A DNA stretch of 64,000 nucleotides from Sphaerochaetaceae bacterium. Lineage in GTDB: Bacteria > Spirochaetota > Spirochaetia > Sphaerochaetales > Sphaerochaetaceae. The stretch covers positions 10,145 to 74,144 of the forward strand of contig JBMNGW010000009.1 of NCBI GenBank assembly GCA_050950025.1, in the 5' to 3' direction. The notes under the pieces were generated by a model. That model was not told the DNA's origin. It did not search any database and saw nothing but the letters and a program-made list of their open reading frames with translations. The position numbers and the translations under genes are program-made. The first letter of the stretch is position 1, and each line of letters begins with the position of its first letter. Of the stretch, positions 1-64,000 are shown one piece after another.

Positions 1-682
1 CAAAGGGGAGCCCTGTTCTTCCCATTCCGCTTTGAATCTCATCGCATATCAACAATAAGTTGTGTTTTTCACACAGTTGGGTAAGAGCATCCCAGTACGA
101 CTGAGGCCCTTGATGAATACCCCCTTCCCCTTGAATAACTTCCACCATAATGGCACAGGTATCTTCAGTAATAGCATGCTCTAAAGCCTGCAAATCGCCA
201 AAGGGGACAAAGTCAAAGCCCCCAAGCATTGGCCCAAAAGAGCTTTGATACTTAGTTTGGCCTGTGGCGCTTAAAGAGCCGTAGGTTCTGCCGTGAAAGC
301 TGTGCTCCATACAGATAATCTGATTTTTCTGTTGCCCATACTTACGGGCAATTTTAATGGCAGCTTCATTGGCTTCAGTCCCGCTATTGCAAAAAAAGAC
401 TTTAGACAACTGTGTTAGCTCAACAATTCGTTTGGCCGCTTTGATGGCGTACGGGTTCCAATACAAGTTGGACACATGCACCACCCCCTGATCAAGGACT
501 TTTTTTAAAGCAGCAAGATACCCCTTATGGCCGTAGCCCAAAGCATTGGTAGCAATTCCTCCCACCAAATCAAGGTAGCCCTTATGTTGATCATCATACA
601 AAGTCCGCCCCTCTCCTTTAACAAACACAAGAGGAAATTGGGCATACGTATTTAAAAAAACAGCTTTACCTTGTTCTATCAT
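1..682 (-). CDS. argD: acetylornithine aminotransferase, N-terminal part (gene runs off the left edge)
   Basis: Reverse translation from ATG (682-680) gives MIEQGKAVFLNTYAQFPLVFVKGEGRTLYDDQHKGYLDLVGGIATNALGYGH..., typical of class-III PLP aminotransferases. AGGAGA RBS lies upstream. It is last in the argC-argJ-argB-argD run on the same strand. It is absent from the ORF track because it is truncated. Confidence 0.85.
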   Translation of the reverse strand, partial: MIEQGKAVFLNTYAQFPLVFVKGEGRTLYDDQHKGYLDLVGGIATNALGYGHKGYLAALKKVLDQGVVHVSNLYWNPYAIKAAKRIVELTQLSKVFFCNSGTEANEAAIKIARKYGQQKNQIICMEHSFHGRTYGSLSATGQTKYQSSFGPMLGGFDFVPFGDLQALEHAITEDTCAIMVEVIQGEGGIHQGPQSYWDALTQLCEKHNLLLICDEIQSGMGRTGLPF

Positions 683-692
683 AGGTGTTCTC

Positions 693-1556
693 CTAGCGGG
701 TCATCATCGTGCCGATGCCTTCATTGGTGAAAATTTCCAACAACATCGAATGGGGAATTCTCCCATCGAGAATGTGAACACTTTCCACCCCTTTTCTAAT
801 ACCGTCCATGCAGCATTGGGTTTTGGGAATCATTCCGCCACTGATTGTTCCATCAGCAATGTAGCGCTCTGCCTCAGCAAGGCTCAGCTGGCTGAGAATG
901 GAAGCAGGATCATCTTTGTCGGCCAAGATACCCTCCACATCGGTCAAAAAGACCAGCTTTTGCGCATTAAGAGCCCCGGCAAGAGCACTGGCAGCATAAT
1001 CGGCATTGATGTTGTAGGTGTTACCACTGTAATCGGTACCAATCGGAGCAACAACGGGCACAAAATCGGCTTTCATCAACGAGTCGAGCAAATCGGTGTT
1101 AACTTTCACCACCTCCCCAACAAATCCCAAATCTTTGCCTCCGGCTAGTTTTTTTCTGGCAATCAAGGTATCACCGTCTTTACCGTTAATTCCCACGGCC
1201 TGAATCCCTTGTCCCTGCAAACTTTGCACCAATTCTTTGGAAATAGAGCCGGAAAGGACCATTTCGGCAATATGGGCTGTCTCGGCATCAGTGACGCGTA
1301 ACCCATCGACAAAATCGCTCTCTTTACCCAATTTTTGCATTAAAGTAGTAATTGAATTTCCCCCGCCATGGACAACTATGGGCCTCATACCGATTCTTTT
1401 CATCATGGCGATGTCTTGGATGATGGACTTTTTCATCTGCTCATCGACCATGGCACTGCCGCCGTACTTAATGACGACCGTTGAGCCGGCAAACCTTCTG
1501 ATATACGGTAGAGCCTCAATTAAAACTTCTGCTTTTTGTATGACATTTTCCATCAT
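693..1556 (-). CDS. argB: acetylglutamate kinase
   Basis: 287-aa ORF with VVIKYGGSAM and VHGGG amino-acid-kinase motifs. Lies in the arg operon. Confidence 0.93.
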   Translation of the reverse strand: MMENVIQKAEVLIEALPYIRRFAGSTVVIKYGGSAMVDEQMKKSIIQDIAMMKRIGMRPIVVHGGGNSITTLMQKLGKESDFVDGLRVTDAETAHIAEMVLSGSISKELVQSLQGQGIQAVGINGKDGDTLIARKKLAGGKDLGFVGEVVKVNTDLLDSLMKADFVPVVAPIGTDYSGNTYNINADYAASALAGALNAQKLVFLTDVEGILADKDDPASILSQLSLAEAERYIADGTISGGMIPKTQCCMDGIRKGVESVHILDGRIPHSMLLEIFTNEGIGTMMTR

Positions 1557-2776
1557 TAACTTCTATATTCTCCATTTATTCTTACATACTCATACGATAA
1601 ATCGCAGCCCCAGGCTGTTGCTTCCCCTGGACCATCTCCGACAACTGCCTCTACTTGAACCACTTTTTGTGTGAGTATCTTTTTGGCCAAATCTTCGTTG
1701 AAAGCAACCGGGACCCCTTTATCTAAAACAACTATCATCCCCGCTTCACTGATATACGCTAAAGATACGCTCTGGGGGTCAAAGTTCGCTCCCGAGTACC
1801 CCATGGCACACAAAAGGCGTCCCCAGTTGGCATCCGCGCCAAAAAAGGCCGTTTTCACTAAGCTGCTGGAAATAGCACTGCGAGCCATCAGCCGAGCATC
1901 TTCTTTTGAGGGGGCCCCTTTGACATGCATCTCAATAAATATGCCTGCCCCCTCACCATCTTTAACAATGCTTTTGGCCAAAGCGGTGTGGACAAACAAA
2001 AAAGCCTCTTCAAACACAGATCGTTGAGGATGATTTTCATCTATAACAGACGTACCGCTAGTCCCGTTGGCTAAAACCAACACCGTATCGTTGGTACTGG
2101 TATCGCCATCGACGCTAATCATATTGTAGGAATCAACAACAGTGCTTTTTAACAGGCTTTGCAAATACGATTGCTTTACAGCCGCATCGGTGGTAATAAA
2201 CGCAAGCATCGTAGCCATATTGGGGTGTATCATTCCCGATCCTTTAGCCATCCCCCCAATTCGCACAGTTTTGCCCTCCAACTCTATTTCCAAAGCCACC
2301 TCTTTAATAAAGGTATCGGTTGTGCAAATGGCTGCAGCTGCTTCACTGGCCGCTTCAACGCTGCTTTGACAATCGGCTAAAGCAGCGGCTATCCCTTTTT
2401 CAATGATTGGCATCGGTAGCGGCACACCAATAACCCCTGTGGAGCAGACCAACACTTGTGTTGGTGCAATCTGTAAGTGGTCTCCCACCAATTCGGCCAT
2501 TTTTTGACAATCAGCATACCCTTGGGTACCGGTGCACGCATTGGCATTGCCGCTGTTGGTTACTAGAGCTTTCACCTTTTGTCCGGAGGCGACAATCTGT
2601 TGGTCCCACACCACAGGAGCCGCTTTTACGACATTGGTGGTAAATGAGCCGGCAACAGTTGCGTCATGGGAGCTGATGAGGACCATAAGATCTTTATTTT
2701 TGCGCTTTAAACCGGCAGCAGTCGATCCGACTGTAAACCCTTTTGCTGCAGTAATTCCACCTGTAATCTGTTTCAT
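1556..2776 (-). CDS. argJ: bifunctional ornithine acetyltransferase / N-acetylglutamate synthase
   Basis: 406-aa ORF with ArgJ-like sequence, including the autoprocessing region MLAFITTDA and the C-terminal YVRINGEYRS. 1-nt overlap with argB. Confidence 0.93.
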   Translation of the reverse strand: MKQITGGITAAKGFTVGSTAAGLKRKNKDLMVLISSHDATVAGSFTTNVVKAAPVVWDQQIVASGQKVKALVTNSGNANACTGTQGYADCQKMAELVGDHLQIAPTQVLVCSTGVIGVPLPMPIIEKGIAAALADCQSSVEAASEAAAAICTTDTFIKEVALEIELEGKTVRIGGMAKGSGMIHPNMATMLAFITTDAAVKQSYLQSLLKSTVVDSYNMISVDGDTSTNDTVLVLANGTSGTSVIDENHPQRSVFEEAFLFVHTALAKSIVKDGEGAGIFIEMHVKGAPSKEDARLMARSAISSSLVKTAFFGADANWGRLLCAMGYSGANFDPQSVSLAYISEAGMIVVLDKGVPVAFNEDLAKKILTQKVVQVEAVVGDGPGEATAWGCDLSYEYVRINGEYRS

Positions 2777-2784
2777 ACACTCTC

Positions 2785-3843
2785 CTACAACGGGAAGGGG
2801 GCAATCATATCGATTCCTGCCGACTCGGCAAATCCCAAAGCAATATTCATATTCTGCACAGCCTGCCCCGCAGCCCCTTTGACTAAGTTATCTAAAGCTC
2901 CGCAGGCAATCAGGCGATTTGTTCTCTTATCGACTGTAAAGCCGATATCAACATAGTTAGAACTTTTTACCCAACGTGTTTGGGGGAAAACTCCCGGTTC
3001 AAGCATCCTAATAAACTGCTCTTTGTCATAATGCTTCTTATAACTGGCCTCAATCTCTGACAGACCGACCCCTTCTTGCAAATTGGCATACACAGTGGCC
3101 AAAATTCCTCTGTTCATCGGCACCAAATGGGGAGTAAATTGGAGAACCACATCTTTAATCGACTTTCCGTGTGTTAAAGAGAGGGCCAATTGTTCTTCAA
3201 TTTCCACAGTGTGGCGATGGGTTCCCACCGCATAGGCCTTCAATGTTTCATTTACTTCGCAATACAGTGAATCGAGCTTCTCTCCCCTTCCTGCTCCCGA
3301 AACTCCGCTTTTAGCATCAATGATGATGCCTTTACTCTCAATTAGCCTGTCATAAAGTAGCGGATGGAGCGTTAAAATAGCGGTGGTGGTGTAACATCCT
3401 GGATTGGCAATTAACCGAGAAGCGGCAATGTCACTGCGATACAGCTCTGACAGACCATAAACAGCTTGGTTTAGTAATTGCGCAGAGCCGTGGGAGGTGT
3501 TATACCACTGTTCATACACTGCCACATCTTTCAATCGATAATCGGCTCCCAAATCAATAATCAGACATTTTTTTAGAATCTCGCTATTGAGCTGGTGGCT
3601 CGAAATACCATGAGGTAATGAAAGAAAAAGTACATCGCAACGATCTGCCATCTGAGCTATGTCGGCAGAGTCGAGCTGTTGATGATATATTTTACCAAAA
3701 TTAGGATAGACACTCTGATAGGGCGAGCCTGCATGACTGTGAGAGCCGCACAGTATGCTTTGAATGTTTGGATGGGCCACCAGCAGGCGCATAAGTTCGC
3801 TTCCTGCATAGCCGGTTGCTCCAATAACTCCAACTGTAATCAT
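2785..3843 (-). CDS. argC: N-acetyl-gamma-glutamyl-phosphate reductase
   Basis: The ORF track starts at 3930, but the family-typical N-terminus MITVGVIGATGYAGSEL begins at ATG 3843. Active-site region NPGCYTT is present. Confidence 0.9.
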   Translation of the reverse strand: MITVGVIGATGYAGSELMRLLVAHPNIQSILCGSHSHAGSPYQSVYPNFGKIYHQQLDSADIAQMADRCDVLFLSLPHGISSHQLNSEILKKCLIIDLGADYRLKDVAVYEQWYNTSHGSAQLLNQAVYGLSELYRSDIAASRLIANPGCYTTTAILTLHPLLYDRLIESKGIIIDAKSGVSGAGRGEKLDSLYCEVNETLKAYAVGTHRHTVEIEEQLALSLTHGKSIKDVVLQFTPHLVPMNRGILATVYANLQEGVGLSEIEASYKKHYDKEQFIRMLEPGVFPQTRWVKSSNYVDIGFTVDKRTNRLIACGALDNLVKGAAGQAVQNMNIALGFAESAGIDMIAPFPL

Positions 3844-4027
3844 GTGTTTATCTCCCTTATACTCGTATTTACTGTATATATATTCATTTTCTTTTTTTGT
3901 ATACCCATTTTCATGCATATTTATGCACAAATAGCCTTTTTGTTCCCGTTATACGCTAAAAAGAGATTTCAAGTCAACCATTTGTCGCATTTGCAACATA
4001 AATAGATGGGACAGGGCCCCTTTTTTA

Positions 4028-4501
4028 GTGTATGATGCCGCTATGAGAAGAGAAGACAGAGCACAAAGTGAAGCTTTTGCCCGCCGCATCTTTGATGAAG
4101 CGGAGTACGGAGTATTATCCCTCGTTGACCAAGATAATCGACCCTACAGCATCCCTGTTTCTCCCGCTATTGAGGGTAACACTATCTACATCCACTCCGC
4201 AGTTGCGGGAAAGAAATTGGACCTTATTGCATCCAACAATTACGTAAGTGTCACCTGTGTGGGAACAACTAAGCTCCTTCCTGCTGAATTTGCCACCTTG
4301 TATGAATCGGCAACAGCGTTTGGTAAAGCTAAAATAGTCACCGACGATGCTGCCAAACGCCAGGGATTAATGGTTATCGCCCGCAAATACTCGCCCGAGT
4401 ACACAGAAGAAGCCCAACAATACATCACCAAAAAAAATGCTCTTGTAACCCTGATTCAAATTGAAATAGAAACCCTGAGTGCCAAAGCACGCCTAATATA
4501 A
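4028..4501 (+). CDS. pyridoxamine 5'-phosphate oxidase family protein, Nim-like (nitroimidazole-reductase family)
   Basis: 157-aa ORF collinear with the NimA architecture (MRRxxR..., PYxIPVS, IYxHSAxxGxKxD, KYSP). The start could be the internal Met at 4043. Confidence 0.7.
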   Translation: MYDAAMRREDRAQSEAFARRIFDEAEYGVLSLVDQDNRPYSIPVSPAIEGNTIYIHSAVAGKKLDLIASNNYVSVTCVGTTKLLPAEFATLYESATAFGKAKIVTDDAAKRQGLMVIARKYSPEYTEEAQQYITKKNALVTLIQIEIETLSAKARLI

Positions 4502-4512
4502 GAGGTATACCC

Positions 4513-4815
4513 ATGATTGAGAATGTTTATACATTTAGTACAGAAGAGTTAACGCACGTTGAGCGAATTGTCCAACAAGAAAATCTGAGAATAAACCATT
4601 TGAGTTTGGCAGTAGGAGATGCTGTGGATCCTCATCCCACACCCGAAGCTGCCCACATGATTGTTACCAGCGGCACCTTAGCGTTAAAACTCAACGATCA
4701 AGAGCAAAAACACTATCCCGCCGGATCGATTATCGGCATCCCGGCTAACACCATGCTCCACATTGCCAATGGCGGGAATAAGGCGATGCATCTCTTTGTC
4801 ATCAAGACTGAATAA
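4513..4815 (+). CDS. cupin domain protein
   Basis: 100-aa ORF of small beta-barrel size with a G-x5-HxH-like region (DPHPTPEAAHMIV) and GSIIGIPANTMLHIAN. RBS-like GAGG lies upstream. Confidence 0.6.
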   Translation: MIENVYTFSTEELTHVERIVQQENLRINHLSLAVGDAVDPHPTPEAAHMIVTSGTLALKLNDQEQKHYPAGSIIGIPANTMLHIANGGNKAMHLFVIKTE

Positions 4816-5032
4816 GGAGTCTTGCAATTGCAACAAAACAGAGGAGTATCTGTTGCATGAGTTTCTATTTGCACCAAATGACCCTCTGAATTGTTGCATT
4901 TTTGACAAAAATCGGATATACGTCCTGCATGAAGATGTTGCGAGGTTCACGTGATTAACCAGTGCGTCCAGCCTTTTGCCGGCTTAAGGTGCCGGCTTGC
5001 CTTTGCGCACATCTTTAACGTGAGCAAAAAGG

Positions 5033-5068
5033 AGCATTCTGCCTCAGTGCGGAGTGCTCTTTTTATTT
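5033..5068 (+). terminator. intrinsic terminator-like hairpin in the purL leader (possible attenuator or expression platform)
   Basis: agcattctg (5033-5041) pairs with cggagtgct (5050-5058) as a 9-bp stem including G-U pairs, with an 8-nt loop. It is followed by CTTTTTATTTTA and ends 22 nt before the purL ATG. Confidence 0.6.
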
Positions 5069-5090
5069 TATCGTCCAAAGGGAGACTCTT

Positions 5091-7400
5091 ATGGAAGGAA
5101 CAACCCGCTTTGACATTCAGTCGATGACTGATCAACAAATCGAACAACTAATGGGGCAGCTTAACGTCGGCCTTTCTGTCTCTGAAGCCAGAGACCTGCA
5201 AAATCGTATTCTTGGTCGCAGTCCCACATTAGCCGAGCTAATTTTGTTCGGTATTGAAGGCTCGGAACACTGTTCGTACAAAAGCAGTCGCCCCTACCTC
5301 AAACTTTTCCCCACCGACGGAGCTGATGTTATCATCGGAGCCAAAGAAGATGCCGGGATTGTCCGCATCTGTTCAGACAACCAAGGCAACGGTTATGGTG
5401 TTGTCGTGAGCCACGAAAGTCACAACCACCCCTCCCAACTTGTCCCTTACGAAGGGGCTGCCACCGGTATTGGGGGAAACATTCGTGATGTCTGTTGTAT
5501 GGGAGGCTCTGTGATTGCCGTCGGCGGTGATTTTCGCTTTGGTAATCTAGATATTCCATACAACCGTTATTTAGCCGACCAAGTCGCAGAAGGAGTTGCT
5601 GGGTATGCTAATCCCACCGGAGTTCCCGTTATTGCAGCTAATGTGCAGTTTGACCCTTCGTATAATGATAACTGCTTGGTAACAGCCGTCACATTGGGCA
5701 TTGTGCGAGAAAAGGAGATTATCCACTCCTATGCTCCATCCAATGCTGATGGGTATGATTTAATTTTAGTGGGCAAGAGCACTGATAACAGCGGTTTTGG
5801 CGGAGCAAGTTTTGCCAGTTTCGATATCTCTTTGGCCGATGAACATGTGAATAAAGGGGCCAACCAAGAACCCAATGCATTTTTGGGACGACTGTTGATG
5901 CGCGCAACTGATGAGCTGGTAGCTCTCCTTAGTGCCAAAGGTTTAATTGATCAAGTTGCCTGCAAAGATTTGGGAGCAGGCGGCATCGCCTGTGCCACGG
6001 TGGAGTTGGCTGAGGGGGGAGGCTACGGAGCTTTTGTTAATGTCGATTTAGTTCACAAAGCCAGCGATGAGCATCCCCCGTATGTAATTCTTTGCTCCGA
6101 AACGCAAGAGCGGTATCTGTGGGCGGCACCTAAGACCATTACCCCGTTGATTCTTGACCATTTCAACTCCACGTTTGCTTTGAGTGAAGTCTCCCATAAA
6201 GCTCAGGCAACTATCATCGGTCATATTACCAACTCGACTAACTATATTGTCGTTTCCGAAGGACAAGTACTCATTGATGCACCGGCAAGTGAAATCACCA
6301 AAGGCTTTTTGTACCACAGACCCTTAGGTGAGCCTCTTGCGCCTCAAGATGATCCAGTTTTGCCGCTTCCAACAGATTTGAAAAGCGTGTGGTTAGCTAT
6401 TTTGAGCCACCCCAATGTAGCTAGCAAAGAGGCTATTTACAACCGCTTTGATCGCCATGTGCAAGGTGATGTCATCCAACCTCTGGAATCTGCACAAGCA
6501 GGCATTATTACCCCCTTTAACAACCAAGAGTTTCCCCAGGAGATTCAGCAGGTGGGAGTAACTCTTAGCTGTAGTCAAAACCCCCGTTTTAACGCTATCG
6601 ATGCCTACCAAGGGGCCTATTTAGCAGTCTTACACTCTTTTGCCAATACGGCTGCCAGCGGAGCACAAGCGATTGCTATCAGCGACTGTCTTTGCTATGG
6701 GAATCCTGAAAATCCTGTTGCAATGCGACAGTTCGCCGACGGGGCTAAAGGGGTGGCCGATGCTGCTACCGATTTGGGTGTTCCGGTAATAGCAGGCAAT
6801 GTTTCGCTGTACAACGAATCTAAAGATTCGGCAATTGTTCCCAGCCCCATGATTGCTATGATTGGCAAATTTGACGATGTGCAAACAGCCTTACCGATGC
6901 AATTGCAGCAAGCTGGATCAACATTGCTCCTCATTGGCCAAATTGCAAACGAGTGCGGAGGAAGCATCTATTGGGACCTCTATGACAAAAGGGGAAGTTC
7001 CCTACCCCAAGCTAATGCTTCAGAGATGAAAAAAGCTGCCGCCGCCATTGCAAAATTGGCCGCAACAAAAAAGATTGCCAGCTGCCGCACCATTGCTGAA
7101 GGGGGCTTAGCTACTGCAGTAAGCCTCATGGCCTTTGGCTCAGAGTTTGGCTGTGCATTGAGCACTCAAGAAACTCTGCGCGATGATCAGTATCTCTTTA
7201 GCGAAAGTTTGGGCTTTATTGTGGAAGTGGAAGCTGAGCATCTGCAAACAGTTCAACAGGTTATAGAGCAAGCTAAGCTGCCGTACACCCATATCGGTAC
7301 AACAACTGCCAAGCAGAGCATTACTTATAAGGATATACATATTGACCTCATTGAAGCTCAAAGCCTCTATAACACCGCTTTGACGACAATGTTGCAGTAG
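5091..7400 (+). CDS. purL: phosphoribosylformylglycinamidine synthase subunit PurL (small PurL type)
   Basis: 769-aa ORF with EHCSYKSS, SHNHPS and duplicated AIRS/AIRS_C-like halves. GGAG RBS at 5081-5084. Confidence 0.93.
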   Translation: MEGTTRFDIQSMTDQQIEQLMGQLNVGLSVSEARDLQNRILGRSPTLAELILFGIEGSEHCSYKSSRPYLKLFPTDGADVIIGAKEDAGIVRICSDNQGNGYGVVVSHESHNHPSQLVPYEGAATGIGGNIRDVCCMGGSVIAVGGDFRFGNLDIPYNRYLADQVAEGVAGYANPTGVPVIAANVQFDPSYNDNCLVTAVTLGIVREKEIIHSYAPSNADGYDLILVGKSTDNSGFGGASFASFDISLADEHVNKGANQEPNAFLGRLLMRATDELVALLSAKGLIDQVACKDLGAGGIACATVELAEGGGYGAFVNVDLVHKASDEHPPYVILCSETQERYLWAAPKTITPLILDHFNSTFALSEVSHKAQATIIGHITNSTNYIVVSEGQVLIDAPASEITKGFLYHRPLGEPLAPQDDPVLPLPTDLKSVWLAILSHPNVASKEAIYNRFDRHVQGDVIQPLESAQAGIITPFNNQEFPQEIQQVGVTLSCSQNPRFNAIDAYQGAYLAVLHSFANTAASGAQAIAISDCLCYGNPENPVAMRQFADGAKGVADAATDLGVPVIAGNVSLYNESKDSAIVPSPMIAMIGKFDDVQTALPMQLQQAGSTLLLIGQIANECGGSIYWDLYDKRGSSLPQANASEMKKAAAAIAKLAATKKIASCRTIAEGGLATAVSLMAFGSEFGCALSTQETLRDDQYLFSESLGFIVEVEAEHLQTVQQVIEQAKLPYTHIGTTTAKQSITYKDIHIDLIEAQSLYNTALTTMLQ

Positions 7401-7410
7401 GAAGGGTCCC

Positions 7411-8475
7411 ATGAAGCAAGAAAAAAGCATCAGTTATAAAGATTCGGGAGTTGATATCACAGAAGGCAATTTGGCTGTAGAGCTGATGAAAGAGGCCGTG
7501 GCTTCCACCTATTCGCCCCGCGTCATCGCTCCTATTGGCAGTTTTGCCTCGATGTATGATATCAGTACCCTAGTCAAAGAGTATAAACATCCTGTGTTGG
7601 TCCAAAGTGTGGACGGAGTGGGCACCAAAGTCACGGTTGCCCGCATGGTTGGCGATTTCTCTACTATCGGAGAGGACCTCTTTTATGCCTGTGCCAACGA
7701 TATAGCGGTCCACGGAGCCAAGCCGTTGACCTTCCTTGATTATATTGCCAATGACGTACTTGATGCTCGTGTGGTCGCTAGCATTGTTAAAGGCATTGCC
7801 AAAGCCTGTGTTGAGTGCTCAACATCGTTAGTCGGTGGCGAAACAGCCGAAATGCCGGGAGTCTACTTAGCAGGTGAGCATGATTTAGTGGGACTGATTA
7901 CCGGCATAGTTGAAAAAGAGGATTTGATTCAAGGCCACAACGTCCAAAAAGGGAACGCTATTATTGGCATCGGATCTAGCGGTTTACACACCAACGGTTT
8001 TTCTTTGGCGCGCAAAATTTTGTTTGAGCACGGTAAACTGACAGTGGATCAACCGCTGTATACAGACCCCAGCCACACAATAGGAGCGGCTCTTTTAAAA
8101 CCGCATGCCAATTATATCAACGGCGTTCAAGAGCTTTTGGCTAAAGGGGCCCCCATTCTTTCAATGGCCCATATTACCGGCGGCGGCTTAGTGGAAAATG
8201 TACCGCGAGTTATTCCTCAAGGATTAAGCGCCCGTTTCTACCCTTCACGATGGAGCGCCCCGCCTATTTTCCAAGCCTTACAGCAGATTGGGAACGTCAA
8301 CTTTAGTGAAATGTACCGAACATTTAATATGGGAATCGGGCTCGTCATTATTGTGGAGCAAAGCGATAAAGAATCTGTTTTAAAGATGGCACAACAGGCC
8401 TTTAATCTTCCTGTGTGGGAAGTTGGCGAAATTGCGCAAGGAGAAAAAACATGGATCGAGGGGGTCACCGTATGA
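7411..8475 (+). CDS. purM: phosphoribosylformylglycinamidine cyclo-ligase (AIR synthetase)
   Basis: 354-aa ORF with SYKDSGVDI, DGVGTK and ITGGG motifs. Confidence 0.93.
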   Translation: MKQEKSISYKDSGVDITEGNLAVELMKEAVASTYSPRVIAPIGSFASMYDISTLVKEYKHPVLVQSVDGVGTKVTVARMVGDFSTIGEDLFYACANDIAVHGAKPLTFLDYIANDVLDARVVASIVKGIAKACVECSTSLVGGETAEMPGVYLAGEHDLVGLITGIVEKEDLIQGHNVQKGNAIIGIGSSGLHTNGFSLARKILFEHGKLTVDQPLYTDPSHTIGAALLKPHANYINGVQELLAKGAPILSMAHITGGGLVENVPRVIPQGLSARFYPSRWSAPPIFQALQQIGNVNFSEMYRTFNMGIGLVIIVEQSDKESVLKMAQQAFNLPVWEVGEIAQGEKTWIEGVTV

Positions 8476-9731
8476 AAGCGCGCTTAGCAGTCATTGAATT
8501 TCCCGGAACAAATGATATCACCACAGTGGTAAAAGCAGCAAAAAAAGCCAATATTGAGGCAGTTGTGTACCGTTGGAATGAAAAAGAGCTCGATTTTTCC
8601 TCCTTTGATGCCTATGTGCTCGCCGGTGGATTTTCATTTCAAGATCGCAGCCGAGGGGGCATCATTGCCGCTTTGGATCCGCTGATGGAAAAGCTCAAAT
8701 CTGAAGATGCTAAAGGCAAGCCCATTTTGGGAATCAACAATGGAGCCCAGATTCTCCTTGAAGCAGGCCTTGTTCCCGGCTTTGATCGCTATGAAGTAGC
8801 CGGCTCTTGCGCCCCTAATTTGCAACTGGTAGACAATACTGTACTCGATGCTAGTTTCTACCATGCCACCGTCTTTGTTAAACCGCTGAACAGCTCCCTG
8901 TTTTTTGAAAATACCGTTATCGAAGGGTATATCGGCACAACCGAAGGACGCTTTGTTTTTGAACCCGAAGTGCTGAAAATGCTCTATGAAAATAAAGTGG
9001 CTATGCTGCAGTACTGCGACTTTGAAGGTACTGTCGCTCAAGAATTTCCCACCAATCCCACTGGATCGATGGACAACCTGGCAGCAATAGGCAACCACAA
9101 AGGCAATGTGTTGGCCTCCATGGTCCAACCAAAACCCCCTGCCCTTTCTCAAATGCTACTGGCCATGGTAACAAACAAGAAGCTAAAGAGCTCCTTTGTA
9201 CCGTTTACGCTGCCTTCCAGAGCACCGAGTAAGAGTATTCGCCAAGCAACCCAAAAAGATGCCGAGCTTATCGTAGGAACAGCCATCACTGACGACACCT
9301 CTTTGAGTGTTGAAAAACGGCTGCACTTAATGGGCATTGCTGTTCGGATACAGCGCTTTATCCACTGGGAAATTGGCAAACAAGAAAACGCCTCTGCCAA
9401 ACAATGGGAAGCTGATGTAGCTACAGCCAAAAAGAGCTTTGAGCTGTATAACCACAACAAAGAGTATCTGCTTCAAACACTTCCCTCCAGCGATCTGGCC
9501 TTTTTAACCCGCTGCTCTGCTACTGAAGATGCATTAGGAAGGAAAACGGCCCAAGTGCTTCAAAAGCACTATGGTATTACGACATTTGCCTCTCTTAGGC
9601 ACAGCGTGTTGTGGCTTTTAACAGTCGATGAAAACGCCACTTTCGATAAAGAGGAAGTGATTGAAAAAGCTCTTGCTACCAATATCTTCAATAACCCAAT
9701 CAGTCACTGGAGAGAACATTATGAGCATTGA
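8472..9731 (+). CDS. purQ: PurQ-like (class I glutamine amidotransferase fold, triad degenerate) fused to two PurS-like repeats
   Basis: The family-typical start MKARLAVIEFPGTND is at ATG 8472 (4-nt overlap with the purM stop); the ORF-track start at 8415 is rejected. The N-terminal ~235 aa align to PurQ but read GINNGAQ instead of GxCNGFQ. The C-terminal ~155 aa (from about 9255) contain two PurS-like units ending NPISHWREHY. Confidence 0.8.
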   Translation: MKARLAVIEFPGTNDITTVVKAAKKANIEAVVYRWNEKELDFSSFDAYVLAGGFSFQDRSRGGIIAALDPLMEKLKSEDAKGKPILGINNGAQILLEAGLVPGFDRYEVAGSCAPNLQLVDNTVLDASFYHATVFVKPLNSSLFFENTVIEGYIGTTEGRFVFEPEVLKMLYENKVAMLQYCDFEGTVAQEFPTNPTGSMDNLAAIGNHKGNVLASMVQPKPPALSQMLLAMVTNKKLKSSFVPFTLPSRAPSKSIRQATQKDAELIVGTAITDDTSLSVEKRLHLMGIAVRIQRFIHWEIGKQENASAKQWEADVATAKKSFELYNHNKEYLLQTLPSSDLAFLTRCSATEDALGRKTAQVLQKHYGITTFASLRHSVLWLLTVDENATFDKEEVIEKALATNIFNNPISHWREHYEH

Positions 9732-10704
9732 CAGAGATTCCTACCGCTCAATTATTCGCAACCATCTTCATCAGGGAGTCAGCCATACCGATTTTGCTTT
9801 ACCGGAGCATTACAGCGGTAAAGTACGCGAGCGCTACCGCCTTGATGAGCAGCGGTTGCTCATTATTACCACCGACCGCCAAAGTGCTTTTGACCGTATT
9901 TTGGCTACTATTCCCTTTAAAGGAGCGGTGTTAAACCTCGTTTCTGCTTGGTGGTTTGAGCACACTTCCCCCATTATTGCCAACCACCTACTGCAAATTC
10001 CCCACCCCCAAATAGCGGTGGTCAAAGAGTGTTCTGTCTTTCCAATTGAATTTGTGGTTCGGGGGTATATTACCGGCACTACCAACACCTCACTGTGGAC
10101 AGTTTATAACAGCGGCCAAAAAGAGTACTGTGGCCATGTGTTACCCGAAGGGTTGGTGAAAAACCAGAGACTTGCTAAACCCCTGCTCACTCCCACCACT
10201 AAAGAAAAGACGCACGATCGTCCCATTTCACCTGCTGAGATTGTACAAGAGGGGTGGATGAGCCAAGCCGATTGGGACGAAGCAGCAGCTAAAGCGCTGG
10301 AACTGTTTGCCTACGGTCAAAAAACAGCTTTGGAACATGGGTTAATCTTAGTCGACACAAAGTATGAATTTGGCAAGGATAAAGAGGGAAATATTATCCT
10401 GATTGATGAAATTCATACTCCCGACTCCTCCCGCTATTGGCTGGCCGACAGCTATGAAAGCCGCTTTGCATCCCAACGGGAACCTGAGTCGATCGACAAA
10501 GAGTTCCTCCGTCTTTGGTTTGCCCAAAACAGCGATCCTTACCATGATAAAGAGTTGCCTGTGGCTCCTGAAGAGTTGGTAGTTGAACTGTCGCTGCGGT
10601 ACATCATTTTGTATGAGATGATAACCGGCAAACCATTTCCTTTCCCCAGCGGCAGCTCAATTGAGCAGGCCGTATCAGATATTATAAAGGAGGCATCAAA
10701 GTGA
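9721..10704 (+). CDS. purC: phosphoribosylaminoimidazole-succinocarboxamide synthase (long form)
   Basis: ATG 9721 (MSIDRDSYRS...) is chosen over the 9661 track start. SAICAR synthetase motifs YSGKVRERY, TDRQSAFD and LVDTKYEFG are present. Confidence 0.9.
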   Translation: MSIDRDSYRSIIRNHLHQGVSHTDFALPEHYSGKVRERYRLDEQRLLIITTDRQSAFDRILATIPFKGAVLNLVSAWWFEHTSPIIANHLLQIPHPQIAVVKECSVFPIEFVVRGYITGTTNTSLWTVYNSGQKEYCGHVLPEGLVKNQRLAKPLLTPTTKEKTHDRPISPAEIVQEGWMSQADWDEAAAKALELFAYGQKTALEHGLILVDTKYEFGKDKEGNIILIDEIHTPDSSRYWLADSYESRFASQREPESIDKEFLRLWFAQNSDPYHDKELPVAPEELVVELSLRYIILYEMITGKPFPFPSGSSIEQAVSDIIKEASK

Positions 10705-11099
10705 ACAGTGAAGTCATTATAATTATGGGTTCTGAAGCAGATCGTCCTTTTGTCGCTTCTATCACTGCCGAACTAACACTCCTGGGCATCTCATATAAAG
10801 AGTATGTCGCTTCGGCTCATAAACAGCCGCTAAAGGTGTTGCAGATTCTTCAGGAACACGAAAAACAGTCTCGGCTTGTTTACATAACGGTTGCCGGTCG
10901 TTCCAACGCTCTTTCGGGCTTTGTGGCAGCCAATTCAATTGCTCCGGTTCTGGCCGTCCCCCCGTTTGCCGATAAGCTCGATATGCTGGTTAATATCCAT
11001 TCAACACTGCAAATGCCTTCCAATGTACCGGTAATGACAGTCCTTGATCCGCGCAATGCTGCTTTGGCTGTCCAAAGAATTTTGGGAGTTGCCCAATGA
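10701..11099 (+). CDS. purE: AIR carboxylase, class II PurE-like
   Basis: GTG start with AAGGAGG RBS at 10687-10693. IIIMGSEAD N-terminus. Contains SAHK (class II signature) rather than the class I SAHR. No purK in the operon. Confidence 0.85.
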   Translation: MNSEVIIIMGSEADRPFVASITAELTLLGISYKEYVASAHKQPLKVLQILQEHEKQSRLVYITVAGRSNALSGFVAANSIAPVLAVPPFADKLDMLVNIHSTLQMPSNVPVMTVLDPRNAALAVQRILGVAQ

Positions 11100-12520
11100 G
11101 CGGAATTGTTGGCATCATTGGTTCTTCTGAGGTTGCCACTCAGCTCTACGACAGTCTTATCCAATTGCAACACCGCGGCCAAGATGCAGCTGGTATCACC
11201 ACCTGCGATCAGCGGTTCCACTTTAAAACCGGTTTGGGGTTTGTCCGCGATATCTTTTTAGAACGGCACATCAAGCGGCTTAGCGGAACGATGGGAATAG
11301 GCCATACCCGCTACTCCACCAACGGAGATGCAAAAAATAGTGACTCTATTCAACCTTTTTGGAACAGCGCCCCTTTTGGCATCTCATTTGCTCACAGCGG
11401 GGCTATTGTCAATGTCAAAACCCTTACTGAGATGGTCATTAACCAACGGCGCCGTTACTTAAACACCTCTACTTGTAGCGAAGTATTAATGCAATTATTT
11501 TCCTCTTCGCTTGAAACAGGGCTTATTACGGATGCCAAGCGCCCCTTTTTTGATATCGTAACAGAATCGGTTGCTGAATTGATGCAATTGGCCCAAGGTT
11601 CTTACTCTGTTATCTCCATCATCAAAGACAAAGGGCTGGTAGCCTTCCGTGATCCTCATGGTATTACCCCTTTGGTGTTAGGAGAGCGCCAAGGTCCGGA
11701 TGGGACAAGCGAATATATTGTCTCTAGTGAAAACACGATGTTTTACATGCTTGGCTATACCCTGCTGCGCGATATTCACCCCTCCGAAGTCGTCTTTATT
11801 GAACCCGATGGCACACTGCATTCGACCATCATAGGCAAAAAAGAATTTAATCCCTGCATTTTTGAATATGTGTATTACTCGCGCCCCGATGCGATGGAGA
11901 ATTCTATCAGTGTTTATCGCAGCCGCCTGCGAATGGGAGAGAACCTAGGCAAAAGATGGAAACAACAGTACGGCGATTTACGCCCTGATGTTATCATTCC
12001 TGCCCCGGCTACGGCCAACACTATGGCCTTGGCAATGGCAAAAGAGTTACAGACCAACTACTCAGACGGATTGTACAAAAATCCTTTTATCGGGCGCACT
12101 TTTCTAATGCCCGATCAACAACAGCGCAGTCAATCGGTACGCTACAAACTAGTTCCTCAGCAACTGGAAATTCGCAACAAAACGGTCATGATAGTCGATG
12201 ATAGCATTGTACGGGGAACCACCAGTCGTGAAATTGTCAGTATGGTTCGCAACTTTGGTGCTAAAGGGGTCTATTTTGTCAGTGCTTGCCCTCCGGTGAT
12301 ACAACCTTGTTTCTACGGAATCGACATCCCTTCAAAAGAAACTCTTATTGCAGCCAATAACACCGTTGAACAGATACGCAACTACCTTCAAGCCGACATC
12401 CTCTTTTTCCAAGACTTAGAGGATTTAATAGAAGCAGTTACCCGCAAAGGGGAACACAACATCGACATGCCCTGCCATGCTTGTTTGGGCGGTCCCTACT
12501 GTCAAGGAGGGCCGAAGTGA
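11096..12520 (+). CDS. purF: amidophosphoribosyltransferase, Fe-S type, with a non-canonical Ntn glutaminase site
   Basis: 474-aa ORF collinear with PurF (GHTRYST, PRTase loop MIVDDSIVRGTT, C-terminal CHAC Fe-S ligands). The N-terminus is MSGIVG rather than MCGIVG. Confidence 0.88.
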   Translation: MSGIVGIIGSSEVATQLYDSLIQLQHRGQDAAGITTCDQRFHFKTGLGFVRDIFLERHIKRLSGTMGIGHTRYSTNGDAKNSDSIQPFWNSAPFGISFAHSGAIVNVKTLTEMVINQRRRYLNTSTCSEVLMQLFSSSLETGLITDAKRPFFDIVTESVAELMQLAQGSYSVISIIKDKGLVAFRDPHGITPLVLGERQGPDGTSEYIVSSENTMFYMLGYTLLRDIHPSEVVFIEPDGTLHSTIIGKKEFNPCIFEYVYYSRPDAMENSISVYRSRLRMGENLGKRWKQQYGDLRPDVIIPAPATANTMALAMAKELQTNYSDGLYKNPFIGRTFLMPDQQQRSQSVRYKLVPQQLEIRNKTVMIVDDSIVRGTTSREIVSMVRNFGAKGVYFVSACPPVIQPCFYGIDIPSKETLIAANNTVEQIRNYLQADILFFQDLEDLIEAVTRKGEHNIDMPCHACLGGPYCQGGPK

Positions 12521-14439
12521 AACATCTGCTAGTACTTGGCAGCGGAGCCAGAGAACACGCTATTATTACTCAATTGGCCTATTCAAATACGCTGAGAGCT
12601 GAGCATACAGCCCTGCATGGACTGGGAACCACTAACAACCCCGGCATCAGTGCCATCTGCCAAGATTCGGGGGGAACTTATGCTATTGGTCCCATTACCG
12701 ACAGCTCTTTTGTAGTTAAGCATTGTCTGAAACTCAACATCTATTTGCTGATTATTGGCCCGGAGGCCCCTTTGGAAGCAGGAGTAGCCGATGCGGCTAG
12801 GAAAGCTGGCATATTGGTTATGGGACCGGGGAAAGCTGGGGCACGCTTAGAAAGTAGTAAATCTTTTACCCGGGAGTTTCTTAATACCCATCTTCCTTTC
12901 TCTTCGCCCACCTATTACACCATCAGAACGATGGAGCAAGCCAAAGAGGCTCTTAGGTCATTAGCCGAATCGTATGTGGTAAAAGCTGATGGCTTAGCAG
13001 GGGGTAAAGGGGTACTGATTTGGGGAGAGCACTTATTTAGTGATCAAGAAGCATTGGCCCAATGTGCAACTTTTTTGAGCAAAAACGGGCAGTGCGTCAT
13101 TGAACAAAAACTTACCGGCCAAGAATTCTCCCTTTTAACGCTTACCGATGGTACCACCGCTGTCCATTTACCTGCTTTACAGGACCATAAACGGGCCTTT
13201 GACAATGATGAAGGGCCCAATACGGGGGGAATGGGCAGTTACACCGACAAAGACGGTACGCTCCCTTTTCTTACTGCGTATGAGGAGCAAGTGGCTAAAG
13301 CCTATAACGAAGCCGTTATTAAAGCGATGGACTTTCCTTTTAACGGGGTTCTGTACGGAGGGTACATGGCAACAGCCGAAGGGGTGAAAATTATCGAATT
13401 CAACACCCGCTTTGGCGATCCCGAGGCTTTGAATTTGATGCCGCTTCTTAAAAGTGACGGCATTGAACTTTTCGAAAGGGTAGCTAACGGCACCCTTGCC
13501 GATTATCACCTGCAGATGGACAGTCGCCCCTCATTAGCTTTATACATCGTCCCCCAAGCTTACCCCACTTCTTCTACTGTGGGCGATGAGCTAAGCTTGG
13601 CTCCAAATGAGAAAGAGGTGAGCCTTTACTACGGCTCAGTTGATGAAAAAGAGGGCAAACTCTTTAGTGCCGGCTCGCGCAGTGTGGCGTATGTTGCAAT
13701 TGCCGACACTTTGCAACAGTGTCGCCTCTTGTTGGAAAAACCCCTTTCTCAAGTCAAAGGGAATTTTCGCTGGCGCACCGATATTGGTTCAAAAGAGGTG
13801 TTGCGTCAAAAAATAGAGCATATGCACGTATTACGAAAACCGCTGAGAATAGCTGTTTTAGGTTCTACCAACGGCACTGACATGGACTATATTGTCCAAG
13901 AGATTGCCAAAGGGACAGTCCCTGCAGAAATTGCCGTGGTGATTTCCAATGTGTGTGAGGCTGGTATTTTACAAAAAGCCAAAGCGTATGGGATTGCCCA
14001 CTTTTGCGTCGACCAAAAAGGGAAAGAGCGCGATGCTATAATCTCGGCTCTGTGCAAAGAGCATGCTGTCGATTCAATCCTTTTAATTGGGTATATGCGT
14101 ATTTTAAGTCCCCAATTTTGCCACGACTGGGAAGGTAGAATTATTAATGTTCATCCCTCCTTGCTTCCCGATTTTGCTCAAACAATGGACCAAGACACCC
14201 ATGCTCTGGCACTGAAGCGATATCGGCAAACGGGTAACGATCGCACAGGTTGCACAGTCCATATTGTGACTAGTGAATTGGATAGCGGTCCGATTTTAGT
14301 GCAAAAAGCGCTACGCATTGCTTCTGACGATACTCCTCAATCGCTGAAAAAACGGGTCCAAGTGCTGGAAGGAGAGGCTTTGAGTGAAGCGTTGAAGCGT
14401 GTATATCCTGTTGGCGGTAATTTTAACAAACTGCTTTAA
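12517..14439 (+). CDS. purD: fusion protein: phosphoribosylamine-glycine ligase (PurD) plus phosphoribosylglycinamide formyltransferase (PurN)
   Basis: GTG 12517 overlaps the purF stop (GTGA), with AGGAGG at 12506-12511. The N-terminus VKHLLVLGSGAREHAI and an ATP-grasp core mark PurD. From about 13840, LRIAVLGSTNGTD...INVHPSLLP...TGCTVHIVTSELDSGPIL marks PurN. Confidence 0.88.
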   Translation: MKHLLVLGSGAREHAIITQLAYSNTLRAEHTALHGLGTTNNPGISAICQDSGGTYAIGPITDSSFVVKHCLKLNIYLLIIGPEAPLEAGVADAARKAGILVMGPGKAGARLESSKSFTREFLNTHLPFSSPTYYTIRTMEQAKEALRSLAESYVVKADGLAGGKGVLIWGEHLFSDQEALAQCATFLSKNGQCVIEQKLTGQEFSLLTLTDGTTAVHLPALQDHKRAFDNDEGPNTGGMGSYTDKDGTLPFLTAYEEQVAKAYNEAVIKAMDFPFNGVLYGGYMATAEGVKIIEFNTRFGDPEALNLMPLLKSDGIELFERVANGTLADYHLQMDSRPSLALYIVPQAYPTSSTVGDELSLAPNEKEVSLYYGSVDEKEGKLFSAGSRSVAYVAIADTLQQCRLLLEKPLSQVKGNFRWRTDIGSKEVLRQKIEHMHVLRKPLRIAVLGSTNGTDMDYIVQEIAKGTVPAEIAVVISNVCEAGILQKAKAYGIAHFCVDQKGKERDAIISALCKEHAVDSILLIGYMRILSPQFCHDWEGRIINVHPSLLPDFAQTMDQDTHALALKRYRQTGNDRTGCTVHIVTSELDSGPILVQKALRIASDDTPQSLKKRVQVLEGEALSEALKRVYPVGGNFNKLL

Positions 14440-14448
14440 TCAAAGAGC

Positions 14449-14473
14449 AGGACCTCCCGCTAGTGGAGGTCCT
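14449..14473 (+). terminator. GC-rich hairpin after the pur operon (terminator-like, no clear U-tract)
   Basis: aggacctcc (14449-14457) pairs with ggaggtcct (14465-14473) around a 7-nt loop, starting 10 nt after the purD-purN stop. Confidence 0.45.
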
Positions 14474-14853
14474 TGCATTATGATGAAGCGCCTAGCAGAT
14501 CAGCGTGGGTGTAGATGTCTAGACGCCCCTCTTTTATGTATAGGGCTGATTAAAACATGCAACGGCTTATGTGTCAAGATGCAAGGTAGTTTTTTGTTAA
14601 ACTTCTTCTAAACTATGGCTTTCTTAAAACAAATTTTTACTTCTTACTCCTGCTTCCTTCCCATAAATTCTTCAGGTATGACACAAGAAAACATGGGGTA
14701 TGCAGATAGTTATTCTATGAAGAGTTCAGCATTTATCTTTAGGCAAACGATATTGGATTGTGTCCATTTTGTGCAGCGATGACATAACTTAGGGAATGCA
14801 ACAAGTGCTAATTTAGAATAAAGCCTGAGGTTAAAACTCAGGCTTTTAGGGAT

Positions 14854-14936
14854 TACCGGCAATCGGACTTGAACCGATACGTCCTTGCGGACAATAGATT
14901 TTGAGTCTATCGTGTCTACCATTCCACCACGCCGGC
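14854..14936 (-). tRNA. tRNA-Leu (anticodon CAA), class II with long variable arm
   Basis: Hand fold: acceptor GCCGGCG/TGCCGGT, anticodon stem ATAGA/TCTAT with loop CTCAAAA, long variable arm, T-arm ATCGG-TTCAAGT-CCGAT. No encoded CCA. A hairpin at 14821-14845 follows on the minus strand. Confidence 0.85.
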
Positions 14937-14989
14937 GCTGCAAAAGAGCTTACACCATCATTATAAAAATGACAATACGGGTTTCCCAA

Positions 14990-16174
14990 TTATTGCAGAT
15001 ACCGTTCAATATTAGCTTTATGCTCTTCATAGGTTTTGGCAGGATGAATTTCCTGTTGTCTGTCATGAATATAATAAAACCACTGATGCTCAGCTGGTTT
15101 CATAGCGGCATCTAAGGCTGCTAAGCTGGGAGATCCGATTCCCGCCGGCGGTAAGCCTAGATGAGTATGGGTATTAAAAGGGGAATCGCTTGCCGATTCA
15201 TCCTTTGTTAAAGGGCGGTCCCACACTCCCAAACCATAGCGCAAAGTGGCATCAATGCCCAAACTCATCTGGACTGCAAGACGATTGTAGATGACGCCCG
15301 CTATTAATGGCATTTGAGAGACCTTATTGGTCTCCCGTTGAATCATGGAGGCGATGATGACAATCTGTGCTAAAGGAAGACGCAGTTGATCAGAGGCTGC
15401 CAAATAGGAGTGCAGCGCCTCATTAAGAGCATCCTGCATCTGAAGTGCCAAATCGTAGGCACTGCCATGCCATTCGTATGTGCCGCTGATAAACCACCCT
15501 TCGACAAAGCCCAACCTCCGCTCTTTGGCTATAAGGGAAGCAGCCTGACTGAACTCCGTCGGTTTTATCAGTTTTCTGGCTACCAAAAGGGCATCAATGT
15601 CTTCAATGGTGAACCCAGGATATATCAAAAGCGTATTGTCAGTTGGTTTGACCAACAAAGAGGCGATATAAGCAAAAGGGGTTTGAGCTGCAAAGCTGTA
15701 GGTACCGGGTTGTAATCGGGTGGTAATTTCCAACTCTTCAAAATATGAGAGCAGTTGTTCGTGGTTTTCAATTACTCCACTTTCTTCCAACAATAGGGCT
15801 ATTTGACGGGCGCTCATGCCGCTGGTGATTTCCACATCGATTGACTGTAACGTCTTGGGAGTCAATAAAGCGGGTTTGCCGGTACTTTGGAAAATGACGA
15901 CAGCGAGGACTAAGGAGACAAATATGATGAAGCTGGCTAAAAAGGGACCGAAAGAGATATCAAATTGGACATTTTTATTTGATTTAGCTTTTGGGGGCGG
16001 CTTTTTAGGGGGAGCTTTCTTGGCAACAGGCACTTGTTTTGGGCTTTTGGCCACAACAGTCGTCTTCTTTTGACTTTTTTTGCGCTCTTCAACAATCGTT
16101 TTTGCATCATTGCGGCTAGGAACGCTACTGTCGAAGCCTAACTCTTTTTGCTCTGGTTTCTTTTGCTGCGCCAT
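14990..16174 (-). CDS. mltG: endolytic murein transglycosylase MltG (YceG family) with basic Lys/Pro-rich N-terminal tail
   Basis: 394-aa ORF with one TM segment followed by a YceG-like domain (ASMIQRET, IDATLRYG, FNTHTHLGLPPAGIGSP). Confidence 0.85.
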   Translation of the reverse strand: MAQQKKPEQKELGFDSSVPSRNDAKTIVEERKKSQKKTTVVAKSPKQVPVAKKAPPKKPPPKAKSNKNVQFDISFGPFLASFIIFVSLVLAVVIFQSTGKPALLTPKTLQSIDVEITSGMSARQIALLLEESGVIENHEQLLSYFEELEITTRLQPGTYSFAAQTPFAYIASLLVKPTDNTLLIYPGFTIEDIDALLVARKLIKPTEFSQAASLIAKERRLGFVEGWFISGTYEWHGSAYDLALQMQDALNEALHSYLAASDQLRLPLAQIVIIASMIQRETNKVSQMPLIAGVIYNRLAVQMSLGIDATLRYGLGVWDRPLTKDESASDSPFNTHTHLGLPPAGIGSPSLAALDAAMKPAEHQWFYYIHDRQQEIHPAKTYEEHKANIERYLQ

Positions 16175-16179
16175 AAGCT

Positions 16180-17325
16180 CTACATCTCCTGCTCAAGGCT
16201 TGCTGAAAGAGCTTGCTTGAGCGAACCGATTTTTTCTCTGTTGGCTCCAATCGTTTTTTGAATATCAACTATTTGGCGATTATGTTGATCTATCATCCCT
16301 CTGATATGTAAGATCCGTTCTTCATCCTGTTCAATAAGATAGACCAGCTCCCCAATTTCACTTTCAATGTTCAGCTCGCCTATCTTTTTTTGCAGTTGTT
16401 TGCGAATCCGCTGATGACGGGCAATTTGATCGTAACAGGTGAGCATAATGGGAGGGATTTCTCTCCCTTTCCAAGGCTCTGTGCTTTCACTGATGATAGT
16501 GCCGTAGCCAATGGCAAGTTGATTAACTGTTTGTTGTCTCTCTTTGCCTATTTGTTGTAATTCCTGCACTTTGCGTTCAATTGAGCCGCTGACACCCACT
16601 TCTTCTAGTCTCCCCTTTTGTTCGGTAATCTGCTGCTGTAACAACGTAACTTCTTGGTGACACATCTCTATTTCACTTTGCAAGCGGTTGACTTCTTGGT
16701 GGAGCTGGGGTGCCGAAGAGCTCACAAGCAGCGGTAAGGCATCGGCCTGGCTAATAAGCTGTCCCACTTCTTCAAAAAATGCTCTGTTTTCTTTCACGGC
16801 GGTGTTAAAACGATGAGATAACACAAGCAGGCGAAGTTTAAGAGGGAGGTTCAAAACTGGTTTGGTTTGCTCTGATTTAGCATGTAAGGTGGCCTGTTCT
16901 GCTCTCAGATTCTCAATTTGTTGTTGCCGTTGATGTAAAGAGGGGAGCAATGTATCAAGTTCTGAAGCAAGAACTCCGCTTACCGACTCTTCCCATGCAA
17001 TTACTCCGATGCGGGAAAAGACGACTTGTAGCTCTTTTTGTGTTTGAGCGATAGTTTTCTTAAGTTCTCTAATACCTTTGTTGGAATCGGTAAGGTTGCT
17101 ACCGATTTGCTTGAGGTGGGCAGTTTGTTGCTTCAGCGCATCAAGTAGCGACTTTTCTTTCGCTAACGAGGCAAACAGTAGCTCAGAACCTTCAATATTC
17201 AGTGGAACACCCAGCTCAAGGGCATGCATACCAAGCTCACCCAGCAGCAGCTGCACATCTTGTTCTACTGTTTGAATATGCTCTTCTATCACCTCGATTT
17301 CGCTACGCTGACGACCCATGAGCAC
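16180..17325 (-). CDS. coiled-coil protein of unknown function
   Basis: 381-aa ORF rich in Q/E/L heptad-like sequence. No enzymatic motif recognised. 5 nt upstream of mltG on the same strand. Confidence 0.55.
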   Translation of the reverse strand: MLMGRQRSEIEVIEEHIQTVEQDVQLLLGELGMHALELGVPLNIEGSELLFASLAKEKSLLDALKQQTAHLKQIGSNLTDSNKGIRELKKTIAQTQKELQVVFSRIGVIAWEESVSGVLASELDTLLPSLHQRQQQIENLRAEQATLHAKSEQTKPVLNLPLKLRLLVLSHRFNTAVKENRAFFEEVGQLISQADALPLLVSSSAPQLHQEVNRLQSEIEMCHQEVTLLQQQITEQKGRLEEVGVSGSIERKVQELQQIGKERQQTVNQLAIGYGTIISESTEPWKGREIPPIMLTCYDQIARHQRIRKQLQKKIGELNIESEIGELVYLIEQDEERILHIRGMIDQHNRQIVDIQKTIGANREKIGSLKQALSASLEQEM

Positions 17326-17450
17326 TCCTATCCCCAGTGGACACCATCATACCATACAGAGTGTTCCTTGACAAAGCAAGCGCCACTAGTTATTCTGAGC
17401 CCAGATGATTAAAAAGAGCATCACATGAATGAAATTTCTGTGGAGGCGGA

Positions 17451-18998
17451 ATGACAGACCAACCACTCCCCTCCCTGCTGCAGCGTACGTTGGATGAGTT
17501 GGAATCAAAAAGGGGGCCACGACAGAGCCTCTTTATCGAAGCGGGAACAGAGGCTGTGCCAATAGCCTTACAACGTTCCATTCAACTTTCCCAACAGTAT
17601 CTGAGCACACACATTACCGATGCATCCCTCAGGGCCAGTGAACCTCCCCTGTTGCTTCTTTTGCCCCAACAGGAGATGGAAAAGTGGCTTCACAATCCAC
17701 AAAACCCATTTTGCAAAGAGTTCACCTGTCTTTTTGAAACCAACTCCCCCCGCTTTGATTTGTCGAGCCTTAATGCCAAATCGCAGGTTCTGGCTACTAC
17801 GGCCCAAAGAGCCATTGACCATATCAGGCGCGACAATATTTTTCTTAGTGAAACAGCAATTGTGGTGGTGGCGTACGAATTTACCCTCTTAGAGGGAGAG
17901 GATCAGCAGCAATTGGACGCCAGAGCTTGTGCCTTTTGGGACGATTGCCGCTTCATTCTCACCAAGCTGAACCAAAATGTCCATGTGGAACTGTATGTTA
18001 ATACGTTTAATCATCTAAAAAGAGACCCCAAAGAGCTTGTTGCAAATCCCCTGCTGCTATTTCGACAGATGTGGGAACGTCCAGTGCACCCGCTCTTTGT
18101 TATCTCTACCGATGCCTTAGATACTGAAAGTGTCATGAGCCTCTTGTATGCCGAACATAAGGACAACTACTTAGTTGTCATGCGTACAGAAAAAGAGGTA
18201 GACACCCTTAAAAAAGGTCTTAAGGCAGCCCCAGTAAAGCTACAGGCCAGCGGCATTGGACTAAGAAGACTGCTTTCCCTCAACGCGCCTATGGAACAAG
18301 AGGTTGAAACAGTCATTTTAGTCGGCCTGAAAAGCAAGGATGTCGTTCAAGTCATCCGCATCATCGGCGAGTACACCCATGCTTCTTACATCATTGCACT
18401 CGCCACCGAACAAGAGGCGCACAACATCATCACCAGCAAGGAGACTTTGCTCATGAACAGTGAACTTAAAGCCATGCCCGAGACTCAAGAAGTCGTTGCC
18501 GGCAAAATCCAGATGCTTGTTGCCAAGCTTAACATTGACAACCGCCCTGACGAAATCGAAGAATTAAAGAAAATTATTAAAAAGAATGTTCCGTTTTACC
18601 GCAGAGGCCATTTCTCAGCCTACCTGCTGCGCGAACATTTAGCGGCAAATGAGAAAAAACCGGCCACAAGGGCTAAAGCATCTGCACCAGAAACTGCCAA
18701 ACCTGCTCCCAAAACGCAAAAAAGCGCACCAAAACAACAGACTCCCCCCGTCCCAGAAGGGGCTAGAACCCTTTATTTAAATGTGGGGAAAATGAGGCGC
18801 CTTTATGCTAAAGAGCTCTCTCAGATTCTGATTGACCAGTTGGGAATTACACGCGAAGACATTTTCGCTTTGCGTATCCATGATAAATATTCGTTTATCA
18901 CCCTCTCTCAGGAACATGCCGATAAAGCTTTGGAGAAAATGCAAGGCATCGATATCAGAGGACGCACTGCTTCCATCAGCTATTCGAACAAGGAATAA
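17451..18998 (+). CDS. DEAD-box-helicase-like protein with degenerate catalytic motifs and a C-terminal DbpA-type RNA-binding domain
   Basis: 515-aa ORF. The C-terminus TLYLNVGKMRRLYAKELSQILIDQLGITREDIFALRIHDKYSFITLSQEHADKALEKMQG resembles the DbpA/CsdA RBD. The N-terminal part is collinear with two RecA-like domains, but no GxGKT, DEAD or SAT is seen. Confidence 0.55.
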   Translation: MTDQPLPSLLQRTLDELESKRGPRQSLFIEAGTEAVPIALQRSIQLSQQYLSTHITDASLRASEPPLLLLLPQQEMEKWLHNPQNPFCKEFTCLFETNSPRFDLSSLNAKSQVLATTAQRAIDHIRRDNIFLSETAIVVVAYEFTLLEGEDQQQLDARACAFWDDCRFILTKLNQNVHVELYVNTFNHLKRDPKELVANPLLLFRQMWERPVHPLFVISTDALDTESVMSLLYAEHKDNYLVVMRTEKEVDTLKKGLKAAPVKLQASGIGLRRLLSLNAPMEQEVETVILVGLKSKDVVQVIRIIGEYTHASYIIALATEQEAHNIITSKETLLMNSELKAMPETQEVVAGKIQMLVAKLNIDNRPDEIEELKKIIKKNVPFYRRGHFSAYLLREHLAANEKKPATRAKASAPETAKPAPKTQKSAPKQQTPPVPEGARTLYLNVGKMRRLYAKELSQILIDQLGITREDIFALRIHDKYSFITLSQEHADKALEKMQGIDIRGRTASISYSNKE

Positions 18999-19000
18999 TA

Positions 19001-19645
19001 ATGGTCGTTGAACGTTTTGCTCTTGGTCCCTATCAAGCTAATTGCTACGCTTTTCACAATACTAAAGAGGTGTGGCTTATCGACCCGGGGTTTAGCGGTC
19101 ACCAACTGGCCTCCTACATCAAAAGTAAAGGGTGGGTTCCGGTGGCTATTCTACTAACCCACTCCCACTGGGACCATGTGTTGGGCATAGGCGAGCTGCT
19201 GCAAGCCTATCCCGACCTTCCTGTTGGCATTCATACCGATGAAAAGCCCTATTTGGATGGAAAACAGATGCGCAAGATGGCCTTGCGCTTTGATCCAAGT
19301 TTGCAAAGCCTTGATGAGCAATTGTGGATCGATGTTCCCCAGCCCACCATGTTACTAAACGATAAGCAGCTTATCCCCGGTTGCAATCTTACCGTTTTGC
19401 ACACTCCCGGCCACTCAAAAGGTTCAGTGGCCTATTGGGCACAAAAAGAGGGCCTTCTCTTTAGTGGGGATACGTTGTTTGCCAGTTCCATCGGACGCAC
19501 CGATTTGCCCGGAGGCGACTCAGAAGCCATCATCACCTCCATTAAAACGAAATTAATGACTCTTGATGAGGCAACTATCGTTTATCCGGGCCATGGGGAA
19601 AGTACAACCATTGGGTTTGAAAAAACCAACAATCCTTGGCTGTAG
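19001..19645 (+). CDS. MBL-fold metallo-hydrolase (glyoxalase II-like)
   Basis: 214-aa ORF with THSHWDH and later HTPGHS/GD motifs. Confidence 0.85.
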   Translation: MVVERFALGPYQANCYAFHNTKEVWLIDPGFSGHQLASYIKSKGWVPVAILLTHSHWDHVLGIGELLQAYPDLPVGIHTDEKPYLDGKQMRKMALRFDPSLQSLDEQLWIDVPQPTMLLNDKQLIPGCNLTVLHTPGHSKGSVAYWAQKEGLLFSGDTLFASSIGRTDLPGGDSEAIITSIKTKLMTLDEATIVYPGHGESTTIGFEKTNNPWL

Positions 19646-20032
19646 CTACCATGATTTACGTTTGGGGCCTTCCTCTCCGCTTTTGCACTTAACGCACAAT
19701 ACGGCCGAGGGGATGGCCCTTAGCCGTTCTTCGGGAATCAAAGCACCGCATTGCAAACACACCCCGTAACGCCCATTCTTTAAGCGCGTTAGGGCCGCTT
19801 CAACACTTTTGAGGCGGTTGGCGGCATGTTGGTTCAAGGCTTCCATTTTCTTACTGGCAATATCGTCGGCAGCAATATCGCCAATGTCTTTGGTCCCCAT
19901 GGCATTAATCATGCTGCGAAAGTCCTCATCCTCATTGGCTATGCTCTCAAGAATCTCTTTGCGCTGAGCAAGCAGCAATTGTTCCATTTCGGCATAAAAT
20001 TCTTCAGTCATTCCAAACACCTCTGCAAACAT
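19646..20032 (-). CDS. TraR/DksA family C4 zinc-finger regulator
   Basis: 128-aa ORF with a coiled-coil N-terminus and CLQCGALIPEERL...VLCVKC. Confidence 0.8.
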   Translation of the reverse strand: MFAEVFGMTEEFYAEMEQLLLAQRKEILESIANEDEDFRSMINAMGTKDIGDIAADDIASKKMEALNQHAANRLKSVEAALTRLKNGRYGVCLQCGALIPEERLRAIPSAVLCVKCKSGEEGPKRKSW

Positions 20033-20086
20033 ACTTCAAACAGTTTCAATAAAGATGGATGCCTTTTGCCTATCCGTCAAGTAAAA

Positions 20087-20698
20087 TCATCTCTGAAAGA
20101 GGAATTCTTGCACAATAGCGCTCAGTTCGGCATAGGTTTGCGTACTGGGTAGCTGGGGCTCATCCTGGATAATCTGTTGGGGTGCTTTGAATAAAGCTCC
20201 GCCATCGGCTGCTTTAATCATCGTTAAATCATTGTACGAATCGCCGGCTGCAAAAACAGAAAATCCGAGGCTTTGCAAAGCTTTGACAGCCTTGTATTTG
20301 CCATTGTCCTGTCGCAGTCGATAATCAATTATCATCGAGTTCTGATCAACTACAAGCGTATTGCAAAACAGTGTCGGATACAGAAGTTTTTTCATCAGTG
20401 GTTGGGCAAATTGGGTAAAAGTGTCACTGAGAATAATAACTTGTGTCTGCTCTTTAAGGGAGTTGAGAAACTCCAAAGCTCCTCCAAAAGGCTCCATAGT
20501 CGCAATGACGTGCTGAATATCGCTTAAAGAGAGCTTATGCTCCTCTAAAATAGCTAATCGTCCTCTCATCAGCACATCATAATCAGGCTCATCACGAGTA
20601 GTCCTTTTTAAGGCTTCAATTCCCGTCTTCTTTGCCACATTAATCCAAATCTCGGGTACAAGTACCCCCTCCAAGTCCAAACAGACAATCTTTTGCAT
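20087..20698 (-). CDS. thrH: phosphoserine phosphatase / homoserine phosphotransferase ThrH-like HAD hydrolase
   Basis: From ATG 20698: MQKIVCLDLEGVLVPEIWI...TTRDEPDYDVLM...ILSDTF...AAGDSYND, nearly collinear with Pseudomonas ThrH as recalled. Confidence 0.8.
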   Translation of the reverse strand: MQKIVCLDLEGVLVPEIWINVAKKTGIEALKRTTRDEPDYDVLMRGRLAILEEHKLSLSDIQHVIATMEPFGGALEFLNSLKEQTQVIILSDTFTQFAQPLMKKLLYPTLFCNTLVVDQNSMIIDYRLRQDNGKYKAVKALQSLGFSVFAAGDSYNDLTMIKAADGGALFKAPQQIIQDEPQLPSTQTYAELSAIVQEFLFQR

Positions 20699-20709
20699 GC
20701 TACACTCTC

Positions 20710-21704
20710 TCAAATTTTCCACTTTTTGCCGCTTTTGAACAGGGCATTGATGACGTTTGTATTGGCCAATGTGTGCTCTAAGCTGCCAATAAACGGCTGT
20801 CCGCTGGCAGCGCAGGCGGCAAATTGCTCACACTCCTTTTGGTATTGATCCATTGGCTCATACTGATAAATTTGGGCTTTCGCTGTGCGCGAATCATCAT
20901 AGACTTCAAAGGGCCATTGGATTCTCTGTATCGCTTGTGAAACGTATTGGGGGACTTCAATCCTCTTTGAATCGGTTAAGAATGTCATTGATGTGTGGAA
21001 GGGATGTTGCATACCGGTAATAAAGCTCATCTGAGCCCCTGAGGCAAAGCGGAGAATCCCAGTAGTATTATGATCAACTTTCAGCTTCAGGATCGTGGTC
21101 CATCACACAGGCGACTTCCACCGGTTCCTCACCGGCCATCCAGCGCCCCACCGTAATGGGATAAACACCGATGTCCCATAAAGCTCCCCCCCCGTCTTGG
21201 TAGAAATTGCGAATATCTTGAGGATTCTTATTATAGAGGGTGAAAAACCCGTGGATGCTTTGCAATGGGCCAAAGTCATTGTTTTGCAAATGTTCTTTCA
21301 GACCAATCAACCGATTTTGGTGAAAAAATGGCGTACGCTTCGCCAATAAGAAGACCGCTTGAGTCTCTTAGTTTTATTAAATGCTGCACATCTTCGGCTT
21401 TTAGGGCCAACGGTTTTTCGCACAACACATGCTTACCTGCTTTGATTGCTTCAGTGATCCAATGCACATGCAGATGGTTAGGCAAAGGGAGGTAGACGAT
21501 ATCGATAGTCGGATCTTCCAGCAGTTGCTCATACGAGCCATAAGCTAAGGCAATTGCGTTTTTCTTGGCATAAGCAATTGCTTTTTGTTCCTCTCTGGAA
21601 GCAACGGCCACTAATTCGCATTGGTCACTGGCATGCAAAGCTGGAATCAGTTTATCTTGGGCGATACCCGCCGTGCCTAAAATACCCCAACGACTTTTTC
21701 CCAT
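20710..21704 (-). pseudogene. Gfo/Idh/MocA family oxidoreductase, disrupted by two frameshifts
   Basis: Three consecutive ORFs in different frames (21276-21728, 21074-21346, 20710-21030) together reconstruct one protein (GILGTAGIA Rossmann N-terminus, EKPLA, then VDHNTTGILRFASGAQ). The first shift is at an A6 run (21323-21328); the second is near 21075-21105. Confidence 0.75.
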
Positions 21705-21772
21705 GGGCTCCTCCTCAACTTCTCCCATATTGGACGCAATCGGGCGTTAAAGCAAGAGCACAAAGGGAATAT

Positions 21773-23422
21773 TTAGAGCTTGGGATACGAACTTTTCATC
21801 CCCCGCTGCATCCACAGATTGGGAATCACTAACCAATTACTGTCGCTTGTGGGAACAAGTTCTTCTGTCTGTAAAAACTCTTCGGCTAACAATGTAAGAA
21901 GATCGGTATCGCTGATACGTAGCATCCGATCTAAAATCTGCTGTCCCTCCAATCCGGCCGCTTTCAGATGTCCCCCCTCACCAAGGGCTCTTTTGGCACT
22001 CAAAGCTACCTCATAGGTCTGCTCCGAAGAAAAAGCTCCTCCTTGAGCCAGCGTCTTTAAACTTATTTTTTGAGAGGGCCCTTTGGTGATATCCACCACA
22101 TAATTGACTCCCGCCAGCGAATCGTAAAGCTCCCAATTAGCTCTCATATCTTCAGTAAAAAGAAGTAAATCATCATCAAGGCTCCTCATTTGGTTAAACC
22201 ACTGAGCATAGGAATATTCAAGATACGAGCGGATTTCAGAGCCGCTTAAACGCATGGTAATAATGGGATACGTAAACGGACCAAAAGCTAGCAGATCTTG
22301 GATGCTTACAGGTCCTTTGTGTAACACAGTATCTACAGCGTTCAAACTTGCCAAAGAGATAGGGGCTAAAGTCTCTTTTTGCTCTACTGCATGGATAAGA
22401 TCAACAAATTTGGAATCGCCAAAAGCTCCCTCTTTGGAGCTTATCGATTCACTAAGGTTGCCTATGATTGTTGAGCCCCAGCTCTGGGCTTCTGTTACAA
22501 ACTGCCCAAAGCGCTGCTCAAACATTTGGTCAACTGGATAATCGGCTGCTTTTAGCATTTGTGGCTCTAGTGATACAAGCTGACCCTGATCAAAGGCAGC
22601 TGTAACTGTCATAAATTCGCTGCCGTTTTGAGGCATAGAGACAACGTGTTCACCTTCAGCTGTTCCTAAGGTAAAAACCAAGTCAAACTCTGAGGCAAAC
22701 GAAGATCCAGCAGCTGTTTTTGTTTGTACCAAAGCTATCATAAGATCGGGCTTTTCTTCTTTGATGATATCTATATAGTGCAAGGCAGCTTCTTCCATCG
22801 GCTGGATTTCTACCCCTTTACCAAACACCAGAGGCGCATAAACAGGATCAATTAATCCCATCACACCAATAGTTAAGCCCTTTTGCTTGAGGATCACATA
22901 GGGCTCTAAAAGCGGTTCTTTTGTTTTGGCATCAACTACGTTGGCAGCAAGGTAGGGGTAGTGGGCCTGGGAAACGACGGCCCTAAAAGGGGTAAAGCCT
23001 GCTTCAAGATCTCGAGGTCCACTTAGGGCGGCATCATATCCTAAGGCATCTAAAACCAAGCTGACAATATGGGGCTGTTTTTCCACATTATAGGTGCTGT
23101 AATACGTTTCTAAGCTTCCTTGGAGGATGTTCCCACCTTCTAAGAGAAAAAGGGCTCTCTCTTGTTGGTTCTGCTGTTTTAAATATGAAGCAAGATGAGA
23201 CAATCCCCCAGGGGCAACTACTTCTCCATTCACATTGGCAGTAACGACAATCACCACCTCTTTTTGCTCGCTTGGAGGCTGTACAACATCCTTAACTGGC
23301 TCTATAACAAGGGGCTCGGGCTCTTGGATGATTGGTATCGATTCAGTGGAAGCACAAGCTACAAGCACTCCAAGTGCCATCAAAAGTGCTATCCCTCTAA
23401 AAAACAGGTTACGATATTTCAT
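21773..23422 (-). CDS. 5'-nucleotidase / metallophosphoesterase-like lipoprotein with degenerate metal-binding motifs
   Basis: Start at ATG 23422 (MKYRNLFFRGIALLMALGVLVACAS, lipobox). Collinear with the UshA/5'-NT family, but motifs read TANVNG, GGN and GPRDLE in place of NDxHG, GGD and GNHEFD. Confidence 0.65.
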   Translation of the reverse strand: MKYRNLFFRGIALLMALGVLVACASTESIPIIQEPEPLVIEPVKDVVQPPSEQKEVVIVVTANVNGEVVAPGGLSHLASYLKQQNQQERALFLLEGGNILQGSLETYYSTYNVEKQPHIVSLVLDALGYDAALSGPRDLEAGFTPFRAVVSQAHYPYLAANVVDAKTKEPLLEPYVILKQKGLTIGVMGLIDPVYAPLVFGKGVEIQPMEEAALHYIDIIKEEKPDLMIALVQTKTAAGSSFASEFDLVFTLGTAEGEHVVSMPQNGSEFMTVTAAFDQGQLVSLEPQMLKAADYPVDQMFEQRFGQFVTEAQSWGSTIIGNLSESISSKEGAFGDSKFVDLIHAVEQKETLAPISLASLNAVDTVLHKGPVSIQDLLAFGPFTYPIITMRLSGSEIRSYLEYSYAQWFNQMRSLDDDLLLFTEDMRANWELYDSLAGVNYVVDITKGPSQKISLKTLAQGGAFSSEQTYEVALSAKRALGEGGHLKAAGLEGQQILDRMLRISDTDLLTLLAEEFLQTEELVPTSDSNWLVIPNLWMQRGMKSSYPKL

Positions 23423-23454
23423 TCTTTGTACCCCCTTTATGATACAATCGGCCC

Positions 23455-24345
23455 ATGAATAGGTTACGCCATTATCTGTTGAGCTTCTTTTTAGGTTCCC
23501 TGATTTCAATTATGGTTGTCTGCAACACACTGTTGGGCCAACAAACAACGATGGCCCTCTCTTTTTTCTTTAACCACGGCATCGGCATTGTTTTTCTTTC
23601 GCTGCTCCTTCTTTTTTATAAACCTCATAAAGAAAAGGCCCCTTGGTACCTCTATTTTGGCGGCGTATTTGGTTTTTTCATCCTCAATGCCAACTATGTG
23701 ACAATCACCGCCATCGGTGTCTCTTTGACAATGGCTACTGCTGTCTTTGGGCAAGCCTTAGGCTCTCTTATTTTTGATCTTACTGGGTGGATGCATATGA
23801 AGACCTATCCAATCAGTCGTCGCAAAGCTCTGAGTTTGGCTCTCTGTTTTGTCGGCATCGTTTTGATGGGTGCTGAAGGGGGCTCTTTTCTTCTTCCGTA
23901 TATTCTGCTGGGCATCGCCACTGGCACCATCACTATGATTCAAATGGTCTACAACTCACGCTTGGCAGCCATCAAAGGCATCATCTACAGCGCTCGCAAT
24001 AACGTGCTTAGCGGTTTTATTGTGGCATTGATTATCTATGGCGCAATGGGCTTAGGTCCCACCATACGTGCTTTTTCCTCTTTGAAAACACTTCCTTTGT
24101 ATCTTATAGCTGGAGGCGGAATATTGGCAATGGTCGTGGTGATGGGGACCAACTTTGTTATTCCCAAAATCCCCGTCATTTACAGCGCCCTTTTGCTTAG
24201 CAGTGCCCAAATCATTTCTTCTATTTTTCTTGATCATCTATTAGGGATAACGTTCCCTCCCCTTCTTCTTTTGGGAGCAATCGTCATTTTAGTGGGGATG
24301 GTTATTAATGTCTGGGTCGATTCAATTGAGCGCAAAAGCTCTTAA
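23455..24345 (+). CDS. DMT-superfamily membrane protein (duplicated DUF606/YdcZ-like)
   Basis: 296-aa ORF with about 10 predicted TM segments and two similar halves. Confidence 0.6.
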   Translation: MNRLRHYLLSFFLGSLISIMVVCNTLLGQQTTMALSFFFNHGIGIVFLSLLLLFYKPHKEKAPWYLYFGGVFGFFILNANYVTITAIGVSLTMATAVFGQALGSLIFDLTGWMHMKTYPISRRKALSLALCFVGIVLMGAEGGSFLLPYILLGIATGTITMIQMVYNSRLAAIKGIIYSARNNVLSGFIVALIIYGAMGLGPTIRAFSSLKTLPLYLIAGGGILAMVVVMGTNFVIPKIPVIYSALLLSSAQIISSIFLDHLLGITFPPLLLLGAIVILVGMVINVWVDSIERKSS

Positions 24346-25322
24346 AGCTCACCTGTAATACCATACGAGGAGTTTTGGGCAACAATGAATCCCTCTTTTT
24401 CTAAAGCTTTGAGCGCTTTTTCGATGCGATCCATCTCATAAGGCAGGTGTTGGCCCACTTTTTCTTTCTCTAACGGCCCCTTCTCTTGCAACAAAAAAAG
24501 GACTTTGGCACGAACTTGCCGAGGCGAGTTTTCAAAAGGGCTCTGTTTTGCATACTGAGCGCTGCGACGATTGGGATTAGGGACAAGGGTTTTGAGCTTA
24601 GCTCCCCAATCCAATAATGCATAATACCAATGTTTGTAATCGGTTTGCATCTCAGTCAGCTCTTCCAATTCTGCCAAAAGCGTAGCGTCAGTAACATTTT
24701 CCTGGTGGGGATGAAAGTGGTAGAGAAGAACCCGACGGATATTCGTCTCCAGATAAAGAGCTTTTTGTTGATACGCAAACACCATAATAGCAGCACTGGT
24801 TGCCGCCCCTACCTGTGGTAAAGTCAGTAGCTCTTTTTGCGTTTTAGGCAATTGCCAGCTTTGTTGTTTACTGGAAGTGGCTATTGAGTGCAAAGCCAAA
24901 GCTCTGCGGTTGTATCCCAAGCCCTTCCACATCTGTAAGACCTCGCTTAAAGAGGCTTGAGATAAAGCTTCCAATGTGGGCCACCGCTTAATAAACTGCT
25001 CATATTTAGGTTCCACACGTTCAACTTGAGTCTGCTGAAGCATCATTTCAGAAACAAGGATGTGGTAGGGATTCGTTGTTTGCCGAAAAGAGAATATCCG
25101 CTTATAGAGGCGATAATGCTCCCAAACAGCCAAAGATAGGGCGTTAAAAGCCTCTTTACGCTGGTCTTTAGAAAGCGTTTCGATTGCTACAGCTTTAAGA
25201 CTCAGCAGTATTTTTACCTCGTTGCTTGCGCTTATTTTGTCGCTCTTCTTTGCGCATTTTACGCATTTCACTTCGCTTACGCTCTTCTTCCAGCATCTTG
25301 CGGTACGATTTACCACTGCCAA
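24342..25322 (-). CDS. HhH-GPD base-excision glycosylase, MutY/Nth-like, without Fe-S cysteines, with C-terminal winged-helix-like tail (start uncertain)
   Basis: Contains SEMMLQQTQVERV, GLGYNRRA, LPQVGAATSAAI (HhH) and LLDWGA (catalytic Asp position). No CX6CX2CX5C cluster. The first ATG (25322) overlaps the AI-2E gene by 128 nt; the true start may lie at a non-ATG codon around 25190-25210. Confidence 0.65.
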   Translation of the reverse strand: MAVVNRTARCWKKSVSEVKCVKCAKKSDKISASNEVKILLSLKAVAIETLSKDQRKEAFNALSLAVWEHYRLYKRIFSFRQTTNPYHILVSEMMLQQTQVERVEPKYEQFIKRWPTLEALSQASLSEVLQMWKGLGYNRRALALHSIATSSKQQSWQLPKTQKELLTLPQVGAATSAAIMVFAYQQKALYLETNIRRVLLYHFHPHQENVTDATLLAELEELTEMQTDYKHWYYALLDWGAKLKTLVPNPNRRSAQYAKQSPFENSPRQVRAKVLFLLQEKGPLEKEKVGQHLPYEMDRIEKALKALEKEGFIVAQNSSYGITGEL

Positions 25323-26346
25323 TCATCACCGCCACCGGTTTAAGCGATTGTACATTGGCACAGAGGATTTGGATGACGCTGGTAATCGGAACAGCCAAGA
25401 ACATGCCGGCGACTCCCCAAATAAAGCCCCACAGCGACAGCGAGACCAAAATAACAAATGGCGATAAATTTAATTGCACTCCCTGCATACGCGGATCGAG
25501 GATATTACCTAGGACCATTTGAATGGAAATCATCAACACTGCTACATAAATAATATTGGCCCAATTGGGGAAAAACTGCAAAAGAGCCATAATAATGGTC
25601 ATTACCGTAATAATAATTGACCCGATAGAGGGGATGAAGTTCAACACAAAAGCCAATACTCCCCACATAATGGCAAAATCGAGTGTGGTCGCTAAACTGG
25701 CTAAATAGAATAATATTCCGGTGGCTAAACTGATTAAGGCTTTGAGCAACAGATATTTGGAAATCTGGCGGTTGACCCGCTCAAACATCACGGCAACACG
25801 CATCCCTTTCCCCCCCGGTAAAGCGATGCGCAATTTGGGAATCAACGATTGGCGTTCCATCAATAAAAAGAGGACAAAGATATAGATAACCGATGCGGTG
25901 GAAAGAATGTTGATAGCTCTGCCGCTGACTGAAGTAAGGCTGCTGAGAATCACCCCCTGCCAATCAACATTCAGCTGAGTTAGGAAGCTGGTCCCCACAT
26001 CCATATTCAGCATATCGACAATCCAGGCATCAATAACAGAAAAACGCCTGATGTACATCGGCAGGCGTTTAATAAGGCGATCGACAGTGAAAAAGAAAAA
26101 CCAGCCAGCTATCAAAAAGACGATTAATAGAATCAGCATGGCAATGACAACGCCCAGCCAACGAGGAATTCTCAATTTTTCCAGTTTATTAAGAAATGGG
26201 TTGAACAGCAAAAAAAGGAAAAAAGAGATGAACAAAGGGAGAGTTACTGTGCTGGCAATTTTTAAAGTTGCAGCAACGAGAATTACGGCAATAGCTATTA
26301 AGGCAGTCTTACCAGCATCTTTGGGGGTTCTTCCCTGTTCTGACAT
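25195..26346 (-). CDS. AI-2E family transporter (PerM/UPF0118)
   Basis: Start chosen at ATG 26346 (MSEQGRTPKD). Multi-TM protein with a typical AI-2E C-terminal half and a basic tail. Confidence 0.8.
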   Translation of the reverse strand: MSEQGRTPKDAGKTALIAIAVILVAATLKIASTVTLPLFISFFLFLLFNPFLNKLEKLRIPRWLGVVIAMLILLIVFLIAGWFFFFTVDRLIKRLPMYIRRFSVIDAWIVDMLNMDVGTSFLTQLNVDWQGVILSSLTSVSGRAINILSTASVIYIFVLFLLMERQSLIPKLRIALPGGKGMRVAVMFERVNRQISKYLLLKALISLATGILFYLASLATTLDFAIMWGVLAFVLNFIPSIGSIIITVMTIIMALLQFFPNWANIIYVAVLMISIQMVLGNILDPRMQGVQLNLSPFVILVSLSLWGFIWGVAGMFLAVPITSVIQILCANVQSLKPVAVMIGSGKSYRKMLEEERKRSEMRKMRKEERQNKRKQRGKNTAES

Positions 26347-26401
26347 GAACTTACTATAAGCTAGCTTGGAAAATACTGCAATATCTGATAAAAATTCCAA
26401 T

Positions 26402-27130
26402 ATGAAAATCCATCCCAATCTGAGCAGAATTGCCATTGTTTTGGTAGAGCCTCAAGAATCGGCAAATATCGGCTCAGTGTGCAGGGCGATGAAAACCATG
26501 GGAGTTCAACGGCTGATCATTGTAGGCAACAAAGAGTACGACCAAAGCCGTATTGCTACCTTGGCAGTCCACGCAGCAGATATTTATGAACAGCATCGAC
26601 GTTTTGCCACCCTTAAAGAAGCCCTTGCTGAGTCTGTTTTAACAGTCGGAGCTACCCGTCGCCGAGGGAAGAATCGCAAATACTTTGCCCTTAGCCCAGA
26701 GCAACTGGCAGAGAAAATTAATCAAACAGGCTCCGGTGAAATAGCTATTGTATTTGGCAGAGAAGCAGATGGCCTTTCCGATGAAGAGCTACATCAGTGT
26801 CATTTAAGTGTGGCAATTCCCACTAGCGACCTTTTTCCCAGCCTTAATTTAGCCCAAGCCGTTCAAATCATCACTTACTCGTTGTTTCGCCACCTTAGTC
26901 CCACTTTGGGGTACGAACCGATAAGAGAAAAACGGGTCAGAGAAGTAGCCCATACTGCCGTATCTTCTTTAGAAGCCTTACGCTTTTACAATCAACATGA
27001 TCAAGCCGATTTGGAACGCTTTTTTCGAGACATTTTTGCCCGAGCCGCTTTAAGTGAAAAAGAGGCCCAGCGCCTAAGTAAAACGTTCATAAAAATTGGA
27101 CGCCTTGGCGCTCAGCAAAAGGAGAAATGA
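26402..27130 (+). CDS. trmJ: TrmH/SpoU-family RNA 2'-O-methyltransferase (TrmJ-like)
   Basis: ATG 26402 (MKIHPNLSRIAIVLVEPQESANIGSVCRAMKTMG). SPOUT motifs are present. The TTG at 26366 is less likely. Confidence 0.75.
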   Translation: MKIHPNLSRIAIVLVEPQESANIGSVCRAMKTMGVQRLIIVGNKEYDQSRIATLAVHAADIYEQHRRFATLKEALAESVLTVGATRRRGKNRKYFALSPEQLAEKINQTGSGEIAIVFGREADGLSDEELHQCHLSVAIPTSDLFPSLNLAQAVQIITYSLFRHLSPTLGYEPIREKRVREVAHTAVSSLEALRFYNQHDQADLERFFRDIFARAALSEKEAQRLSKTFIKIGRLGAQQKEK

Positions 27131-27936
27131 TGTCATCTTTTTTAGACCCCCTACCCCGCGTTATTGCCCATCGGGGCGACAGTCATAATCATCCCGAAAA
27201 TACGGTGCCCGCTTTTATAAGCGCGTTAAAGATGGGGATCGATGTCATTGAAACCGATGTCCATCTGACCAAAGATAACCAGATTGTCATTTGGCACGAT
27301 CCCACTTTGGAACGCAACACCAACGGACACGGAAAAATTGAAGATTATACGCTAGCAGAGCTAAAAACCTTTGATGCCGGGTATATGTTTAGCCCTGATG
27401 GGGGAATTACGTATCCCTATCGGGGCACAGGGGTGGTGATGGCAACACTGCAAGAGGCTTTGGAAGCCTGTCCCACGGTACGTTTCAATGTTGATCTTAA
27501 AACAAAAGATCGGAGAATTGTATCTGAATTTGTCCACGTTGTTACTGCTAAGCAGGCCCGCTTGCGAGTTTTATGTGCCAGCTTTCATAAAAGCAACTTA
27601 GATTTAATTCGAAAAACCGATCCCGACATCCTTACCAGTTTAACAACGATTGAAGTACTTCCCCTGCTCCTTAAGCAAAAAATGGGGCTGTTGGGTTCTG
27701 CTTCCAAGCAGAAAAGGAAAATGATTTTTCAAGTGCCGGTGCGCCAGTGGGGCATTGAAGTCATTACCTCCCGTTTTATCGAGGAGTTTCACCGTTTGGG
27801 GGCAATTATCCAAGTGTGGACTATTAACGAGGAAGAGGAGATGAGACGTCTATTTGCCATGGGAGTCGACAGCATTATGACTGACAACCCCGCTTTGGCT
27901 TTAGAAGTAGCTTCTCAAATGGGCCTTATAAATTAG
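27127..27936 (+). CDS. glycerophosphodiester phosphodiesterase family protein
   Basis: 269-aa ORF with VIAHRGDS, IETDVHLTKD and WTINEE motifs. Confidence 0.85.
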   Translation: MMSSFLDPLPRVIAHRGDSHNHPENTVPAFISALKMGIDVIETDVHLTKDNQIVIWHDPTLERNTNGHGKIEDYTLAELKTFDAGYMFSPDGGITYPYRGTGVVMATLQEALEACPTVRFNVDLKTKDRRIVSEFVHVVTAKQARLRVLCASFHKSNLDLIRKTDPDILTSLTTIEVLPLLLKQKMGLLGSASKQKRKMIFQVPVRQWGIEVITSRFIEEFHRLGAIIQVWTINEEEEMRRLFAMGVDSIMTDNPALALEVASQMGLIN

Positions 27937-28736
27937 TCGGAAGCCTCGGGTGTCCCCGCTTCCACTTTTTTAAAGTACTTGTAGGTACTTACCTTCAGCT
28001 CATTAGCTGCCTCTTCGTCACAGACAACCAGACAGTTGCTGTGGCTTTGCAAAATGCTGCAGGGCCACATCTGAGTCATCGGTCCTTCAATCATCGCCTG
28101 CAATGCCCGAGTCTTGCCATACCCATTTACTAATATGACAATCTGTTGGGCATCCATAATAGTTTTGATGCCAACAGTAACAGCCAGTTCGGGAACTTTA
28201 TTAATATCATCGTTAAAAAAACGGGAGTTTGCCGCTCGGGTATCGATTGTCAGTCTTTTCACCCGCGTTTGCGAATCGAAAGAGGAAAAGGGTTCATTAA
28301 AAGCAATATGACCATCTGATCCGATGCCTCCCAAAAAAAGATCGACTCCGCCAAAAGAGGCAATAGTTTTCTCGTACTCATAACACTCTTGGATAATATC
28401 AGGGGCATTGCCGTTTGGAATATGAATGTTTTCTTTGGGAATGTCGATATGCTTAAAAAAATGCTCTTCCATGAAGCGGTGATAGCTTTGTGGATGGTCT
28501 TCGGCCAAACCGATGTACTCATCCATATTAAATGTCACCACATGCTTAAATGATAAACCATCAGTTTGATGAAGTTTGATTAGATGGCGGTAAATTCCTA
28601 TGGGAGTGGATCCGGTAGGCAAACCAAGAACAAAAGGATCAGAAGAAGTTGGTCGATGGGCCCTGATGGCTCTACCTACATAACGGGCAGCCCATTCACT
28701 CATAGATTCATAGTCGTTTTCAATGATTAATCGCAT
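27933..28736 (-). CDS. nagB: glucosamine-6-phosphate deaminase
   Basis: 267-aa ORF with LGLPTGSTP, FNMDEY and GIGSDGHIAFNEP. Confidence 0.93.
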   Translation of the reverse strand: MRLIIENDYESMSEWAARYVGRAIRAHRPTSSDPFVLGLPTGSTPIGIYRHLIKLHQTDGLSFKHVVTFNMDEYIGLAEDHPQSYHRFMEEHFFKHIDIPKENIHIPNGNAPDIIQECYEYEKTIASFGGVDLFLGGIGSDGHIAFNEPFSSFDSQTRVKRLTIDTRAANSRFFNDDINKVPELAVTVGIKTIMDAQQIVILVNGYGKTRALQAMIEGPMTQMWPCSILQSHSNCLVVCDEEAANELKVSTYKYFKKVEAGTPEASD

Positions 28737-28939
28737 TAGGAGCTCCTTTGTGGCACCACAAGAATTTAACCATATTCTTTCGTATCACTCAACAAAAAAT
28801 GGAAAAAAATAGTATTTAGAAGTTCCAAAAACTCCATAACATAACCGCTAATGCCAAATAATTCCTTATCAGGGTTCTGTTTTGGATACCATTGTAAAAA
28901 GAACAGTAAATCAGCAGGTACCCCTCATCCCCTTCTTAT

Positions 28940-31660
28940 ATGATACGATACCCCATTATGGGTCAACGGGTACAATACGATAAACAGACAGTGGCAGTTC
29001 TCCTTTGGGATAAAGAGAGCAGAGCTTGGATTGATCAAAGCTCATCGATTACCGCAATTTACACCGCCTACAGATATAAAAAACATACCGGCTATACTGT
29101 CTATTTTCGGGGATCACAACGCTCTTACTTCTTTAAAAAAGAGAATGTCCGCTTTAAGAAAAAACGGAAAGCTCTTCAAGAACCCATTAGAGAAAAGGAA
29201 GCACCCCCTGTAGCAAAAGATGAAGTAGTACGAACTTTGGAACAGCTTAAGAAAAAACTCAATGCCAACAATTCTTTAAAGAAAGCAGAAACGCATTCTC
29301 CAAAACAGATTCATCAGTTCATTACCTACTACCAGAATCTTGCTGCCTATGCTCAGACCATTGCCGATGAGCAGAGTCCTCTTTTTATTCTTGCCCGCAG
29401 TTATCAACGGATGAATTTTTCTGTTCATTCAGTGTTAAACGATCTTTTTCGCAGCATATCAAGAAAATACCCGTTAGATGAAACGCCAATTATAGCACCC
29501 TTTATTTTTAACCAAAGCCAATTGAAAGCTATTGAACAAGCCCTTTGTTCCTCTATCTCTGTTATCGAAGGGCCCCCAGGAACAGGGAAAACGCAAACAA
29601 TTTTAAATCTTGTTGTTAACCTATTTATACGGGGAAAAAGCTGTGCCGTTGTTTCAAATAACAATACAGCCATTGATAACGTACAACAAAAATTCCAAGA
29701 AACTGAGTTTGAGTTCCTGCTGGCCCGCTTGGGTAACCAAGCATATGTAGAGACTTTTTTTGCCAGTCAAAGCAATGAAACATTAGAGAATCTTTTGCAA
29801 AATGCGTATCAGTACACCCCTTCATTTAACGAAATTGCTGCCCTTCATCACACAATGAAGGAAATTCAACAAGCAGAAGTGAAGCGTTCTCAATTGGAAG
29901 AGACTCGCCGCTGTTTAGAACTTGAATTGAAGCACCATAATGAGAAATGGGACAAAACACACCTTGTGCGACCTCACTACCCTTCTAAGACCTATATCGA
30001 ACTCCTTGTTCGTCTCCAAGAGCCGCGAAAAATAAGGTTTTTTGAGCGCAGGCGACTGGATCGAAAATTTGGCATCAATCTAAGACGCCAAGATCATAAC
30101 CAGCTTCTTGATGAAGCAGAAAACCGTTACTACCAAGCTAAGCTCCAAGAAATCGACCAAGAGCTTGAACAAGGTCAATTTTTTCTGGCCGGTAGTCACC
30201 CCCAAAAGGTAGAAAAGAGACTTCAACACCTCTCAACTCAAACTCTGAAACAAAAACTGATTCAGCACTATCAATCGTTTGAACAAAAACCCTTTACCCA
30301 AGCCACATTCAAACAAGAATTTGCCAGATTTATAAAGCGCTATCCAATCATTTTAAGTACCGCCCAGTCACTGTTGAACAATGTTCCTCATGGCTTTACT
30401 TTCGATTATTTAATTATTGATGAAGCCAGCCAAGGTGATTTATTAAGCAGCATTCTGGCTTTAAACCAAGCAAGAAATGTTGTTGTTATCGGAGACTCCA
30501 AACAACTGCAACAAATTGAGGAAGAGGCACTTTACGCCGAATCACGGCGATTGGCCCAAATCCATGCCATACCGCCCCATTATCGCTATGAAGCCAACTC
30601 AATTTTAACCACCACTAAGAAAGCTATCACTGATGTACCGACAACTCTTTTAAAAGAACACTACCGCTGTCCGCCCGCAATCATTCATTTCTGTAACCAG
30701 ATGTTCTACGATAACCAACTTGTTGCCATGACACATAATCATCAACAACATATTCGCATTATAAAGACTGTTGAAGGCAATCATGCTTACAAAAACCCAT
30801 ATGGTACAGGATTATATAACCAACGAGAAATTGATGAAGTCGGGAAGCTTCTAGAAAACCGAGTGGACCCTGATGTGGGGATTATTGCCCCTTTCCGTTA
30901 TCAAGCCGAATTGCTTAACAATCGCTATAGCTCTGCCACAATTGAGGCCGATACCATTCACCGTTTCCAAGGACGAGAAAAGAAAGAGATTATTCTTTCG
31001 TTCACCGTTAATGATATTGCCCAAGAAGGAAAAGACCGTCTTTCCGATTTTGTTACCAACCATCAACTGCTGAATGTAGCAATTTCACGAGCCAAAAACA
31101 CCATAACTGCCATTGTTTCTCATAAAGTCTACCATTCCAAAAATAATCCTATCAGCGATTTTATCCGCTATGCTGAGTATCACTACGGCTCGGCAGAAGA
31201 GTCGACGGTCACTTCAATTTTTGATCTGTTGCACAGCGATTATTCCAAATCTTATCTTAAAGCCATGCATCGAAAATCCACTCTCTACGCCAGTGAACTA
31301 TGGATGAGAGAGCTTATTACTACATCTCTTACCCATTACCCTAACATTTATGTCTCTATGCACCTGCGTCTTTCAAAACTACTGCGCTCAACAAAAGAAT
31401 TTTCCAAAAAAGAACAAGAATACTTGCTCCATCCTTGGACCCACGTTGATTTTCTCTTTTACAACAAGATTACCAAACAAGCTCTTTTTGTTATTGAAGT
31501 GGATGGAGTAACGTTTCATGAACAAAGGCCCAAACAACGGCGGCAAGATACCCTCAAAGACCGTGCCTTGCGGGCAAACGGCATTCCTGTTCATCGCTTT
31601 AAAACAAACGAATCGGAAGAAGAGAGAAAACTAAAAAACATTCTGGTTGATTATGCCTGA
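28940..31660 (+). CDS. Upf1/DNA2-like SF1 helicase fused to a C-terminal PD-(D/E)xK (Vsr/DUF559/DUF2726-like) endonuclease domain
   Basis: 906-aa ORF. Helicase motifs: Walker A GPPGTGKT, motif II LIIDEASQ, GDSKQL, EHYRC, TIHRFQGRE, LNVAISRAK. C-terminal nuclease-like motifs: HVDFLFY...FVIEVDGVTFHEQ...DRALRANGIPVHRF. The N-terminal ~80 aa and a long coiled-coil insert are unassigned. Confidence 0.8.
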   Translation: MIRYPIMGQRVQYDKQTVAVLLWDKESRAWIDQSSSITAIYTAYRYKKHTGYTVYFRGSQRSYFFKKENVRFKKKRKALQEPIREKEAPPVAKDEVVRTLEQLKKKLNANNSLKKAETHSPKQIHQFITYYQNLAAYAQTIADEQSPLFILARSYQRMNFSVHSVLNDLFRSISRKYPLDETPIIAPFIFNQSQLKAIEQALCSSISVIEGPPGTGKTQTILNLVVNLFIRGKSCAVVSNNNTAIDNVQQKFQETEFEFLLARLGNQAYVETFFASQSNETLENLLQNAYQYTPSFNEIAALHHTMKEIQQAEVKRSQLEETRRCLELELKHHNEKWDKTHLVRPHYPSKTYIELLVRLQEPRKIRFFERRRLDRKFGINLRRQDHNQLLDEAENRYYQAKLQEIDQELEQGQFFLAGSHPQKVEKRLQHLSTQTLKQKLIQHYQSFEQKPFTQATFKQEFARFIKRYPIILSTAQSLLNNVPHGFTFDYLIIDEASQGDLLSSILALNQARNVVVIGDSKQLQQIEEEALYAESRRLAQIHAIPPHYRYEANSILTTTKKAITDVPTTLLKEHYRCPPAIIHFCNQMFYDNQLVAMTHNHQQHIRIIKTVEGNHAYKNPYGTGLYNQREIDEVGKLLENRVDPDVGIIAPFRYQAELLNNRYSSATIEADTIHRFQGREKKEIILSFTVNDIAQEGKDRLSDFVTNHQLLNVAISRAKNTITAIVSHKVYHSKNNPISDFIRYAEYHYGSAEESTVTSIFDLLHSDYSKSYLKAMHRKSTLYASELWMRELITTSLTHYPNIYVSMHLRLSKLLRSTKEFSKKEQEYLLHPWTHVDFLFYNKITKQALFVIEVDGVTFHEQRPKQRRQDTLKDRALRANGIPVHRFKTNESEEERKLKNILVDYA

Positions 31661-31668
31661 TGATACAC

Positions 31669-32730
31669 CTATTGGATAACGCCTCCGCCAAGCACCGCTT
31701 CATCTTGGTAAAAGACAATAGATTGTCCGGGAGTAACGGCCTTTTGAGCCTCAGCAAACCGGACAATCACTGTTTTATTGGCTTGCACATCGATTAAAGC
31801 AGCTTTGGGCTTTCCGGTGGATCGAATTTTGGCTTTCACTTCATACCGGCCGCTAGGCTGTTCAATGAACATCCAATTAAGCTGTTCGGCAACTAAGCTT
31901 TGGGCAAACGTTTGTTCTTCAGTTCCCACGATCACGGTATTGGTTGAAGCATCAACACGCAGTACATAGAGTGGCAAAGCCGAAGAGATCTTCAACCCTC
32001 TTCTTTGGCCGATAGTGAAATTCCAATAGCCATTATGGGTTCCCAAAACAGTTCCCTGAGCATCCTCAATATTTCCTTCTAGCGGTTGGACATCGAGTAA
32101 ATCGCTGTATTGGCCGCTGTAAAAGTCTTGGCTCTCCTCAGTTTCTTCAGCAAAAAGACCAACTTGAAGAGCCAGATGTTTGACATCCTCTTTTTTTAGC
32201 TCTCCTAAGGGGAACATCACTTGAGAAAGCTGTTGTTGAGTAAGGCGATAAAGAAAATAACTTTGGTCTTTTTTAGGATCAAGGCCCATTAACAAGCCCC
32301 ATCTTTGGCCTCTTTTCTCCACACGAGCATAGTGGCCGGTGGCAAAGCGGTCAAACTGTATCCCTTTTTGAGCGGCAATGCGGGGAAGGGCCCCAAATTT
32401 AATCAGGCTGTTACACCAGATGCAGGGATTGGGAGTCCGTCCTGCCTTATACTCATGGCGAAAGTCCTCAAGAACAATCTGCTCATACTCTTTGGCACAA
32501 TCAAGCACATGGTATTCAATACCCAGCATTTCACTGATTCGCTGTGCTTGGGCAATATCTTCAGCTTCGTTAGGCCCGAAGCAGGCATTCTTCTTCAATT
32601 CACCGGTAAAAGGATTCCCCTTTTGCCATATCGACATGGTGGCTCCGACAACCTCGTGTCCTGCCTGCTGTAAAAGCAGAGCCGCAACAGCAGAGTCGAC
32701 TCCACCGCTGAGTCCAACCAATATACGCAT
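31669..32730 (-). CDS. mnmA: tRNA 2-thiouridine(34) synthase
   Basis: 353-aa ORF with MRILVGLSGGVDSAV (PP-loop) and NPCIWCN. Confidence 0.93.
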   Translation of the reverse strand: MRILVGLSGGVDSAVAALLLQQAGHEVVGATMSIWQKGNPFTGELKKNACFGPNEAEDIAQAQRISEMLGIEYHVLDCAKEYEQIVLEDFRHEYKAGRTPNPCIWCNSLIKFGALPRIAAQKGIQFDRFATGHYARVEKRGQRWGLLMGLDPKKDQSYFLYRLTQQQLSQVMFPLGELKKEDVKHLALQVGLFAEETEESQDFYSGQYSDLLDVQPLEGNIEDAQGTVLGTHNGYWNFTIGQRRGLKISSALPLYVLRVDASTNTVIVGTEEQTFAQSLVAEQLNWMFIEQPSGRYEVKAKIRSTGKPKAALIDVQANKTVIVRFAEAQKAVTPGQSIVFYQDEAVLGGGVIQ

Positions 32731-32764
32731 CTATTCCTCCACACGCCCCCAGGCGCAGTACCGT

Positions 32765-32802
32765 AAAAAAGAGAAACCGCTCCGGAAGTCTCCAGAGCGG
32801 TT
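32765..32802 (-). terminator. intrinsic terminator downstream of tRNA-Asp
   Basis: On the minus strand, AACCGCTC-N12-GAGCGGTT (32775-32802) is followed by TCTCTTTTTT. Confidence 0.6.
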
Positions 32803-32806
32803 CAAG

Positions 32807-32880
32807 CGAGGATGACGGGACTCGAACCCGCGATCTACGGCGTGACAGGCCGTCGCGATAACCAACTTCGCTACACCCTC
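32807..32880 (-). tRNA. tRNA-Asp (anticodon GTC)
   Basis: Hand fold: acceptor GAGGGTG/CATCCTC, anticodon stem ACGGC/GCCGT with loop CTGTCAC, T-arm GCGGG-TTCGAGT-CCCGT, discriminator G. No encoded CCA. Confidence 0.88.
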
Positions 32881-32894
32881 ATCAATGCATGAGG

Positions 32895-32923
32895 AACTTA
32901 CAACAACAAATGAGTTTTGTCAA
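32895..32923 (-). promoter_or_regulatory. sigma70-like promoter for tRNA-Asp
   Basis: On the minus strand, TTGACA (32923-32918), a 17-nt spacer and TAAGTT (32900-32895), about 15 nt upstream of the mature tRNA 5' end. Confidence 0.55.
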
Positions 32924-32945
32924 CCTCTGTGTATTGTTCTGTTAT

Positions 32946-33014
32946 TGTTCAGCGATTCTGATACCAACTAAGTGTTCAGCGATTCTGATACCTTTTTGCT
33001 TGTTCAACTGAACA
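32946..33014. repeat. two perfect 20-bp direct repeats (TGTTCAGCGATTCTGATACC) plus a TGTTCA-N2-TGAACA palindrome, in 27-28-bp register
   Basis: Copies at 32946-32965 and 32973-32992, and a palindrome at 33001-33014. TGTTCA begins at 32946, 32973 and 33001. Confidence 0.8.
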
Positions 33015-33168
33015 GTATTTCTATGGCAAATAGGCTGTTTTGTGCCACCCTCTCTTATTGAAACATACCCATTTCTCCCAATGGAGGATTGATTGCTCCC
33101 ATTACAACCATCCCATTAGAGAAAAGTCCATGAGCTTTTACCCCTAAAGCAATACGTCATACCTAAGC

Positions 33169-33264
33169 TTACAAAATACTGATAACTATTAACTGATTGT
33201 TTACAAAATAATGATAACTATTAAGTATAAGTTTACAAAATATTGCAAACTATTTGACTTATAT
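33169..33264. repeat. three tandem 32-bp imperfect direct repeats (TTACAAAATAnTGATAACTATTAA...)
   Basis: Units start at 33169, 33201 and 33233, an exact 32-bp period. Units 1 and 2 are nearly identical over about 24 bp; unit 3 is diverged (TTGCAAACTATTTGA). Confidence 0.8.
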
Positions 33265-33856
33265 CCTGAGTAGAAGGCTCATCCACATCGTTCCCGCCTA
33301 TAAGTGGTTGTTGTAGGGATAAAGGTGTTCCTCTGGCAAAAGCTCATTCCAACACGATGCTTTTGAGTACTTAGAATATCGCTAGCAGCTGCAAAACCCT
33401 CATTATCAAATTTGGGTAGGTCTGCAGAGTTTCATTGCGTGAGTCTTTTGTCTTGATGTGGCAGTGACTCCCTTAAGTTGGAATTCCGCTATCTGTCACC
33501 ATGGTCAAGGTTTTCACTTACAAGGAGGAAAACCAGGATTTAACCCATTGTAAGGCAACAAATAAACTGAACTTTTCTGAAGAATATTTTGTAGTGCTTT
33601 AGACTCATTTCTTTGTTTTGGTCTCTATCCAATGCAATCCTTTGATTAAGTATCCCTTTTGCTGATTTTGTGAAGGCTTGTTTTATTTTTGAATGAGAAG
33701 ATTGGAAGTAATTAGCCACGAAGTTTTGATTGACCACATAAAAAAAGGAGTATCTTCCTTTCATAACACTATTTTACAAAAACGTGTTACGATGGTACCA
33801 CACCATTTAGCTCCTCTTTCTCATTTGGAAAGCTAAATTACCTATTGGAGGTACCA

Positions 33857-34978
33857 ATGAACAATAGAATACGTCAATCGGTTCTAATCGCTCTTCTTCT
33901 TATGCTCTTTAGCACTGCAATAATCGTTGCCGCACCTGTTCAAGAGATGGAGCTCACTCAAACGAAAATTGTAACTGATATGAGAGGGCGCAGTGTTACA
34001 ATCCCCAGTACCGTTGATACGCTGATTGCTTTGGATGCAGGAGCTCTTCGGCTTGTGAGCTACCTCGATGCCACCAATAAGATCATTGCTGTTGAAGATG
34101 CCGGTCATGGACGAGAGAAAAGTGATTATCCTTTTTTCTATCTAGCAACCTATCGCATCGCCTTTCCTGCGTTAAGAGATCTTCCCAGTATCGGAAGTGC
34201 AGATAACCATGAAGGAATTATTGCAGCAAATCCCGATCTCATTATCTCTTCGGCAGTCGATGTAGCGAAGCTTGATCAACTGCAAAACACTCTTGGCATT
34301 CCTGTTTTTGGCGTCGATGTTGATGTAGAGTTCTACGATATCGACCGATTCTATGACCAACTCCAAAACCTTGGTGCGGTGCTTGGAACGAAGAAGCGGG
34401 CTTCTGAGCTCATTGATGGAATCAAAGCAAGTCTATCCGATCTTGAAAAACGGGCGGCCAAGGTTACCGCTTCAAAAAGGGTCTACGCCGGAGGAATGAT
34501 GTACTATGGTGAAGCCGATCTTTTGCGAACAACTGGGGACTTTCTCCCCTTTGATCTTATGGGAGTACTCAACGTTATGCCAACAAACCCAACTGGCAAT
34601 AGGCAGCCGTATATGACCGGTCTTGAAGATCTTATTGCGGCTGATGCCCACTACATCTTTCTTGATACCGCCAACCTTGCGCTTTCAGAGAAGGGCTACA
34701 ATGAGAACCAAAAAGTCCTTGATCAACTCGTTCCGGCGTTCAAAAACAAAGATGTTTATTCCACCTTTGTTTATAAATACTATGGAACAAACTGGGAGAA
34801 CCAACTAATTAACGTCTATTATGTGGGAAAAGTTCTCTATCCCGAGCTGTTTAGTGATATTTCACTTAAGGCAAAAGCAGAGGAACTTTGGAAACTCTTT
34901 TTCAATGTGGACTTAGATTACGAGAGGGTTTGCGAACTGCAAAAATCTACTCCCAAGCAAGTAGAGTGGTTTAACTAA
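33857..34978 (+). CDS. ABC transporter substrate-binding protein (Fe-siderophore / corrinoid / heme type, cluster A)
   Basis: ATG 33857 with GGAGG at 33847-33851 and a signal peptide. PBP type-8-like sequence (IIALDAGALR, NPDLII). Confidence 0.8.
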   Translation: MNNRIRQSVLIALLLMLFSTAIIVAAPVQEMELTQTKIVTDMRGRSVTIPSTVDTLIALDAGALRLVSYLDATNKIIAVEDAGHGREKSDYPFFYLATYRIAFPALRDLPSIGSADNHEGIIAANPDLIISSAVDVAKLDQLQNTLGIPVFGVDVDVEFYDIDRFYDQLQNLGAVLGTKKRASELIDGIKASLSDLEKRAAKVTASKRVYAGGMMYYGEADLLRTTGDFLPFDLMGVLNVMPTNPTGNRQPYMTGLEDLIAADAHYIFLDTANLALSEKGYNENQKVLDQLVPAFKNKDVYSTFVYKYYGTNWENQLINVYYVGKVLYPELFSDISLKAKAEELWKLFFNVDLDYERVCELQKSTPKQVEWFN

Positions 34979-36025
34979 ATGCAAGAGATTTCCAACCTTT
35001 ATCAGGGGTATCTAAAAAAGAAGCGTCTCTTTTTAGGTGTGCTTTTTCTGCTTCTGCTCGCAGTAAGCGTGATTGCAATCACTGCCGGGAGTATCAAAAT
35101 CCCTTTTTATGAGGTTCTCTCAACAATTATCCGCCTCGATACAAGTAATCGAGGCCGGATTATTTGGGATGTTCGCATGCCCCGTGTACTTGGCGCTATT
35201 TTGGTAGGAGCGGGTTTATCCTTAGCGGGGGTGATGATGCAATCTGTGTTAAAAAACCCGCTGGCATCTCCGTACACCCTCGGTTTATCCAGTGCAGCAG
35301 CATTTGGAGCTTCCTTTGCGATTGTCTTTCTTGGAGCTGGAACCAGCACCACCAGTACAATCATTGTCAGTAACTTTGTTTCCGTTGCCCTCAGTGCTTT
35401 TGTGTTTTCCGTCATCTCAATGGTTGCAATCTTAGCGCTGACGCTGTTAACATCGATTTCGAGTCAAAGTATGGTACTGGCAGGAATCGCAATCGGCTCA
35501 ATCTTCTCCGCAGGCCTTACATTAATGCAGTACCTGGCCAACTCTGTCCAACTTGCTTCAATCGTTTCTTGGACCTTCGGCGATTTGGGGCGGGCGAACT
35601 GGCGAGCTTTGGGGATTATCAGCTTAGCTCTCATTCCCCTTTGGCTTTTGGCACTGTGGTATCGTTGGGACTTTAATGCAATGGATAGCGGGGAGGACTC
35701 GGCAAAAGCCCTTGGAGTTCGGACCAATTCAATCCGAATCTTTGGGATGCTTAGTGCCTCTATCCTTTCGGCAATCATCGTCTCCTTCTTTGGAACAATC
35801 GCATTCATCGGCCTTCTTGGTCCGCATATCGCTCGGCGCCTCATTGGCGGCGATCATCGCTTTCTTTTGGTTGCTTCTCCTTTAATCGGCTCATTCATTT
35901 TACTCATCTCTGACACTTTTGCCCGCACAATTCTCGCTCCTATGGTTCTTCCTGTTGGGATTTTAACCTCCCTTCTTGGCGGACCGCTGTTTATTTATCT
36001 GCTTATTGCTAGGAGGAGGAGATGA
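34979..36025 (+). CDS. FecCD-family ABC transporter permease
   Basis: 348-aa multi-TM ORF with RMPRVLGAILVGAGLSLAGVMMQ and GPHIAR motifs. Confidence 0.88.
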   Translation: MQEISNLYQGYLKKKRLFLGVLFLLLLAVSVIAITAGSIKIPFYEVLSTIIRLDTSNRGRIIWDVRMPRVLGAILVGAGLSLAGVMMQSVLKNPLASPYTLGLSSAAAFGASFAIVFLGAGTSTTSTIIVSNFVSVALSAFVFSVISMVAILALTLLTSISSQSMVLAGIAIGSIFSAGLTLMQYLANSVQLASIVSWTFGDLGRANWRALGIISLALIPLWLLALWYRWDFNAMDSGEDSAKALGVRTNSIRIFGMLSASILSAIIVSFFGTIAFIGLLGPHIARRLIGGDHRFLLVASPLIGSFILLISDTFARTILAPMVLPVGILTSLLGGPLFIYLLIARRRR

Positions 36026-36777
36026 TTCTCGATATTCAAAACCTTTCATTTCGCTATAAGCACAACCTGGTTATTCAAGAGATTGAGTTCACCGCCGAAA
36101 AGGGATCTCTAGTGGCGATTCTCGGAAGAAACGGAGCAGGCAAAACCACATTGCTTAAGTGCATCAATCATGTTCTTAAAAGTCAAACCGGAACAGTTCT
36201 TATAGAGGGAATTGACACAAAAACCCTCCGTCCCCTTCAACTAGCGAGAAAAATCGGTTGGGTTCCCCAAAGTGGCGAGATCTCGCTAATGAACGTCTTT
36301 GATCTTGTCCTTCTTGGTCGCAAGCCTCATTTTACCTGGGCTCCGACAAAAGAAGATTACCAGAAAGTCGAAGAAGCCTTAACAACAATCGGAATTAAAT
36401 CATTGGCTCTTCGCCCTGCCAATCAGTTAAGCGGCGGGGAGTTTCAGCAAGTTCAAATCGCCAGGGCCCTTGCTCAAGACCCTAAGGTGATTCTTTTTGA
36501 TGAGCCAACTAGTAGTTTGGATATCCACAATCAGTATCGCCTTATGTCAACGATTCAAATGATTATTCGTCAAAGCTCGCGCCTTGCTGTGATGGCTGTT
36601 CATGATCTGAACATGGCTTTGCGATACTGTGATAAATTTATTCTCCTTAAGGAGGGGAAAGTCTTTGCTTGCGGTGGCACAGAAGTAATAACCCCCTCTT
36701 CGATTGAAGCAGTCTATGATATTAAGACAAAAGTGGTAGAGGTTGAAAACTACCCAATCGTCGTTCCTGCCAAGTAA
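36022..36777 (+). CDS. ABC transporter ATP-binding protein (FepC/BtuD-like)
   Basis: Walker A GRNGAGKTT, signature LSGGEFQ, Walker B ILFDEPTS. 4-nt overlap with the permease gene. Confidence 0.9.
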   Translation: MILDIQNLSFRYKHNLVIQEIEFTAEKGSLVAILGRNGAGKTTLLKCINHVLKSQTGTVLIEGIDTKTLRPLQLARKIGWVPQSGEISLMNVFDLVLLGRKPHFTWAPTKEDYQKVEEALTTIGIKSLALRPANQLSGGEFQQVQIARALAQDPKVILFDEPTSSLDIHNQYRLMSTIQMIIRQSSRLAVMAVHDLNMALRYCDKFILLKEGKVFACGGTEVITPSSIEAVYDIKTKVVEVENYPIVVPAK

Positions 36778-36783
36778 AAAAAG

Positions 36784-37338
36784 ATGAAAAGCCAAGAGCA
36801 AAGAGCAATACAAAACGCCATTAGGTTCCACCTTGATACTTATCCTGGTGGCACGCTCATCGATTTGTATAAAAGTTTTTTCCAAGATCAGTATGGTCCT
36901 GGGCATTTACTGGAAGACCGAAAGAGGGCGTGGAATTATTTTTCCCTTGAGCTTGATGGGATGAAGAGCCAGAATCGACATACAGGTGAACCGTGTGGGG
37001 CCGGTCGCTCCTTCTACCGTCTCCCCCTTGATTTAGTACTCGATGACATTATTAATAAGAACGATTATTTTGAGGCATTTATTTCAAGTGCCAAAGCAGT
37101 TACCCTTCTCAAAGTAGCAGCTTGGCAACAAAAATGGGATGAAATTATCCTACTCATTAAAGAGGAAAAGAGATTTTTGCCAACTTTTGAAGAGGACCTT
37201 AAAATAATCGATTCACTGCTAAGCAGCGGCTCTTATTTGATAAGCCACAGTCAAACCTACCGCAACCTGTACGATCCTCACTACCGCCTCTTCTCCATCA
37301 AAGAGATGAACTCTCTTAAATACCGCTATCTAGGCTAA
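36784..37338 (+). CDS. conserved-looking hypothetical protein, apparently co-transcribed with the ABC transporter
   Basis: 184-aa ORF starting 6 nt after the ATPase stop. No motif recognised. Confidence 0.5.
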   Translation: MKSQEQRAIQNAIRFHLDTYPGGTLIDLYKSFFQDQYGPGHLLEDRKRAWNYFSLELDGMKSQNRHTGEPCGAGRSFYRLPLDLVLDDIINKNDYFEAFISSAKAVTLLKVAAWQQKWDEIILLIKEEKRFLPTFEEDLKIIDSLLSSGSYLISHSQTYRNLYDPHYRLFSIKEMNSLKYRYLG

Positions 37339-37550
37339 AATCGTACTTTCTTAACCCCAAATTCTTCTTCACTAGGATACAGTGCCACATAAGGTGACAT
37401 GCCAAAAAGATACCTGTGGAGAAAGCTTCACTCCCTTCGGAATACATATGAGCTTGTCAGTTTCTGAGATGCTTCTTTTAAGGATGGATTTAGCCACGGT
37501 AAAACCACTTCTGATTTTATCGATATGCTAAGATTTACAACAGACAGGCT

Positions 37551-38276
37551 TCACCATACATCGATTGACGTCTTTTCGCGAAGGAAATCAAAGACTTCTT
37601 TCACCTTGTTCCTTCTTCGAGCATAACGTAGCATTGAGACTTGGTTGATACGATATGTTGCGAACATCATCTCAATCGCAGAGGGATAGTCACCTTTAAA
37701 AATCATGAGATTCTTGTTTGCAAACAAATCAACAATCAGCTTCTCCAGAGGCACCTGATATGACTCACCATCTGATTTGGGTGCCTCTGAGACCAAGCGG
37801 TCGATGATGATTCCATCATCGGTGCCATATAGCAGTATCTCTTGGGCTTTAGGTCTCAACAGCACCCTGCCCGGGAATCTTTCAACAAGAGCAAAGAACA
37901 CAAAATCCCAACCATCCTTCTCTACCTCGAGGAAGATCTGATTGTGTGCCACTTGGTGATTGAAAAACTCATTGAGCCAGGACAATTCCCAAACTCTATA
38001 GGAAAGCAAAGGAAACTGCTTCTGCATGTACTCGATAACCTGCAAGGCTGTATGGGAATATTTACCGATAAAGACGCTTTTAGTCGGCTCCTTCTCGGCT
38101 TTCTTATATTGATTACGTCCAACTCTGATTAGCAAGGCGGAATCTTGCAGAGTTTCCAACAAATATCTGAGTTGCGTCTTTTTGAAGGTGGGCTCGACAA
38201 TCTGTGCGGCATACAGTATCTGCTGTCTTGTAAACGTGTCATCTGCTAATTTTTGCATGATTGCATACTTGTTCAT
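37551..38276 (-). CDS. AbiEi-like / winged-helix N-terminal domain protein (orphan, no AbiEii partner)
   Basis: From ATG 38276: MNKYAIMQKLADDTFTRQQILY...LLETLQDSALLIRVGRNQYKK, which resembles the AbiEi_4-type wHTH. The C-terminal domain is unassigned. The assignment is tentative. Confidence 0.35.
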   Translation of the reverse strand: MNKYAIMQKLADDTFTRQQILYAAQIVEPTFKKTQLRYLLETLQDSALLIRVGRNQYKKAEKEPTKSVFIGKYSHTALQVIEYMQKQFPLLSYRVWELSWLNEFFNHQVAHNQIFLEVEKDGWDFVFFALVERFPGRVLLRPKAQEILLYGTDDGIIIDRLVSEAPKSDGESYQVPLEKLIVDLFANKNLMIFKGDYPSAIEMMFATYRINQVSMLRYARRRNKVKEVFDFLREKTSIDVW

Positions 38277-38613
38277 ACTTATCACCGCCCAGCCATTTCG
38301 GCAAATATCTATTTTTTTGCCGTTTTGGCTTTTCTCCATGCGAAAGCTATTGTAACAGCTTCTGCCATATAGCGCTTAATTTTTGAGCTTTATTTCAAGT
38401 TTACTAGGCTTGCTACTGTGCACTACGATAAGAAGTCAAACAAAAGGGTAAAAACATAATTTCCTTGATCAAAGAAATTTCATCTTACGTGCTCCCTTGC
38501 ATGCTGCCAGTGTTACTCTCTTTTGACACCTAATGCTGGAAGGCTACTTTGTTTAATTACTCAAAATAAGCAGGACTGTGGTATAGTCAGAGTATTCTCA
38601 TCGGGAGGGATGT

Positions 38614-39315
38614 ATGAAACGGACCATCTTGCTTATCGTTCTTTTTCTTTTAGTCTTGCAAAGTGCTACTGCCCTTGTCCCCTTGTCAATGAGCCTTGGC
38701 TCAAAGATTATCGATATTGCCACCCATAAAGGTAAAACACAAGTGACCCTGCAAGATGGGCAACTTGTCACTTTGGGAGGATCAAGAATCGGTAAATTAA
38801 AACAAACGCTTTTAGAGTATTCCTTTGTCGATCTTCCTTTTGACCAAAGGCTTGATGTGTACCAACAAAGCAGCCAGAACCTTTTGTGGCCCTCCGTTAA
38901 GGGCGCTTTGATTGGTTTTGGCGGCGGCTCGTCTATCCAAGGAGACTGGGTTGGAGGGTTGGTTGGTCTTATTGCCGATACTGCTTCGGCAACTGCCATC
39001 GGAACGGGCTTGGGTCTTATGTTCATCGATATGATAATCCACGGCATGTTTGGCGTTGAATATCCTCCCGATGATTCGGAGCTCTACGATATATCGAAAG
39101 CCTTACTGATTGGCGGAGCAATTGGACTGGGAGCCAGTCGCGTCCTCCAAGCCACTTGGCCTCTGATCTACGGCAGTCGGTACAACAGCACTTTAAGAAA
39201 AGGGTTGGGAATTGACAAAAAAGGCAACGATGCCTTTGCCCTGTCTATTATTCCTTTGCCACAAGCATCGGGGTATATGAGTCTGGTGGTGGCAACAACT
39301 ATCCCCATCGGATAA
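38614..39315 (+). CDS. secreted/membrane Gly-rich protein, possibly P13-family porin-like
   Basis: Signal peptide MKRTILLIVLFLLVLQSATA. The GFGGGSSIQGDWVGGLVGLIAD segment resembles the spirochaetal P13 core as recalled. Confidence 0.4.
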   Translation: MKRTILLIVLFLLVLQSATALVPLSMSLGSKIIDIATHKGKTQVTLQDGQLVTLGGSRIGKLKQTLLEYSFVDLPFDQRLDVYQQSSQNLLWPSVKGALIGFGGGSSIQGDWVGGLVGLIADTASATAIGTGLGLMFIDMIIHGMFGVEYPPDDSELYDISKALLIGGAIGLGASRVLQATWPLIYGSRYNSTLRKGLGIDKKGNDAFALSIIPLPQASGYMSLVVATTIPIG

Positions 39316-39330
39316 AAGCGAGGTCTCAGA

Positions 39331-40236
39331 ATGCAAGAAGCTTTGCTCCTCTTTTTTCAAAAACTCTCCTCTCCGGTATTGGATACCGTAGTTCAAGTAC
39401 TCACGTTTTTTGGCGAAGAGACGGTGTTTATCCTTTTTATTGCCGCTTTATTGTGGTGCTTTTCCAAACAAAAAGGGTTTGCTATCTACAGCTCCCTTTT
39501 TAGTGCCCTTATCGGCATGAGTGTGCTCAAAGCTCTTATCAAATACCCCCGTCCGTTCCAAGTTTTGGGTGACATTGAAGGCAAGCGCCTTTCTACGGCT
39601 ACCGGTTACTCTTTCCCCAGCGGCCATAGTACAGGAGCAGCTGCCTTTTATAGCTCTGTTTCACTTATCTACAAAAAGCGGTGGCTCTCAATTGTCAGTG
39701 CTTTACTAATTGCACTGGTGGGATTATCACGGATCTATTTAGGAGTCCATTGGCCTTTGGATGTCTTTGGAGGCCTTGCTTTAGGAATCGGGGTCTCTTT
39801 TGCTTTAAGCTCTTTCTTCTTTCATCTGTATGAGCAGAAAGAGAAACTAAGGAGCTTTTGTTTTGCCGTTGGCATCGGCAGCACTATTGTTGCCGTTGGA
39901 CTGACGCTTTTACTCATCTTAGAAAAAGCCGATCCGTTGGGCTTTAGTGATCCGATGAAACTCTTTGCCTTAGCAGGCGGAGGGTATTTGGGATTCGCTT
40001 GGGAGCAAAAACATATCAATTATGTCACAGAGGCTAATTTGGCTGTGAAGCTTCTGCGGTTGGTCTTTGGGTTGGCAATCCTTTTTTTCATTCAGAGTCT
40101 GAAAAGCATCTTAGGAGCACATTTGGCAATTACCTTAATACGCTACTACCTCATTGGCCTGTGGGTAACATTTTTGTATCCGTTGATTGGCAGCAAAATT
40201 CCGGTAGGCAACAACCACTATTTCTTTGACTGCTGA
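39331..40236 (+). CDS. PAP2-family phosphatase with extra C-terminal TM region
   Basis: KxxxxxxRP (KALIKYPRP), PSGHS and SRIYLGVHWPLDV motifs. Confidence 0.85.
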   Translation: MQEALLLFFQKLSSPVLDTVVQVLTFFGEETVFILFIAALLWCFSKQKGFAIYSSLFSALIGMSVLKALIKYPRPFQVLGDIEGKRLSTATGYSFPSGHSTGAAAFYSSVSLIYKKRWLSIVSALLIALVGLSRIYLGVHWPLDVFGGLALGIGVSFALSSFFFHLYEQKEKLRSFCFAVGIGSTIVAVGLTLLLILEKADPLGFSDPMKLFALAGGGYLGFAWEQKHINYVTEANLAVKLLRLVFGLAILFFIQSLKSILGAHLAITLIRYYLIGLWVTFLYPLIGSKIPVGNNHYFFDC

Positions 40237-42752
40237 GCAAGTTCAACCATCTGCTGTTGGGTAAGTTTTTCCAGCTCATTGGCATCTTTGCGCATCTCTT
40301 TGGGTAAAGTAAAGTTATCCTTGCCCCATTTTCCGTAGAAACCGTATTTACCGTTGAACACACCTAAGCTTTTACCCTCCAGCGGCTCAAATTCTTTAAG
40401 CGGGGGGGCTGCTCCCCTTTTGCCTGCACCTGGGCGGCGGCCCGGTTTGGGAGTGCGTAACAGTGTAAGGGCCTCTTCCAAGCTTACGGTGAAAACTGCC
40501 TCTTCATTGGCCAAAGAGCGAAATTCTCCGTCACTTCCCACATACGGGCCATAGCGGCCAATAGCGGCAATGACATCTTTGCCCGTATCGGGGTGGATGC
40601 CAATTTGGCGAGGCAGGTTAAGATAATTCACAATCTGCTTTAATTCCATCGTTGCCGGATCAATCCCTTTGGGAACAGAAGAGGTTTTGGGTTTGGGATT
40701 TTCCTCACTCTTTTGCCCCAGTTGGAAATACGGGCCAAATTTTCCACTTAAAAGATAAATGGGCAGTCCACTGTCGGGATCGACTCCTATGCTTTCTAAA
40801 GCATCGCCATTTTTTTTCACCTCTAATAAAGCGGCCAATTGCTCGGCTCCCGTTGTTCCGGGGTACACATCGGCAGGTATTGAGGCATTCAGGTCGCCTT
40901 TGCTGATATACGGGCCGTACTTACCTATCATCACAGCATAGGGATCACTGATATAAGGAATTTCAATCCTTTTGGCATCGGCTGGTTTTACACTCTCCAA
41001 TTTTTCATCTACTTGCTCTTTAAGTCCTTGTTTACCCTCATAGAATGTTTTCAGATAATCAAGTTGGTGGGCCTTGCCTGCGGCAATAGCGTCAAGATGG
41101 CTCTCCATATCGGAAGTAAATTGATATTCAACTAATTGTTCAAAATGCTTTTCCAGCAACTGGACCACAGCAAAGCCGACAAAAGTGGGCAATAGGGCTG
41201 TCCCCTCTTTAACGACATACGCTTTTTCAAACAGACGGTCGATAATGGTTGCATAGGTGGAAGGTCTGCCGATTCCCTGCTTTTCCAACTCTTGAACTAC
41301 AGTGGCTTCGGTAAAGCGGGCAGGAGGTTTGGTCTGGTGTTCAGTATTTTCAAGACTCTTAAGCTCAACAGACTCCTGTTCTTGCATATGGGGCAAAAAT
41401 GTCTCCGAATCTTCAAGTGCAGCTTCGGGGTCATCTTTACCCTCCACATAGGCGCGGATAAATCCGGCAAAAGCAATCCTGTTGCCGCTGGCACCGAAAG
41501 TGGCATCATCAACTTCAATTTTGACAATGGTTGATATTTTTATGGCATCGGCCATCTGACTGGCCACTGTCCGTTTCCAAATTAAATCGTAAAGGGCTTT
41601 TTCAGTCCCTTTTAAAGCAGTTTTATCGGGGTGAACAAATGTTTCCCCCGCAGGGCGAATAGCTTCGTGAGCCTCTTGAGCCGATGAGCTTTTGGCAGAA
41701 TATTGGCGGGAAGTGGGACTCAAATAATCGGAGCCAAAAAGAGAGGCGGCAACATCACGAGCTGCTTTTATCCCCTCTTGGCTCAGTGAAGGAGAGTCGG
41801 TTCGCATGTAGGTAATTAAGCCACTTTCATAGAGCTTTTGAGCAATGCTCATCGTCTGTTTGGCACTGAGGCGGAGTTTACGACTCCCTTCTTGTTGCAA
41901 AGTGGAAGTGATGAAAGGGGGAGCAGGTCGCTGTTTTTTCTCTTTTTCTTCAATTTGGACTACTTTCCATTCTGAGGTGTGTAACCGCTTGGCCAACTCT
42001 GTGGCTCCGTTTTCATCTAGCAGCAGCACCTGTGTTTTTTTCAACTTCCCGGTTGTTGCATCAAAATCTTTGCCGCTAGCCAAACGCTTAGAGCCCACTT
42101 TTTCAAGTCGAGCTGTAAAGCTTTCGTTGCGCTTGGTAATAAGATCGGCTTTCAGCCCCCAGTAATCGGAGCTGACAAATGCCATCCGCTGGCGCTCTCG
42201 TTCGACAATCATTCGCAGTCCCGGACTTTGCACCCGTCCTGCCGAAAGATTTTGCAATGAAAGCTTGCGCCATAAAAAGGGGGAGATGGTGTAGCCGTAG
42301 AGGCGATCGAGAATACGACGGGCCTCTTGAGCTTGGACTAAATCCATATCCAGCTCTCTTCCATGCTCAAGAGCATGGAGAATCGCTTTTTTTGTAATCT
42401 CGTGAAACACCATCCTCTGATACGGTACTTTGGGTTTCAGCAACTCCACTAAATGCCAAGAAATACTCTCACCTTCACGGTCTTCATCCGTTGCCAGTAG
42501 CAGGTGGGAACTGGTGGCAAGTTCTCTTTTGAATTCTCGAATAATTTTCTCTTTGCCTTTGGCAACAACATAATTGGGCTCGTAGTTATTTTGGACATCA
42601 ATTGCAAGATCTTTAGCAGGTAAATCGCGCACATGGCCATTACAAGCCATAACCGTGTAATCAGAAGGGAGAAATTTCTTGATGGTTTTGGCTTTAGTGG
42701 GGGATTCTACAATAATAAGGGTCTTCGTTCCATTTTTCTTCGTATTGGCCAT
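40218..42752 (-). CDS. topA: DNA topoisomerase I with four C-terminal G(K/R)(Y/F)GxY repeats instead of Zn fingers
   Basis: 844-aa ORF with Toprim LIIVESPTKAKT and active-site region ITYMRTDS. C-terminal repeats are GKYGPY, GKFGPY, GRYGPY and GKYGFY, without Cys tetrads. Confidence 0.93.
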   Translation of the reverse strand: MANTKKNGTKTLIIVESPTKAKTIKKFLPSDYTVMACNGHVRDLPAKDLAIDVQNNYEPNYVVAKGKEKIIREFKRELATSSHLLLATDEDREGESISWHLVELLKPKVPYQRMVFHEITKKAILHALEHGRELDMDLVQAQEARRILDRLYGYTISPFLWRKLSLQNLSAGRVQSPGLRMIVERERQRMAFVSSDYWGLKADLITKRNESFTARLEKVGSKRLASGKDFDATTGKLKKTQVLLLDENGATELAKRLHTSEWKVVQIEEKEKKQRPAPPFITSTLQQEGSRKLRLSAKQTMSIAQKLYESGLITYMRTDSPSLSQEGIKAARDVAASLFGSDYLSPTSRQYSAKSSSAQEAHEAIRPAGETFVHPDKTALKGTEKALYDLIWKRTVASQMADAIKISTIVKIEVDDATFGASGNRIAFAGFIRAYVEGKDDPEAALEDSETFLPHMQEQESVELKSLENTEHQTKPPARFTEATVVQELEKQGIGRPSTYATIIDRLFEKAYVVKEGTALLPTFVGFAVVQLLEKHFEQLVEYQFTSDMESHLDAIAAGKAHQLDYLKTFYEGKQGLKEQVDEKLESVKPADAKRIEIPYISDPYAVMIGKYGPYISKGDLNASIPADVYPGTTGAEQLAALLEVKKNGDALESIGVDPDSGLPIYLLSGKFGPYFQLGQKSEENPKPKTSSVPKGIDPATMELKQIVNYLNLPRQIGIHPDTGKDVIAAIGRYGPYVGSDGEFRSLANEEAVFTVSLEEALTLLRTPKPGRRPGAGKRGAAPPLKEFEPLEGKSLGVFNGKYGFYGKWGKDNFTLPKEMRKDANELEKLTQQQMVELAQQSKK

Positions 42753-42874
42753 AATTGTCTACCTTTTGCTGTATATAAGCTCTTTTGCCTAATACAGACG
42801 AACTACAGTTATAGGAAGTGGTTCTCATTTTGTCAACGATTGACAGGGCTCTGATGTAAGGACACAATGGCCTT

Positions 42875-43333
42875 ATGAAACAGCAGCATGCTAAATTAGT
42901 GCTTGGCCTACTGATTATTTTTGGGGGAATTAATCTGATACCCAAAGCATTGGAACTCTCTTTTTCCCTTTTGTTTTCTGGATGGTGGGCGTTATTACTG
43001 AGTTGTATCGCCTTAGCTTCCACTGTTTTTGGTAGTGTCAATCAGTGGGTCGTGGTGTGGCTTTTTCCCCAATCACACAACTGGCTTTCCCTTTGGCTTG
43101 CTACTTCGCTGTTTGTCGGAGGAGCAATCATTATCTTGGGTCTTCTTTTTCTGCTAAAGAGCAAAGATGAGAAAAAATATCATTTTCCCCACTTTTTTCA
43201 TACGCAGAAAAAAGACGATACTGATGCTCCTTCTTACAGTGCCGTTTTTAGTGGAATGGAGATGAATAACAGCTTAATTAATCTAAGCAGCTGTACTTTG
43301 TTGACTATTTTTGGAGGCAGCGAAATTTTGTGA
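42875..43333 (+). CDS. membrane protein with a short LiaF/DUF2154-like C-terminal stub
   Basis: 152-aa ORF with 3-4 TM segments. The tail ...VFSGMEMNN...LLTIFGGSEIL resembles the first repeat of the LiaF C-domain and then stops. Confidence 0.45.
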   Translation: MKQQHAKLVLGLLIIFGGINLIPKALELSFSLLFSGWWALLLSCIALASTVFGSVNQWVVVWLFPQSHNWLSLWLATSLFVGGAIIILGLLFLLKSKDEKKYHFPHFFHTQKKDDTDAPSYSAVFSGMEMNNSLINLSSCTLLTIFGGSEIL

Positions 43334-44058
43334 ATAGGAAGTCCAGTCCTCTGTTAAAAGTTATTAACGTAGCCTTTTTAATTGGTGTGTTGGCTCTCTT
43401 TGGCAGCTGCGCTGTTTTTCAAGGCTTGCAGCTTACCGCCACTTCACAGGGGTGGGCAACAACCGATTTGTATGTCTACGACTTTTTCTTAACACTGCTT
43501 GAAGATTTTGAGCCTTTTTCGGAAACTGAGCGGACTGTCTCAATTATGGATGAACATGTTGATGATGTGATGAGGCAGTTGCATGCTTCACCAAGTGCCA
43601 CTCACATATCGTTAGTCAAAAACAGCAAAAACAGCTATTTCATCGATTTCACTTTCTCCAGCTTAGTTAATTTGCTCAATGATTTGAATCGTAACCAACA
43701 GCAAAATATCATCAGAGTAAAGGGCAACTCGCTCCACTTTTACCTCGATATCGATAATTATCCCCAGCTGGAAAATATGGTCCCCTTTTTACAAGATCCC
43801 AATTTTGAAACTTTTGGACCTTTGTATAACATTGGTATGAGTGAAGAAGAGTATCTTGATATGATTAGCTACATCCTAGGAGAGGAAGGGCCCCCTTCAA
43901 TTGAAAGCAGTATTATCGCACTGAATTTCACCACCCCCTCGCCAATCACCTCTTATAGTGGAGGGGAAAAAACTGGGGCTAATTCAATCCGTTTTGATAT
44001 CCCCCTCATCGATTTTCTGCTACTGGCAACTCCTATTGAGTTTAGTCTTTCGTGGTAA
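43330..44058 (+). CDS. lipoprotein of unknown function
   Basis: 242-aa ORF with lipobox LFGSC. 4-nt overlap with the preceding gene. Confidence 0.55.
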   Translation: MNRKSSPLLKVINVAFLIGVLALFGSCAVFQGLQLTATSQGWATTDLYVYDFFLTLLEDFEPFSETERTVSIMDEHVDDVMRQLHASPSATHISLVKNSKNSYFIDFTFSSLVNLLNDLNRNQQQNIIRVKGNSLHFYLDIDNYPQLENMVPFLQDPNFETFGPLYNIGMSEEEYLDMISYILGEEGPPSIESSIIALNFTTPSPITSYSGGEKTGANSIRFDIPLIDFLLLATPIEFSLSW

Positions 44059-44059
44059 C

Positions 44060-45166
44060 TTAGAGATTGAAACGGAAGTGCATCACATCTCCGTCTTGCA
44101 CTTCATACTCTTTACCCTCAATTCGTAATTTACCCGCCTCTTTTAGCTTGACTTCGCTTTTATAGGTAAACAAGTCGGTGCAGTGGTAAACTTCGGCTCT
44201 AATAAACCCTTTTTCAAAGTCGGTATGGATAACCCCTGCTGCCGCGGGAGCTTTATCGCCGGCATGGATTGTCCAGGCCCTATTCTCATCGCTGCCGGCT
44301 GTGAAGAAGGTCCTTAATCCCAATGCATGATAAGCGCTACGAATCAGGGTGTTGAGTCCCGATTCTTTTAGCTGGGAAGCTTCCAAAAACTCCAGTTTTT
44401 CCTCTTCGCTTTCCAAAGCCGCTATTTCTGCCTCTATTTTGCCGCAAATTTCAACAATTTCAGAATTTTCGGCTGCGGCAATTGCTTTAACCGTCTTAAC
44501 GTGTTGGTTGGGCACACCAATCATATTCTCTTCTATGTTGCACACATAAATTACCGGCTTAAGGGTAATCAGGTGCAAATCGCTAAGCAGCTCTTTTTCT
44601 TCGGCACTGAGGCCCAAGTTACGGACCGCTTGGCCTTCAGAGAGCTCTTGTAGCAACCGCTCTAAAAGCGGCAACACTTTTTGAGCTTGCTTGGCAGTCT
44701 CTTTATCTAAGCGCGTCATTTTGGCCAACCGTTGGTACCGTTTATCGACAGTTTCAAAATCGGCTAAGGCTAGCTCAATGTTAATGGTTTCAATATCGCT
44801 AGCAGGGTCAACTTTATTGGCCACATGAATAATGTTTTCATCATCAAAGCAGCGCACCACATGAATAAGGGCTCCGACTTCCCTAATGGATGCTAAAAAG
44901 CGGTTACCCAACCCTTCCCCTTTGGAAGCACCTGCTACCAACCCTGCGATATCGACGAATTCTACCACGGCGGGAATTACTTTTTTGGCCGGGATAAGAG
45001 CCGCGATGGCATCCAGGCGCCGATCGGGAACATTGACTATGCCAACATTAGGATTGATAGTGCAAAAAGGATAATTGGCTGTTTCAGCCGGTGCGTTTGA
45101 GAGCGCAGAAAACATGGTGGATTTGCCAACGTTAGGCAAACCCACGATACCGCAATTTAAACCCAT
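44060..45166 (-). CDS. ychF: redox-regulated ATPase YchF
   Basis: From ATG 45166: MGLNCGIVGLPNVGKST. C-terminal TGS-like region, ending FRFNL. Confidence 0.92.
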   Translation of the reverse strand: MGLNCGIVGLPNVGKSTMFSALSNAPAETANYPFCTINPNVGIVNVPDRRLDAIAALIPAKKVIPAVVEFVDIAGLVAGASKGEGLGNRFLASIREVGALIHVVRCFDDENIIHVANKVDPASDIETINIELALADFETVDKRYQRLAKMTRLDKETAKQAQKVLPLLERLLQELSEGQAVRNLGLSAEEKELLSDLHLITLKPVIYVCNIEENMIGVPNQHVKTVKAIAAAENSEIVEICGKIEAEIAALESEEEKLEFLEASQLKESGLNTLIRSAYHALGLRTFFTAGSDENRAWTIHAGDKAPAAAGVIHTDFEKGFIRAEVYHCTDLFTYKSEVKLKEAGKLRIEGKEYEVQDGDVMHFRFNL

Positions 45167-45262
45167 GGGGGAACCTCTTAATCTGCTTGTAATGCCAGAC
45201 GAGTATACCATATACTGTAAAAAAAGATAAACCAGTGGAGCAGGCCTATCGGCAATTCACCT

Positions 45263-46531
45263 TTGATTACCATTTCTACCCAAAATCCTAAAGCACTACT
45301 TATCACCATTGTTCAAAGTGGCGAAAACCAAATCCAAACTCAAGCTCGGTTGGAAGAATTAGCCAGTTTGGCTCAGACAATGGAAGTCCAAGTGCTTTTG
45401 TCATTAACCATTGTGCTTAATCAAAAACATCCAGCCACCCTAATTGGCTCGGGCAAAGTTGAGGAGCTAAAAAGCCTCATTGACCTCCATAGTGCAGATC
45501 TTATTATTTTTGACCAAGAACTTCCCCCCCGAGCCCAAAGAAACTTAGAAAACAGGCTCGATTGTGCAGTTATCGATCGCCAAGAGGTCATCTTGCAGAT
45601 TTTCAGTGACCGTGCAGCCACCAAAGAGGCCCGATTGCAAGTTGCTTTGGCCCGCCAGCAATACTCGTTGCCGCGCCTTACACGGCGGTGGACCCATTTA
45701 TCACGGCAACGGGGAGGGATGAGAGGCACTCGTGATGCCGGAGAAACGCAGTTGGAGCTCGATCGCAGAATTGTCCTTAATACGATTTCTTCTTTAAAAA
45801 AAGAGTTAAAAAAAGTTGTTTCTCAGCGTTCGGTACAACGCAAATCACGCCTCAATTCTCCTATTGCCACCTGTGCCATTGTTGGCTACACCAATGCCGG
45901 AAAATCTTCCTTACTTAATGCATTAAGCAACAGTTCAGTCTTAGTAGAAAATAAGCTTTTTGCCACCCTTGATCCGACAACTCGCACAATCACCCTCCCT
46001 TTAGGCAAACAAATGCTCTTATCTGATACTGTAGGCTTTGTCAGTAACCTTCCCCACCAGTTAGTTGAAGCGTTCACTTCCACTTTGGAAGAGGCTACGT
46101 ATGCCGATTGTATCCTTCATGTAATTGATGCTTCCCACCCCGATCCTTTAGGCTGTTTTGCGACCACGACCCAAGTTCTTCACTCCTTAGGGTGCTCTGA
46201 AAAGCCAACCATTCTTTTCATTAATAAAATGGATGCCCTTAGTGATGAATTTGCCATTGCCCGCTTAAAAAGCGAACATCCTAAGGCTTTAGAGGGATCG
46301 GTGAAACAGAGAGTTGGAATTGATACATTGCTGCAGGCCTTAGAAGAGGCTGCAACGTACGGGATGGTCCTCAAAAAGTATCTGTTGCCACTCGATCGCG
46401 GCGATCTTCTTGAGCGACTGCGTAATCAGGGGGCCCTATTGTACAGTGAATATATCGATGAAGGAATCACAGTCCAAGCTAAAGTGCCTTCTCACCTTAT
46501 CGATGAGCTAGCCAAATTTGAACAGCTATAG
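45263..46531 (+). CDS. hflX: GTPase HflX
   Basis: GYTNAGKSSLLNAL, DTVGF and NKMD motifs. TTG start, so the N-terminus is uncertain. Confidence 0.88.
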   Translation: MITISTQNPKALLITIVQSGENQIQTQARLEELASLAQTMEVQVLLSLTIVLNQKHPATLIGSGKVEELKSLIDLHSADLIIFDQELPPRAQRNLENRLDCAVIDRQEVILQIFSDRAATKEARLQVALARQQYSLPRLTRRWTHLSRQRGGMRGTRDAGETQLELDRRIVLNTISSLKKELKKVVSQRSVQRKSRLNSPIATCAIVGYTNAGKSSLLNALSNSSVLVENKLFATLDPTTRTITLPLGKQMLLSDTVGFVSNLPHQLVEAFTSTLEEATYADCILHVIDASHPDPLGCFATTTQVLHSLGCSEKPTILFINKMDALSDEFAIARLKSEHPKALEGSVKQRVGIDTLLQALEEAATYGMVLKKYLLPLDRGDLLERLRNQGALLYSEYIDEGITVQAKVPSHLIDELAKFEQL

Positions 46532-46559
46532 TAAAGGCTGCCAAGTTGGCAGCCTTTAC
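46531..46559. terminator. perfect 12-13-bp hairpin between convergent hflX and the OMP-like gene (bidirectional terminator candidate)
   Basis: GTAAAGGCTGCC-AAGTT-GGCAGCCTTTAC. No strong U-tract on either side. Confidence 0.5.
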
Positions 46560-46570
46560 AATGCTAAAAA

Positions 46571-47035
46571 TTAGTCAAAATACCACAAGAATCCCAACGA
46601 AGTGCCAAAGTCGAACTTGATATCAGGATAGACAGCCAGTCCGGGGGCAATTTTAAAGAAAGCTTCGGCAGGGAACTGCTCAAAGAAATAAGAGAGTCCC
46701 ACAGGAACGTTTACAGAGGCGGCAAAAGCTTTAAAATCGGTGGCAATATGAGCTGCTGCGGTTACTCCGGCATTCACATAGAAAGGCAAATCGCCAATGG
46801 CAAACTCATAGACATCATATTGAGCACCCGCTTCAATTGCGATACTTCCGCCATAGTTGTACCCCATGGTTCCAACTACTCTAAAATCGTCCATGCCGTA
46901 CTTGATGGCAACTCCGCTTACCGGATATCCGCCGCTGAGTCCCACACCAAGGCCGTTGGTTTTCATGTAGCTTGCTGCCGTAAGAGGAAGCGCTACAATA
47001 AGAACAAGAGCGAGAACAAGAATTACTTTCTTCAT
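46571..47035 (-). CDS. small beta-barrel-like outer-membrane protein (paralog A)
   Basis: 154-aa ORF with a signal peptide, alternating Gly/aromatic beta-strand pattern and C-terminal ...LGFLWYFD. Confidence 0.55.
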   Translation of the reverse strand: MKKVILVLALVLIVALPLTAASYMKTNGLGVGLSGGYPVSGVAIKYGMDDFRVVGTMGYNYGGSIAIEAGAQYDVYEFAIGDLPFYVNAGVTAAAHIATDFKAFAASVNVPVGLSYFFEQFPAEAFFKIAPGLAVYPDIKFDFGTSLGFLWYFD

Positions 47036-47278
47036 ACTTTCTCCTTTGGGATTATCTCCCAGGGTAACGACTTGTAAACCAGAATACCTGATTTCTTTAT
47101 CCCTATATAAAGGGACAACATAGCCAAAAGTTACACTACCGTCAAGATTATGACATTATTTACGGATTTGTACATCCTTTTATTGCTCTATTTTCTCCCT
47201 ACCCCTTTTTACGTTGGTTTTAGACACTTAACGAACTTTCGTCAATCTGTTATAGTTGTCCGACCATAGGAGGCGGCC

Positions 47279-48892
47279 ATGAAAGATAACCAAAGCAGGC
47301 GGCTTACGCCAAGAGGATTCATTACCGGATTTTTCGGTTTGATTATCATCACCAGCAGCTCTATGTATGTGGCATTGCGTATGGGGGCTTTACCTTGGCC
47401 CACAGTCTTTGTCACTGTTGTCAGCATGGCTATTTTGCGCCTTTTCAAAGGTTCCACCCTGCAAGAAATTAACGTTACCCATACAATGATGAGCGCAGGA
47501 GCCATGGTTGCGGGGGGATTGGCTTTCACTCTTCCCGGCATCTGGATGCTTAACAGCCAAGCCACCTTCCCCCTTCACTCAATTTTAATTCTCACCATTG
47601 TGGGAGCTGTGCTGGGAACCTTGTTCACTGTCATTGCCCGCCAGCGCTATATCGTTGAAGAGGAGCTTCCTTTTCCTATGGGCCAAGCCGCCTACAACAC
47701 TCTAATTGCCAGCACCACGAAAGGCAAAGGGGCTAAAACCCTCTTTATTGCTATGCTCTTTGCCGTAGTATTTACCGTTTTGCGGGATCAATTCCCCCTG
47801 ATTCCTCCAGTTCTGATTCTATTTGGCGGCAGTGCTTTACTACCGGCCTTATCGTTGTGGGTATCTCCGATGGCAGCAGGTATCGGGGCCATTATTGGGC
47901 CGGTACTCTCTTTGGTGTGGTTGGGTGGAGCAGTGTTTGGCTACGTGTTACTGACTCCCATCGGCATTGCACTAAAGCTGTTTGAGAATATCGCTGCTGC
48001 CGATTTGTTTCGCCAAAACCTAGGGATTGGCTTAATGGTGGGAACGGGCATCGGTATTTTAATCAAAGCTTTTATTCAGAAAATTAAAGTTCAAAAGAAG
48101 GGAGAACCCAAAGAATCACCGTTTGCTGTTCTGCCTGCCAAAACACTGATAATTGCCGCTGCTATAGTAATCGCTGCTTTAATTTTGCTAAGTGTCGGCA
48201 CTGAAATCTCCTTTTTGCAGGCAGTAATAACACTCATTGGCATTTATTTGACAACGCAATTAGCAGCGATGCTCACAGGGCAAACTGGCATCAACCCGAT
48301 GGAGATTTTTGGTATCCTTGTGTTATTGGCAATTCAAGTTATTTGGAGCCCTTCCACCAATGCTGCGTTCAGTGTGGCAGCTGTAACTGCCGTAGCCTGT
48401 GGATTAACCGGGGATATGATGAACGACTTAAAGTCGGGTCATTTACTGGGCACCAAAGCACTGAGTCAAATTGTGGCTGAAGGTATCGGCGGAGTTGTGG
48501 GAGCTGTTGTGGCCGTTATTGCCCTGTTTGTCCTTAAAAACTCTTTTGGCGGCTTTGGTTCTGAGCTTTTGCCCGCCCCTCAAGCTAAGGCAGTGACTGC
48601 CATGGTGGGGGGATTGGGCCACGTTCCCGCTTTTATTGTGGGAACAATAATCGGCATCGGCTTATATTTGGGATCCGTGCCGGCAGCCACTTTGGGACTG
48701 GGAATCTACTTACCGTTTAACATCTCTGCCATCATGGGCCTTGGGGCTATTATCTTGATAATCACCAAAGCGCTATTGGGCAAAAACAGATATGCTGTTA
48801 TTGGTGAAAAGACCAACCTTATTGCCAGCGGCTTTTTAGGTGGAGAGGGAATCACCGGCGTATTACTGGCAATTATTGCGATGTTCTCCTAA
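47279..48892 (+). CDS. OPT-family oligopeptide transporter
   Basis: 537-aa ORF with about 14-16 TM segments, LTPRGFITG N-terminus and a typical OPT layout. GGAGG RBS upstream. Confidence 0.8.
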   Translation: MKDNQSRRLTPRGFITGFFGLIIITSSSMYVALRMGALPWPTVFVTVVSMAILRLFKGSTLQEINVTHTMMSAGAMVAGGLAFTLPGIWMLNSQATFPLHSILILTIVGAVLGTLFTVIARQRYIVEEELPFPMGQAAYNTLIASTTKGKGAKTLFIAMLFAVVFTVLRDQFPLIPPVLILFGGSALLPALSLWVSPMAAGIGAIIGPVLSLVWLGGAVFGYVLLTPIGIALKLFENIAAADLFRQNLGIGLMVGTGIGILIKAFIQKIKVQKKGEPKESPFAVLPAKTLIIAAAIVIAALILLSVGTEISFLQAVITLIGIYLTTQLAAMLTGQTGINPMEIFGILVLLAIQVIWSPSTNAAFSVAAVTAVACGLTGDMMNDLKSGHLLGTKALSQIVAEGIGGVVGAVVAVIALFVLKNSFGGFGSELLPAPQAKAVTAMVGGLGHVPAFIVGTIIGIGLYLGSVPAATLGLGIYLPFNISAIMGLGAIILIITKALLGKNRYAVIGEKTNLIASGFLGGEGITGVLLAIIAMFS

Positions 48893-48917
48893 GATGCCCA
48901 GTGGAGGAACACATAGG

Positions 48918-49967
48918 ATGAACCAAAGGCGCAAAATGCCTAAAAGCTTATATGCAATGAAGCCCAATGAACTATTGGGTGCCTTACACTTGGAAAAACC
49001 GTTTCAAGGGCGGCAGATATATCGCTGGCTGACTCGCGGCATTGTTGATTATGAAAAGATGACCGATTTAAGCAAAACCTTGCGCTCTGAGCTACAAGAG
49101 TCGATGCCCTCGGTCCTTTCGACGACTGTGCTTACACACCAAGAAGATGAAACAGGAGCCATAAAAATTGCCCTAAGATTGCACGATGGGCTCATCATTG
49201 AAGCGGTGTTGCTAACCGACGACAAAGGGCGGAGCACTGCCTGTTTATCCAGTCAAGTCGGCTGTGCTATGGGCTGTACCTTCTGTCGTACCGCCACCAT
49301 GGGCTTAGAACGTAATTTACAAGCTTTTGAAATTGTGGAGCAGTTTGTCCATTTGTTACATATCGATCCCTCTGTAAGCCACATTGTGTTTATGGGGATG
49401 GGTGAGCCTATGGCCAACTTTGATGAAGTAATCAAAGCCATCTCTTTTTTACACGATTCGGATGGTTTTAATATTGGCTATCGGCGCATCACTATCAGTA
49501 CCTGCGGCTTAGTGCCGGGAATTAAAGCTTTGGGAGAGCTGAATCTTCCCATTAAATTGGCTGTCTCTTTAGCTGCTGCCGATGATAAACTCAGAACGCT
49601 TTTGATGCCTGTTAACAAAGCTTACCCGCTGGCTGAAGTAAAAGAGGCTCTTGTGGGTTATCAAGCGACTGTGCAAAAGCGATTCACCCTTGAATATGTC
49701 ATGCTCAAAGAGCAAAACACGTCATACGAAGATGCAACAAAATTGGCCTCTTTTATCAGAGGCCTTGATGTCATGGTCAATCTCATTCCTTGGAATCCGG
49801 CAGCTGAGCTTGCCTGGGAAACACCCACAGCAAAAGAGATCAGCCGCTTCACAAAAGCTCTAGAGCAAATGGGAGTCCCCTATACTCGACGCCATGCGCG
49901 CGGTAAAGGTGTCAACGGAGCTTGCGGCCAGTTGGCAGTCCAAACCAGAGGCCGCAATACACAATAA
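48918..49967 (+). CDS. rlmN: 23S rRNA (adenine2503-C2)-methyltransferase, radical SAM
   Basis: ATG 48918 with GGAGG at 48903-48907. Contains CAMGCTFC (CxxxCxxC), GMGEP and C-terminal ACGQL. Confidence 0.9.
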   Translation: MNQRRKMPKSLYAMKPNELLGALHLEKPFQGRQIYRWLTRGIVDYEKMTDLSKTLRSELQESMPSVLSTTVLTHQEDETGAIKIALRLHDGLIIEAVLLTDDKGRSTACLSSQVGCAMGCTFCRTATMGLERNLQAFEIVEQFVHLLHIDPSVSHIVFMGMGEPMANFDEVIKAISFLHDSDGFNIGYRRITISTCGLVPGIKALGELNLPIKLAVSLAAADDKLRTLLMPVNKAYPLAEVKEALVGYQATVQKRFTLEYVMLKEQNTSYEDATKLASFIRGLDVMVNLIPWNPAAELAWETPTAKEISRFTKALEQMGVPYTRRHARGKGVNGACGQLAVQTRGRNTQ

Positions 49968-49986
49968 CAAACATCTAACCAATCAA

Positions 49987-50454
49987 TTAAAACAGATAGT
50001 AAGCTCCGGCAGAGCCAGTAAAGCCCAAGGCTCCACCCCAGTTTACAATTATTTCGGGGCCTGCTTTCACGAAGATCTTCACCGGATAATCATCCATGTA
50101 CCAAGTCCAGGTAACCGGAATCCCCACGGAGACCAGTGTCGCAAATTTACTAAAATAGAGGCCTAAATTACCGCCGACACTTAAATAGAGGTCTAATCCC
50201 CAATCGCTTTGGATAAACGGAGTCGGAAAGTTATAACCTCCTCCCAAGCGCAAAAGAAATGAATTTGACCCATATCCTACATCAGCAGCAGCATATGCAG
50301 AACCAAAATTATATTCACCTGTTGCACCGATATGGAATGGAATTCCAGTGACCAACCCAGCTCCTATTCCATCTCGTGCTTTGCCGGCAAAAACCGCACT
50401 TGTTCCAATCAATACCAGCAGAAGAAGTATCACAGTAAGTTTTTTCATGGCCAC
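49987..50454 (-). CDS. small beta-barrel-like outer-membrane protein (paralog B)
   Basis: 155-aa ORF with the same size, signal peptide and Gly/aromatic pattern as 46571-47035, ending ...AGAYYLF. Confidence 0.55.
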   Translation of the reverse strand: MAMKKLTVILLLLVLIGTSAVFAGKARDGIGAGLVTGIPFHIGATGEYNFGSAYAAADVGYGSNSFLLRLGGGYNFPTPFIQSDWGLDLYLSVGGNLGLYFSKFATLVSVGIPVTWTWYMDDYPVKIFVKAGPEIIVNWGGALGFTGSAGAYYLF

Positions 50455-50550
50455 CTCCTCTTAGACATTCGTCTTGTGCCTCATTTCCAATCTTATCCCC
50501 TCCTTGAAGGATGTCAAGAAGAATAAGATATAACATGTGAGGAAGGTAGG

Positions 50551-50585
50551 TAAAAAAAATGCTCCCGTCCACTGTGGAGGGGAGC
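50551..50585 (-). terminator. intrinsic terminator downstream of alaS
   Basis: On the minus strand, the hairpin GCTCCCCTCCA-CAG-TGGACGGGAGC (one mismatch) is followed by a T8 run (plus-strand A-run 50552-50559). Confidence 0.65.
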
Positions 50586-50593
50586 CTAGATGG

Positions 50594-52378
50594 TTATTTT
50601 TCCAACACTGCTCTGATTCTGCGCACTCCGGCAGAGGAAGATTGCTCTTTTTTGATGACAAAACGGCCCATCGATCCGGTGCTATTTACATGCGGTCCTC
50701 CGCAAACTTCTTTGGAGAAATCGCCGACGCTGTAGACTTTCACTTTCTCATCATACTTACCGTCAAACAGGGCAATCGCATGGGCATTGCGAGCTTGCTC
50801 TAAGGTCATGGTTTCAAAAGAGACGGGCAAATCTTGGTCAATGACATCGTTGACAATTTGCTGAACTTGTTGAATCTCTTCTTTGGTCATTGGTTTGTCG
50901 TGGGTAAAATCAAAACGCAATCTTTCGGTAGTAATGTTTGATCCTTTTTGGGCCACATGGTCACCAAGAACCATAATCAAAGCTTTATGCAAAAGGTGTG
51001 TTGCTGTATGCAAAGCCGTGGTCAGCTCGCTATGATCGGCCAGTCCCCCTTTGAACTGTTGTTCGCTTCCTGCTCGTGAAAGTTCTTGATGCTTTTCATA
51101 CGCAGCTTGAAACCCCTCTAAATCGACGGAAAACCCGTTCTCAGCTGCCAGCTCTTGTGTCAGCTCAATGGGAAAGCCATAGGTGTCGTAGAGTTTGAAA
51201 GCAAGGCGTCCGCTAATGATGCGGCTATTTCCTTTGAGGAGGTTAGGCAACATTTTGGCAAATTCATGCTCCCCTTTTTGTAAGGTATTGGAGAATTTTT
51301 GCTCTTCAAGTTCCAATTCACTGAGGATAAAATCACGATTTTCTGCCAGCTCAGGATAACTGCCTTGGTACATATCAATGACAATCTGGGCCAATGTTCC
51401 AAGAAACTCTCCTTCAATGTGGAGTTTTTTACCGTGGCGAATGGCCCGTCGAATCAGGCGTCGGAGAATATACCCTTGACCAACATTGGAAGGCTTAACC
51501 CCTTTTTGATCTCCTAGGATAAAAACACTGGTACGCGCATGATCGGCAATAATGCGTACCGACACATCAGTTGTTTCATCTTCTGTATAGGTAATAGAAC
51601 TGAGCTCTTCAATTTTCTTAATCAGCGGAATGAAGACTTCTGTCTCATAGACACTCTTTTTTCCCTGTAAAACAGCAATGGTCCGCTCAATACCCATGCC
51701 GGTATCAACGCACTTGCGCTCCATTGGCACGTAGGTATGTTCATGGGTCTTGCGGTATTGCATAAATACATCGTTCCAAATTTCAAAGTACTTACCGCAC
51801 GAGCAGCCGGGGCGACACTGATCAGAGCAAGCGGGTCTGCCTGTGTCGATGAACATCTCTGTATCAGGGCCACAGGGTCCGACTTCTCCTGCAGGTCCCC
51901 ACCAGTTATCTTCACGCGGCAAAAAGTAAATCCGTTCTTGAGGAATTCCTTTATCCAACCAATGTTGAGCCGATTCTTCATCTCGGGGAACTTCATCATC
52001 ACCTTCAAAAACCGTCACAGAGAGTTTATCTTTATCGATGTTCAAATGTTTGGTGAGAAATTCATAACTATAATCAATGGCCTCTTTTTTAAAATAATCG
52101 CCTAACGACCAGTTACCGAGCATTTCAAAAAAAGTGAGGTGATGCGGATCTCCCACCGCTTCAATGTCACCGGTGCGAATGCATTTTTGGTAATTGACCA
52201 AGCGGTTGCCTGCCGGATGCTCTTGACCAAGGATGTAGGGAACCAACGGATGCATCCCTGCTGTGGTAAAGAGGACCGTGGGGTCATTTTCGGGTATTAA
52301 AGAGGCTCCTGAGATCTGTTTGTGATCTTTGGAGACAAAAAAATCGATAAATTTTTGGCGTAGTTCATCTGCTTTCAT
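50594..52378 (-). CDS. alaS: alanine--tRNA ligase, short form (catalytic, tRNA-binding and editing domains, no C-Ala/DHHA1 domain)
   Basis: 594-aa ORF with FTTAGM, FFEMLGNWS, editing-domain HTATHLLH and CGGPHV. It ends right after the editing domain. Confidence 0.9.
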   Translation of the reverse strand: MKADELRQKFIDFFVSKDHKQISGASLIPENDPTVLFTTAGMHPLVPYILGQEHPAGNRLVNYQKCIRTGDIEAVGDPHHLTFFEMLGNWSLGDYFKKEAIDYSYEFLTKHLNIDKDKLSVTVFEGDDEVPRDEESAQHWLDKGIPQERIYFLPREDNWWGPAGEVGPCGPDTEMFIDTGRPACSDQCRPGCSCGKYFEIWNDVFMQYRKTHEHTYVPMERKCVDTGMGIERTIAVLQGKKSVYETEVFIPLIKKIEELSSITYTEDETTDVSVRIIADHARTSVFILGDQKGVKPSNVGQGYILRRLIRRAIRHGKKLHIEGEFLGTLAQIVIDMYQGSYPELAENRDFILSELELEEQKFSNTLQKGEHEFAKMLPNLLKGNSRIISGRLAFKLYDTYGFPIELTQELAAENGFSVDLEGFQAAYEKHQELSRAGSEQQFKGGLADHSELTTALHTATHLLHKALIMVLGDHVAQKGSNITTERLRFDFTHDKPMTKEEIQQVQQIVNDVIDQDLPVSFETMTLEQARNAHAIALFDGKYDEKVKVYSVGDFSKEVCGGPHVNSTGSMGRFVIKKEQSSSAGVRRIRAVLEK

Positions 52379-52417
52379 GGCTTTGAATACTATGGAAGGA
52401 GTACTTTTGTGTCAAGC

Positions 52418-53317
52418 TTAGTCAAAAAGCGGAAGCTGTTCTTTAGAAGAAATAAACAGTGTTTTATAGAGCTCTTCGGCTCTTTTGATCACCACTGTAT
52501 GCGGTAACAGTGAAAGGCGCCGCGGCCAAGAAAGGCTTCGGTTGTCCAAAGCATGTTGAAACAGAGCGACTTGCCTGCCAATGTGCGCAGCATGCTCTGC
52601 CTGCCCTACTGCCGTCCCTCCATCGCGATCTTCAACAACAAGAGTTGCTCGACATAAAGCATTCATCAGCTGCCCTTTAAGTAGCACATGCCACGCTTTT
52701 GGCTCAACTGTGGGAGGAATCTGCGTTACGACAGCCCCGTTAGAAAGTATCTTGTTATAAAGGGCAAGACGATTACTTTGCACAGGCTGAACCAAAGAAG
52801 TCTGCAAAACTGCCAGTGCAGGCACTTTCATGGCAGCTGCACTTAAAAGTGCAGTCCCTTCTATTCCCACCGCCATTCCCGAGGCAATAACCACAGGATG
52901 TTCAACTAAAGCATGAACGCTCTTTTTGGCCGTTTCAATCCCTTCGACACTGGCTGTTCGTGTACCGACAATAGCCAATGAGGCCTTTTTTAACCAATCT
53001 GGATTGCCTCTTAAATATAAAAAACGGGGAGGCTCTTCCAATTGCCTTAGCGCTTGCGGATACAACGGATCTTTAGTCGAAATGACCATATCGTGCAACG
53101 TGAGTTTGGCATACTGTGCCCGTACCCAAAAAAGGCTTTCTGAAAGCTTATTGGGTGAGAGCGAAGTTGCCTCGGCATACAAGCCAATGTGGTCTAAAAA
53201 AGGCTCTGCAAGCGAGATCTCCTTCTCAATCTGATTGACTAAGATTTCAACTTTTTGTTGGTCTTGCAGTGCATGTATAAGGGTATGGTAATTGATTGCT
53301 TCAGTACGGCTGTCCAT
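52418..53317 (-). CDS. dprA: DNA-processing protein DprA/Smf
   Basis: 299-aa ORF with LAIVGTRTAS and IASGMAVGIEG Rossmann-like DprA core. Confidence 0.82.
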   Translation of the reverse strand: MDSRTEAINYHTLIHALQDQQKVEILVNQIEKEISLAEPFLDHIGLYAEATSLSPNKLSESLFWVRAQYAKLTLHDMVISTKDPLYPQALRQLEEPPRFLYLRGNPDWLKKASLAIVGTRTASVEGIETAKKSVHALVEHPVVIASGMAVGIEGTALLSAAAMKVPALAVLQTSLVQPVQSNRLALYNKILSNGAVVTQIPPTVEPKAWHVLLKGQLMNALCRATLVVEDRDGGTAVGQAEHAAHIGRQVALFQHALDNRSLSWPRRLSLLPHTVVIKRAEELYKTLFISSKEQLPLFD

Positions 53318-53410
53318 GGATTCTCAGTGTATAAGCAGAAGCAAAGGGAAGCAAGATAGGCTTTAACCTAGCACCACCTCTTTAGTGCTCTTTATTGGCA
53401 ATCTCAGAGG

Positions 53411-54355
53411 TTAGCCCACTCTAAGTCTGTTTATTCTTGAACCTATCAACTCTTTGTAGTTTGTTTGCTCTTTAGTGGGTAACAAGCTTTGGTCAATCTC
53501 TTCATAAAATCGGCCCTTCAAGCTCATCAGCCGATTCATCAGAGTCTCTGATGCTTTGGCATTAATGCCATAAGCTTCAGCTAAGTATAAAAAGTCAGCT
53601 CTATTAAGCTTGCTCCGTTTTCCTCGTAACGTAAGAGCACTCTCTTCTAAGTCTTCTTTGAGTATGAGATTAGTAGGAAGTAAATCATAGGCTGGTGTTA
53701 ACACATACTGCAGGTTATCAGGGGCATATAAAGAGAAGTTCTTTAAGTGCATATCACTGTTGCCGGTAATAAAAGAGAAAACAAGGAGGGACCACAAGGT
53801 AATAGCATCGAGTAAGCGAGGCGAGTAGCGTTTCAATATTTTGCCAAGGTGCTCATATGATGAACGATATTTATCTTCAGTTAATCTTTCTCCAAGCTGA
53901 CAAAAATCTTCCATCGCTATTTTTTTATTATGAAGTCGATCAATACGTTTACATAAATATGCATATTCTCCATCTTCTAGACGATAAAGAGCATGTTCGA
54001 CAGTCTCAATGTTTGCTAATGAGGCCAGATGCATTGTCAGATGTTCAAATTCAGGGAGATAGGGATATTCCTTACTGGGAAGTTTAAGGATATACCCAAG
54101 GGGCTGACCAATGAGTGTTAATTGGCCTTTGCCTAGTTCACCTGATAAATGCAAAGATAATTTCTTTTGGACACCCGGTACAGCATATCCCTCTTGCACA
54201 CTCTGCGTTACAGCTTGTTCAAGAAACTCACTTGTAAGGTTAAGGGGAGGTAGGACCGATACACCAAAAAACTGCTTAACACATGATGAATGCCACTGAT
54301 TTTGGTGATGTTCATCTGTTATTGGTCTATTACAATGCAAACATCTTTTTTTCAT
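53411..54355 (-). CDS. hipT: HipT-type HipA-family Ser/Thr kinase toxin (kinase core only) with N-terminal CxxC...HxxC element
   Basis: 314-aa ORF with Gly-rich loop VPGVQKKLSL and catalytic loop GNSDMHLKNFS. The N-terminal HipA subdomain is missing and is encoded separately upstream. Confidence 0.8.
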   Translation of the reverse strand: MKKRCLHCNRPITDEHHQNQWHSSCVKQFFGVSVLPPLNLTSEFLEQAVTQSVQEGYAVPGVQKKLSLHLSGELGKGQLTLIGQPLGYILKLPSKEYPYLPEFEHLTMHLASLANIETVEHALYRLEDGEYAYLCKRIDRLHNKKIAMEDFCQLGERLTEDKYRSSYEHLGKILKRYSPRLLDAITLWSLLVFSFITGNSDMHLKNFSLYAPDNLQYVLTPAYDLLPTNLILKEDLEESALTLRGKRSKLNRADFLYLAEAYGINAKASETLMNRLMSLKGRFYEEIDQSLLPTKEQTNYKELIGSRINRLRVG

Positions 54356-54675
54356 GTGAGACCTTTTAGCGTCACTGCTCCAATCGTATCTTTACACGCA
54401 ACCAGTAATAGTCCCATACGATCTTTGGCATCAAGTTTCCAATTCTTTAAGAATATTTCTAAAAGCCACCCTTCGGGGATCAGTCCATCAAAAAATGGAA
54501 ACATAGTAGTACTCAAATACGATCGGTCAGTTAATGGGAGTGTTAAACTCACACTAGTAGCATCATTACGCCTTAAATACTCTGGATCATAGGTGAAGGT
54601 ATACCCTTGATCTGTCTCTTTTAGGATTCCGGCAGGAATGTTGTGTATATACACTTGGGCTGTCCGATATGCCAT
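54352..54675 (-). CDS. hipS: HipS-type protein (stand-alone HipA N-terminal subdomain)
   Basis: 107-aa ORF with VYIHNIPAGILKE...YTFTYD...SLTLPL...FFDGLIPEGW, a HipA N-subdomain pattern. ATGA overlap with hipT. Confidence 0.78.
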   Translation of the reverse strand: MAYRTAQVYIHNIPAGILKETDQGYTFTYDPEYLRRNDATSVSLTLPLTDRSYLSTTMFPFFDGLIPEGWLLEIFLKNWKLDAKDRMGLLLVACKDTIGAVTLKGLT

Positions 54676-54676
54676 A

Positions 54677-54886
54677 TTATGGCTCCTCTACATTTATGGG
54701 AACTGGAGCTAATTTAAATCCGAACAGGTGTAAAGCTTGATTTACTTTATCAAGCTGCAGTGTTGGCTTTCCTTGCTCTAGCTCTCGAACAAATCTCACC
54801 CCCACTCCGGCTAGCAAAGCAAACTCTTTTTGAGTAAGGCGAGCTTTTTTTCGATATGTGCGAACCAACTGAGATAATTCTTCCAT
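54677..54886 (-). CDS. hipB: XRE-family HTH protein (HipB of the tripartite module)
   Basis: 69-aa ORF, LTQKEFALLAGVGVRFVRELEQGK. Its stop abuts the hipS start. Confidence 0.8.
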   Translation of the reverse strand: MEELSQLVRTYRKKARLTQKEFALLAGVGVRFVRELEQGKPTLQLDKVNQALHLFGFKLAPVPINVEEP

Positions 54887-54894
54887 GTCTTATT

Positions 54895-54992
54895 TTATAC
54901 CCGTTCGGGTTGCTTTGCAAGAATATTATTGCTATTACACCCGCTCGGGTTGAATTGTAGCGTTTCTCTTATATTTATACCCGCTCGGGTTG
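54895..54992 (-). promoter_or_regulatory. three operator-like palindromes (TTAYACCCGYTCGGGTTG) at exact 40-bp spacing, embedded in promoter-like -35/-10 pairs upstream of hipB
   Basis: Sites at 54895-54912, 54935-54952 and 54975-54992, each with an ACCCGNNCGGGT core. On the minus strand, site 1 lies in the 17-nt spacer of TTGCAA (54920-54915)/TAAAAT (54897-54892). That -10 ends 5 nt before the hipB ATG. Confidence 0.65.
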
Positions 54993-55115
54993 TTTTCAAG
55001 GATATTTGTTGCCCATAAAGAGGATCTTTTGCCGTATTTAGGAATCTCTTTTCCCATTAGTAGAGAGGGCTTACATATGAGCATTTGATATGGGGATACT
55101 GCTGGTATTCGCCCT

Positions 55116-55153
55116 AAAATACAAAACTCCTCGTTCCCACCAGGGAAGAGGAG
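55116..55153 (-). terminator. intrinsic terminator downstream of tRNA-Phe
   Basis: An 11-bp stem with one bulge (55127-55153) is followed on the minus strand by TTTTGTATTTT. Confidence 0.65.
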
Positions 55154-55162
55154 CTGTCGGTT

Positions 55163-55235
55163 TGCCGCCTCTCGGAATTGAACCGAGGACACAAGGATTT
55201 TCAGTCCTTTGCTCTACCAACTGAGCTAAAGCGGC
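55163..55235 (-). tRNA. tRNA-Phe (anticodon GAA)
   Basis: Hand fold: acceptor GCCGCTT/AGGCGGC, D-arm GCTC-AGTTGGTA-GAGC, anticodon loop CTGAAAA, T-arm CTCGG-TTCAATT-CCGAG, discriminator A. Confidence 0.9.
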
Positions 55236-55273
55236 GCGACCTTCTCGTTTATACCCTGCTACGTTGGCCCATG

Positions 55274-56263
55274 TCAACCCCAGAGATTGTTTTTATCGGC
55301 GGGACGGATAGAGATTTCTCCTGACTGTAAAACGGTGGTTGAGCCATCTGCCAACTGGACGACTAAAGCTCCTTCATCATCGATCTTAACTGCTGTGGCA
55401 ATAAAGCTCTTTTTACCTTGAATTACCTCAATAGAACGTCCTAGGACCAAAGAGCGACGGCGATACTCTTCTAAGTAATCGCTTGTTTCCAATGTGGCGG
55501 CACATTCGCTCATATGCTTTATAACAGAGGCTATGAGGGCGCTGCGGTCTACTTTTTGACCTACTGGGCACAAGGCTCCTGCTTTGTCGTGTAAATCAGA
55601 TGGAAAACCTCCTTGGGGAGGAAATACATTAAGACCAATTCCAACCACAATTGTTTCTATTTTCCCATTCTCAAAACCGCTGACACCCTCAGTTAAAATG
55701 CCTCCCACTTTTAGCTTCCCTTTGTACAAGTCATTGACCCATTTAATTGAGAGCTCCTGCTGTAAGCACTCTTTGACCGCCTTGCAGGCTGCCACCGCAG
55801 TAGCTCCGGTAATTCTTAAAGCCGTTTGCAGATTATATGAAGGTCTAAGGAGCATACTGATGTAAACTCCCGATCCCGGGGGAGAATAAAAGCTTTTTCC
55901 GTTGCGCCCGATGCCTTGGCTTTGGCTATCGGCAACCACAACCGTTGCCGAAGCAGCTCCTTCTAAGGCCAAGCGTTTAGCTTCTTTGTTGGTTGAATCA
56001 ATCTGTTGATGATAATGAAGTGTAAGTTCAGGCATTTGCAAAGCGGCCAGAATGCTTTGTTTAGTCACTATGGCACTAAAGGATTCCAATGTGTAACCAA
56101 CTCGCGTCGAGGATCTAATAACATGCCCTTCACTTCTGAGTTCTTGGATAGCGCGCCACACGGCAGCTCTGCTGATAAAGAGGTGTTGAGCCATCGTTTC
56201 TCCCGAAACGGGAGAGCCTTTGGCCAGTTCAAGCAAATGGAGCACTCGATCTTTGCTACTCAT
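55274..56263 (-). CDS. birA: bifunctional biotin-[acetyl-CoA-carboxylase] ligase / biotin operon repressor
   Basis: 329-aa ORF with an N-terminal wHTH (ISRAAVWRAIQELRSEG), GRNGKSF-type ligase motif (GIGRNGKSFYSP) and a C-terminal SH3-like tail. Confidence 0.9.
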   Translation of the reverse strand: MSSKDRVLHLLELAKGSPVSGETMAQHLFISRAAVWRAIQELRSEGHVIRSSTRVGYTLESFSAIVTKQSILAALQMPELTLHYHQQIDSTNKEAKRLALEGAASATVVVADSQSQGIGRNGKSFYSPPGSGVYISMLLRPSYNLQTALRITGATAVAACKAVKECLQQELSIKWVNDLYKGKLKVGGILTEGVSGFENGKIETIVVGIGLNVFPPQGGFPSDLHDKAGALCPVGQKVDRSALIASVIKHMSECAATLETSDYLEEYRRRSLVLGRSIEVIQGKKSFIATAVKIDDEGALVVQLADGSTTVLQSGEISIRPADKNNLWG

Positions 56264-56293
56264 AGCCCAAGATTACCCATAAAAGAGGATAAA

Positions 56294-56323
56294 TGTAAAC
56301 AATAACCGCCTTATATGTTTACA
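56294..56323. promoter_or_regulatory. BirA operator (TGTAAACA-N14-TGTTTACA)
   Basis: Perfect 8-bp inverted repeat at 56294-56301 and 56316-56323 in the birA/bioY divergent intergenic region. It matches the widespread BirA box TGTAAAC-N14/15-GTTTACA. Confidence 0.8.
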
Positions 56324-56365
56324 ATAGCTTTCTGTTCTGTTATAGCTGTTCTCAAGGAGCGGCAC

Positions 56366-56959
56366 ATGAATCTACGTCATATCATCATTAGCGCACTGTG
56401 TGCGGCATTTATTGTCATCGGTTCGTACATCTCTTTTGCCATTGGACCTGTCCCCATCACGATGCAAACAGCTTTTGTCCTTCTGGCAGGAATTTTGGCC
56501 GGCAAGGGAGTTGCCTCTACCGCTGTGGCCATCTATATCGCCTTAGGAGCTATCGGAGTTCCTGTCTTTTCAGCCGGATCAGGGGGTTTTGCCCACTTAA
56601 CCGGTCCCACCGGCGGCTTTTTAATCAGTTATTTGGTAGCCGGTCCAGTTACCGGATTTCTTGCCGACAGAGGCTTTCGCAACGAGCGCGAATTTCAGCA
56701 GACCACAAAAAAACAACTGTGGTGGATTGTCTTGGCGGCGGTGGTAGGAACACTCATCTTTTTTATCATAGGCGTTCCTTATTTAAAAATGATCCTCACT
56801 GTCAGCTGGACTCAAGCACTCGTAATAGGGGTTCTGCCGTTTATTGCCGGAGATTTGTTGAAATTGCTGGTAGTGGTCATTCTTGGCAATATGTTTGCTC
56901 CTAGTGTTCGTTCTTTCATTGCTTCAGAGGTTGTGGATGAGAAGCCAAATGATTCTTGA
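56366..56959 (+). CDS. bioY: biotin transporter S-component BioY
   Basis: ATG 56366 with AAGGAG at 56354-56359. Six-TM BioY-like sequence (PITMQTAFVLLAGILAG, GGFLISY). Confidence 0.88.
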   Translation: MNLRHIIISALCAAFIVIGSYISFAIGPVPITMQTAFVLLAGILAGKGVASTAVAIYIALGAIGVPVFSAGSGGFAHLTGPTGGFLISYLVAGPVTGFLADRGFRNEREFQQTTKKQLWWIVLAAVVGTLIFFIIGVPYLKMILTVSWTQALVIGVLPFIAGDLLKLLVVVILGNMFAPSVRSFIASEVVDEKPNDS

Positions 56960-57701
56960 AGCTCGGCATTTGCACCTGCACCTAGCAGCCGATCAACCAA
57001 TCCTTTCAGATGTCTCATTTGAGATGAATGAAGGAGAGCTTCTGATTATTGCCGGTCGCAACGGATCGGGGAAGACCATGCTTTTGCGCCTGATAAAAGG
57101 ATTGATTCCCCTAACCGGCGGCTCTTTATGGATCGACCAAAAAGACCTTAGTCGCCGCCCCAAAGAACGCAACAGGCATATCGGATTAGTCTTTCAAGAT
57201 GCCGATACCCAATTGGTAGGTCAAACAGTGCAAAAAGACCTCCTCTTCGGTCTGGAAAACCTGGAGTTTTCACCTCAGCAAAGTACTTTATTAGTCGATG
57301 AAATAGCACAAAAATTAGAACTGACCCACTTGCTAACACGACGTCCTAGAAGTCTGTCGGGAGGCGAGAAACGACGAGTAGCCATCGCTGCTGTTTTACT
57401 GATGCGCCCTCGATTGTTGCTTTTGGATGAGCCATTTGCCAATCTTGATTACCCGGCAGTCGTGCAGGTCCTACAATCACTGCTGGCCTTAAAAAAAGAG
57501 GGTGTGAGCATCATTGTGGCAACACATGAGCTGGAAAAAATTCTGGCTCACAGCGACACATTACTGCTTCTTGATCAGGGAAACGTGATTGGTGTTGGTA
57601 AACCCCACGATATAATCGAAAACATTGAAAGTTGCGGCATCAGAAGGCCCCACTTTCGCCAAGAACCTCTGCCAATAGAGGAGATGACGTGGTTGAAGTA
57701 A
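56937..57701 (+). CDS. bioM: ECF transporter ATPase (BioM-like)
   Basis: Walker A GRNGSGKT, LSGGEKRR, LLLDEP. The start is 56937 or 56949; both overlap the bioY 3' end. Confidence 0.85.
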   Translation: MRSQMILEARHLHLHLAADQPILSDVSFEMNEGELLIIAGRNGSGKTMLLRLIKGLIPLTGGSLWIDQKDLSRRPKERNRHIGLVFQDADTQLVGQTVQKDLLFGLENLEFSPQQSTLLVDEIAQKLELTHLLTRRPRSLSGGEKRRVAIAAVLLMRPRLLLLDEPFANLDYPAVVQVLQSLLALKKEGVSIIVATHELEKILAHSDTLLLLDQGNVIGVGKPHDIIENIESCGIRRPHFRQEPLPIEEMTWLK

Positions 57702-58402
57702 ATTTCTTTCATTACCGCCACAGCACCTCTGTGTTACACAAAGCCCACCCTCTTACTAAAATCGTTGCCCTGCTCGTATGCTCGCTACTGCTTATCAACG
57801 CCTCATTGTTGCGCATCTCCGTAATGCTCGTATTTTTACTTATTCTATTGCTGGCCTTACGCATCCCTATCAAAACGTACTGGCTCCAGATGCGATTTTT
57901 GGCAGCGATAGCGCTGTTAATGGGAGCAACTCGCTATGCAGTAAGCTCTGATGTACTTTTGGGTTTATTAGTGATGCTCCGTTTTATTTTAATGATTGTC
58001 TTGGGAATTGTACTGGCCGATTCTACCGCTACTGATGAGTTAGGCCAAGCTTGTGCTCGTGCATTGTCTTTTCTGTTTCCTAAGCGCTCATATGTAGTGG
58101 CCTCAACGATGGAACTTACGTTGACTCTTATCCCCTTACTCTTGGATATTGCACTGCAAATCAAAGAGGCTCGCAAAGCCCGCCTGGAGCGCCTGTGGCC
58201 CAACCCCGTGCCACCTTTGGTCTCTATGGCATCCCAATTCATTGAACTCTCATTACAAAGGGCACAGGAGCTTGAACAAGCTCTAAGTAGCAGAGGTTAT
58301 CGCATCGATGTCCAAAGAGGAGAGCTGAGGTTCTCAAAAGCAGATGCTATCGTTATTCTCATCACAACAGTGGGGGCTTGGGCCTTGGCCACTTTTAGCT
58401 AA
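57689..58402 (+). CDS. bioN: ECF transporter T component (BioN/CbiQ family)
   Basis: GTG 57689 overlaps the bioM stop. Multi-TM protein with the ARxAR-like EcfT motif region (IKEARKARLER). Confidence 0.78.
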   Translation: MVEVNFFHYRHSTSVLHKAHPLTKIVALLVCSLLLINASLLRISVMLVFLLILLLALRIPIKTYWLQMRFLAAIALLMGATRYAVSSDVLLGLLVMLRFILMIVLGIVLADSTATDELGQACARALSFLFPKRSYVVASTMELTLTLIPLLLDIALQIKEARKARLERLWPNPVPPLVSMASQFIELSLQRAQELEQALSSRGYRIDVQRGELRFSKADAIVILITTVGAWALATFS

Positions 58403-59282
58403 GGGGAAGCACCGAAGCCTCTGTGGCATCAAACTGTCTTTGATTGTCTTGCCCCAACAAATAGACATAACTGCGAATGCGGTCGGCTAGAAGATCATCA
58501 CTGAGATCACTGGGCAACTGATTGGGCTCAATGAGTTGGCCACAGCTGAGTGTAATTGTTTTTCCGCGCTGTTTGAACATCTCATCAGGTAAGTACAACG
58601 ATTCAAAACTCACTTTTATTCTCAAAGCTCTTCTGAGAGACGATAACCGATAAAACTTATTCGAATTAGCCCCATCGATATGCACCGGCAAAATAGGACG
58701 GTTATACACACGCGCCATCCTGACAAATGAGCTGTACCATTTCAAATCAAAAATGACTTTATTAGATAAAGGACGGGAACAATAGCCGGCGGGGAACATA
58801 ATAATTGGCATATCGGAATTAAAAGCTTGCCGATATTGGTCTACCAAGGCCCTTTGGTTCCAAGTGGGAATGGGAATCAACAGCGGTTTAAGGGGCTTTA
58901 GCTCACCTAAAATAGCTTTAGACACCATTTTAACCTTGGGATCGATTTTGCCCACAGCATGCATCATAACAAGTGATTCAGGACCTCCCAACGGATGATT
59001 AGCCACAATAATAGGTCGATTAGTGGGGATATCTTTCAGCGATGTTTGGCCTTGAGTTTTGAGCTTCAATTCAAGAAACTCAACAACAGATGCCACAAAT
59101 TCCAGCGGCCCATCATGAAAATGCTCGCTCAAAAAAGTGTTGATTTCATCCAGATGCAATAGCGAAGAGAGGCGATTGAGCGCCATCTTAGGAACCCAAG
59201 GGGCGAAAGAAGGAGCATGCTGGGTTATCAGCTCTTCCAACACAATCGGTTTGAACATCTGATTTGACTGTTGCATAAGCAT
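58395..59282 (-). CDS. lysophospholipid acyltransferase (PlsC-like) family protein
   Basis: 295-aa ORF with IIVANHPLGGPES and FPAGYCSR blocks typical of the aminolipid/lysophospholipid O-acyltransferase clade. Confidence 0.65.
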   Translation of the reverse strand: MLMQQSNQMFKPIVLEELITQHAPSFAPWVPKMALNRLSSLLHLDEINTFLSEHFHDGPLEFVASVVEFLELKLKTQGQTSLKDIPTNRPIIVANHPLGGPESLVMMHAVGKIDPKVKMVSKAILGELKPLKPLLIPIPTWNQRALVDQYRQAFNSDMPIIMFPAGYCSRPLSNKVIFDLKWYSSFVRMARVYNRPILPVHIDGANSNKFYRLSSLRRALRIKVSFESLYLPDEMFKQRGKTITLSCGQLIEPNQLPSDLSDDLLADRIRSYVYLLGQDNQRQFDATEASVLPLS

Positions 59283-59342
59283 AAAGAAGAGTATAGCAGA
59301 TAATCAGCAAAAATTGGCCATCAACATGCTATACTTCCCGCT

Positions 59343-59924
59343 ATGGAACTTAGTCGGCAAAAGCAACAGCTTAGAGAACAAATGCGCCACCGCTTTAGCC
59401 TTGTTAGCTCACAGCAGCTCGCCTCCGATTCTTTGGCCATTGTTAAGCGCATCCTTGAACTGCCAGTCTACAAGCACAGCTCTCTTGTTTTGGGTTTTGT
59501 CCCTTTGGCTGATGAACCCGATGTACAAGTAGTCTATGACACAGCTTTGGCCCAAGGTAAAAGCGTGGGACTTCCTGTCGCTTTTGCAAAAGGGCGGTTA
59601 CACTTTTACTCTGTCTCTGAGAAATGGAGAACTTCGCTAGAGCCCAATCGCTGGGGTATTGGCGAGCCAAAGCAAGAACACGCGGTGTCTGTTGATTTTT
59701 CATTACATCAAAGTATTTTGCTGTTGGTTCCTGCAGTGGCTTTTACTGTGCACAAAGAGCGATTGGGACGAGGAAAAGGGTATTACGACCGTTTTTTAGC
59801 CACCTCCTTGCCGACGATGAGGGCAGTGGGAGTCTGCTTTGAGCATCAGGTGGTTGAGAATCTGCCTACCGCCAAAAATGACAGGCCTGTCGATATCTTA
59901 GTGACTCCTAAAACAGTGTTTTAA
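59343..59924 (+). CDS. 5-formyltetrahydrofolate cyclo-ligase
   Basis: 193-aa ORF with LVPAVAFTVHKERLGRGKGYYDRFL. Confidence 0.88.
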   Translation: MELSRQKQQLREQMRHRFSLVSSQQLASDSLAIVKRILELPVYKHSSLVLGFVPLADEPDVQVVYDTALAQGKSVGLPVAFAKGRLHFYSVSEKWRTSLEPNRWGIGEPKQEHAVSVDFSLHQSILLLVPAVAFTVHKERLGRGKGYYDRFLATSLPTMRAVGVCFEHQVVENLPTAKNDRPVDILVTPKTVF

Positions 59925-60427
59925 TGAGTGGGGTGCCATAACCAGCTAAAATGCTGGTCAACCAACATCTGTAACAGCGTATCGCTTTGAGGCGACATAT
60001 GCTTTGTGTCTTGAAGGCGTTTATCTAACAGCAGTAGCTCGCTACGTACTTGGGGACTGCTGACGCTGCGCAGCAGGGTACTAAGAGTTCTAATATATTC
60101 AAGTTGGCGTGTTGGGGAACTGGCAATCACAAACAGGAAGTGAACCGGCTCATTGTCGGCAGCATCATAACTGATGCCGTCGACACTCAATCCCAAGCCG
60201 ATAATAACGCGGTTTAGTCCCGGCACTTTGCCGTGGGCTATGGCAATTCCATGGCCGATCCCAGTCGATTCAAGCAATTCACGAGTCATAACAGCCGCTT
60301 TAAACTGCTTAATATCAGCAAGGCAAGTAAAGACAGCACATTCATCGATGACTTCATTAATTGCTTGCTGTTTCGAATCGCAGGTAATATGGCACACTAC
60401 CGACTCTAGATCGGTATGAAAGTTCAC
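59921..60427 (-). CDS. PTS EIIA (fructose/mannitol/Ntr type) domain protein
   Basis: 168-aa ORF with GIGHGIAIAHGKV, the phospho-acceptor His region. Confidence 0.8.
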   Translation of the reverse strand: MNFHTDLESVVCHITCDSKQQAINEVIDECAVFTCLADIKQFKAAVMTRELLESTGIGHGIAIAHGKVPGLNRVIIGLGLSVDGISYDAADNEPVHFLFVIASSPTRQLEYIRTLSTLLRSVSSPQVRSELLLLDKRLQDTKHMSPQSDTLLQMLVDQHFSWLWHPTH

Positions 60428-60431
60428 TAGC

Positions 60432-61928
60432 TCAGACCTTCTTTGCCAAATACTCGTTCATAGCCTTGGCTGCTTTACGTCCTTGACCCATAGCCAGAAT
60501 AACGGTGGCGGCTCCCAACACAATATCTCCTCCGGCAAAAACTCCCTTCATCGAAGTAGCACAGGTCTCTTCATCAACAATGATGTTCCCTCTGCGGTTG
60601 ACTTCTAGGCCTTTGGTTGTTTTCTCAATCAAAGGGTTGGAGTCGTTGCCGATGGCGACAATGACGGTATCAAAATCGTAGACTTTTTCCGATCCCGGAA
60701 TTTCAACAGGAGAGCGGCGTCCCGATGCATCAGGTTCGCCCAATTCGCAGGTTATCAACTCCACACCGGTAACTCTCCCTTTCTCATCACCAAGAATGCG
60801 CAAAGGAGAATGAAGGTAGAGAAACTGGACTCCCTCTTCTTTGGCATGGGCCACTTCCTCGCGGCGGGCAGGCATTTCACTGTCGGTTCTGCGATAGACT
60901 ATTGTGACTTCATCAGCTCCAAGGCGCAAAGCGGTGCGGGCTGCGTCCATTGCGACGTTCCCCCCTCCAAAAACGGCAACTTTTTTCGAGGTATACAACG
61001 GAGTTCCCGCTTTCATTTTATCGTAGGCCTTCATCAAGTTGCTGCGGGTCAAATATTCGTTGGCACTAAAGACTCCCACAAAGTTTTCACCCGGAATATT
61101 GAGGAATTTAGGTAAGCCGGCTCCCGATCCGATGAAAATGGCATCAAAGCCTTCTTTATCAAATAAATCGGCTAAAGTGGCGGTTCTGCCTACAAGGAAG
61201 TTTCTCTCAATTTTCACTCCCATGGCTTTAAGAGCATCAAGCTCCTCTTGGACTATCGACTTAGGAAGGCGGAATTCGGGAATACCGTAGACAAGCACCC
61301 CTCCCGCTTTATGCAAAGCTTCGAACATGACTACTTCATGCCCTTCTCTTCGTAAGTCGGCTGCCGCTGTCATAGAAGCGGGGCCGCTGCCCACTACAGC
61401 TGCTTTTTTGCCGCTAGGTGGTGCAATTTCAGGATTTTTGCGAGCGTTGTTTTTCGATTCCCAATCGGCAACATAGCGCTCAATGCGCCCGATATTAACT
61501 GCCTTCTCGACACTTTTTAATGATTTACCCACAGTACAGGTCAGCTGACACTGAACCTCCTGAGGGCACACCCGTCCGCAAATGGCGGGAAGCATCGAGC
61601 TCTCTTTAATAACACCAACTGAACCGGCAAAATCACCTTCGGCCGCCAGTTGAATGAATTTGGGAATATTGATCCCTACCGGACAGCCTTTAATACAAGG
61701 AGCATTGGCACACTGAATACAGCGCAAAGCTTCAACTTTTACTTGAGCTTCAGTATAACCAAGGGCTACTTCGTCCATATTCTCACGACGTACGGCTGGG
61801 TCTTGAGAAGGCATATCCTGAATAGGAATCAGCAACCTTTCTTTGACTTTGAGCGTTTGTCCTTCGTATCCGCTTAACAGCTCTTTCGCTGCTTGATCAA
61901 GAGTCTCTAGCTCGATATGTTCTGTCAC
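60432..61928 (-). CDS. NADPH-dependent glutamate-synthase-beta-like / NfnB-like Fe-S flavoprotein
   Basis: GTG 61928 overlaps the upstream stop (GTGA). Two Cys clusters (CIQCANAPCIKGCP, CGRVCPQEVQC) and GSGPA and GGGNVAMD dinucleotide folds. Confidence 0.85.
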   Translation of the reverse strand: MTEHIELETLDQAAKELLSGYEGQTLKVKERLLIPIQDMPSQDPAVRRENMDEVALGYTEAQVKVEALRCIQCANAPCIKGCPVGINIPKFIQLAAEGDFAGSVGVIKESSMLPAICGRVCPQEVQCQLTCTVGKSLKSVEKAVNIGRIERYVADWESKNNARKNPEIAPPSGKKAAVVGSGPASMTAAADLRREGHEVVMFEALHKAGGVLVYGIPEFRLPKSIVQEELDALKAMGVKIERNFLVGRTATLADLFDKEGFDAIFIGSGAGLPKFLNIPGENFVGVFSANEYLTRSNLMKAYDKMKAGTPLYTSKKVAVFGGGNVAMDAARTALRLGADEVTIVYRRTDSEMPARREEVAHAKEEGVQFLYLHSPLRILGDEKGRVTGVELITCELGEPDASGRRSPVEIPGSEKVYDFDTVIVAIGNDSNPLIEKTTKGLEVNRRGNIIVDEETCATSMKGVFAGGDIVLGAATVILAMGQGRKAAKAMNEYLAKKV

Positions 61929-62773
61929 GCTTCGCCTTCCTTTATATCTAAACCGATATGGCATCGGTGATGAGCTTCATCTTCTTGAGGTTTGTAGGTT
62001 CCAAGCCTCATGAGCAAATTGTCCCAGTCAACGGCATGCCCGTCAAACTCAGGTCCGTCAACACAGGCAAATTTCGTCTCTCCGTTCACACTGACTCGGC
62101 AACCTCCACACATCCCGGTGCCGTCAATCATAATGGTGTTCAACGATACAACAGTGGGAATGTTGAAAGGTTTAGTCGTCAGGGTACAGAATTTCATCAT
62201 AATGGGAGGACCGATAGCAACAACCAAATCGGGTTTCCACTCTTCGCACAGCTCTTTTAACGGCTCAGTGACCAACGCTTTGCGTCCGTAGCTACCGTCA
62301 TCGGTACAGACAATCGGCTCGTCAACAATTTTTCTCATCATATCTTCAAGAATGACAAGCTCTTTGGTTCGAGCTCCCATAATAATCTTTACTTCATTGC
62401 CCTCTTTTTTGAGGGCTTGGGCAATCGGGTGCATCGGCGCCACGCCAATACCTCCCCCCACACAGACAACTTTCCCAAACTTTTTGATGTGGGTCGGCTG
62501 CCCTAAGGGGCCAAGAACATTGGCTATTGCATCCCCTACTTCGAGGGTTGCCAAGTGGTGGGTCGTCTCGCCAACAGCTTGAAACACAATGGTAATTGAC
62601 CCTTTTTCGGTGTTGGCATCGGCTATAGTAAGCGGAATGCGCTCGCTAAAGTCGCCACCTTGCTGCAGTATAACAAACTGTCCTGCCTTGCGTTGATTAG
62701 CAATGCGAGGGGCTTCAACTTCCATGCGAAAAACTTCTGCTGAAAGCTGTTGCTTATCCAGAATTGGAAACAT
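61925..62773 (-). CDS. ferredoxin-NADP reductase-like / NfnA-like (sulfide dehydrogenase gamma-type) subunit
   Basis: ATG 62773 (MFPILDKQQLSAEVFRMEVEAP). FNR fold RIPLTIAD, GGGIGVAP and C-terminal [2Fe-2S] motif CGGCRV. Confidence 0.85.
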   Translation of the reverse strand: MFPILDKQQLSAEVFRMEVEAPRIANQRKAGQFVILQQGGDFSERIPLTIADANTEKGSITIVFQAVGETTHHLATLEVGDAIANVLGPLGQPTHIKKFGKVVCVGGGIGVAPMHPIAQALKKEGNEVKIIMGARTKELVILEDMMRKIVDEPIVCTDDGSYGRKALVTEPLKELCEEWKPDLVVAIGPPIMMKFCTLTTKPFNIPTVVSLNTIMIDGTGMCGGCRVSVNGETKFACVDGPEFDGHAVDWDNLLMRLGTYKPQEDEAHHRCHIGLDIKEGEA

Positions 62774-62949
62774 GCGAACCTCCAAAAGCCTCTGTATTGG
62801 TGAATAAGAAAGAAATTCCCTTTTACACCCTTCGGCCATTGTACCACAGTCTTACATTTTGAGCAATTGTCGAGACCTTTTCTTGAGGGTACCTACGCCT
62901 TTCCCTCTGTTGCTTTGTAGGATATCATGCACATAAGAGGAGACAAAAC

Positions 62950-63291
62950 ATGATTATTACCCAACAACAGATGAGCCAAAGCACAAAACAGATGCGAGGA
63001 GGCGATGGAGTATGCCATATGCTCGAATTTTTGAGCAAAGAAGAGATGAACCACGCCCGACTATTTGGCACGATTACTATTCCTCCCAACGCTTCCATTG
63101 GCGAACATCCACACATCGATGAGACAGAGTATTACTGGATTATTGAAGGTGAGGGAGTGCTCACAGAGAGCTCCGGTGTTCACGTGGTCAAAAAGGGAGA
63201 TCTGGTTGTCACTTCCAGTGGAGAGAGCCATGCTATCAGAAACGAAAAAAACACACCGCTAGTGTTGCTAGCCCTCATTATTCTTGACTGA
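62950..63291 (+). CDS. cupin domain protein
   Basis: 113-aa ORF with GEHPHIDETEYYWIIEGEG...GESHAIRN, a two-motif cupin. Confidence 0.75.
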   Translation: MIITQQQMSQSTKQMRGGDGVCHMLEFLSKEEMNHARLFGTITIPPNASIGEHPHIDETEYYWIIEGEGVLTESSGVHVVKKGDLVVTSSGESHAIRNEKNTPLVLLALIILD

Positions 63292-64000
63292 GCAGCAGAT
63301 CTGAATCGAGTACTCGTATTTGGCGACGATAAATACGGCGATACAAGCCAATGCTCATCGTCACAGAGACAATTTCTGAAATGATGAACGTGTACCAAAT
63401 AGCGTTCAATCCAAAAAGAATTGAAAGCAGGAAAGCTACAGGCAACAGAACACCCAACTGACGCACGACCGAAAGAAGCAGACTGTACGTCCCTTTGCCC
63501 ATCGCCTGAAACGAAGAGCTGAGCATAATAGCCACAGCGGCAATGGGGAAATGGAGACTAATACGCCGCAGAGCTCCCGAACCGATGAGCATCATCTCTT
63601 CTGAAGCGTCAAACAGTGAAAGAAGCAGGCGGGGGAAAAGCTGGAAGACCAACATCCCTGCACTCATAACAATAAAAGCAATGATTGTCCCCGCCTTGAT
63701 AGTCCCGGTGATGCGATGTCGATTCTTAGCTCCATAGTTATAACCCACAATGGAAATCATAGCCGACACCAGCCCAAAGACTGGCATAAAAATAAAGCTT
63801 TGCAACTTGAAGTAGACACCGAAAACGGCAACGGCAGTGGCAGTGAAAGAGATGAGAATGGTATTCATTCCCACAGTCATCACCGAACCGATTGATTGCA
63901 TAATAATGGAGGGTAACCCCACTTCATAGATTTCAAAGATAATGATTTTATTGGGCCTGAAGCGTTTAAATATAAGATTCAGTTCTTTTGTTTTGCTTAG
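63278..64000 (-). CDS. MATE-family efflux transporter, C-terminal part (gene runs off the right edge)
   Basis: The minus-strand reading frame is open from 64000 down to the stop at 63278 (...RFRPNKIIIFEIYEVGLPSIIMQSIGSVMT...). The track ORF starts only at an internal GTG. Confidence 0.8.
   Translation of the reverse strand, partial: LSKTKELNLIFKRFRPNKIIIFEIYEVGLPSIIMQSIGSVMTVGMNTILISFTATAVAVFGVYFKLQSFIFMPVFGLVSAMISIVGYNYGAKNRHRITGTIKAGTIIAFIVMSAGMLVFQLFPRLLLSLFDASEEMMLIGSGALRRISLHFPIAAVAIMLSSSFQAMGKGTYSLLLSVVRQLGVLLPVAFLLSILFGLNAIWYTFIISEIVSVTMSIGLYRRIYRRQIRVLDSDLLLSQE

Follow-up and report, generated by a model that had tools for sequence, protein, structure and literature searches.

A Sphaerochaetaceae purine operon with degenerate glutaminase sites in PurF and PurQ suggests purine synthesis from free ammonia

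Where does purine nitrogen come from in a bacterium whose purine operon seems to have lost the glutaminase sites of both PurF and PurQ? The question arose in an uncultured Sphaerochaetaceae bacterium, in which positions 5091-14439 of the DNA analysed here (a stretch of 64,000 nucleotides, hereafter the window) formed one operon, purL-purM-purQ/purSx2-purC-purE-purF-purD/purN. The initial annotation held that both glutaminase sites were degenerate and that the synthase and transferase parts were intact. Its gene content and boundaries were matched by gene calls and HMM hits, giving the following features.

4829-5090, plus strand: putative operon control region with repeats, a -10-like box, a leader and a hairpin, in a layout common to relatives
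5091-7400, plus strand: purL, small-type FGAM synthase subunit, 769 aa (TIGR01736, 592 against a cut-off of 526)
7411-8475, plus strand: purM, AIR synthase (TIGR00878, 353 against 236)
8472-9731, plus strand: purQ fused to a tandem PurS-like domain, 419-aa protein (alignment, AF2 models)
8472-9179, plus strand: PurQ-like class I glutaminase domain, triad replaced (TIGR01737, 134 against 177.8; AF2 model)
9204-9731, plus strand: C-terminal tandem PurS-like domain (AF2 model, conservation)
9721-10704, plus strand: purC, SAICAR synthase (NF009251, 412 against 371)
10701-11099, plus strand: purE, short form, 132 aa, with SAHK motif (PF00731, E 1e-35; TIGR01162, class I, 114 against 150)
11096-12520, plus strand: purF (TIGR01134, 407 against 350, whole protein)
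11096-11800, plus strand: PurF N-terminal Ntn glutaminase domain, glutamine site degenerate (alignment)
11801-12520, plus strand: PurF phosphoribosyltransferase (PRTase) domain, conserved (alignment, DDSIVRGTT PRPP motif)
12517-14439, plus strand: purD-purN fusion, GAR synthetase and GAR formyltransferase (TIGR00877, 345 against 288; TIGR00639, 146 against 150)

PurL, PurM, PurC, PurF and PurD scored above their NCBIfam equivalog cut-offs (350 bits for PurF, which also matched E. coli-type PurF structures at E 3e-121), and PurN was borderline. PurE missed the class I cut-off and looks like a class II type; no purK was present in the operon. Aligned to T. thermophilus PurL (3viu), the window PurL kept the motifs SEHCSYKSS, ESHNHPS and GAATG. 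Both PurL and PurQ carried many lineage-specific substitutions, which in PurL were concentrated at residues 441-469 and 618-686. Apart from the borderline PurN and the PurE score, the HMM results, PurL motifs and conserved PRTase columns (see below) agreed with the initial annotation on the intactness of the synthase and transferase parts. Upstream of the operon, TGCAACA/TGTTGCA repeats occurred at 4829, 4851 and 4892, and a -10-like box lay at 4914, 22 nt after the last of them. The leader that followed, of about 165 nt, ended in a 16-pair terminator-like hairpin (5027-5064) with a U-run, 27 nt upstream of the purL ATG. A search of Rfam gave no match for the region upstream of purL; the same layout stood 5' of purL in relatives L005, L021, L024, L029 and L030.

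PurF was aligned to E. coli PurF (PDB 1ecb, 8w7d), whose numbering is used here, and to 120 homologues. The window protein began MSGIVG where canonical PurF reads MCGIVG, with Cys1 replaced by Ser (codon AGC, 11099-11101), Asn101, which we take to be the oxyanion-hole residue, by Ser (11396-11398) and Asp127 by Cys (11474-11476). Arg73 and Gly102 of the glutamine site were kept, and the Ntn domain was further altered by Pro75 to Ser, Asn103 to Ala, Arg188 to Thr and Gly227 to Ser. In total, 7 of 55 near-invariant Ntn columns were changed; 117 canonical controls averaged 0.08 changes at these columns and none had more than 2, so the glutaminase site of PurF is degenerate, as first annotated. 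The PRTase domain kept 65 of its 67 near-invariant columns, the two changes (F259Y, I335L) being conservative, as well as the PRPP motif VDDSIVRGTTS. Four near-invariant cysteines were also kept (C252, C403, C457 and C460) which, by analogy with the B. subtilis enzyme, are presumably ligands of a 4Fe-4S cluster. From these substitutions the window PurF is predicted to have lost glutamine-dependent PRA synthesis. E. coli PurF with Cys1 changed to Ala or Ser lost glutamine activity and kept NH3 activity (summarised in PMC3261824). The natural proteins share the Ser substitution with these mutants; however, the E. coli mutants are engineered single changes, whereas the natural proteins carry further glutamine-site changes, among them N101S, D127C and R73K, and have been maintained through speciation.

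The PurQ of the window read GINNGAQ for the canonical GICNGAQ (C89N, 8736-8738) and MVQPK for MPHPE (H219Q, 9126-9128; E221K, 9132-9134), so that the Cys-His-Glu triad was entirely gone. Together with 15 further positions, 18 of 57 near-invariant columns of the glutaminase (GATase) domain were changed (control mean 0.17, maximum 2), and on this site too the initial annotation was right. The triad was present in 120 of 125 aligned PurQ sequences, the only exceptions being the window protein (two rows) and lineage L021 (three rows), and among about 120 PurQ clusters only two lacked the nucleophile, both from operons with a dead PurF. The protein fell below the curated cut-offs (TIGR01737, 134 against 177.8; NF002957, 124.5 against 212), and its closest non-self homologue was 41% identical. 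Nevertheless, the AF2 model of the domain (pLDDT 89.8) best matched T. maritima PurQ in the PDB (3d54_D, TM 0.80), which points to a class I glutamine amidotransferase fold, although this prediction is biased towards the family because the alignment behind the model consisted mostly of canonical homologues. The gene lay between purM and purC, in conserved synteny.

The remainder of the PurQ protein would correspond to PurS. Residues 245-419 were modelled with a pLDDT of 90.9; the top 14 PDB matches were all Salmonella large PurL (E 1e-5, TMq 0.6), and half-length matches were found to the PurS structures 1vq3, 2cuw and 3d54_B. On these models, the domain comprises two PurS-like beta-alpha-beta repeats and is the counterpart of the N-terminal domain in large PurL. 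At the sequence level, neither Pfam (for PurS) nor a profile search against the PDB gave a hit. Fusion of PurQ to two PurS-like repeats was widespread and occurred in canonical relatives too. The window thus has the components of the canonical PurL-PurQ-PurS system of B. subtilis and T. maritima (3D54), with a small PurL and a matching PurQ fold, but differs in the fusion and in the absence of the triad. Only 1 of 12 near-invariant PurS-like columns was changed, and loss was therefore specific to the glutaminase domains of both proteins (7/55 Ntn versus 2/67 PRTase columns; 18/57 GATase versus 1/12 PurS columns).

The initial annotation had proposed a comparison across the clade. This was run, and PurF Cys1Ser proved common to at least five Sphaerochaetaceae lineages forming one clade, with AGY serine codons throughout, whereas PurQ was dead in the window, had its Cys replaced by Ser in L021, and was intact in both L024 and L031. 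Gene order was identical in canonical (L005, L006, L029, L030) and degenerate (L021, L024) relatives, so the operon genes are orthologues. A concatenated PurL+M+C+E+DN tree placed the window with L021 and L024 (100% NJ bootstrap), and the Cys1Ser PurFs nested within canonical Sphaerochaetaceae PurFs rather than in a separate paralogue clade. This pattern indicates that the PurF glutaminase was lost first, once, in the clade ancestor, and that PurQ was inactivated later, at least twice independently (window, L021), though the case for a single PurF loss could be overstated by long-branch attraction. The initial annotation had regarded coordinated loss as hard to explain by chance. That the association exceeds chance is supported, both nucleophile-less PurQ clusters lying in PurF-dead operons, but the losses were stepwise and not one event. 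Former glutamine-site positions varied among the five Cys1Ser lineages (101, S/C; 103, A/G/R; 76, T/N/A; 73, R/K; 127, C/D), which is best read as relaxed constraint and not as a new conserved site. In the three lineages with a complete operon sequence (window, L021 and L024), all seven ORFs were free of frameshifts and stops at 60-80% amino-acid identity from one another, and the operon's four distinct SNPs within the species were all synonymous. The operon is under purifying selection, as the intact ORFs and synonymous-only SNPs show. For every protein of the operon, evolution was faster in the clade than in its sister lineages, so part of the divergence is a general rate effect.

Herpesvirus vFGAM-synthase pseudoenzymes, which derive from PurL/PurQ and have a non-functional glutaminase, reportedly act in host signalling outside purine synthesis, whereas the window retains both the synthase partner and the complete pathway. 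A parallel is the ammonia-specific carbamoyl phosphate synthetase I (CPS I) of ureotelic vertebrates, in which an inactive relic class I glutaminase has its Cys replaced (Ser294 in human CPS1), further changes have accumulated in the glutamine site and tunnel, and the synthetase uses free ammonia (PMC4655335). L021 PurQ has the same Cys-to-Ser change, and decay of the window PurQ is more advanced. However, CPS I is another enzyme of another pathway in a eukaryotic organelle, a single enzyme as opposed to two steps of one pathway, and its ammonia use was demonstrated biochemically, whereas here it is inferred. Archaeal PurF' proteins (Crenarchaeota; also Mlab_0150) likewise lie among purine genes and have Ser, Ala or Val for the N-terminal Cys, and were hypothesised by Brown et al. 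(2011) to be ammonia-dependent PRPP aminotransferases (PMC3261824). The suggestion in the initial annotation that such a trait was undescribed at the pathway level must be tempered accordingly, as the idea is not wholly new. In contrast to PurF', which forms a separate paralogue cluster always beside a canonical PurF, the window PurF is the operon orthologue, nested in canonical bacterial PurFs and the only copy in 64 kb, and is paired with a dead PurQ. Impaired or dispensable glutaminase halves, with ammonia presumed or shown to serve, are also represented by thaumarchaeal PurQ, with a natural His-to-Asn change (PMC3261824), and by C. glutamicum HisF, where growth on ammonium proceeds without HisH (PMC3896937). 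These are single-residue or single-enzyme cases without a tie to a second amidotransferase of the pathway or to a high-ammonia habitat.

Several explanations other than ammonia dependence were weighed. That the substitutions are artefacts of sequencing, assembly or annotation is almost certainly wrong: no point was found in its favour, and it is refuted by five independent assemblies (the NCBI MAG GCA_964516405.1, two from Logan SRA, one from ENA and one from JGI) that agreed with the window at 99.87-100% identity and showed no indels. Related substitutions are also found in related species, and because Ser occupies the position homologous to Cys1, no alternative start codon restores the Cys. 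The operon copies might instead be auxiliary, ammonia-dependent or regulatory, with canonical purF and purQ or large purL genes elsewhere doing the glutamine work, just as archaeal PurF' lacking Cys1 is always found alongside a canonical PurF (PMC3261824). The part of the genome inspected was the 64-kb window plus about 4 kb walked to its left, the species being outside the GTDB-representative collection, which leaves room for such copies. We nevertheless consider this unlikely, as the degenerate genes occupy the ancestral operon slot in canonical order, PurF lies inside the canonical Sphaerochaetaceae PurFs, and the PRTase domain and PurL are strongly constrained. Canonical purF or purQ copies, named by the initial annotation as evidence that would count against its reading, were not found by tblastn within the 64-kb window, and one purF per genome is, to our knowledge, the norm in bacteria.

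It is also conceivable that these are altered amidotransferases, in which Ser1, like the nucleophile of Ser/Thr Ntn hydrolases, attacks glutamine or some other amide. Ser is kept in all five lineages without drift to other residues, as are Arg26, Gly27, Tyr74 and Gly102, and sister lineages keep Asp127 and change Arg73 only conservatively to Lys. However, we judge this quite improbable, given that Asn101 is lost in all five lineages, Asp127 is Cys in the window, the former glutamine-site positions vary, the window PurQ lacks nucleophile, base and acid alike, and no glutamine activity could be detected in the Cys1Ser mutant of E. coli PurF (PMC3261824). A decaying pathway, with purines salvaged and early pseudogenisation striking the glutaminase sites first by chance, would fit the faster evolution of the clade, the many substitutions in PurL and PurQ and a periplasmic 5'-nucleotidase-like gene within the window. 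It is more doubtful still, since seven ORFs stayed intact across the divergence of three lineages, the PRTase positions and PurL catalytic motifs were kept, and the SNPs were synonymous.

Ammonia-dependent synthesis of PRA and FGAM, with the glutamine-hydrolysing half-reactions abandoned stepwise, is the best explanation of these sequences, and one we hold with moderate confidence. As in ammonia-dependent amidotransferase derivatives, the glutaminase nucleophile was lost while the synthase stayed under constraint. The Ntn domain of PurF would be folded, catalytically dead and retained, its PRTase domain would make phosphoribosylamine from PRPP and free NH3, and PurL would make FGAM from FGAR, ATP and free NH3. 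We postulate that the PurQ domain, a relic in decay, persists on account of its fusion to the tandem PurS-like module, which small PurL requires, and that it may also act as a scaffold. Work by Hoskins et al. in 2004 is said to have found NH3-dependent activity in B. subtilis small PurL alone. Counting against our reading, synthase domains in model organisms work without their glutaminase only at high NH3 and high pH, and glutamine is evidently still available to L024 and L031, because their PurQ is intact.

The habitat lends circumstantial, ecological support to ammonia dependence. When the JGI metagenome collection was scanned for the Ser1-PurF DNA pattern, only four contigs matched, all from landfill leachate well LW2, which was also the source of an argB contig of the window species. 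Ammonia-N in LW2 was 1375 mg/L (~98 mM), compared to 0-275 mg/L in other wells. An environment with about 100 mM ammonium, in which NH3 would not be limiting, most likely permitted the loss, and bypassing glutamine would spare the ATP cost of glutamine synthetase. With NH3 inferred to be the donor in vivo, this species probably builds its purines from free ammonia.

The de novo purine operon consisted of seven genes on the forward strand (5091-14439), and their overlapping or abutting arrangement is typical of a single transcription unit:

5091-7400, forward strand, purL, small type
7411-8475, forward strand, purM
8472-9731, forward strand, purQ (419 aa), fused to a 175-aa C-terminal domain
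9721-10704, forward strand, purC
10701-11099, forward strand, purE, short (132 aa)
11096-12520, forward strand, purF
12517-14439, forward strand, purD-purN fusion

Exact-protein look-ups and the names of homologues placed the host among uncultured Sphaerochaetaceae (Spirochaetota). The window sequence was reproduced in five independent assemblies at 99.87-100% identity without indels, an agreement that refutes a reading of the operon as an artefact, and all four distinct SNPs within the operon were synonymous. PurL, PurM, PurC, PurF and PurD passed their NCBIfam cut-offs, and alignment against T. thermophilus PurL showed that the motifs SEHCSYKSS, ESHNHPS and GAATG were retained. PurE (10701-11099) carried an SAHK motif and fell short of the cut-off for class I PurE; purK was absent from the operon. 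These features suggest a class II AIR carboxylase like that of Treponema denticola.

PurF aligned from end to end with E. coli PurF (PDB 1ecb, 8w7d; E 3e-121), but began with MSGIVG where the E. coli enzyme begins with MCGIVG. As Ser itself occupied the homologous position, the Cys is not recoverable via another start codon. Near-invariant columns (n = 122) were set from 117 canonical sequences in an alignment of the window protein with its 120 best database homologues. Degeneration was site-specific: seven of the 55 near-invariant columns in the Ntn glutaminase domain were changed (C1S, P75S, N101S, N103A, D127C, R188T and G227S), compared to two of 67 in the PRTase domain (F259Y, I335L) and a mean of 0.08 such changes (maximum 2) in canonical PurF sequences. 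In E. coli PurF, Cys1 is reported to be the nucleophile, Asn101 and Gly102 to form the oxyanion hole, and Arg73, Thr76 and Asp127 to hold the alpha-carboxylate and alpha-amino groups of glutamine (Kim et al. 1996; Krahn et al. 1997). Invariance in the 117 sequences independently supported the importance of these glutamine-site positions. With protein identities of 60-80% between lineages, synonymous sites are saturated; dN/dS was therefore rejected, and changes at near-invariant positions were compared with canonical controls instead.

The glutaminase domain of PurQ was more strongly altered, with 18 of 57 near-invariant columns changed, against an average of 0.17 and at most 2 in controls; ~10 consecutive residues were also deleted. 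The nucleophile elbow read GINNGAQ instead of the canonical GICNGAQ (C89N), and the His/Glu motif read MVQPK instead of MPHPE (H219Q, E221K). PurQ scored 134 against an equivalog cut-off of 177.8, and its nearest non-self homologue was only 41% identical, compared to 74% for PurF. The C-terminal domain of the same protein was changed at one of 12 near-invariant columns. In the AlphaFold model of the whole protein (pLDDT 89.8), the N-terminal domain best matched T. maritima PurQ (3d54_D, TM 0.80). A model of residues 245-419 (pLDDT 90.9) had large PurL of Salmonella as its top 14 matches (E 1e-5, TMq ~0.6, ~154 residues), and also matched the PurS monomers 1vq3, 2cuw and 3d54_B over half its length. 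These matches identify the protein as PurQ joined to a tandem PurS-like adaptor, whose PurS-like part was detected by structure prediction and Foldseek alone, as Pfam gave no PurS match and a PDB profile search gave no match. The same fusion (~420 aa; database proteins P0122-P0240) occurred in Marinimicrobia, Legionellales, Balneolaceae and Sphaerochaetaceae; as it is widespread and also present in canonical relatives, it is not the new element here. Covalent attachment to a PurS-like module needed by small PurL would offer a simple reason for retention of a dead glutaminase domain. The initial annotation had described both glutaminase sites as degenerate and the synthase and transferase parts as intact, and on both counts the alignments, cut-offs and five assemblies bore it out.

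Relatives shared some of the substitutions, a point on which the initial annotation had asked for a check. Among the 120 best PurF matches, Cys1Ser was found in only three other clusters (P0004, P0005 and P0007), all from Sphaerochaetaceae MAGs, and a metagenome scan added a fifth Cys1Ser lineage, locus L031. MAGs with such operons are GCA_964516405.1, GCA_964392585.1, GCA_041678405.1 and GCA_964541205.1, together with bins from leachate well LW2. In all four of these, Asn101 was replaced (by Ser or Cys) and Arg73 was Lys. The Ser codon at position 1 was AGY in every Cys1Ser lineage. PurF positions 76, 78, 100 and 103 varied among the lineages, a pattern that resembles relaxed constraint rather than a new conserved site. 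Gene order was the same in the window, in degenerate loci L021 and L024, and in the canonical loci L005/L006 (HGW-Spirochaetae-2 and -4), L029 and L030, so the degenerate genes are orthologues in the ancestral slot. Neighbour-joining trees of PurF alone did not settle the grouping of the window with other Ser1 lineages (bootstrap 24-62%). A concatenate of PurL, PurM, PurC, PurE and PurD/N (2210 columns; PurF and PurQ left out) grouped the window with L021 and L024 at 100% NJ bootstrap, with L005/L006 as sister, though the longer branches of the window, L021 and L024 make long-branch attraction possible. PurQ was fully dead in the window and carried Cys89Ser and Asn90Asp in L021, while L024 and L031 retained an intact triad. 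As the closest relatives of L021 have an intact PurQ, the two PurQ inactivations are independent, and the most parsimonious order would be one loss of the PurF glutaminase followed by at least two losses in PurQ. Only two of ~120 PurQ clusters lacked the nucleophile, both within PurF-dead operons, for which the chance under independence is ~0.002, a rough figure that ignores shared ancestry. The initial annotation had called a coordinated loss in the two folds hard to explain by chance: confinement of PurQ loss to PurF-dead operons agrees with more than chance, but the losses appear to have been stepwise, with PurF first.

A DNA pattern for the Ser1 (AGY) N-terminus of PurF picked out every one of the 11 degenerate loci without hitting a canonical one. 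Its only matches in the JGI metagenome collection were four contigs, which belong to Ga0265293 and Ga0172382; the pattern is narrow, and other Cys-less PurFs elsewhere would escape it. Ga0172382 was also the source of a contig with argB of the window species. All four contigs came from landfill leachate well LW2, the most ammonia-rich site of its landfill, with 1375 mg/L ammonia-N (~98 mM) and ~100 mg/L un-ionised ammonia, compared to 0-275 mg/L ammonia-N in other wells (bioRxiv 10.1101/2021.03.26.437222; PMC9723747 Supplementary Table 2). Metadata were looked up for ERZ27247346, ERZ27247376, SRR31061295, SRR8449813 and JGI 3300044603, and none were found. Ser1-PurF species co-occurred in ENA assemblies: the window species (L003) and the P0005 species (L021) in ERZ27247346, and the P0005 and P0007 species in ERZ27247376 (L022, L025), which suggests a common niche.

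Most likely, free NH3 would be accepted directly by PurF, at its PRTase domain, and by the PurL synthase. Small PurL of B. subtilis alone reportedly has NH3-dependent activity, and NH3-dependent small PurL is the subject of Hoskins 2004 and Morar 2006, 2008. E. coli PurF with Cys1Ala or Cys1Ser loses glutamine use and retains NH3 use (PMC3261824), CPS I is ammonia-specific and carries a relic glutaminase with Cys replaced by Ser (PMC4655335), and HisF of C. glutamicum functions in vivo on ammonium without HisH (PMC3896937). Going beyond what was observed (site-specific degeneration, retained synthase parts, the phylogenetic order and the ammonium-rich habitat), we infer that these enzymes would draw on free NH3 in vivo, that a bypass of glutamine would be advantageous or neutral at ~100 mM ammonium, and that dead domains would persist for structural reasons. 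The PurL of the window carried lineage-specific changes at 45 of 341 sites (13%) invariant in five relatives, compared to 3-8% in the relatives. Changes clustered at residues 441-469 (window 6411-6497) and 618-686 (6942-7148), including HDISEGG to RTIAEGG, and the N-terminal catalytic half was unchanged. These clusters could reflect co-evolution after the death of PurQ, at an interface, an ammonia gate or an auxiliary nucleotide site.

Decay of the pathway, with purines salvaged, is contradicted by intact ORFs in the three lineages with the whole operon recovered (window, L021 and L024) and by conserved catalytic domains. Ser1 is unlikely to serve as an alternative nucleophile, given the behaviour of the C1S mutant, the absence of Asn101 from every lineage and the disappearance of the entire triad from PurQ of the window. 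Canonical purF and purQ copies might also lie elsewhere in the genome, as in archaeal PurF/PurF' pairs; the search for them covered the window and found none there, the orthologous operon position and nested phylogeny of the degenerate genes speak against this explanation, and we consider it improbable. A PurF scan of a genome-contig collection, from which the window species and its degenerate relatives are absent, returned only canonical HGW-Spirochaetae-2 and -4 and distant Marinimicrobia. To the left of the window, the short argB contigs carried nothing beyond argD, a patatin-like gene and small ORFs; neither carA/carB nor another amidotransferase was found on them.

We propose tentatively, as a serious possibility that falls a little short of probable, that a bacterial clade living at ~100 mM ammonium is in the course of converting the whole pathway from glutamine to free ammonia as nitrogen donor. 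PurF (Ntn fold) would have been inactivated once in the ancestor and PurQ (triad fold) repeatedly thereafter, with sister species at an early stage (Cys to Ser), at a late one (erosion of the whole triad and the pocket) or still ahead of inactivation, and with PurL co-evolving. The conversion may extend to other amidotransferases in these genomes.

Several other features of the window were recorded. The region upstream of purL (4829-5090) contained TGCAACA/TGTTGCA repeats, the last 22-24 nt before a TATAT-type box, and a leader of ~165 nt ending in a 16-pair terminator-like hairpin and U-run just 5' of the purL RBS. In five related loci the same arrangement of repeats and box preceded purL, and L005, L021 and L024 showed a comparable hairpin with a U-run. 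The leader matched no riboswitch or other family in Rfam at the gathering threshold or relaxed E-values, and RNAalifold on four leaders found no convincing covarying structure; the region may comprise an operator plus an attenuator or a riboswitch-like leader of unclassified type. A glucosamine-6-phosphate deaminase gene, nagB, lay at 27933-28736 on the reverse strand (TIGR00502, 396 bits); as its reaction is reversible, it could supply GlcN6P without glutamine-dependent GlmS at high ammonium. A reverse-strand gene pair (60432-62839) matched 'NADPH-dependent glutamate synthase' of the gltA type (TIGR01316, 613 bits) and a sulfide/dihydroorotate dehydrogenase-like FAD/NAD subunit; we read the pair as a putative NfnAB-like oxidoreductase rather than a true GOGAT, a distinction that bears on reconstruction of nitrogen assimilation. 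An SF1 helicase-like protein of 906 aa (28940-31660) had weak matches to the anti-phage helicase families PLuB, ProA and Hhe; the surrounding 28-34 kb had the lowest GC of the window (0.41-0.43 compared to ~0.46) and may be a defence or mobile island. Two adjacent overlapping reverse-strand ORFs of 107 and 314 aa (53411-54675) appeared HipA-like by eye, and a short alanine-tRNA ligase (594 aa; 50594-52378, reverse strand) matched the NF002436 equivalog over its full length (1026 bits).

Glutamine amidotransferases are a textbook case of obligate coupling of glutaminase to synthase via an ammonia tunnel. To our knowledge, CPS I is essentially the only enzyme with a well-documented natural return to free ammonia, and it is the closest known case by mechanism. 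Within the family, the closest is archaeal PurF', hypothesised to be ammonia-dependent, but the definition of PurF' calls for a distinct paralogue alongside a canonical PurF, which the window protein does not fit; an orthologous bacterial PurF that has lost its glutaminase is the better description. In the literature covered, which was incomplete, we found no description of loss of both purine glutaminase sites in one operon, or stepwise in a clade. The principle of ammonia in place of glutamine is old; a staged, natural and habitat-linked loss, as these sequences suggest, would be notable. NCBI lists these proteins under the usual names, amidophosphoribosyltransferase and PurQ, so that a metabolic reconstruction would be misled into assuming dependence on glutamine. 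Here PurF and PurL-PurQ-PurS, with unrelated glutaminase folds, would both revert within one operon, with intermediates in sister species and a measured high-ammonium habitat. If true, this would be a natural experiment tying habitat chemistry to lost ammonia channelling, opening to test growth in vivo on NH3-dependent PurF and PurL, the ammonium level at which selection for glutamine use relaxes, and the evolution of synthase, tunnel and interface residues after glutaminase death.

Follow-up and report, generated by a model that had tools for sequence, protein, structure and literature searches.

In textbook accounts of de novo purine synthesis glutamine is the nitrogen donor at two steps, those of PurF and of FGAM synthase. 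In the three-protein form of the latter the subunits PurL, PurQ and PurS occur in a stoichiometry of 1:1:2 (cited in PMC10912719). Several amidotransferases are known in which the glutaminase part has been altered. In carbamoyl phosphate synthetase I (CPS I) the glutaminase domain is still present in an inactive form (Cys→Ser), and the enzyme works with free ammonia (PMC4655335). The archaeal PurF' proteins and Mlab_0150, a PurF with Ser, have no Cys at the N-terminus and are encoded in clusters with purine genes, and a dependence on ammonia has been proposed for them (PMC3261824). PurQ itself also occurs naturally with an incomplete triad, as in a PurQ of Thaumarchaeota (His→Asn) and in Memar_1841, a truncated PurQ-like protein (PMC3261824). 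The vFGAM-synthase-like pseudo-amidotransferases of herpesviruses are homologues of FGAM synthase without amidotransferase catalysis that have been kept for another role (PMC7605207). Here we describe a pur operon on a 64-kb stretch of DNA from a Sphaerochaetaceae bacterium (the whole analysed stretch is called the window below), in which the glutaminase sites of both PurQ and PurF are replaced. The purine pathway in this uncultured spirochaete probably runs on free ammonia.

Results and Discussion

The operon has the order purL-purM-purQS-purC-purE-purF-purDN, with all features located on the forward (+) strand, and its seven genes are all uninterrupted and packed by overlaps of stop and start codons. 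It begins with an apparently intact purL (5091–7400; TIGR01736, 592 bits, cut-off 525.75) for the small PurL subunit of FGAM synthetase (769 aa), in which AIRS, AIRS_C and FGAR-AT_linker domains were found, followed by purM for AIR synthetase (7411–8475; TIGR00878, 353 bits, cut-off 236), the stop codon of which overlaps the start of purQS. Downstream of purQS are located purC for SAICAR synthetase (9721–10704; NF009251, 412 bits, cut-off 371), purE (10701–11099, 132 aa; PF00731, 123 bits; TIGR01162, 114.5, under the cut-off of 149.6), purF and a purD-purN fusion (12517–14439) with a GTG start that overlaps the purF stop (TIGR00877, 346, cut-off 288; TIGR00639, 146, just under the cut-off of 150). 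PurL, PurM, PurC, PurD and PurF all score above their NCBIfam equivalog cut-offs.

According to its reading frame and to Pfam and NCBIfam profiles, purQS (8472–9731) is a single ORF of 419 aa that consists of a PurQ domain, a linker and a tandem PurS-like domain, an architecture that is common in Legionella, Marinimicrobia and relatives of Sphaerochaeta. Its ATG at 8472 overlaps the purM stop in the sequence ATGA, and a Shine-Dalgarno-like GAGGGGG is found 8–14 nt upstream. The initial annotation had placed a PurQ-like subunit at 8472–9254 and had called the ORF intact and translationally coupled; the start is confirmed, but the reading frame does not end at 9254 and reaches 9731 with the PurS-like part. 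The protein is identical to P0001, annotated as ‘MAG Sphaerochaetaceae bacterium’, and the operon DNA is also present in two other public assemblies with 100% (L014) and 99.95% (L013) identity over 14.3 kb, the 7 mismatches over this length all lying outside purQS. Among the assemblies with this operon are GCA_964516405.1 and the MAG that carries MGI6432964.1. As the same purQS protein sequence is found in three independent assemblies, sequencing or assembly errors are excluded as the source of the substitutions described below. Whereas these nearest relatives differ by 0–7 bases, the next nearest show about 41% protein identity in PurQS.

The PurQ-like class I glutaminase domain comprises aa 1–235 (8472–9176) and is matched by PF13507 over residues 1–221 with 95 bits (cut-off 27). 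With the more specific TIGR01737 it scores 134 bits, under the cut-off of 177.8 (the canonical sister protein from L006 reaches 197), and with NF002957 it scores 124.5, under the cut-off of 212. The AlphaFold2 model is confident (pLDDT 86, pTM 0.85). Among PDB structures it fits PurQ 3d54_D best, with a TM score of 0.80 normalised to the target and an E value of 4.5e-13. In the pairwise alignment with this Thermotoga maritima PurQ the window motif GINNGAQ falls on GICNGFQ and SMVQPK on LMPHPE. Asn89 (codon AAC, 8736–8738) therefore replaces the catalytic Cys nucleophile, and Gln219-Pro220-Lys221 (9126–9134, with CAA for Gln219 at 9126–9128 and AAA for Lys221 at 9132–9134) stand in place of His-Pro-Glu, with a five-residue deletion directly after the MVQPK block. 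Pairwise, family and structural alignments agree on these columns, the profile alignment placed no Cys/His/Glu triad elsewhere in the domain and no Cys, His or Glu is found nearby that would allow an alternative register. The replacement of Cys, His and Glu by Asn89, Gln219 and Lys221 is thus confirmed as a real observation, as are the column assignment and the three substitutions of the initial annotation, in which only the Asn codon (given as 8735–8737) was one base off, the Gln and Lys codons being correct. With nucleophile, general base and acid all replaced, the PurQ domain of the fusion is predicted to be no longer able to hydrolyse glutamine.

In the family alignment of 122 sequences the triad columns read C-H-E in 120, S-H-E in P0014 alone and N-Q-K in the window alone. 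Full loss of the triad is confined to one strain-level lineage and long persistence after that particular loss is therefore not demonstrable. It had also been assumed that the fold-defining residues around the triad are kept. This does not hold for all of them, as 61 of the 93 assignable conserved columns of the PurQ domain are kept and 32 are lost, among them E16/R17/E18, Y56/E57, H156, P218, R222 and T223. Many motifs close to the pocket nevertheless survive (FPGTN, GGFS, DRSR, KPILGI-NGAQIL-E and GRF), which could mean that the former glutamine pocket is now more than an inert scaffold, being a regulatory ligand site for glutamine or another nitrogen signal or an entry port for external ammonia. 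The N-terminal moiety of CPS I with its remnant glutaminase domain indeed has tunnels that were proposed as ammonia intake routes (PMC4655335). We regard such a new function as improbable, since the lost columns include positions near the triad residues in sequence, AHAEGRF has become TTEGRF in addition to the deletion after the His/Glu block, and no new conserved motif is common to the degenerate sisters; the pattern of losses in the window resembles relaxation and not a re-tuned site.

The second half of the protein, aa 263–419 (9258–9728), was identified by AlphaFold2 and Foldseek as a tandem PurS-like domain, which corresponds to a dimer of PurS or, in large PurL, to the N-terminal domain. 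For the C-terminal 162 aa the model has a pLDDT of 92 and matches large PurL (4lgy, 6jta, 6lym) with TM scores of 0.65–0.69 on the query and E values of 7e-6 to 2e-5, while the single PurS chains 1vq3_C, 2cuw and 3d54_B cover half of its length with about 80 columns each. At the sequence level the Pfam PurS profile (PF02700) gives E 0.11 and 13 bits for the window domain (cut-off 22.2) and weak matches in 4 of 12 family members (best E 4.5e-4), and a profile search of PDB sequences gave no match. With 22 of 25 conserved columns kept it is the best-conserved part of the purQS protein. One PurQ and two PurS units in the fusion equal the subunit ratio of the three-protein FGAM synthase, and the PurS-like domain gives a concrete reason for the retention of the gene.

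The initial annotation had regarded the pur operon as otherwise intact, which has to be revised for PurF, encoded three genes downstream of purQS, as it also lacks the glutaminase nucleophile and residues of the glutamine site. The gene purF (11096–12520) codes for an amidophosphoribosyltransferase according to TIGR01134 (407 bits, cut-off 350) and to the alignment with E. coli PurF, with a disabled N-terminal-nucleophile glutaminase site and an intact phosphoribosyltransferase domain (65 of 73 conserved columns kept in the N-terminal domain, 94 of 97 in the C-terminal transferase domain). Alignment and codon check show Ser (AGC, 11099–11101) at the position of the Cys1 nucleophile, Ser101-Gly102-Ala103 (11396–11404) where the canonical protein has Asn101-Gly102-Asn103, and Cys127 (TGT, 11474–11476) replacing Asp127; Arg73 and Gly102 are kept. 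An upstream start that would restore the Cys nucleophile could be ruled out, as the in-frame upstream stretch has neither a start codon nor a Cys-Gly-Ile-Val-Gly motif. As the glutaminase site of PurF is also lost, the loss concerns the pathway and not a single subunit.

The six PurF sequences from the clade to which the window belongs all carry Ser1, and the 70 other aligned PurFs all carry Cys1. A neighbour-joining tree was calculated from the concatenated PurL, PurM, PurC, PurE and PurDN proteins (2224 columns), which unites the window, L008, L004 and L001/L002 with 100% bootstrap. Every member of these four lineages carries PurF Ser1, and an independent origin of Ser1 in the window, at which the single-gene PurF tree hinted, is rejected by the concatenated tree. 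The strict conservation of Ser1 in six of six sequences might point to a working nucleophile, since an N-terminal Ser can play this role in other Ntn hydrolases. The clade would then have switched from Cys to Ser chemistry, with Ser1 in PurF and a formally plausible Ser-His-Glu triad in the PurQ of P0014 still using glutamine, and the PurQ of the window would be a later and separate loss. We consider this highly improbable. In the Ser1 clade the positions of Asn101 and Asn103 are replaced throughout and Arg73 is changed to Lys in every PurF save that of the window, which in turn has lost Asp127 as the only one among 76 PurFs. Furthermore, N-Q-K in the window PurQ offers no possible nucleophile or base, and exchange of Cys1 for Ala or Ser in E. 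coli PurF abolishes the glutamine-dependent activity but leaves the use of ammonia (PMC3261824).

Within the Ser1 clade the PurQ part shows a gradient. Of the 121 conserved purQS columns (family median 119 kept) L008 keeps 109 with C-H-E, P0014 from L001/L002 keeps 100 with S-H-E, P0010 from L004 keeps 93 with C-H-E and the window keeps 83 with N-Q-K. As L008 and L004 have kept C-H-E despite PurF Ser1, the losses in PurQ and PurF are not strictly coupled. Relative to five other Pur proteins, the PurQ domain has a rate of 1.57 in the window against 0.99–1.13 in canonical sisters, and the corresponding ratio of the PurS domain is nearly unchanged (1.86 against 1.60–1.75). The damage is therefore module-specific and concentrated in the glutaminase modules, as is evident from the PurQ domain in comparison with the PurS-like and PurF transferase domains. 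The catalytic Cys has also been lost in at least three other groups of the PurQ-PurS fusion family. A scan of GTDB representatives with the window protein gave no match to this organism. A control scan with an alignment of the Cys-less relatives returned 80 named genomes, all with a C-H-E PurQS and a Cys1 PurF, and the Cys-less PurQS groups were absent from these 80. The sister sequence P0014 originates from a landfill leachate-well metagenome, which we mention as a weak circumstantial point with regard to ammonia.

One might also think of an operon at the beginning of its decay in an organism that lives on purine salvage, with the glutaminase modules being the first to erode. The gene purQS is indeed the fastest-evolving one of the operon, with 37–41% protein identity across the Ser1 clade against 49–74% for the other genes, and its TIGR01737 score has fallen under the curated cut-off. 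Nevertheless, a decaying operon is hardly expected to consist of seven uninterrupted and tightly packed genes, five of whose products pass the equivalog cut-offs, and to have kept the PurS-like and PurF transferase domains almost complete. By a rough estimate, neutral drift at such a degree of amino acid change should also have added several stops or frameshifts to the 235 codons of the PurQ domain. Moreover, PurF Ser1 is older than the split of the four lineages, all of which kept the operon. Early decay thus appears improbable to us, and the evidence favours the retained non-catalytic role that had been proposed at the outset. Because the seven-gene operon has remained intact, at about 50–70% protein identity, since PurF Cys1 was lost, the pathway seems able to do without the PurF nucleophile.

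A further explanation would be redundancy. If another part of the genome carried a canonical purQ (or a large purL) together with a Cys1 purF, the glutaminase modules of this operon would be free to decay or to become an ammonia-specialised alternative. There are precedents for it, as some archaea are documented to have PurF alongside a Cys-less PurF', and one archaeon a full purQ alongside a truncated triad-less copy (PMC3261824), and our search covered 64 kb from a draft-genome contig that is at least 140 kb long. In these 64 kb tblastn with canonical sister proteins matched only the operon copies of purQ and purF, and among the remaining large ORFs Pfam revealed no other glutamine amidotransferase. 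The operon is syntenic with the canonical operon of L006, with PNPOx and cupin genes upstream and YceG and a 379-aa ORF downstream, and likewise with the single canonical operons of the sisters L010 and L011; it therefore represents the ortholog and not an extra paralogous copy. As the whole operon has in addition been kept intact in four lineages since the loss of PurF Cys1, we regard redundancy as unlikely.

Taken together, we consider it fairly probable that the PurQ domain has no catalytic activity left and persists as a component of a scaffold for PurL, and that free ammonia serves both amidotransfer steps in the manner of CPS I. The gene purQS would have been retained because the PurS-like half and the folded PurQ shell may still be needed for assembly and activation of PurL, which would amidate FGAR with free instead of glutamine-derived ammonia. 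Small PurL is said to have been found able to use ammonia without PurQ by Hoskins et al. in 2004. With the PurF site lost in the same operon, both encoded nitrogen-transfer steps appear to be glutamine-independent and ammonia-dependent. We suggest a stepwise loss, in which PurF Cys1→Ser would have come first, in the ancestor of the four-lineage clade, and the PurQ glutaminase domain would then have been under relaxed constraint, with degeneration of varying degree that has gone furthest in the window lineage. A broader proposal, for and against which we see the chances as even, is that a whole clade of uncultured Sphaerochaetaceae-like bacteria runs both PurF and FGAM synthase independently of glutamine on free ammonia, the dead modules being kept as scaffolds or ammonia conduits, and that with at least four independent losses of the PurQ nucleophile in the PurQ-PurS fusion family ammonia-driven purine synthesis would be a recurrent and unrecognised phenomenon.

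If true, this would be a natural example of a purine pathway on ammonia, with both glutaminase sites disabled in a free-living bacterial lineage, and a parallel to CPS I within purine metabolism. The clade also offers graded natural intermediates with an intact triad, Ser-His-Glu and Asn-Gln-Lys, which could be used to probe the role of PurQ and PurS for PurL beyond the supply of ammonia, for example in assembly, allosteric activation or tunnel formation. As the source annotation calls the two degenerate proteins ‘PurQ’ and ‘amidophosphoribosyltransferase’, metabolic models would credit them with glutamine use. One may also speculate that such enzymes might resist glutamine-analogue inhibitors that alkylate the catalytic Cys.

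Comparison with known systems

With the PurQ/PurS/small PurL FGAM synthase of B. subtilis and T. maritima (3D54) the locus shares the fold of the N-terminal domain, as seen from the match to 3d54_D, and the position of purQS near a small purL and purM. It differs from this system in having PurQ and two PurS units in one polypeptide and in its Asn-Gln-Lys triad, with a score under the TIGR01737 equivalog cut-off. The closest mechanistic analogue is CPS I, in which a class I glutaminase domain has likewise been kept folded and attached although its nucleophile is replaced. CPS I belongs to a different pathway, contains a different synthetase and replaces Cys alone, whereas all three triad residues are replaced in the window, and its use of ammonia is biochemically proven whereas the window case is known from sequence alone. 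The pseudo-amidotransferases of herpesviruses are in contrast recruited for deamidation of host proteins and immune evasion and stand outside any purine operon. The genomes that encode archaeal PurF' and Mlab_0150 also encode a canonical Cys1 PurF, whereas the bacterial Ser1 PurF of the window stands at the orthologous and syntenic position, the only one at which a purF was detected, near a triad-less PurQ. Finally, the thaumarchaeotal PurQ differs from the canonical enzyme by a single-residue change and Memar_1841 is a fragment missing about 150 residues beside a full-length purQ, interpreted as decay, whereas the triad-less protein of the window has its full length and is encoded in the only pur operon that was detected.

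Results and Discussion

The gene purQS reads on the plus strand from an ATG at 8472 to 9731 (419 aa), well past the end at 9254 given in the initial annotation. Its start overlaps the purM stop in ATGA and is preceded by the Shine-Dalgarno-like motif GAGGGGG; based on this motif and the N-termini of homologs we favour 8472 over the ATG at 8451, seven codons upstream, from which an alternative annotation begins (P0241, 426 aa, MDRGGHR...). The 'MDRGG' extensions of the homologs P0006 and P0007 are probably the conserved 3' end of purM read in another frame. Residues 1–221 match the PurQ-type glutaminase family PF13507 with 95 bits and TIGR01737 with 134 bits, below the curated cut-off of 177.8, while the protein of the canonical sister operon L006 scores 197. 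Aligned to PurQ from T. maritima (3d54_D), GINNGAQ lies over GICNGFQ and SMVQPK over LMPHPE, and a family alignment of 122 members shows C-H-E at the triad positions of 120, S-H-E in one and N-Q-K in the window only. Pairwise and family alignment thus confirm the loss of the Cys-His-Glu triad proposed from the sequence alone. The codons are AAC in place of Cys (8736–8738, one base off the position first assigned) and, exactly as first placed, CAA in place of His (9126–9128) and AAA in place of Glu (9132–9134). The substitutions are real, because two more public assemblies carry the same DNA with 100% and 99.95% identity over 14.3 kb.

The full-length AlphaFold2 model of PurQS is confident (pLDDT 86, pTM 0.85) and its N-terminal half superimposes on PurQ 3d54_D with a TM of 0.80 normalised to the target. 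The C-terminal 162 residues, modelled separately (pLDDT 92), resemble large PurL (TM 0.65–0.69 on the query), the part matched presumably being its N-terminal domain; single PurS chains match over half the length of this model, and Pfam PurS matches to the C-terminal part of the family are weak. The models therefore identify the gene as a PurQ-PurS-PurS fusion, which mirrors the ratio of one PurQ to two PurS in FGAM synthase assembled from three proteins (PMC10912719). B. subtilis reportedly needs PurS to make purines (PMC3261824). The family of about 420 aa is widespread (2036 matches) and present in named genomes including Legionella, Coxiellaceae, Marinimicrobia and Opitutales; close homologs carry the annotation Sphaerochaeta or Sphaerochaetaceae.

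The operon order is purL-purM-purQS-purC-purE-purF-purD/N, with stop and start codons overlapping at purM/purQS, purQS/purC, purE/purF and purF/purDN. The NCBIfam equivalog cut-offs are exceeded by PurL, PurM, PurC, PurD and PurF. purD and purN form one ORF of about 640 aa (12517–14439), a fusion also found in the relatives L004, L006, L008, L010 and L011, the genes being separate in the more distant L012. The short PurE (10701–11099, 132 aa) scores 114.5 with TIGR01162 (cut-off 149.6) and purK is absent from the operon; PurE might be a class II enzyme acting directly as AIR carboxylase. In the outgroup operons L011 and L012 the gene after purD/N is purH; it is missing from that place in the window (14440–16174 examined), in L006 and in L013, a further assembly of the window DNA, in all of which YceG comes next in reverse orientation. 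Both purH and purB must be located elsewhere. Upstream of this operon lies an argC-argJ-argB arginine biosynthesis cluster (693–3930, minus strand), and this neighbourhood is shared by the assembly L014. The window also encodes a split HipA-like toxin on the minus strand, its N-terminal ORF (54352–54675) directly upstream of the C-terminal kinase ORF (53411–54355), and a 906-aa superfamily 1 helicase (AAA_11/AAA_12; 28940–31660) with a C-terminal DUF2726, an architecture that may be tied to defence or mobile elements.

Our main new result is that PurF from the same operon (11096–12520) has likewise lost the glutaminase site. It begins with MSGIVGI, as opposed to MCGIVGI in 70 aligned PurF sequences, one from E. 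coli and 69 from metagenomic homologs, with Ser (AGC, 11099–11101) replacing the Cys1 nucleophile; Asn101 to Ser, Asn103 to Ala and Asp127 to Cys are further changes (E. coli numbering). Inspection of the upstream sequence revealed no start that would supply a Cys nucleophile, and no second purQ or purF was found within the 64-kb window. When Cys1 of E. coli PurF is replaced by Ala or Ser, the enzyme still uses ammonia and has no glutamine-dependent activity left (PMC3261824). The retained non-catalytic role suggested in the initial annotation was broadly right and incomplete, missing both the loss in PurF and the fusion reaching to 9731.

Among 76 aligned sequences only five others have Ser1, carriers including P0124, P0125 (same sequence as L002), P0127 (L008) and L004, and the operon order is identical in all Ser1 loci with enough sequence. 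In a neighbour-joining tree built on 2224 columns from five other Pur proteins, the window groups with L008, L004 and L001/L002 (100% bootstrap), and the canonical operons L006 and L010 branch outside this group. As L006 has the same flanking genes, the window operon is the ortholog of a normal operon. The loss in PurF is older than the divergence of the four lineages, all of which kept the operon. Decay of the PurQ domain is stepwise across this clade: of 121 conserved columns (family median 119, C-H-E) L008 keeps 109 with C-H-E, L004 (P0010) 93 with C-H-E, L001 (P0014) 100 with S-H-E and the window 83 with N-Q-K. Since L008 and L004 retain a formal triad, the two losses are not strictly linked, and complete triad loss is confined to one strain-level lineage.

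In the window 61/93 conserved columns are kept in the PurQ domain and 22/25 in the PurS-like domain. Of the 73 columns conserved in the PurF glutaminase domain, 6–11 are lost in the Ser1 clade (canonical median 0); in the transferase domain 94–96 of 97 are kept. With five other Pur proteins as the yardstick, the PurQ domain evolves at a relative rate of 1.57 in the window, 1.15–1.27 in its clade-mates and 0.99–1.13 in canonical sisters, and the PurS-domain ratio hardly shifts between window and canonical sisters. This is the pattern expected if glutamine hydrolysis alone were released from selection.

Across the family, 15 full-length or nearly full-length members among 139 representatives of 50%-identity clusters lack the Cys, mostly replaced by Gly, and fall into at least four separate tree groups. 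Apart from the window protein, thirteen Cys-less fusions were noted (P0292, P0303, P0327, P0329, P0333, P0334, P0350, P0359, P0373, P0375, P0377, P0380 and P0408), several also without the His; they form at least three groups apart from the window's clade. Three genomic contexts were recorded: a pur cluster (L096), a site next to glyA on a contig of 2.28 Mb (L095) and an isolated position (L097). The L096 cluster (3012–5288 and 8040–9320 of that locus) reads folD-purA-purL-like-fumarase-malic enzyme-PurQS-purC-purE-purK with the triad G-H-E; its very divergent PurL-like protein shows about 22% identity to normal small PurL, with AIRS_C as the only Pfam match. No Cys-less PurQS occurs among 80 named genomes (80/80 C-H-E), and the PurF N-termini beside these are MCG or VCG in 57/57 cases.

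Conclusion

In summary, sequence comparison has shown that the glutaminase active sites of PurQ and PurF both lack their catalytic residues in an otherwise conserved operon. We infer that the purine pathway runs without glutamine hydrolysis, and free ammonia would therefore be the nitrogen donor; PurQS would be kept as a PurS-type partner for the assembly and activation of PurL, its PurQ shell being a passenger. Small PurL reportedly uses ammonia (Hoskins et al. 2004). That a sister sequence originates from a landfill leachate-well metagenome is no more than circumstantial. From our analysis the case seems best described as an ammonia-dependent synthetase retaining a pseudo-glutaminase module, with two enzymes of one pathway affected. 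The clearest precedent for a retained inactive glutaminase with ammonia as substrate is carbamoyl phosphate synthetase I, in which the glutaminase domain is inactive (Cys to Ser) and still present (PMC4655335).

Follow-up and report, generated by a model that had tools for sequence, protein, structure and literature searches.

A PurQ protein extended by two PurS-like units, with a replaced catalytic triad, in a Sphaerochaetaceae purine operon

The textbook formats of FGAM synthase are a large PurL, a small PurL working with PurQ and PurS, and, in some archaea, a PurS-PurL fusion. The 64,000-nucleotide stretch of DNA from a Sphaerochaetaceae bacterium that was analysed here (the window) contains the operon purL-purM-purQSS-purC-purE-purF-purDN, in which PurL is of the small type and the PurQ reading frame continues far past its glutaminase domain. 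This raises the question of what the C-terminal tail of the extended protein, designated PurQSS, is, and why it is retained next to a glutaminase domain whose catalytic triad has gone. The features concerned are as follows.

5091..7400, + strand: small PurL, 769 aa, the putative docking partner of the tail (TIGR01736, 592 bits; cut-off 525.75)
8472..9731, + strand: purQ-(purS)2 gene, 419 aa, from the ORF and its translation; glutaminase domain, linker and two PurS-fold units
8472..9146, + strand: PurQ-type class-I glutaminase domain, residues 1-225, catalytically dead (Pfam GATase_5, E=5e-27)
8736..8738, + strand: Asn89 (AAC) at the nucleophile Cys position, GICNGAQ having become GINNGAQ (alignment to 3d54_D)
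9126..9134, + strand: Gln219-Pro-Lys221 at the triad His-Pro-Glu, MPHPER having become MVQPKP (alignment to PurQ and large-PurL structures)
9147..9260, + strand: linker, residues 226-263, part helix; the least confident region of the AlphaFold2 (AF2) model
9261..9470, + strand: PurS-fold unit 1, residues 264-333 (AF2; family motif I-T-D-N...H-W-E...N-K-E)
9495..9719, + strand: PurS-fold unit 2, residues 342-416 (AF2; family motif L-V-R..D..G...L-W...N-P)
11096..12520, + strand: PurF with Cys1 replaced by Ser, N101S and D127C (TIGR01134, 407 bits; cut-off 350)

The purQSS gene and its family

The purQSS frame opens with an ATG at 8472 and closes with a TGA at 9729-9731; its start overlaps the purM stop in an ATGA, and the purC ATG at 9721 creates an 11-nt overlap with its 3' end. 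The Pfam GATase_5 match is confined to residues 2-221 of the 419-aa protein, and the approximately 195 residues beyond the glutaminase domain form two units of about 70-75 aa. The full-length AF2 model is confident (pLDDT 90.4, pTM 0.90), with lower values in the linker (pLDDT 61-75 in the blocks spanning residues 231-260), where a helix is predicted at residues 224-234. Conservation of the linker across the family is poor except for its G-D-x-x-F-x-S-M start. The ORF, the Pfam limits and the AF2 model thus confirm a preliminary description of this DNA, according to which the PurQ ORF runs on into two units of about 75 aa. Sequence identical to that of the window, covering parts of the gene, is present in contigs of four independent landfill and bioreactor metagenomes.

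The same description had noted that no free purS gene is present, and this holds genome-wide: a PF02700 search across all 1.53 Mb of the assembly (91% complete) gave no match at E<=10. The control search found matches in 12 of 14 control genomes, and PF02700 matches above the cut-off are missing from 14 of the 15 other fusion-bearing genomes.

Far from being a local novelty, PurQSS belongs to a large and old family. We found 2036 homologues of the same length, with 31-41% identity over 97-100% of it; family members are typically about 410-445 aa in size and share the tail motifs ITDN, HWE, NKE, LW and NP. The fusion is present in at least 584 species genomes, and its carriers include cultured Legionella, Marinimicrobia, Opitutales and Patescibacteria. 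When a profile of the tail was searched against 1.84 billion representatives, it retrieved 358 (at the 50% identity level), essentially all of them PurQ-linked. The order purL-purM-purQSS-purC is conserved across phyla, and the small purL occupies the same operon position as in the window, two genes upstream of the fusion, in at least 66 fusion-bearing loci. The glutaminase domain is normally intact in this family. No description of a PurQ-PurS fusion was found in the literature searched, an absence that is not proof, and the PurQ-(PurS)2 layout is widespread and apparently undescribed.

One relative, G017, has the glutaminase and tail parts on two contigs; we rejected it as a candidate for a free tail gene and attribute the separation to a contig break, since the tail frame is still open where its locus ends, 79 nt past the match.

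Identity of the C-terminal tail

Foldseek searches with the full-length model were dominated by the glutaminase domain and were uninformative on the tail, which was therefore folded separately (AlphaFold2, pLDDT 94.8). In both models, each tail unit adopts a beta-alpha-beta-beta-alpha-beta arrangement. The best 16 PDB matches of the tail model were all large PurL proteins (Salmonella 1t3t and its mutants, and human PFAS), with 157-160 of 162 residues aligned, TM-scores of 0.64-0.71 and E-values of 6e-6 to 3e-3, and the PurS chains 1vq3 and 2cuw each matched a single tail unit (TM 0.53-0.57 on the target). A Foldseek probability of 1.00 was reached by large PurL only; the PurS chains scored 0.54-0.63 and were interleaved with other folds (0.02-0.54). 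The length of the large-PurL matches, together with the single-unit PurS matches, suggests that in large PurL it is the N-terminal domain on which the modelled tail superimposes.

At the sequence level, hhalign comparison with 21 PurS sequences gave P=2e-4 over 61 columns for unit 1 and P=4e-4 over 68 columns for unit 2, in collinear and near full-length alignments whose probability was only 36-45%, and the two units resemble each other at P=2e-5 (profile-profile). The preliminary description had regarded unit 2 as clearly PurS and unit 1 as more diverged, a ranking that these values do not bear out, with the faint Pfam PurS match also located in unit 1. That match (PF02700, 13 bits, E=0.12) lies under the 22.2 cut-off, and no stretch passes alone; neither Pfam nor NCBIfam assigned a significant family to the tail or to either half of it. 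Against all PDB sequences, a profile built from 35 tails returned just a chance match to an Xre antitoxin (E=2). Nor did hhalign reach significance when five large PurLs from relatives, cut to their N-terminal 190 residues, served as targets, but this comparison has no power, since genuine PurS failed against them as well (P=0.06). The tail HMM did not match free tandem PurS-PurS proteins, for which hhalign gave only P of about 1e-3, so that nothing in these sequences connects the tail to a tandem-PurS origin. Sequence conservation in the PurS/N-terminal domain is under 10% (PMC7124931), and because of this and of the failed hhalign control, the PF02700 test is underpowered for the tail. Judged by the PF02700 search that had been proposed as a refuting check, the PurS assignment would fail; the fold supports it nonetheless.

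It is conceivable that the tail is instead a generic ferredoxin-like or ACT-like module that binds a regulatory ligand and is unrelated to PurS, with PurS being dispensable or supplied otherwise. The fold is a common one, and every PurS sequence model falls below threshold on the tail. However, a Foldseek probability of 1.00 was attained with large PurL alone, no ACT-family structure is among the best 50 Foldseek matches listed, both units align collinearly with PurS, tail-bearing genomes are without free PurS, and the tail profile stays essentially within PurQ-linked proteins, so that a generic module is barely plausible. The fold, the collinear profile matches, the lack of free PurS and the small PurL in the operon support the further proposal of the preliminary description, namely, a covalent PurS pseudo-dimer that corresponds to the N-terminal domain of large PurL, and we are confident that the tail serves PurL as such a pseudo-dimer.

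The glutaminase site and neighbouring amidotransferases

The closest structural match of the glutaminase domain (Foldseek) is 3d54_D, the T. maritima PurQ. In the window, its triad carries the changes C89N, H219Q and E221K. Among 120 homologues, the nucleophile Cys is present in 118 and the His and Glu in 119, and the Asn89 codon recurs, identical, in independent metagenome contigs. Other conserved residues of the site are altered as well, such as AHGEGR, which has become GTTEGR; of the glutaminase columns that are at least 90% conserved, 27/87 (31%) are changed and 60/87 are kept. PurQSS scores 134 bits with TIGR01737, under the 177.8 cut-off (a Legionella homologue scores 214.6), and 95 bits with PF13507, above the cut-off of 27.

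In relative-rate tests against the sister operons L133 and L134, the glutaminase domain had 54-57 unique changes versus 15-21 (p 1e-4 to 7e-7), having evolved 2.6-3.8 times faster than in these operons. The corresponding counts for the tail were 19-21 versus 13-14, which is not significant, and 20 of its 23 strongly conserved columns are kept. PurL, with 108-115 versus 52-57, is accelerated about 2-fold, and 17.7% of its conserved columns are changed, while PurM, PurC and PurE are at about 1:1. The contigs in the four other metagenomes are all identical and contain no disrupted variants of the gene; because of this identity, dN/dS is not computable.

PurF is the other glutamine-dependent enzyme of the purine pathway. 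Its N-terminus in the window reads MSGIVG, where 56 of 57 orthologues have MCGIVG, and the Asp that it has lost at position 127 is invariant in 57/57 orthologues. The glutaminase domain of GuaA is truncated and without Cys. PurQSS, PurF and GuaA carry the only class-I or class-II glutaminase domains detected in the genome, as searches of the 91% complete assembly with PF00117, PF13537 or PurQSS as the query gave no further candidates; PyrG and GlmS were not found in it either. Related operons can be arranged in steps: L134 has Cys in both PurF and PurQ, L018 has Ser in PurF and Cys in PurQ, L159 has Ser in both, and in the window Ser in PurF is combined with Asn/Gln/Lys at the PurQ triad positions. 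Such a gradation suggests that the changes were selected and are not accidental. A shortage of glutamine in the organism was considered and rejected, as an ORF resembling a type III glutamine synthetase is present.

These changes could mean that the gene, including the tail, is a relic undergoing decay in a 1.5-Mb genome that is losing step 4 or the entire purine pathway, which would fit with the loss of the triad and of nearly a third of the strongly conserved glutaminase columns, the altered and accelerated PurL, the damage to GuaA and PurF, and the absence of the gene from many genomes of the same family. However, the frame of 419 codons is unbroken, with translational coupling at both ends, AF2 is confident for every domain, the tail is not accelerated, and the four other metagenomes hold no disrupted variants. 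Moreover, PurL, PurM, PurC, PurF and PurD exceed their NCBIfam equivalog cut-offs, no protein of the operon is better conserved than PurF (73% to L133), and the damage is limited to glutaminase domains, limits that decay would not respect; a relic is thus unlikely. We regard as very unlikely that glutamine is still used, through an unrecognised second glutaminase or through an Asn/Gln/Lys site with different chemistry. The incompleteness of the assembly leaves some room for this, and in L159, where Ser stands in for both nucleophile cysteines and the PurQ His and Glu are kept, a Ser-His-Glu triad could be working. The window, however, is without all three triad residues and not the Cys alone, further residues of its site are changed, and the genome searches yielded no other candidate.

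A proposed two-chain FGAM synthase

The explanation that accounts best for these data, and which we consider likely, is that PurQ-(PurS)2 partners small PurL and that in this bacterium it is kept as an adaptor of an ammonia-fed enzyme. In this model, a PurQ-type glutaminase is joined via a linker of about 38 residues to two tandem PurS-fold units, which would pack together as an intramolecular PurS dimer, a module that large PurL has as its N-terminal adaptor domain. PurQSS would dock on PurL, presumably with 1:1 stoichiometry, and the two would form a two-chain FGAM synthase in place of the four-chain PurL-PurQ-PurS2 complex. Both the synthetase and the glutaminase activity require the PurS/N-terminal domain, which acts as an adaptor (PMC7124931). 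With the triad lost and the tail normally constrained, PurQSS most likely survives in the window as a PurS-type adaptor or scaffold of PurL, and FGAR would be amidated with free ammonia.

That the FGAM synthase of this organism is ammonia-fed is a reading that we slightly favour. The identical gene occurs in landfill, digester and bioreactor metagenomes; landfills and digesters are ammonia-rich habitats, and the enzyme probably uses free ammonia there. Counting against the ammonia reading are the large PurL of E. coli, which reportedly uses ammonia poorly, with a Km of about 1 M (work attributed to Schendel et al. 1989), the acceleration of PurL, which could also mean decay, the presence of glutamine synthetase, and a genome that is only 91% complete; a search for RNA runs returned none. 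A broader and more tentative possibility is that the bacterium has abandoned all cysteine-dependent glutamine amidotransfer and makes purines on free ammonia, with PurQ-(PurS)2 being a pseudoenzyme scaffold of which the PurS tail is the selected part. Candidate pressures are the ammonia-rich digesters and landfills or glutamine-analogue toxins, whose alkylation of the nucleophile cysteine would be evaded.

PurQ-(PurS)2 would represent a further FGAM synthase format, common yet invisible to Pfam and NCBIfam; since neither sees the tail, purS looks missing and pathway reconstructions are misled. As the fusion would fix the PurS:PurQ stoichiometry covalently, it may also make the coupling of the two active sites by the adaptor easier to study, in a system of only two chains. 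The window copy, with a dead glutaminase and a preserved adaptor, may be viewed as a natural experiment that argues for a role of PurS in the synthetase independent of glutamine hydrolysis, and it suggests that purine synthesis is fed by ammonia in this organism, whose habitats are ammonia-rich.

The reference for the four-chain format is the three-protein PurL-PurQ-(PurS)2 synthase of B. subtilis and of T. maritima (structure 3D54). PurQSS shares with it the reaction, the three modules, the operon neighbourhood and the closest PurQ domain. In contrast, its PurS units are fused to each other and to the PurQ C-terminus, giving two chains and not four, they are too diverged for PF02700, and the glutaminase triad is absent in this genome. 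Almost all of the tail aligns with large PurL (Salmonella 1T3T; human PFAS 9N9W/9NB3), its best structural match, and probably with the N-terminal domain, in which one chain forms a PurS pseudo-dimer bridging the sites of glutaminase and synthetase (PMC7124931). There, however, the adaptor is N-terminal on the synthetase, whereas here it is C-terminal on the glutaminase and thus on the other polypeptide, and sequence similarity between the two is undetectable by hhalign, with which the control also failed.

PurS is hard-wired elsewhere too, being fused to PurL or duplicated beside purL. In methanogens, mdPurL and PurS-PurL fusions have been described, and organisms with mdPurL are mostly without free purS (PMC3261824). 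We observed PurS-PurL fusion ORFs of 957-1045 aa. In these fusions and the free tandem PurS-PurS proteins, the partner is PurL or none, whereas here it is PurQ; the PurS HMM recognises those proteins and not the tail, and the tail profile does not retrieve them. As for the lost triad, herpesvirus vGATs are pseudo-amidotransferase homologues of FGAM synthase that act outside purine synthesis (PMC7605207), and Memar_1841 is a truncated PurQ-like fragment beside an intact copy (PMC3261824). In all of these, a glutaminase domain related to FGAM synthase is retained despite the loss of catalytic residues, but in the window the dead domain is the sole copy and lies within an otherwise intact purine operon.

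The C-terminal extension of PurQ and its PurS-like fold

The purine operon of the window comprises seven genes on the + strand, from purL to a purD-purN fusion.

Genes of the purine operon
5091-7400, + strand, purL, small type (769 aa)
7411-8475, + strand, purM
8472-9731, + strand, purQ-(purS)2 (419 aa)
9721-10704, + strand, purC
10701-11099, + strand, purE, short (132 aa)
11096-12520, + strand, purF
12481-14439, + strand, purD-purN fusion (652 aa)

The start codon of the purQ-(purS)2 gene, the ATG at position 8472, and the stop codon of purM overlap as ATGA, and the gene ends with the TGA at 9729-9731; purC starts 11 nt before the end of the gene. The sole Pfam match in its product, PurQSS, is GATase_5, the PurQ-type glutaminase domain (residues 2 to 221; E = 5e-27), which leaves approximately 195 residues without a domain. 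The short PurE scored below the TIGR01162 cutoff (114.5 versus 149.6), and its length is kept in the closest operons, the metagenome contigs L133 (139 aa) and L134 (132 aa), and in the related operon L159 (137 aa). The PurD-PurN fusion is also found in L133 (653 aa) and L134 (666 aa), while in most other PurQ-(PurS)2 loci PurD has no PurN attached.

A preliminary description based on the sequence alone had proposed that two PurS-like repeats are fused to the C terminus of PurQ. The PF02700 (PurS) test that it suggested fails on the tail, with 13 bits (E = 0.12) against a cutoff of 22.2 and a faint match in unit 1. An NCBIfam scan of the tail gave no match, and a search of all PDB sequences with a profile of 35 homologous tails retrieved no PurS. 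In profile-profile comparisons with a PurS profile built from 21 PurS sequences from genomes of the same phylum, weak matches were obtained for unit 1 (P = 2e-4, 61 columns) and unit 2 (P = 4e-4, 68 columns), both collinear and nearly full length, and the two units matched each other with a P value of 2e-5. As a control, genuine PurS was compared with the N-terminal domain of large PurL, and this likewise gave no significant profile-profile match; less than 10% sequence conservation is published for the PurS/N-terminal domain (PMC7124931).

It is structural evidence, and not profiles, that supports the PurS interpretation. AlphaFold2 models of the full protein (71 homologues; pLDDT, 90.4; pTM, 0.90) and of the tail alone (residues 258 to 419; 35 homologues; pLDDT, 94.8) both contain two consecutive β-α-β-β-α-β units, at residues 264 to 333 and 342 to 416, confirming two tandem units behind PurQ. 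When the tail model was compared with the PDB by Foldseek, the best 16 matches were large PurL throughout, from either Salmonella (1t3t and its mutants) or humans (PFAS entries 9nb3 and 9n9w), with alignments covering 157 to 160 of the 162 residues (TM score, 0.64 to 0.71; E, 6e-6 to 3e-3; probability, 1.00 each). Each single PurS chain, from Thermotoga maritima (1vq3) and Thermus thermophilus (2cuw), matched one tail unit, with target TM scores of 0.53 to 0.57 and probabilities of 0.54 to 0.63; other folds, ranked between and around them, had probabilities of 0.02 to 0.54. The Foldseek output gives no target coordinates, and we infer that the part of large PurL matched is its N-terminal domain from the match length, from the PurS hits, and from the published homology of this domain to a PurS dimer (PMC3261824, PMC7124931).

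The absence of a free purS, noted earlier from the sequence, was borne out by a search of the organism's own assembly (1.53 Mb, 91% complete), which gave zero PF02700 matches; the model matched in 12 of 14 control genomes. PurS above the PF02700 cutoff was also absent from 14 of 15 other fusion-bearing genomes, and in one of these genomes a subthreshold PurS match lies inside the fusion gene itself. The tail thus occupies the place where PurS is otherwise needed. A candidate free tail gene in a relative from the same family (G017; glutaminase part, C116:56863-57552; tail part, C11:5733-6197; loci L004 and L017) was rejected: the two parts lie on two contigs, and the split looks like an assembly break, since the tail frame leaves its locus 79 nt past the match.

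Other PurS formats occur in the same phylum. A PurS domain is found at the N terminus of PurS-PurL open reading frames of 957 to 1,045 aa, and free tandem PurS-PurS proteins of 155 to 219 aa, with both units recognized by the PurS HMM, are encoded at seven loci (L151 to L157, in genomes G130, G058, G056, G120, G097, G109, and G085). At the five loci where PurL was matched (L151, L152, L154, L156, and L157), small purL immediately follows the tandem gene, and at two of them (L151 and L154) purC lies upstream of the tandem gene. The PurS HMM recognizes these formats and the tail profile retrieved neither of them, and derivation of the tail from them is therefore unsupported. The nearest published layout is archaeal mdPurL, in which a PurS-like domain is fused to PurL (PMC3261824); here, however, the fusion partner is PurQ.

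Distribution of the PurQ-(PurS)2 layout

The fusion is widespread and not local. A protein search retrieved 2,036 proteins of 410 to 445 aa aligned over 97 to 100% of their length, and among genomes sampled at one per species, at least 584 carry the fusion. Carriers include cultured Legionella species (L. longbeachae, L. anisa, L. bozemanae, L. shakespearei, L. quateirensis, L. steelei, and others), Coxiellaceae, Marinimicrobia, Opitutales, several Patescibacteria, and metagenome-assembled genomes (MAGs) labeled Balneolaceae, Spirochaetales, and Dehalococcoidales, and the order purL-purM-purQSS-purC is maintained across carrier phyla. A tail-only profile matched 358 proteins among 1.84 billion representatives. 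In nearly all of them the tail lies at approximately residues 270 to 420 of a PurQ-sized protein, the remainder being fragments and a few longer chains (647 to 726 aa) with an additional module C-terminal to the tail; none of the 358 carried it on a PurL-sized protein. In P0166 (683 aa), P0220 (647 aa), and P0234 (726 aa), the tail is midchain (approximately residues 245 to 405), with 250 to 330 residues behind it, and these proteins may be PurQ-(PurS)2-PurC fusions.

Family members are named PurQ or "FGAM synthase I" in databases, with no domain annotation on the tail, and a literature search found no published description of the layout; it is thus apparently an undescribed variant of a well-known enzyme. 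Within one family, large PurL (open reading frames of 1,212 to 1,266 aa; G002, G003, G004, and G015) is found in some genera and the PurQ-(PurS)2 operon in others (G000, G007, and G017), and many have neither. This patchiness suggests that the purine operon was repeatedly exchanged or lost within the family.

Loss of the PurQ catalytic triad in the window copy

The window copy is notable because a conserved adaptor tail stands behind a dead glutaminase. Alignment to T. maritima PurQ and 119 family members revealed that the Cys-His-Glu triad is completely lost: the nucleophile motif GICNGAQ reads GINNGAQ (Asn89, codon AAC at 8736-8738), and MPHPER reads MVQPKP (Gln219 and Lys221, 9126-9134). 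The Cys is present in 118 of the 120 sequences and the His and Glu are present in 119. Of columns at least 90% conserved, 27 of 87 are altered in the glutaminase domain and 3 of 23 in the tail. Against the TIGR01737 equivalog cutoff of 177.8 bits, the window protein scored 134 and a Legionella homologue scored 214.6. The sequence is genuine, as contigs from four other metagenomes, three from landfills and one from a bioreactor, showed zero differences over the covered parts; in three of these four runs, the three altered codons are among the parts covered.

All seven genes of the window operon, the purD-purN fusion among them, recur in L133 and L134, which were used for comparison of identities and of rates. 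For the rates, unique changes were counted in a Tajima-type relative-rate test in which a consensus sequence of distant orthologues served as the outgroup. Of the proteins encoded by the operon, PurF is conserved best (73% identity to L133).

Protein identities, window versus L133/L134 and L133 versus L134
PurL: 58-60%; 71%
PurM: 60-64%; 71%
PurC: 59-61%; 68%
PurE: 60-65%; 74%
PurF: 71-73%; 75%
PurQSS: 40%; 58%

Unique changes, window versus sister
PurQ glutaminase domain: 54-57 versus 15-21; P = 1e-4 to 7e-7
PurS tail: 19-21 versus 13-14; not significant
PurM, PurC, PurE: window/sister ratio of 0.65-1.55; not significant
PurL: 108-115 versus 52-57; P = 7e-5 or less
PurF glutamine domain: 25-28 versus 13; P = 0.02-0.05
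PurF transferase domain: 14-15 versus 13-15; not significant

According to these counts, acceleration is limited to the glutaminase parts and PurL, and the tail is spared. In PurL, 17.7% of strongly conserved columns are altered, which may reflect either early decay or coevolution with the dead glutaminase. Its acceleration is compatible with a remodeled ammonia entry or relaxed coupling, and equally compatible with early decay, the main rival explanation. However, the purQ-(purS)2 frame is intact and translationally coupled, its predicted fold is confident in all parts, the tail is conserved, PurL, PurM, PurC, PurF, and PurD all score above their equivalog cutoffs, and the damage follows domain borders, all of which argue against decay.

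The two tail units probably pair as a PurS pseudodimer that docks on small PurL and touches its catalytic loop, in which case PurL and PurQSS would form a 1:1 heterodimer. In large PurL this loop contact is made by the N-terminal domain, whereas here the tail would provide it; mutation of the N-terminal-domain interface of large PurL abolishes both synthetase and glutaminase activity (PMC7124931). The window protein probably persists because PurL needs the adaptor, with nitrogen probably being drawn from free ammonia.

Other glutamine amidotransferases and habitat

PurF of the window starts with MSGIVG instead of the MCGIVG found in 56 of 57 orthologues. Two further substitutions, N101S and D127C, affect positions that are conserved in 55 and 57 of the 57, respectively. 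In E. coli PurF, the three altered positions are the nucleophile (Cys1), the Asn of the oxyanion hole, and the Asp that binds glutamine. Across the whole assembly, the class I glutaminase model matched PurQ and GuaA only, and the class II model matched PurF only. GuaA (437 aa; G000:C4:128284-129594; locus L135, 430-1746, minus strand) has a glutaminase domain reduced to approximately 100 residues, with only positions 1 to 82 of the 190-position model matched; PVLGAGHGAT stands at the expected nucleophile elbow, and the nucleophile Cys is missing. The GuaA-containing open frames of relatives have 516 to 555 aa and are alignable only from residue ~83 to 108 onward. GlmS (TIGR01135) and PyrG, the CTP synthase (TIGR00337), were not found in the 91%-complete assembly. 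PurQ, GuaA, and PurF are therefore the only recognizable class I and class II glutamine amidotransferases of the assembly, and each is damaged at the glutaminase site. A type III glutamine synthetase-like open reading frame is present (709-aa frame; C3:69980-70546).

By their residues at these sites, related operons make up a graded series toward the state of the window. L134 has Cys in both PurF and PurQ; in L018, labeled Balneolaceae, PurF has Ser and the PurQ triad is intact. In L159, from a MAG labeled Sphaerochaetaceae (JGI 3300015214), PurQ (218-1495) reads GISDGAQ, with Ser as the nucleophile and His and Glu retained, and PurF (2871-4295) has MSGIVG and N101S; the L159 protein is identical in L158 (Logan SRR8925807). 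The organism itself was detected in metagenomes of anaerobic digesters, landfills, bioreactors, and wastewater, and environments of this kind are rich in ammonia.
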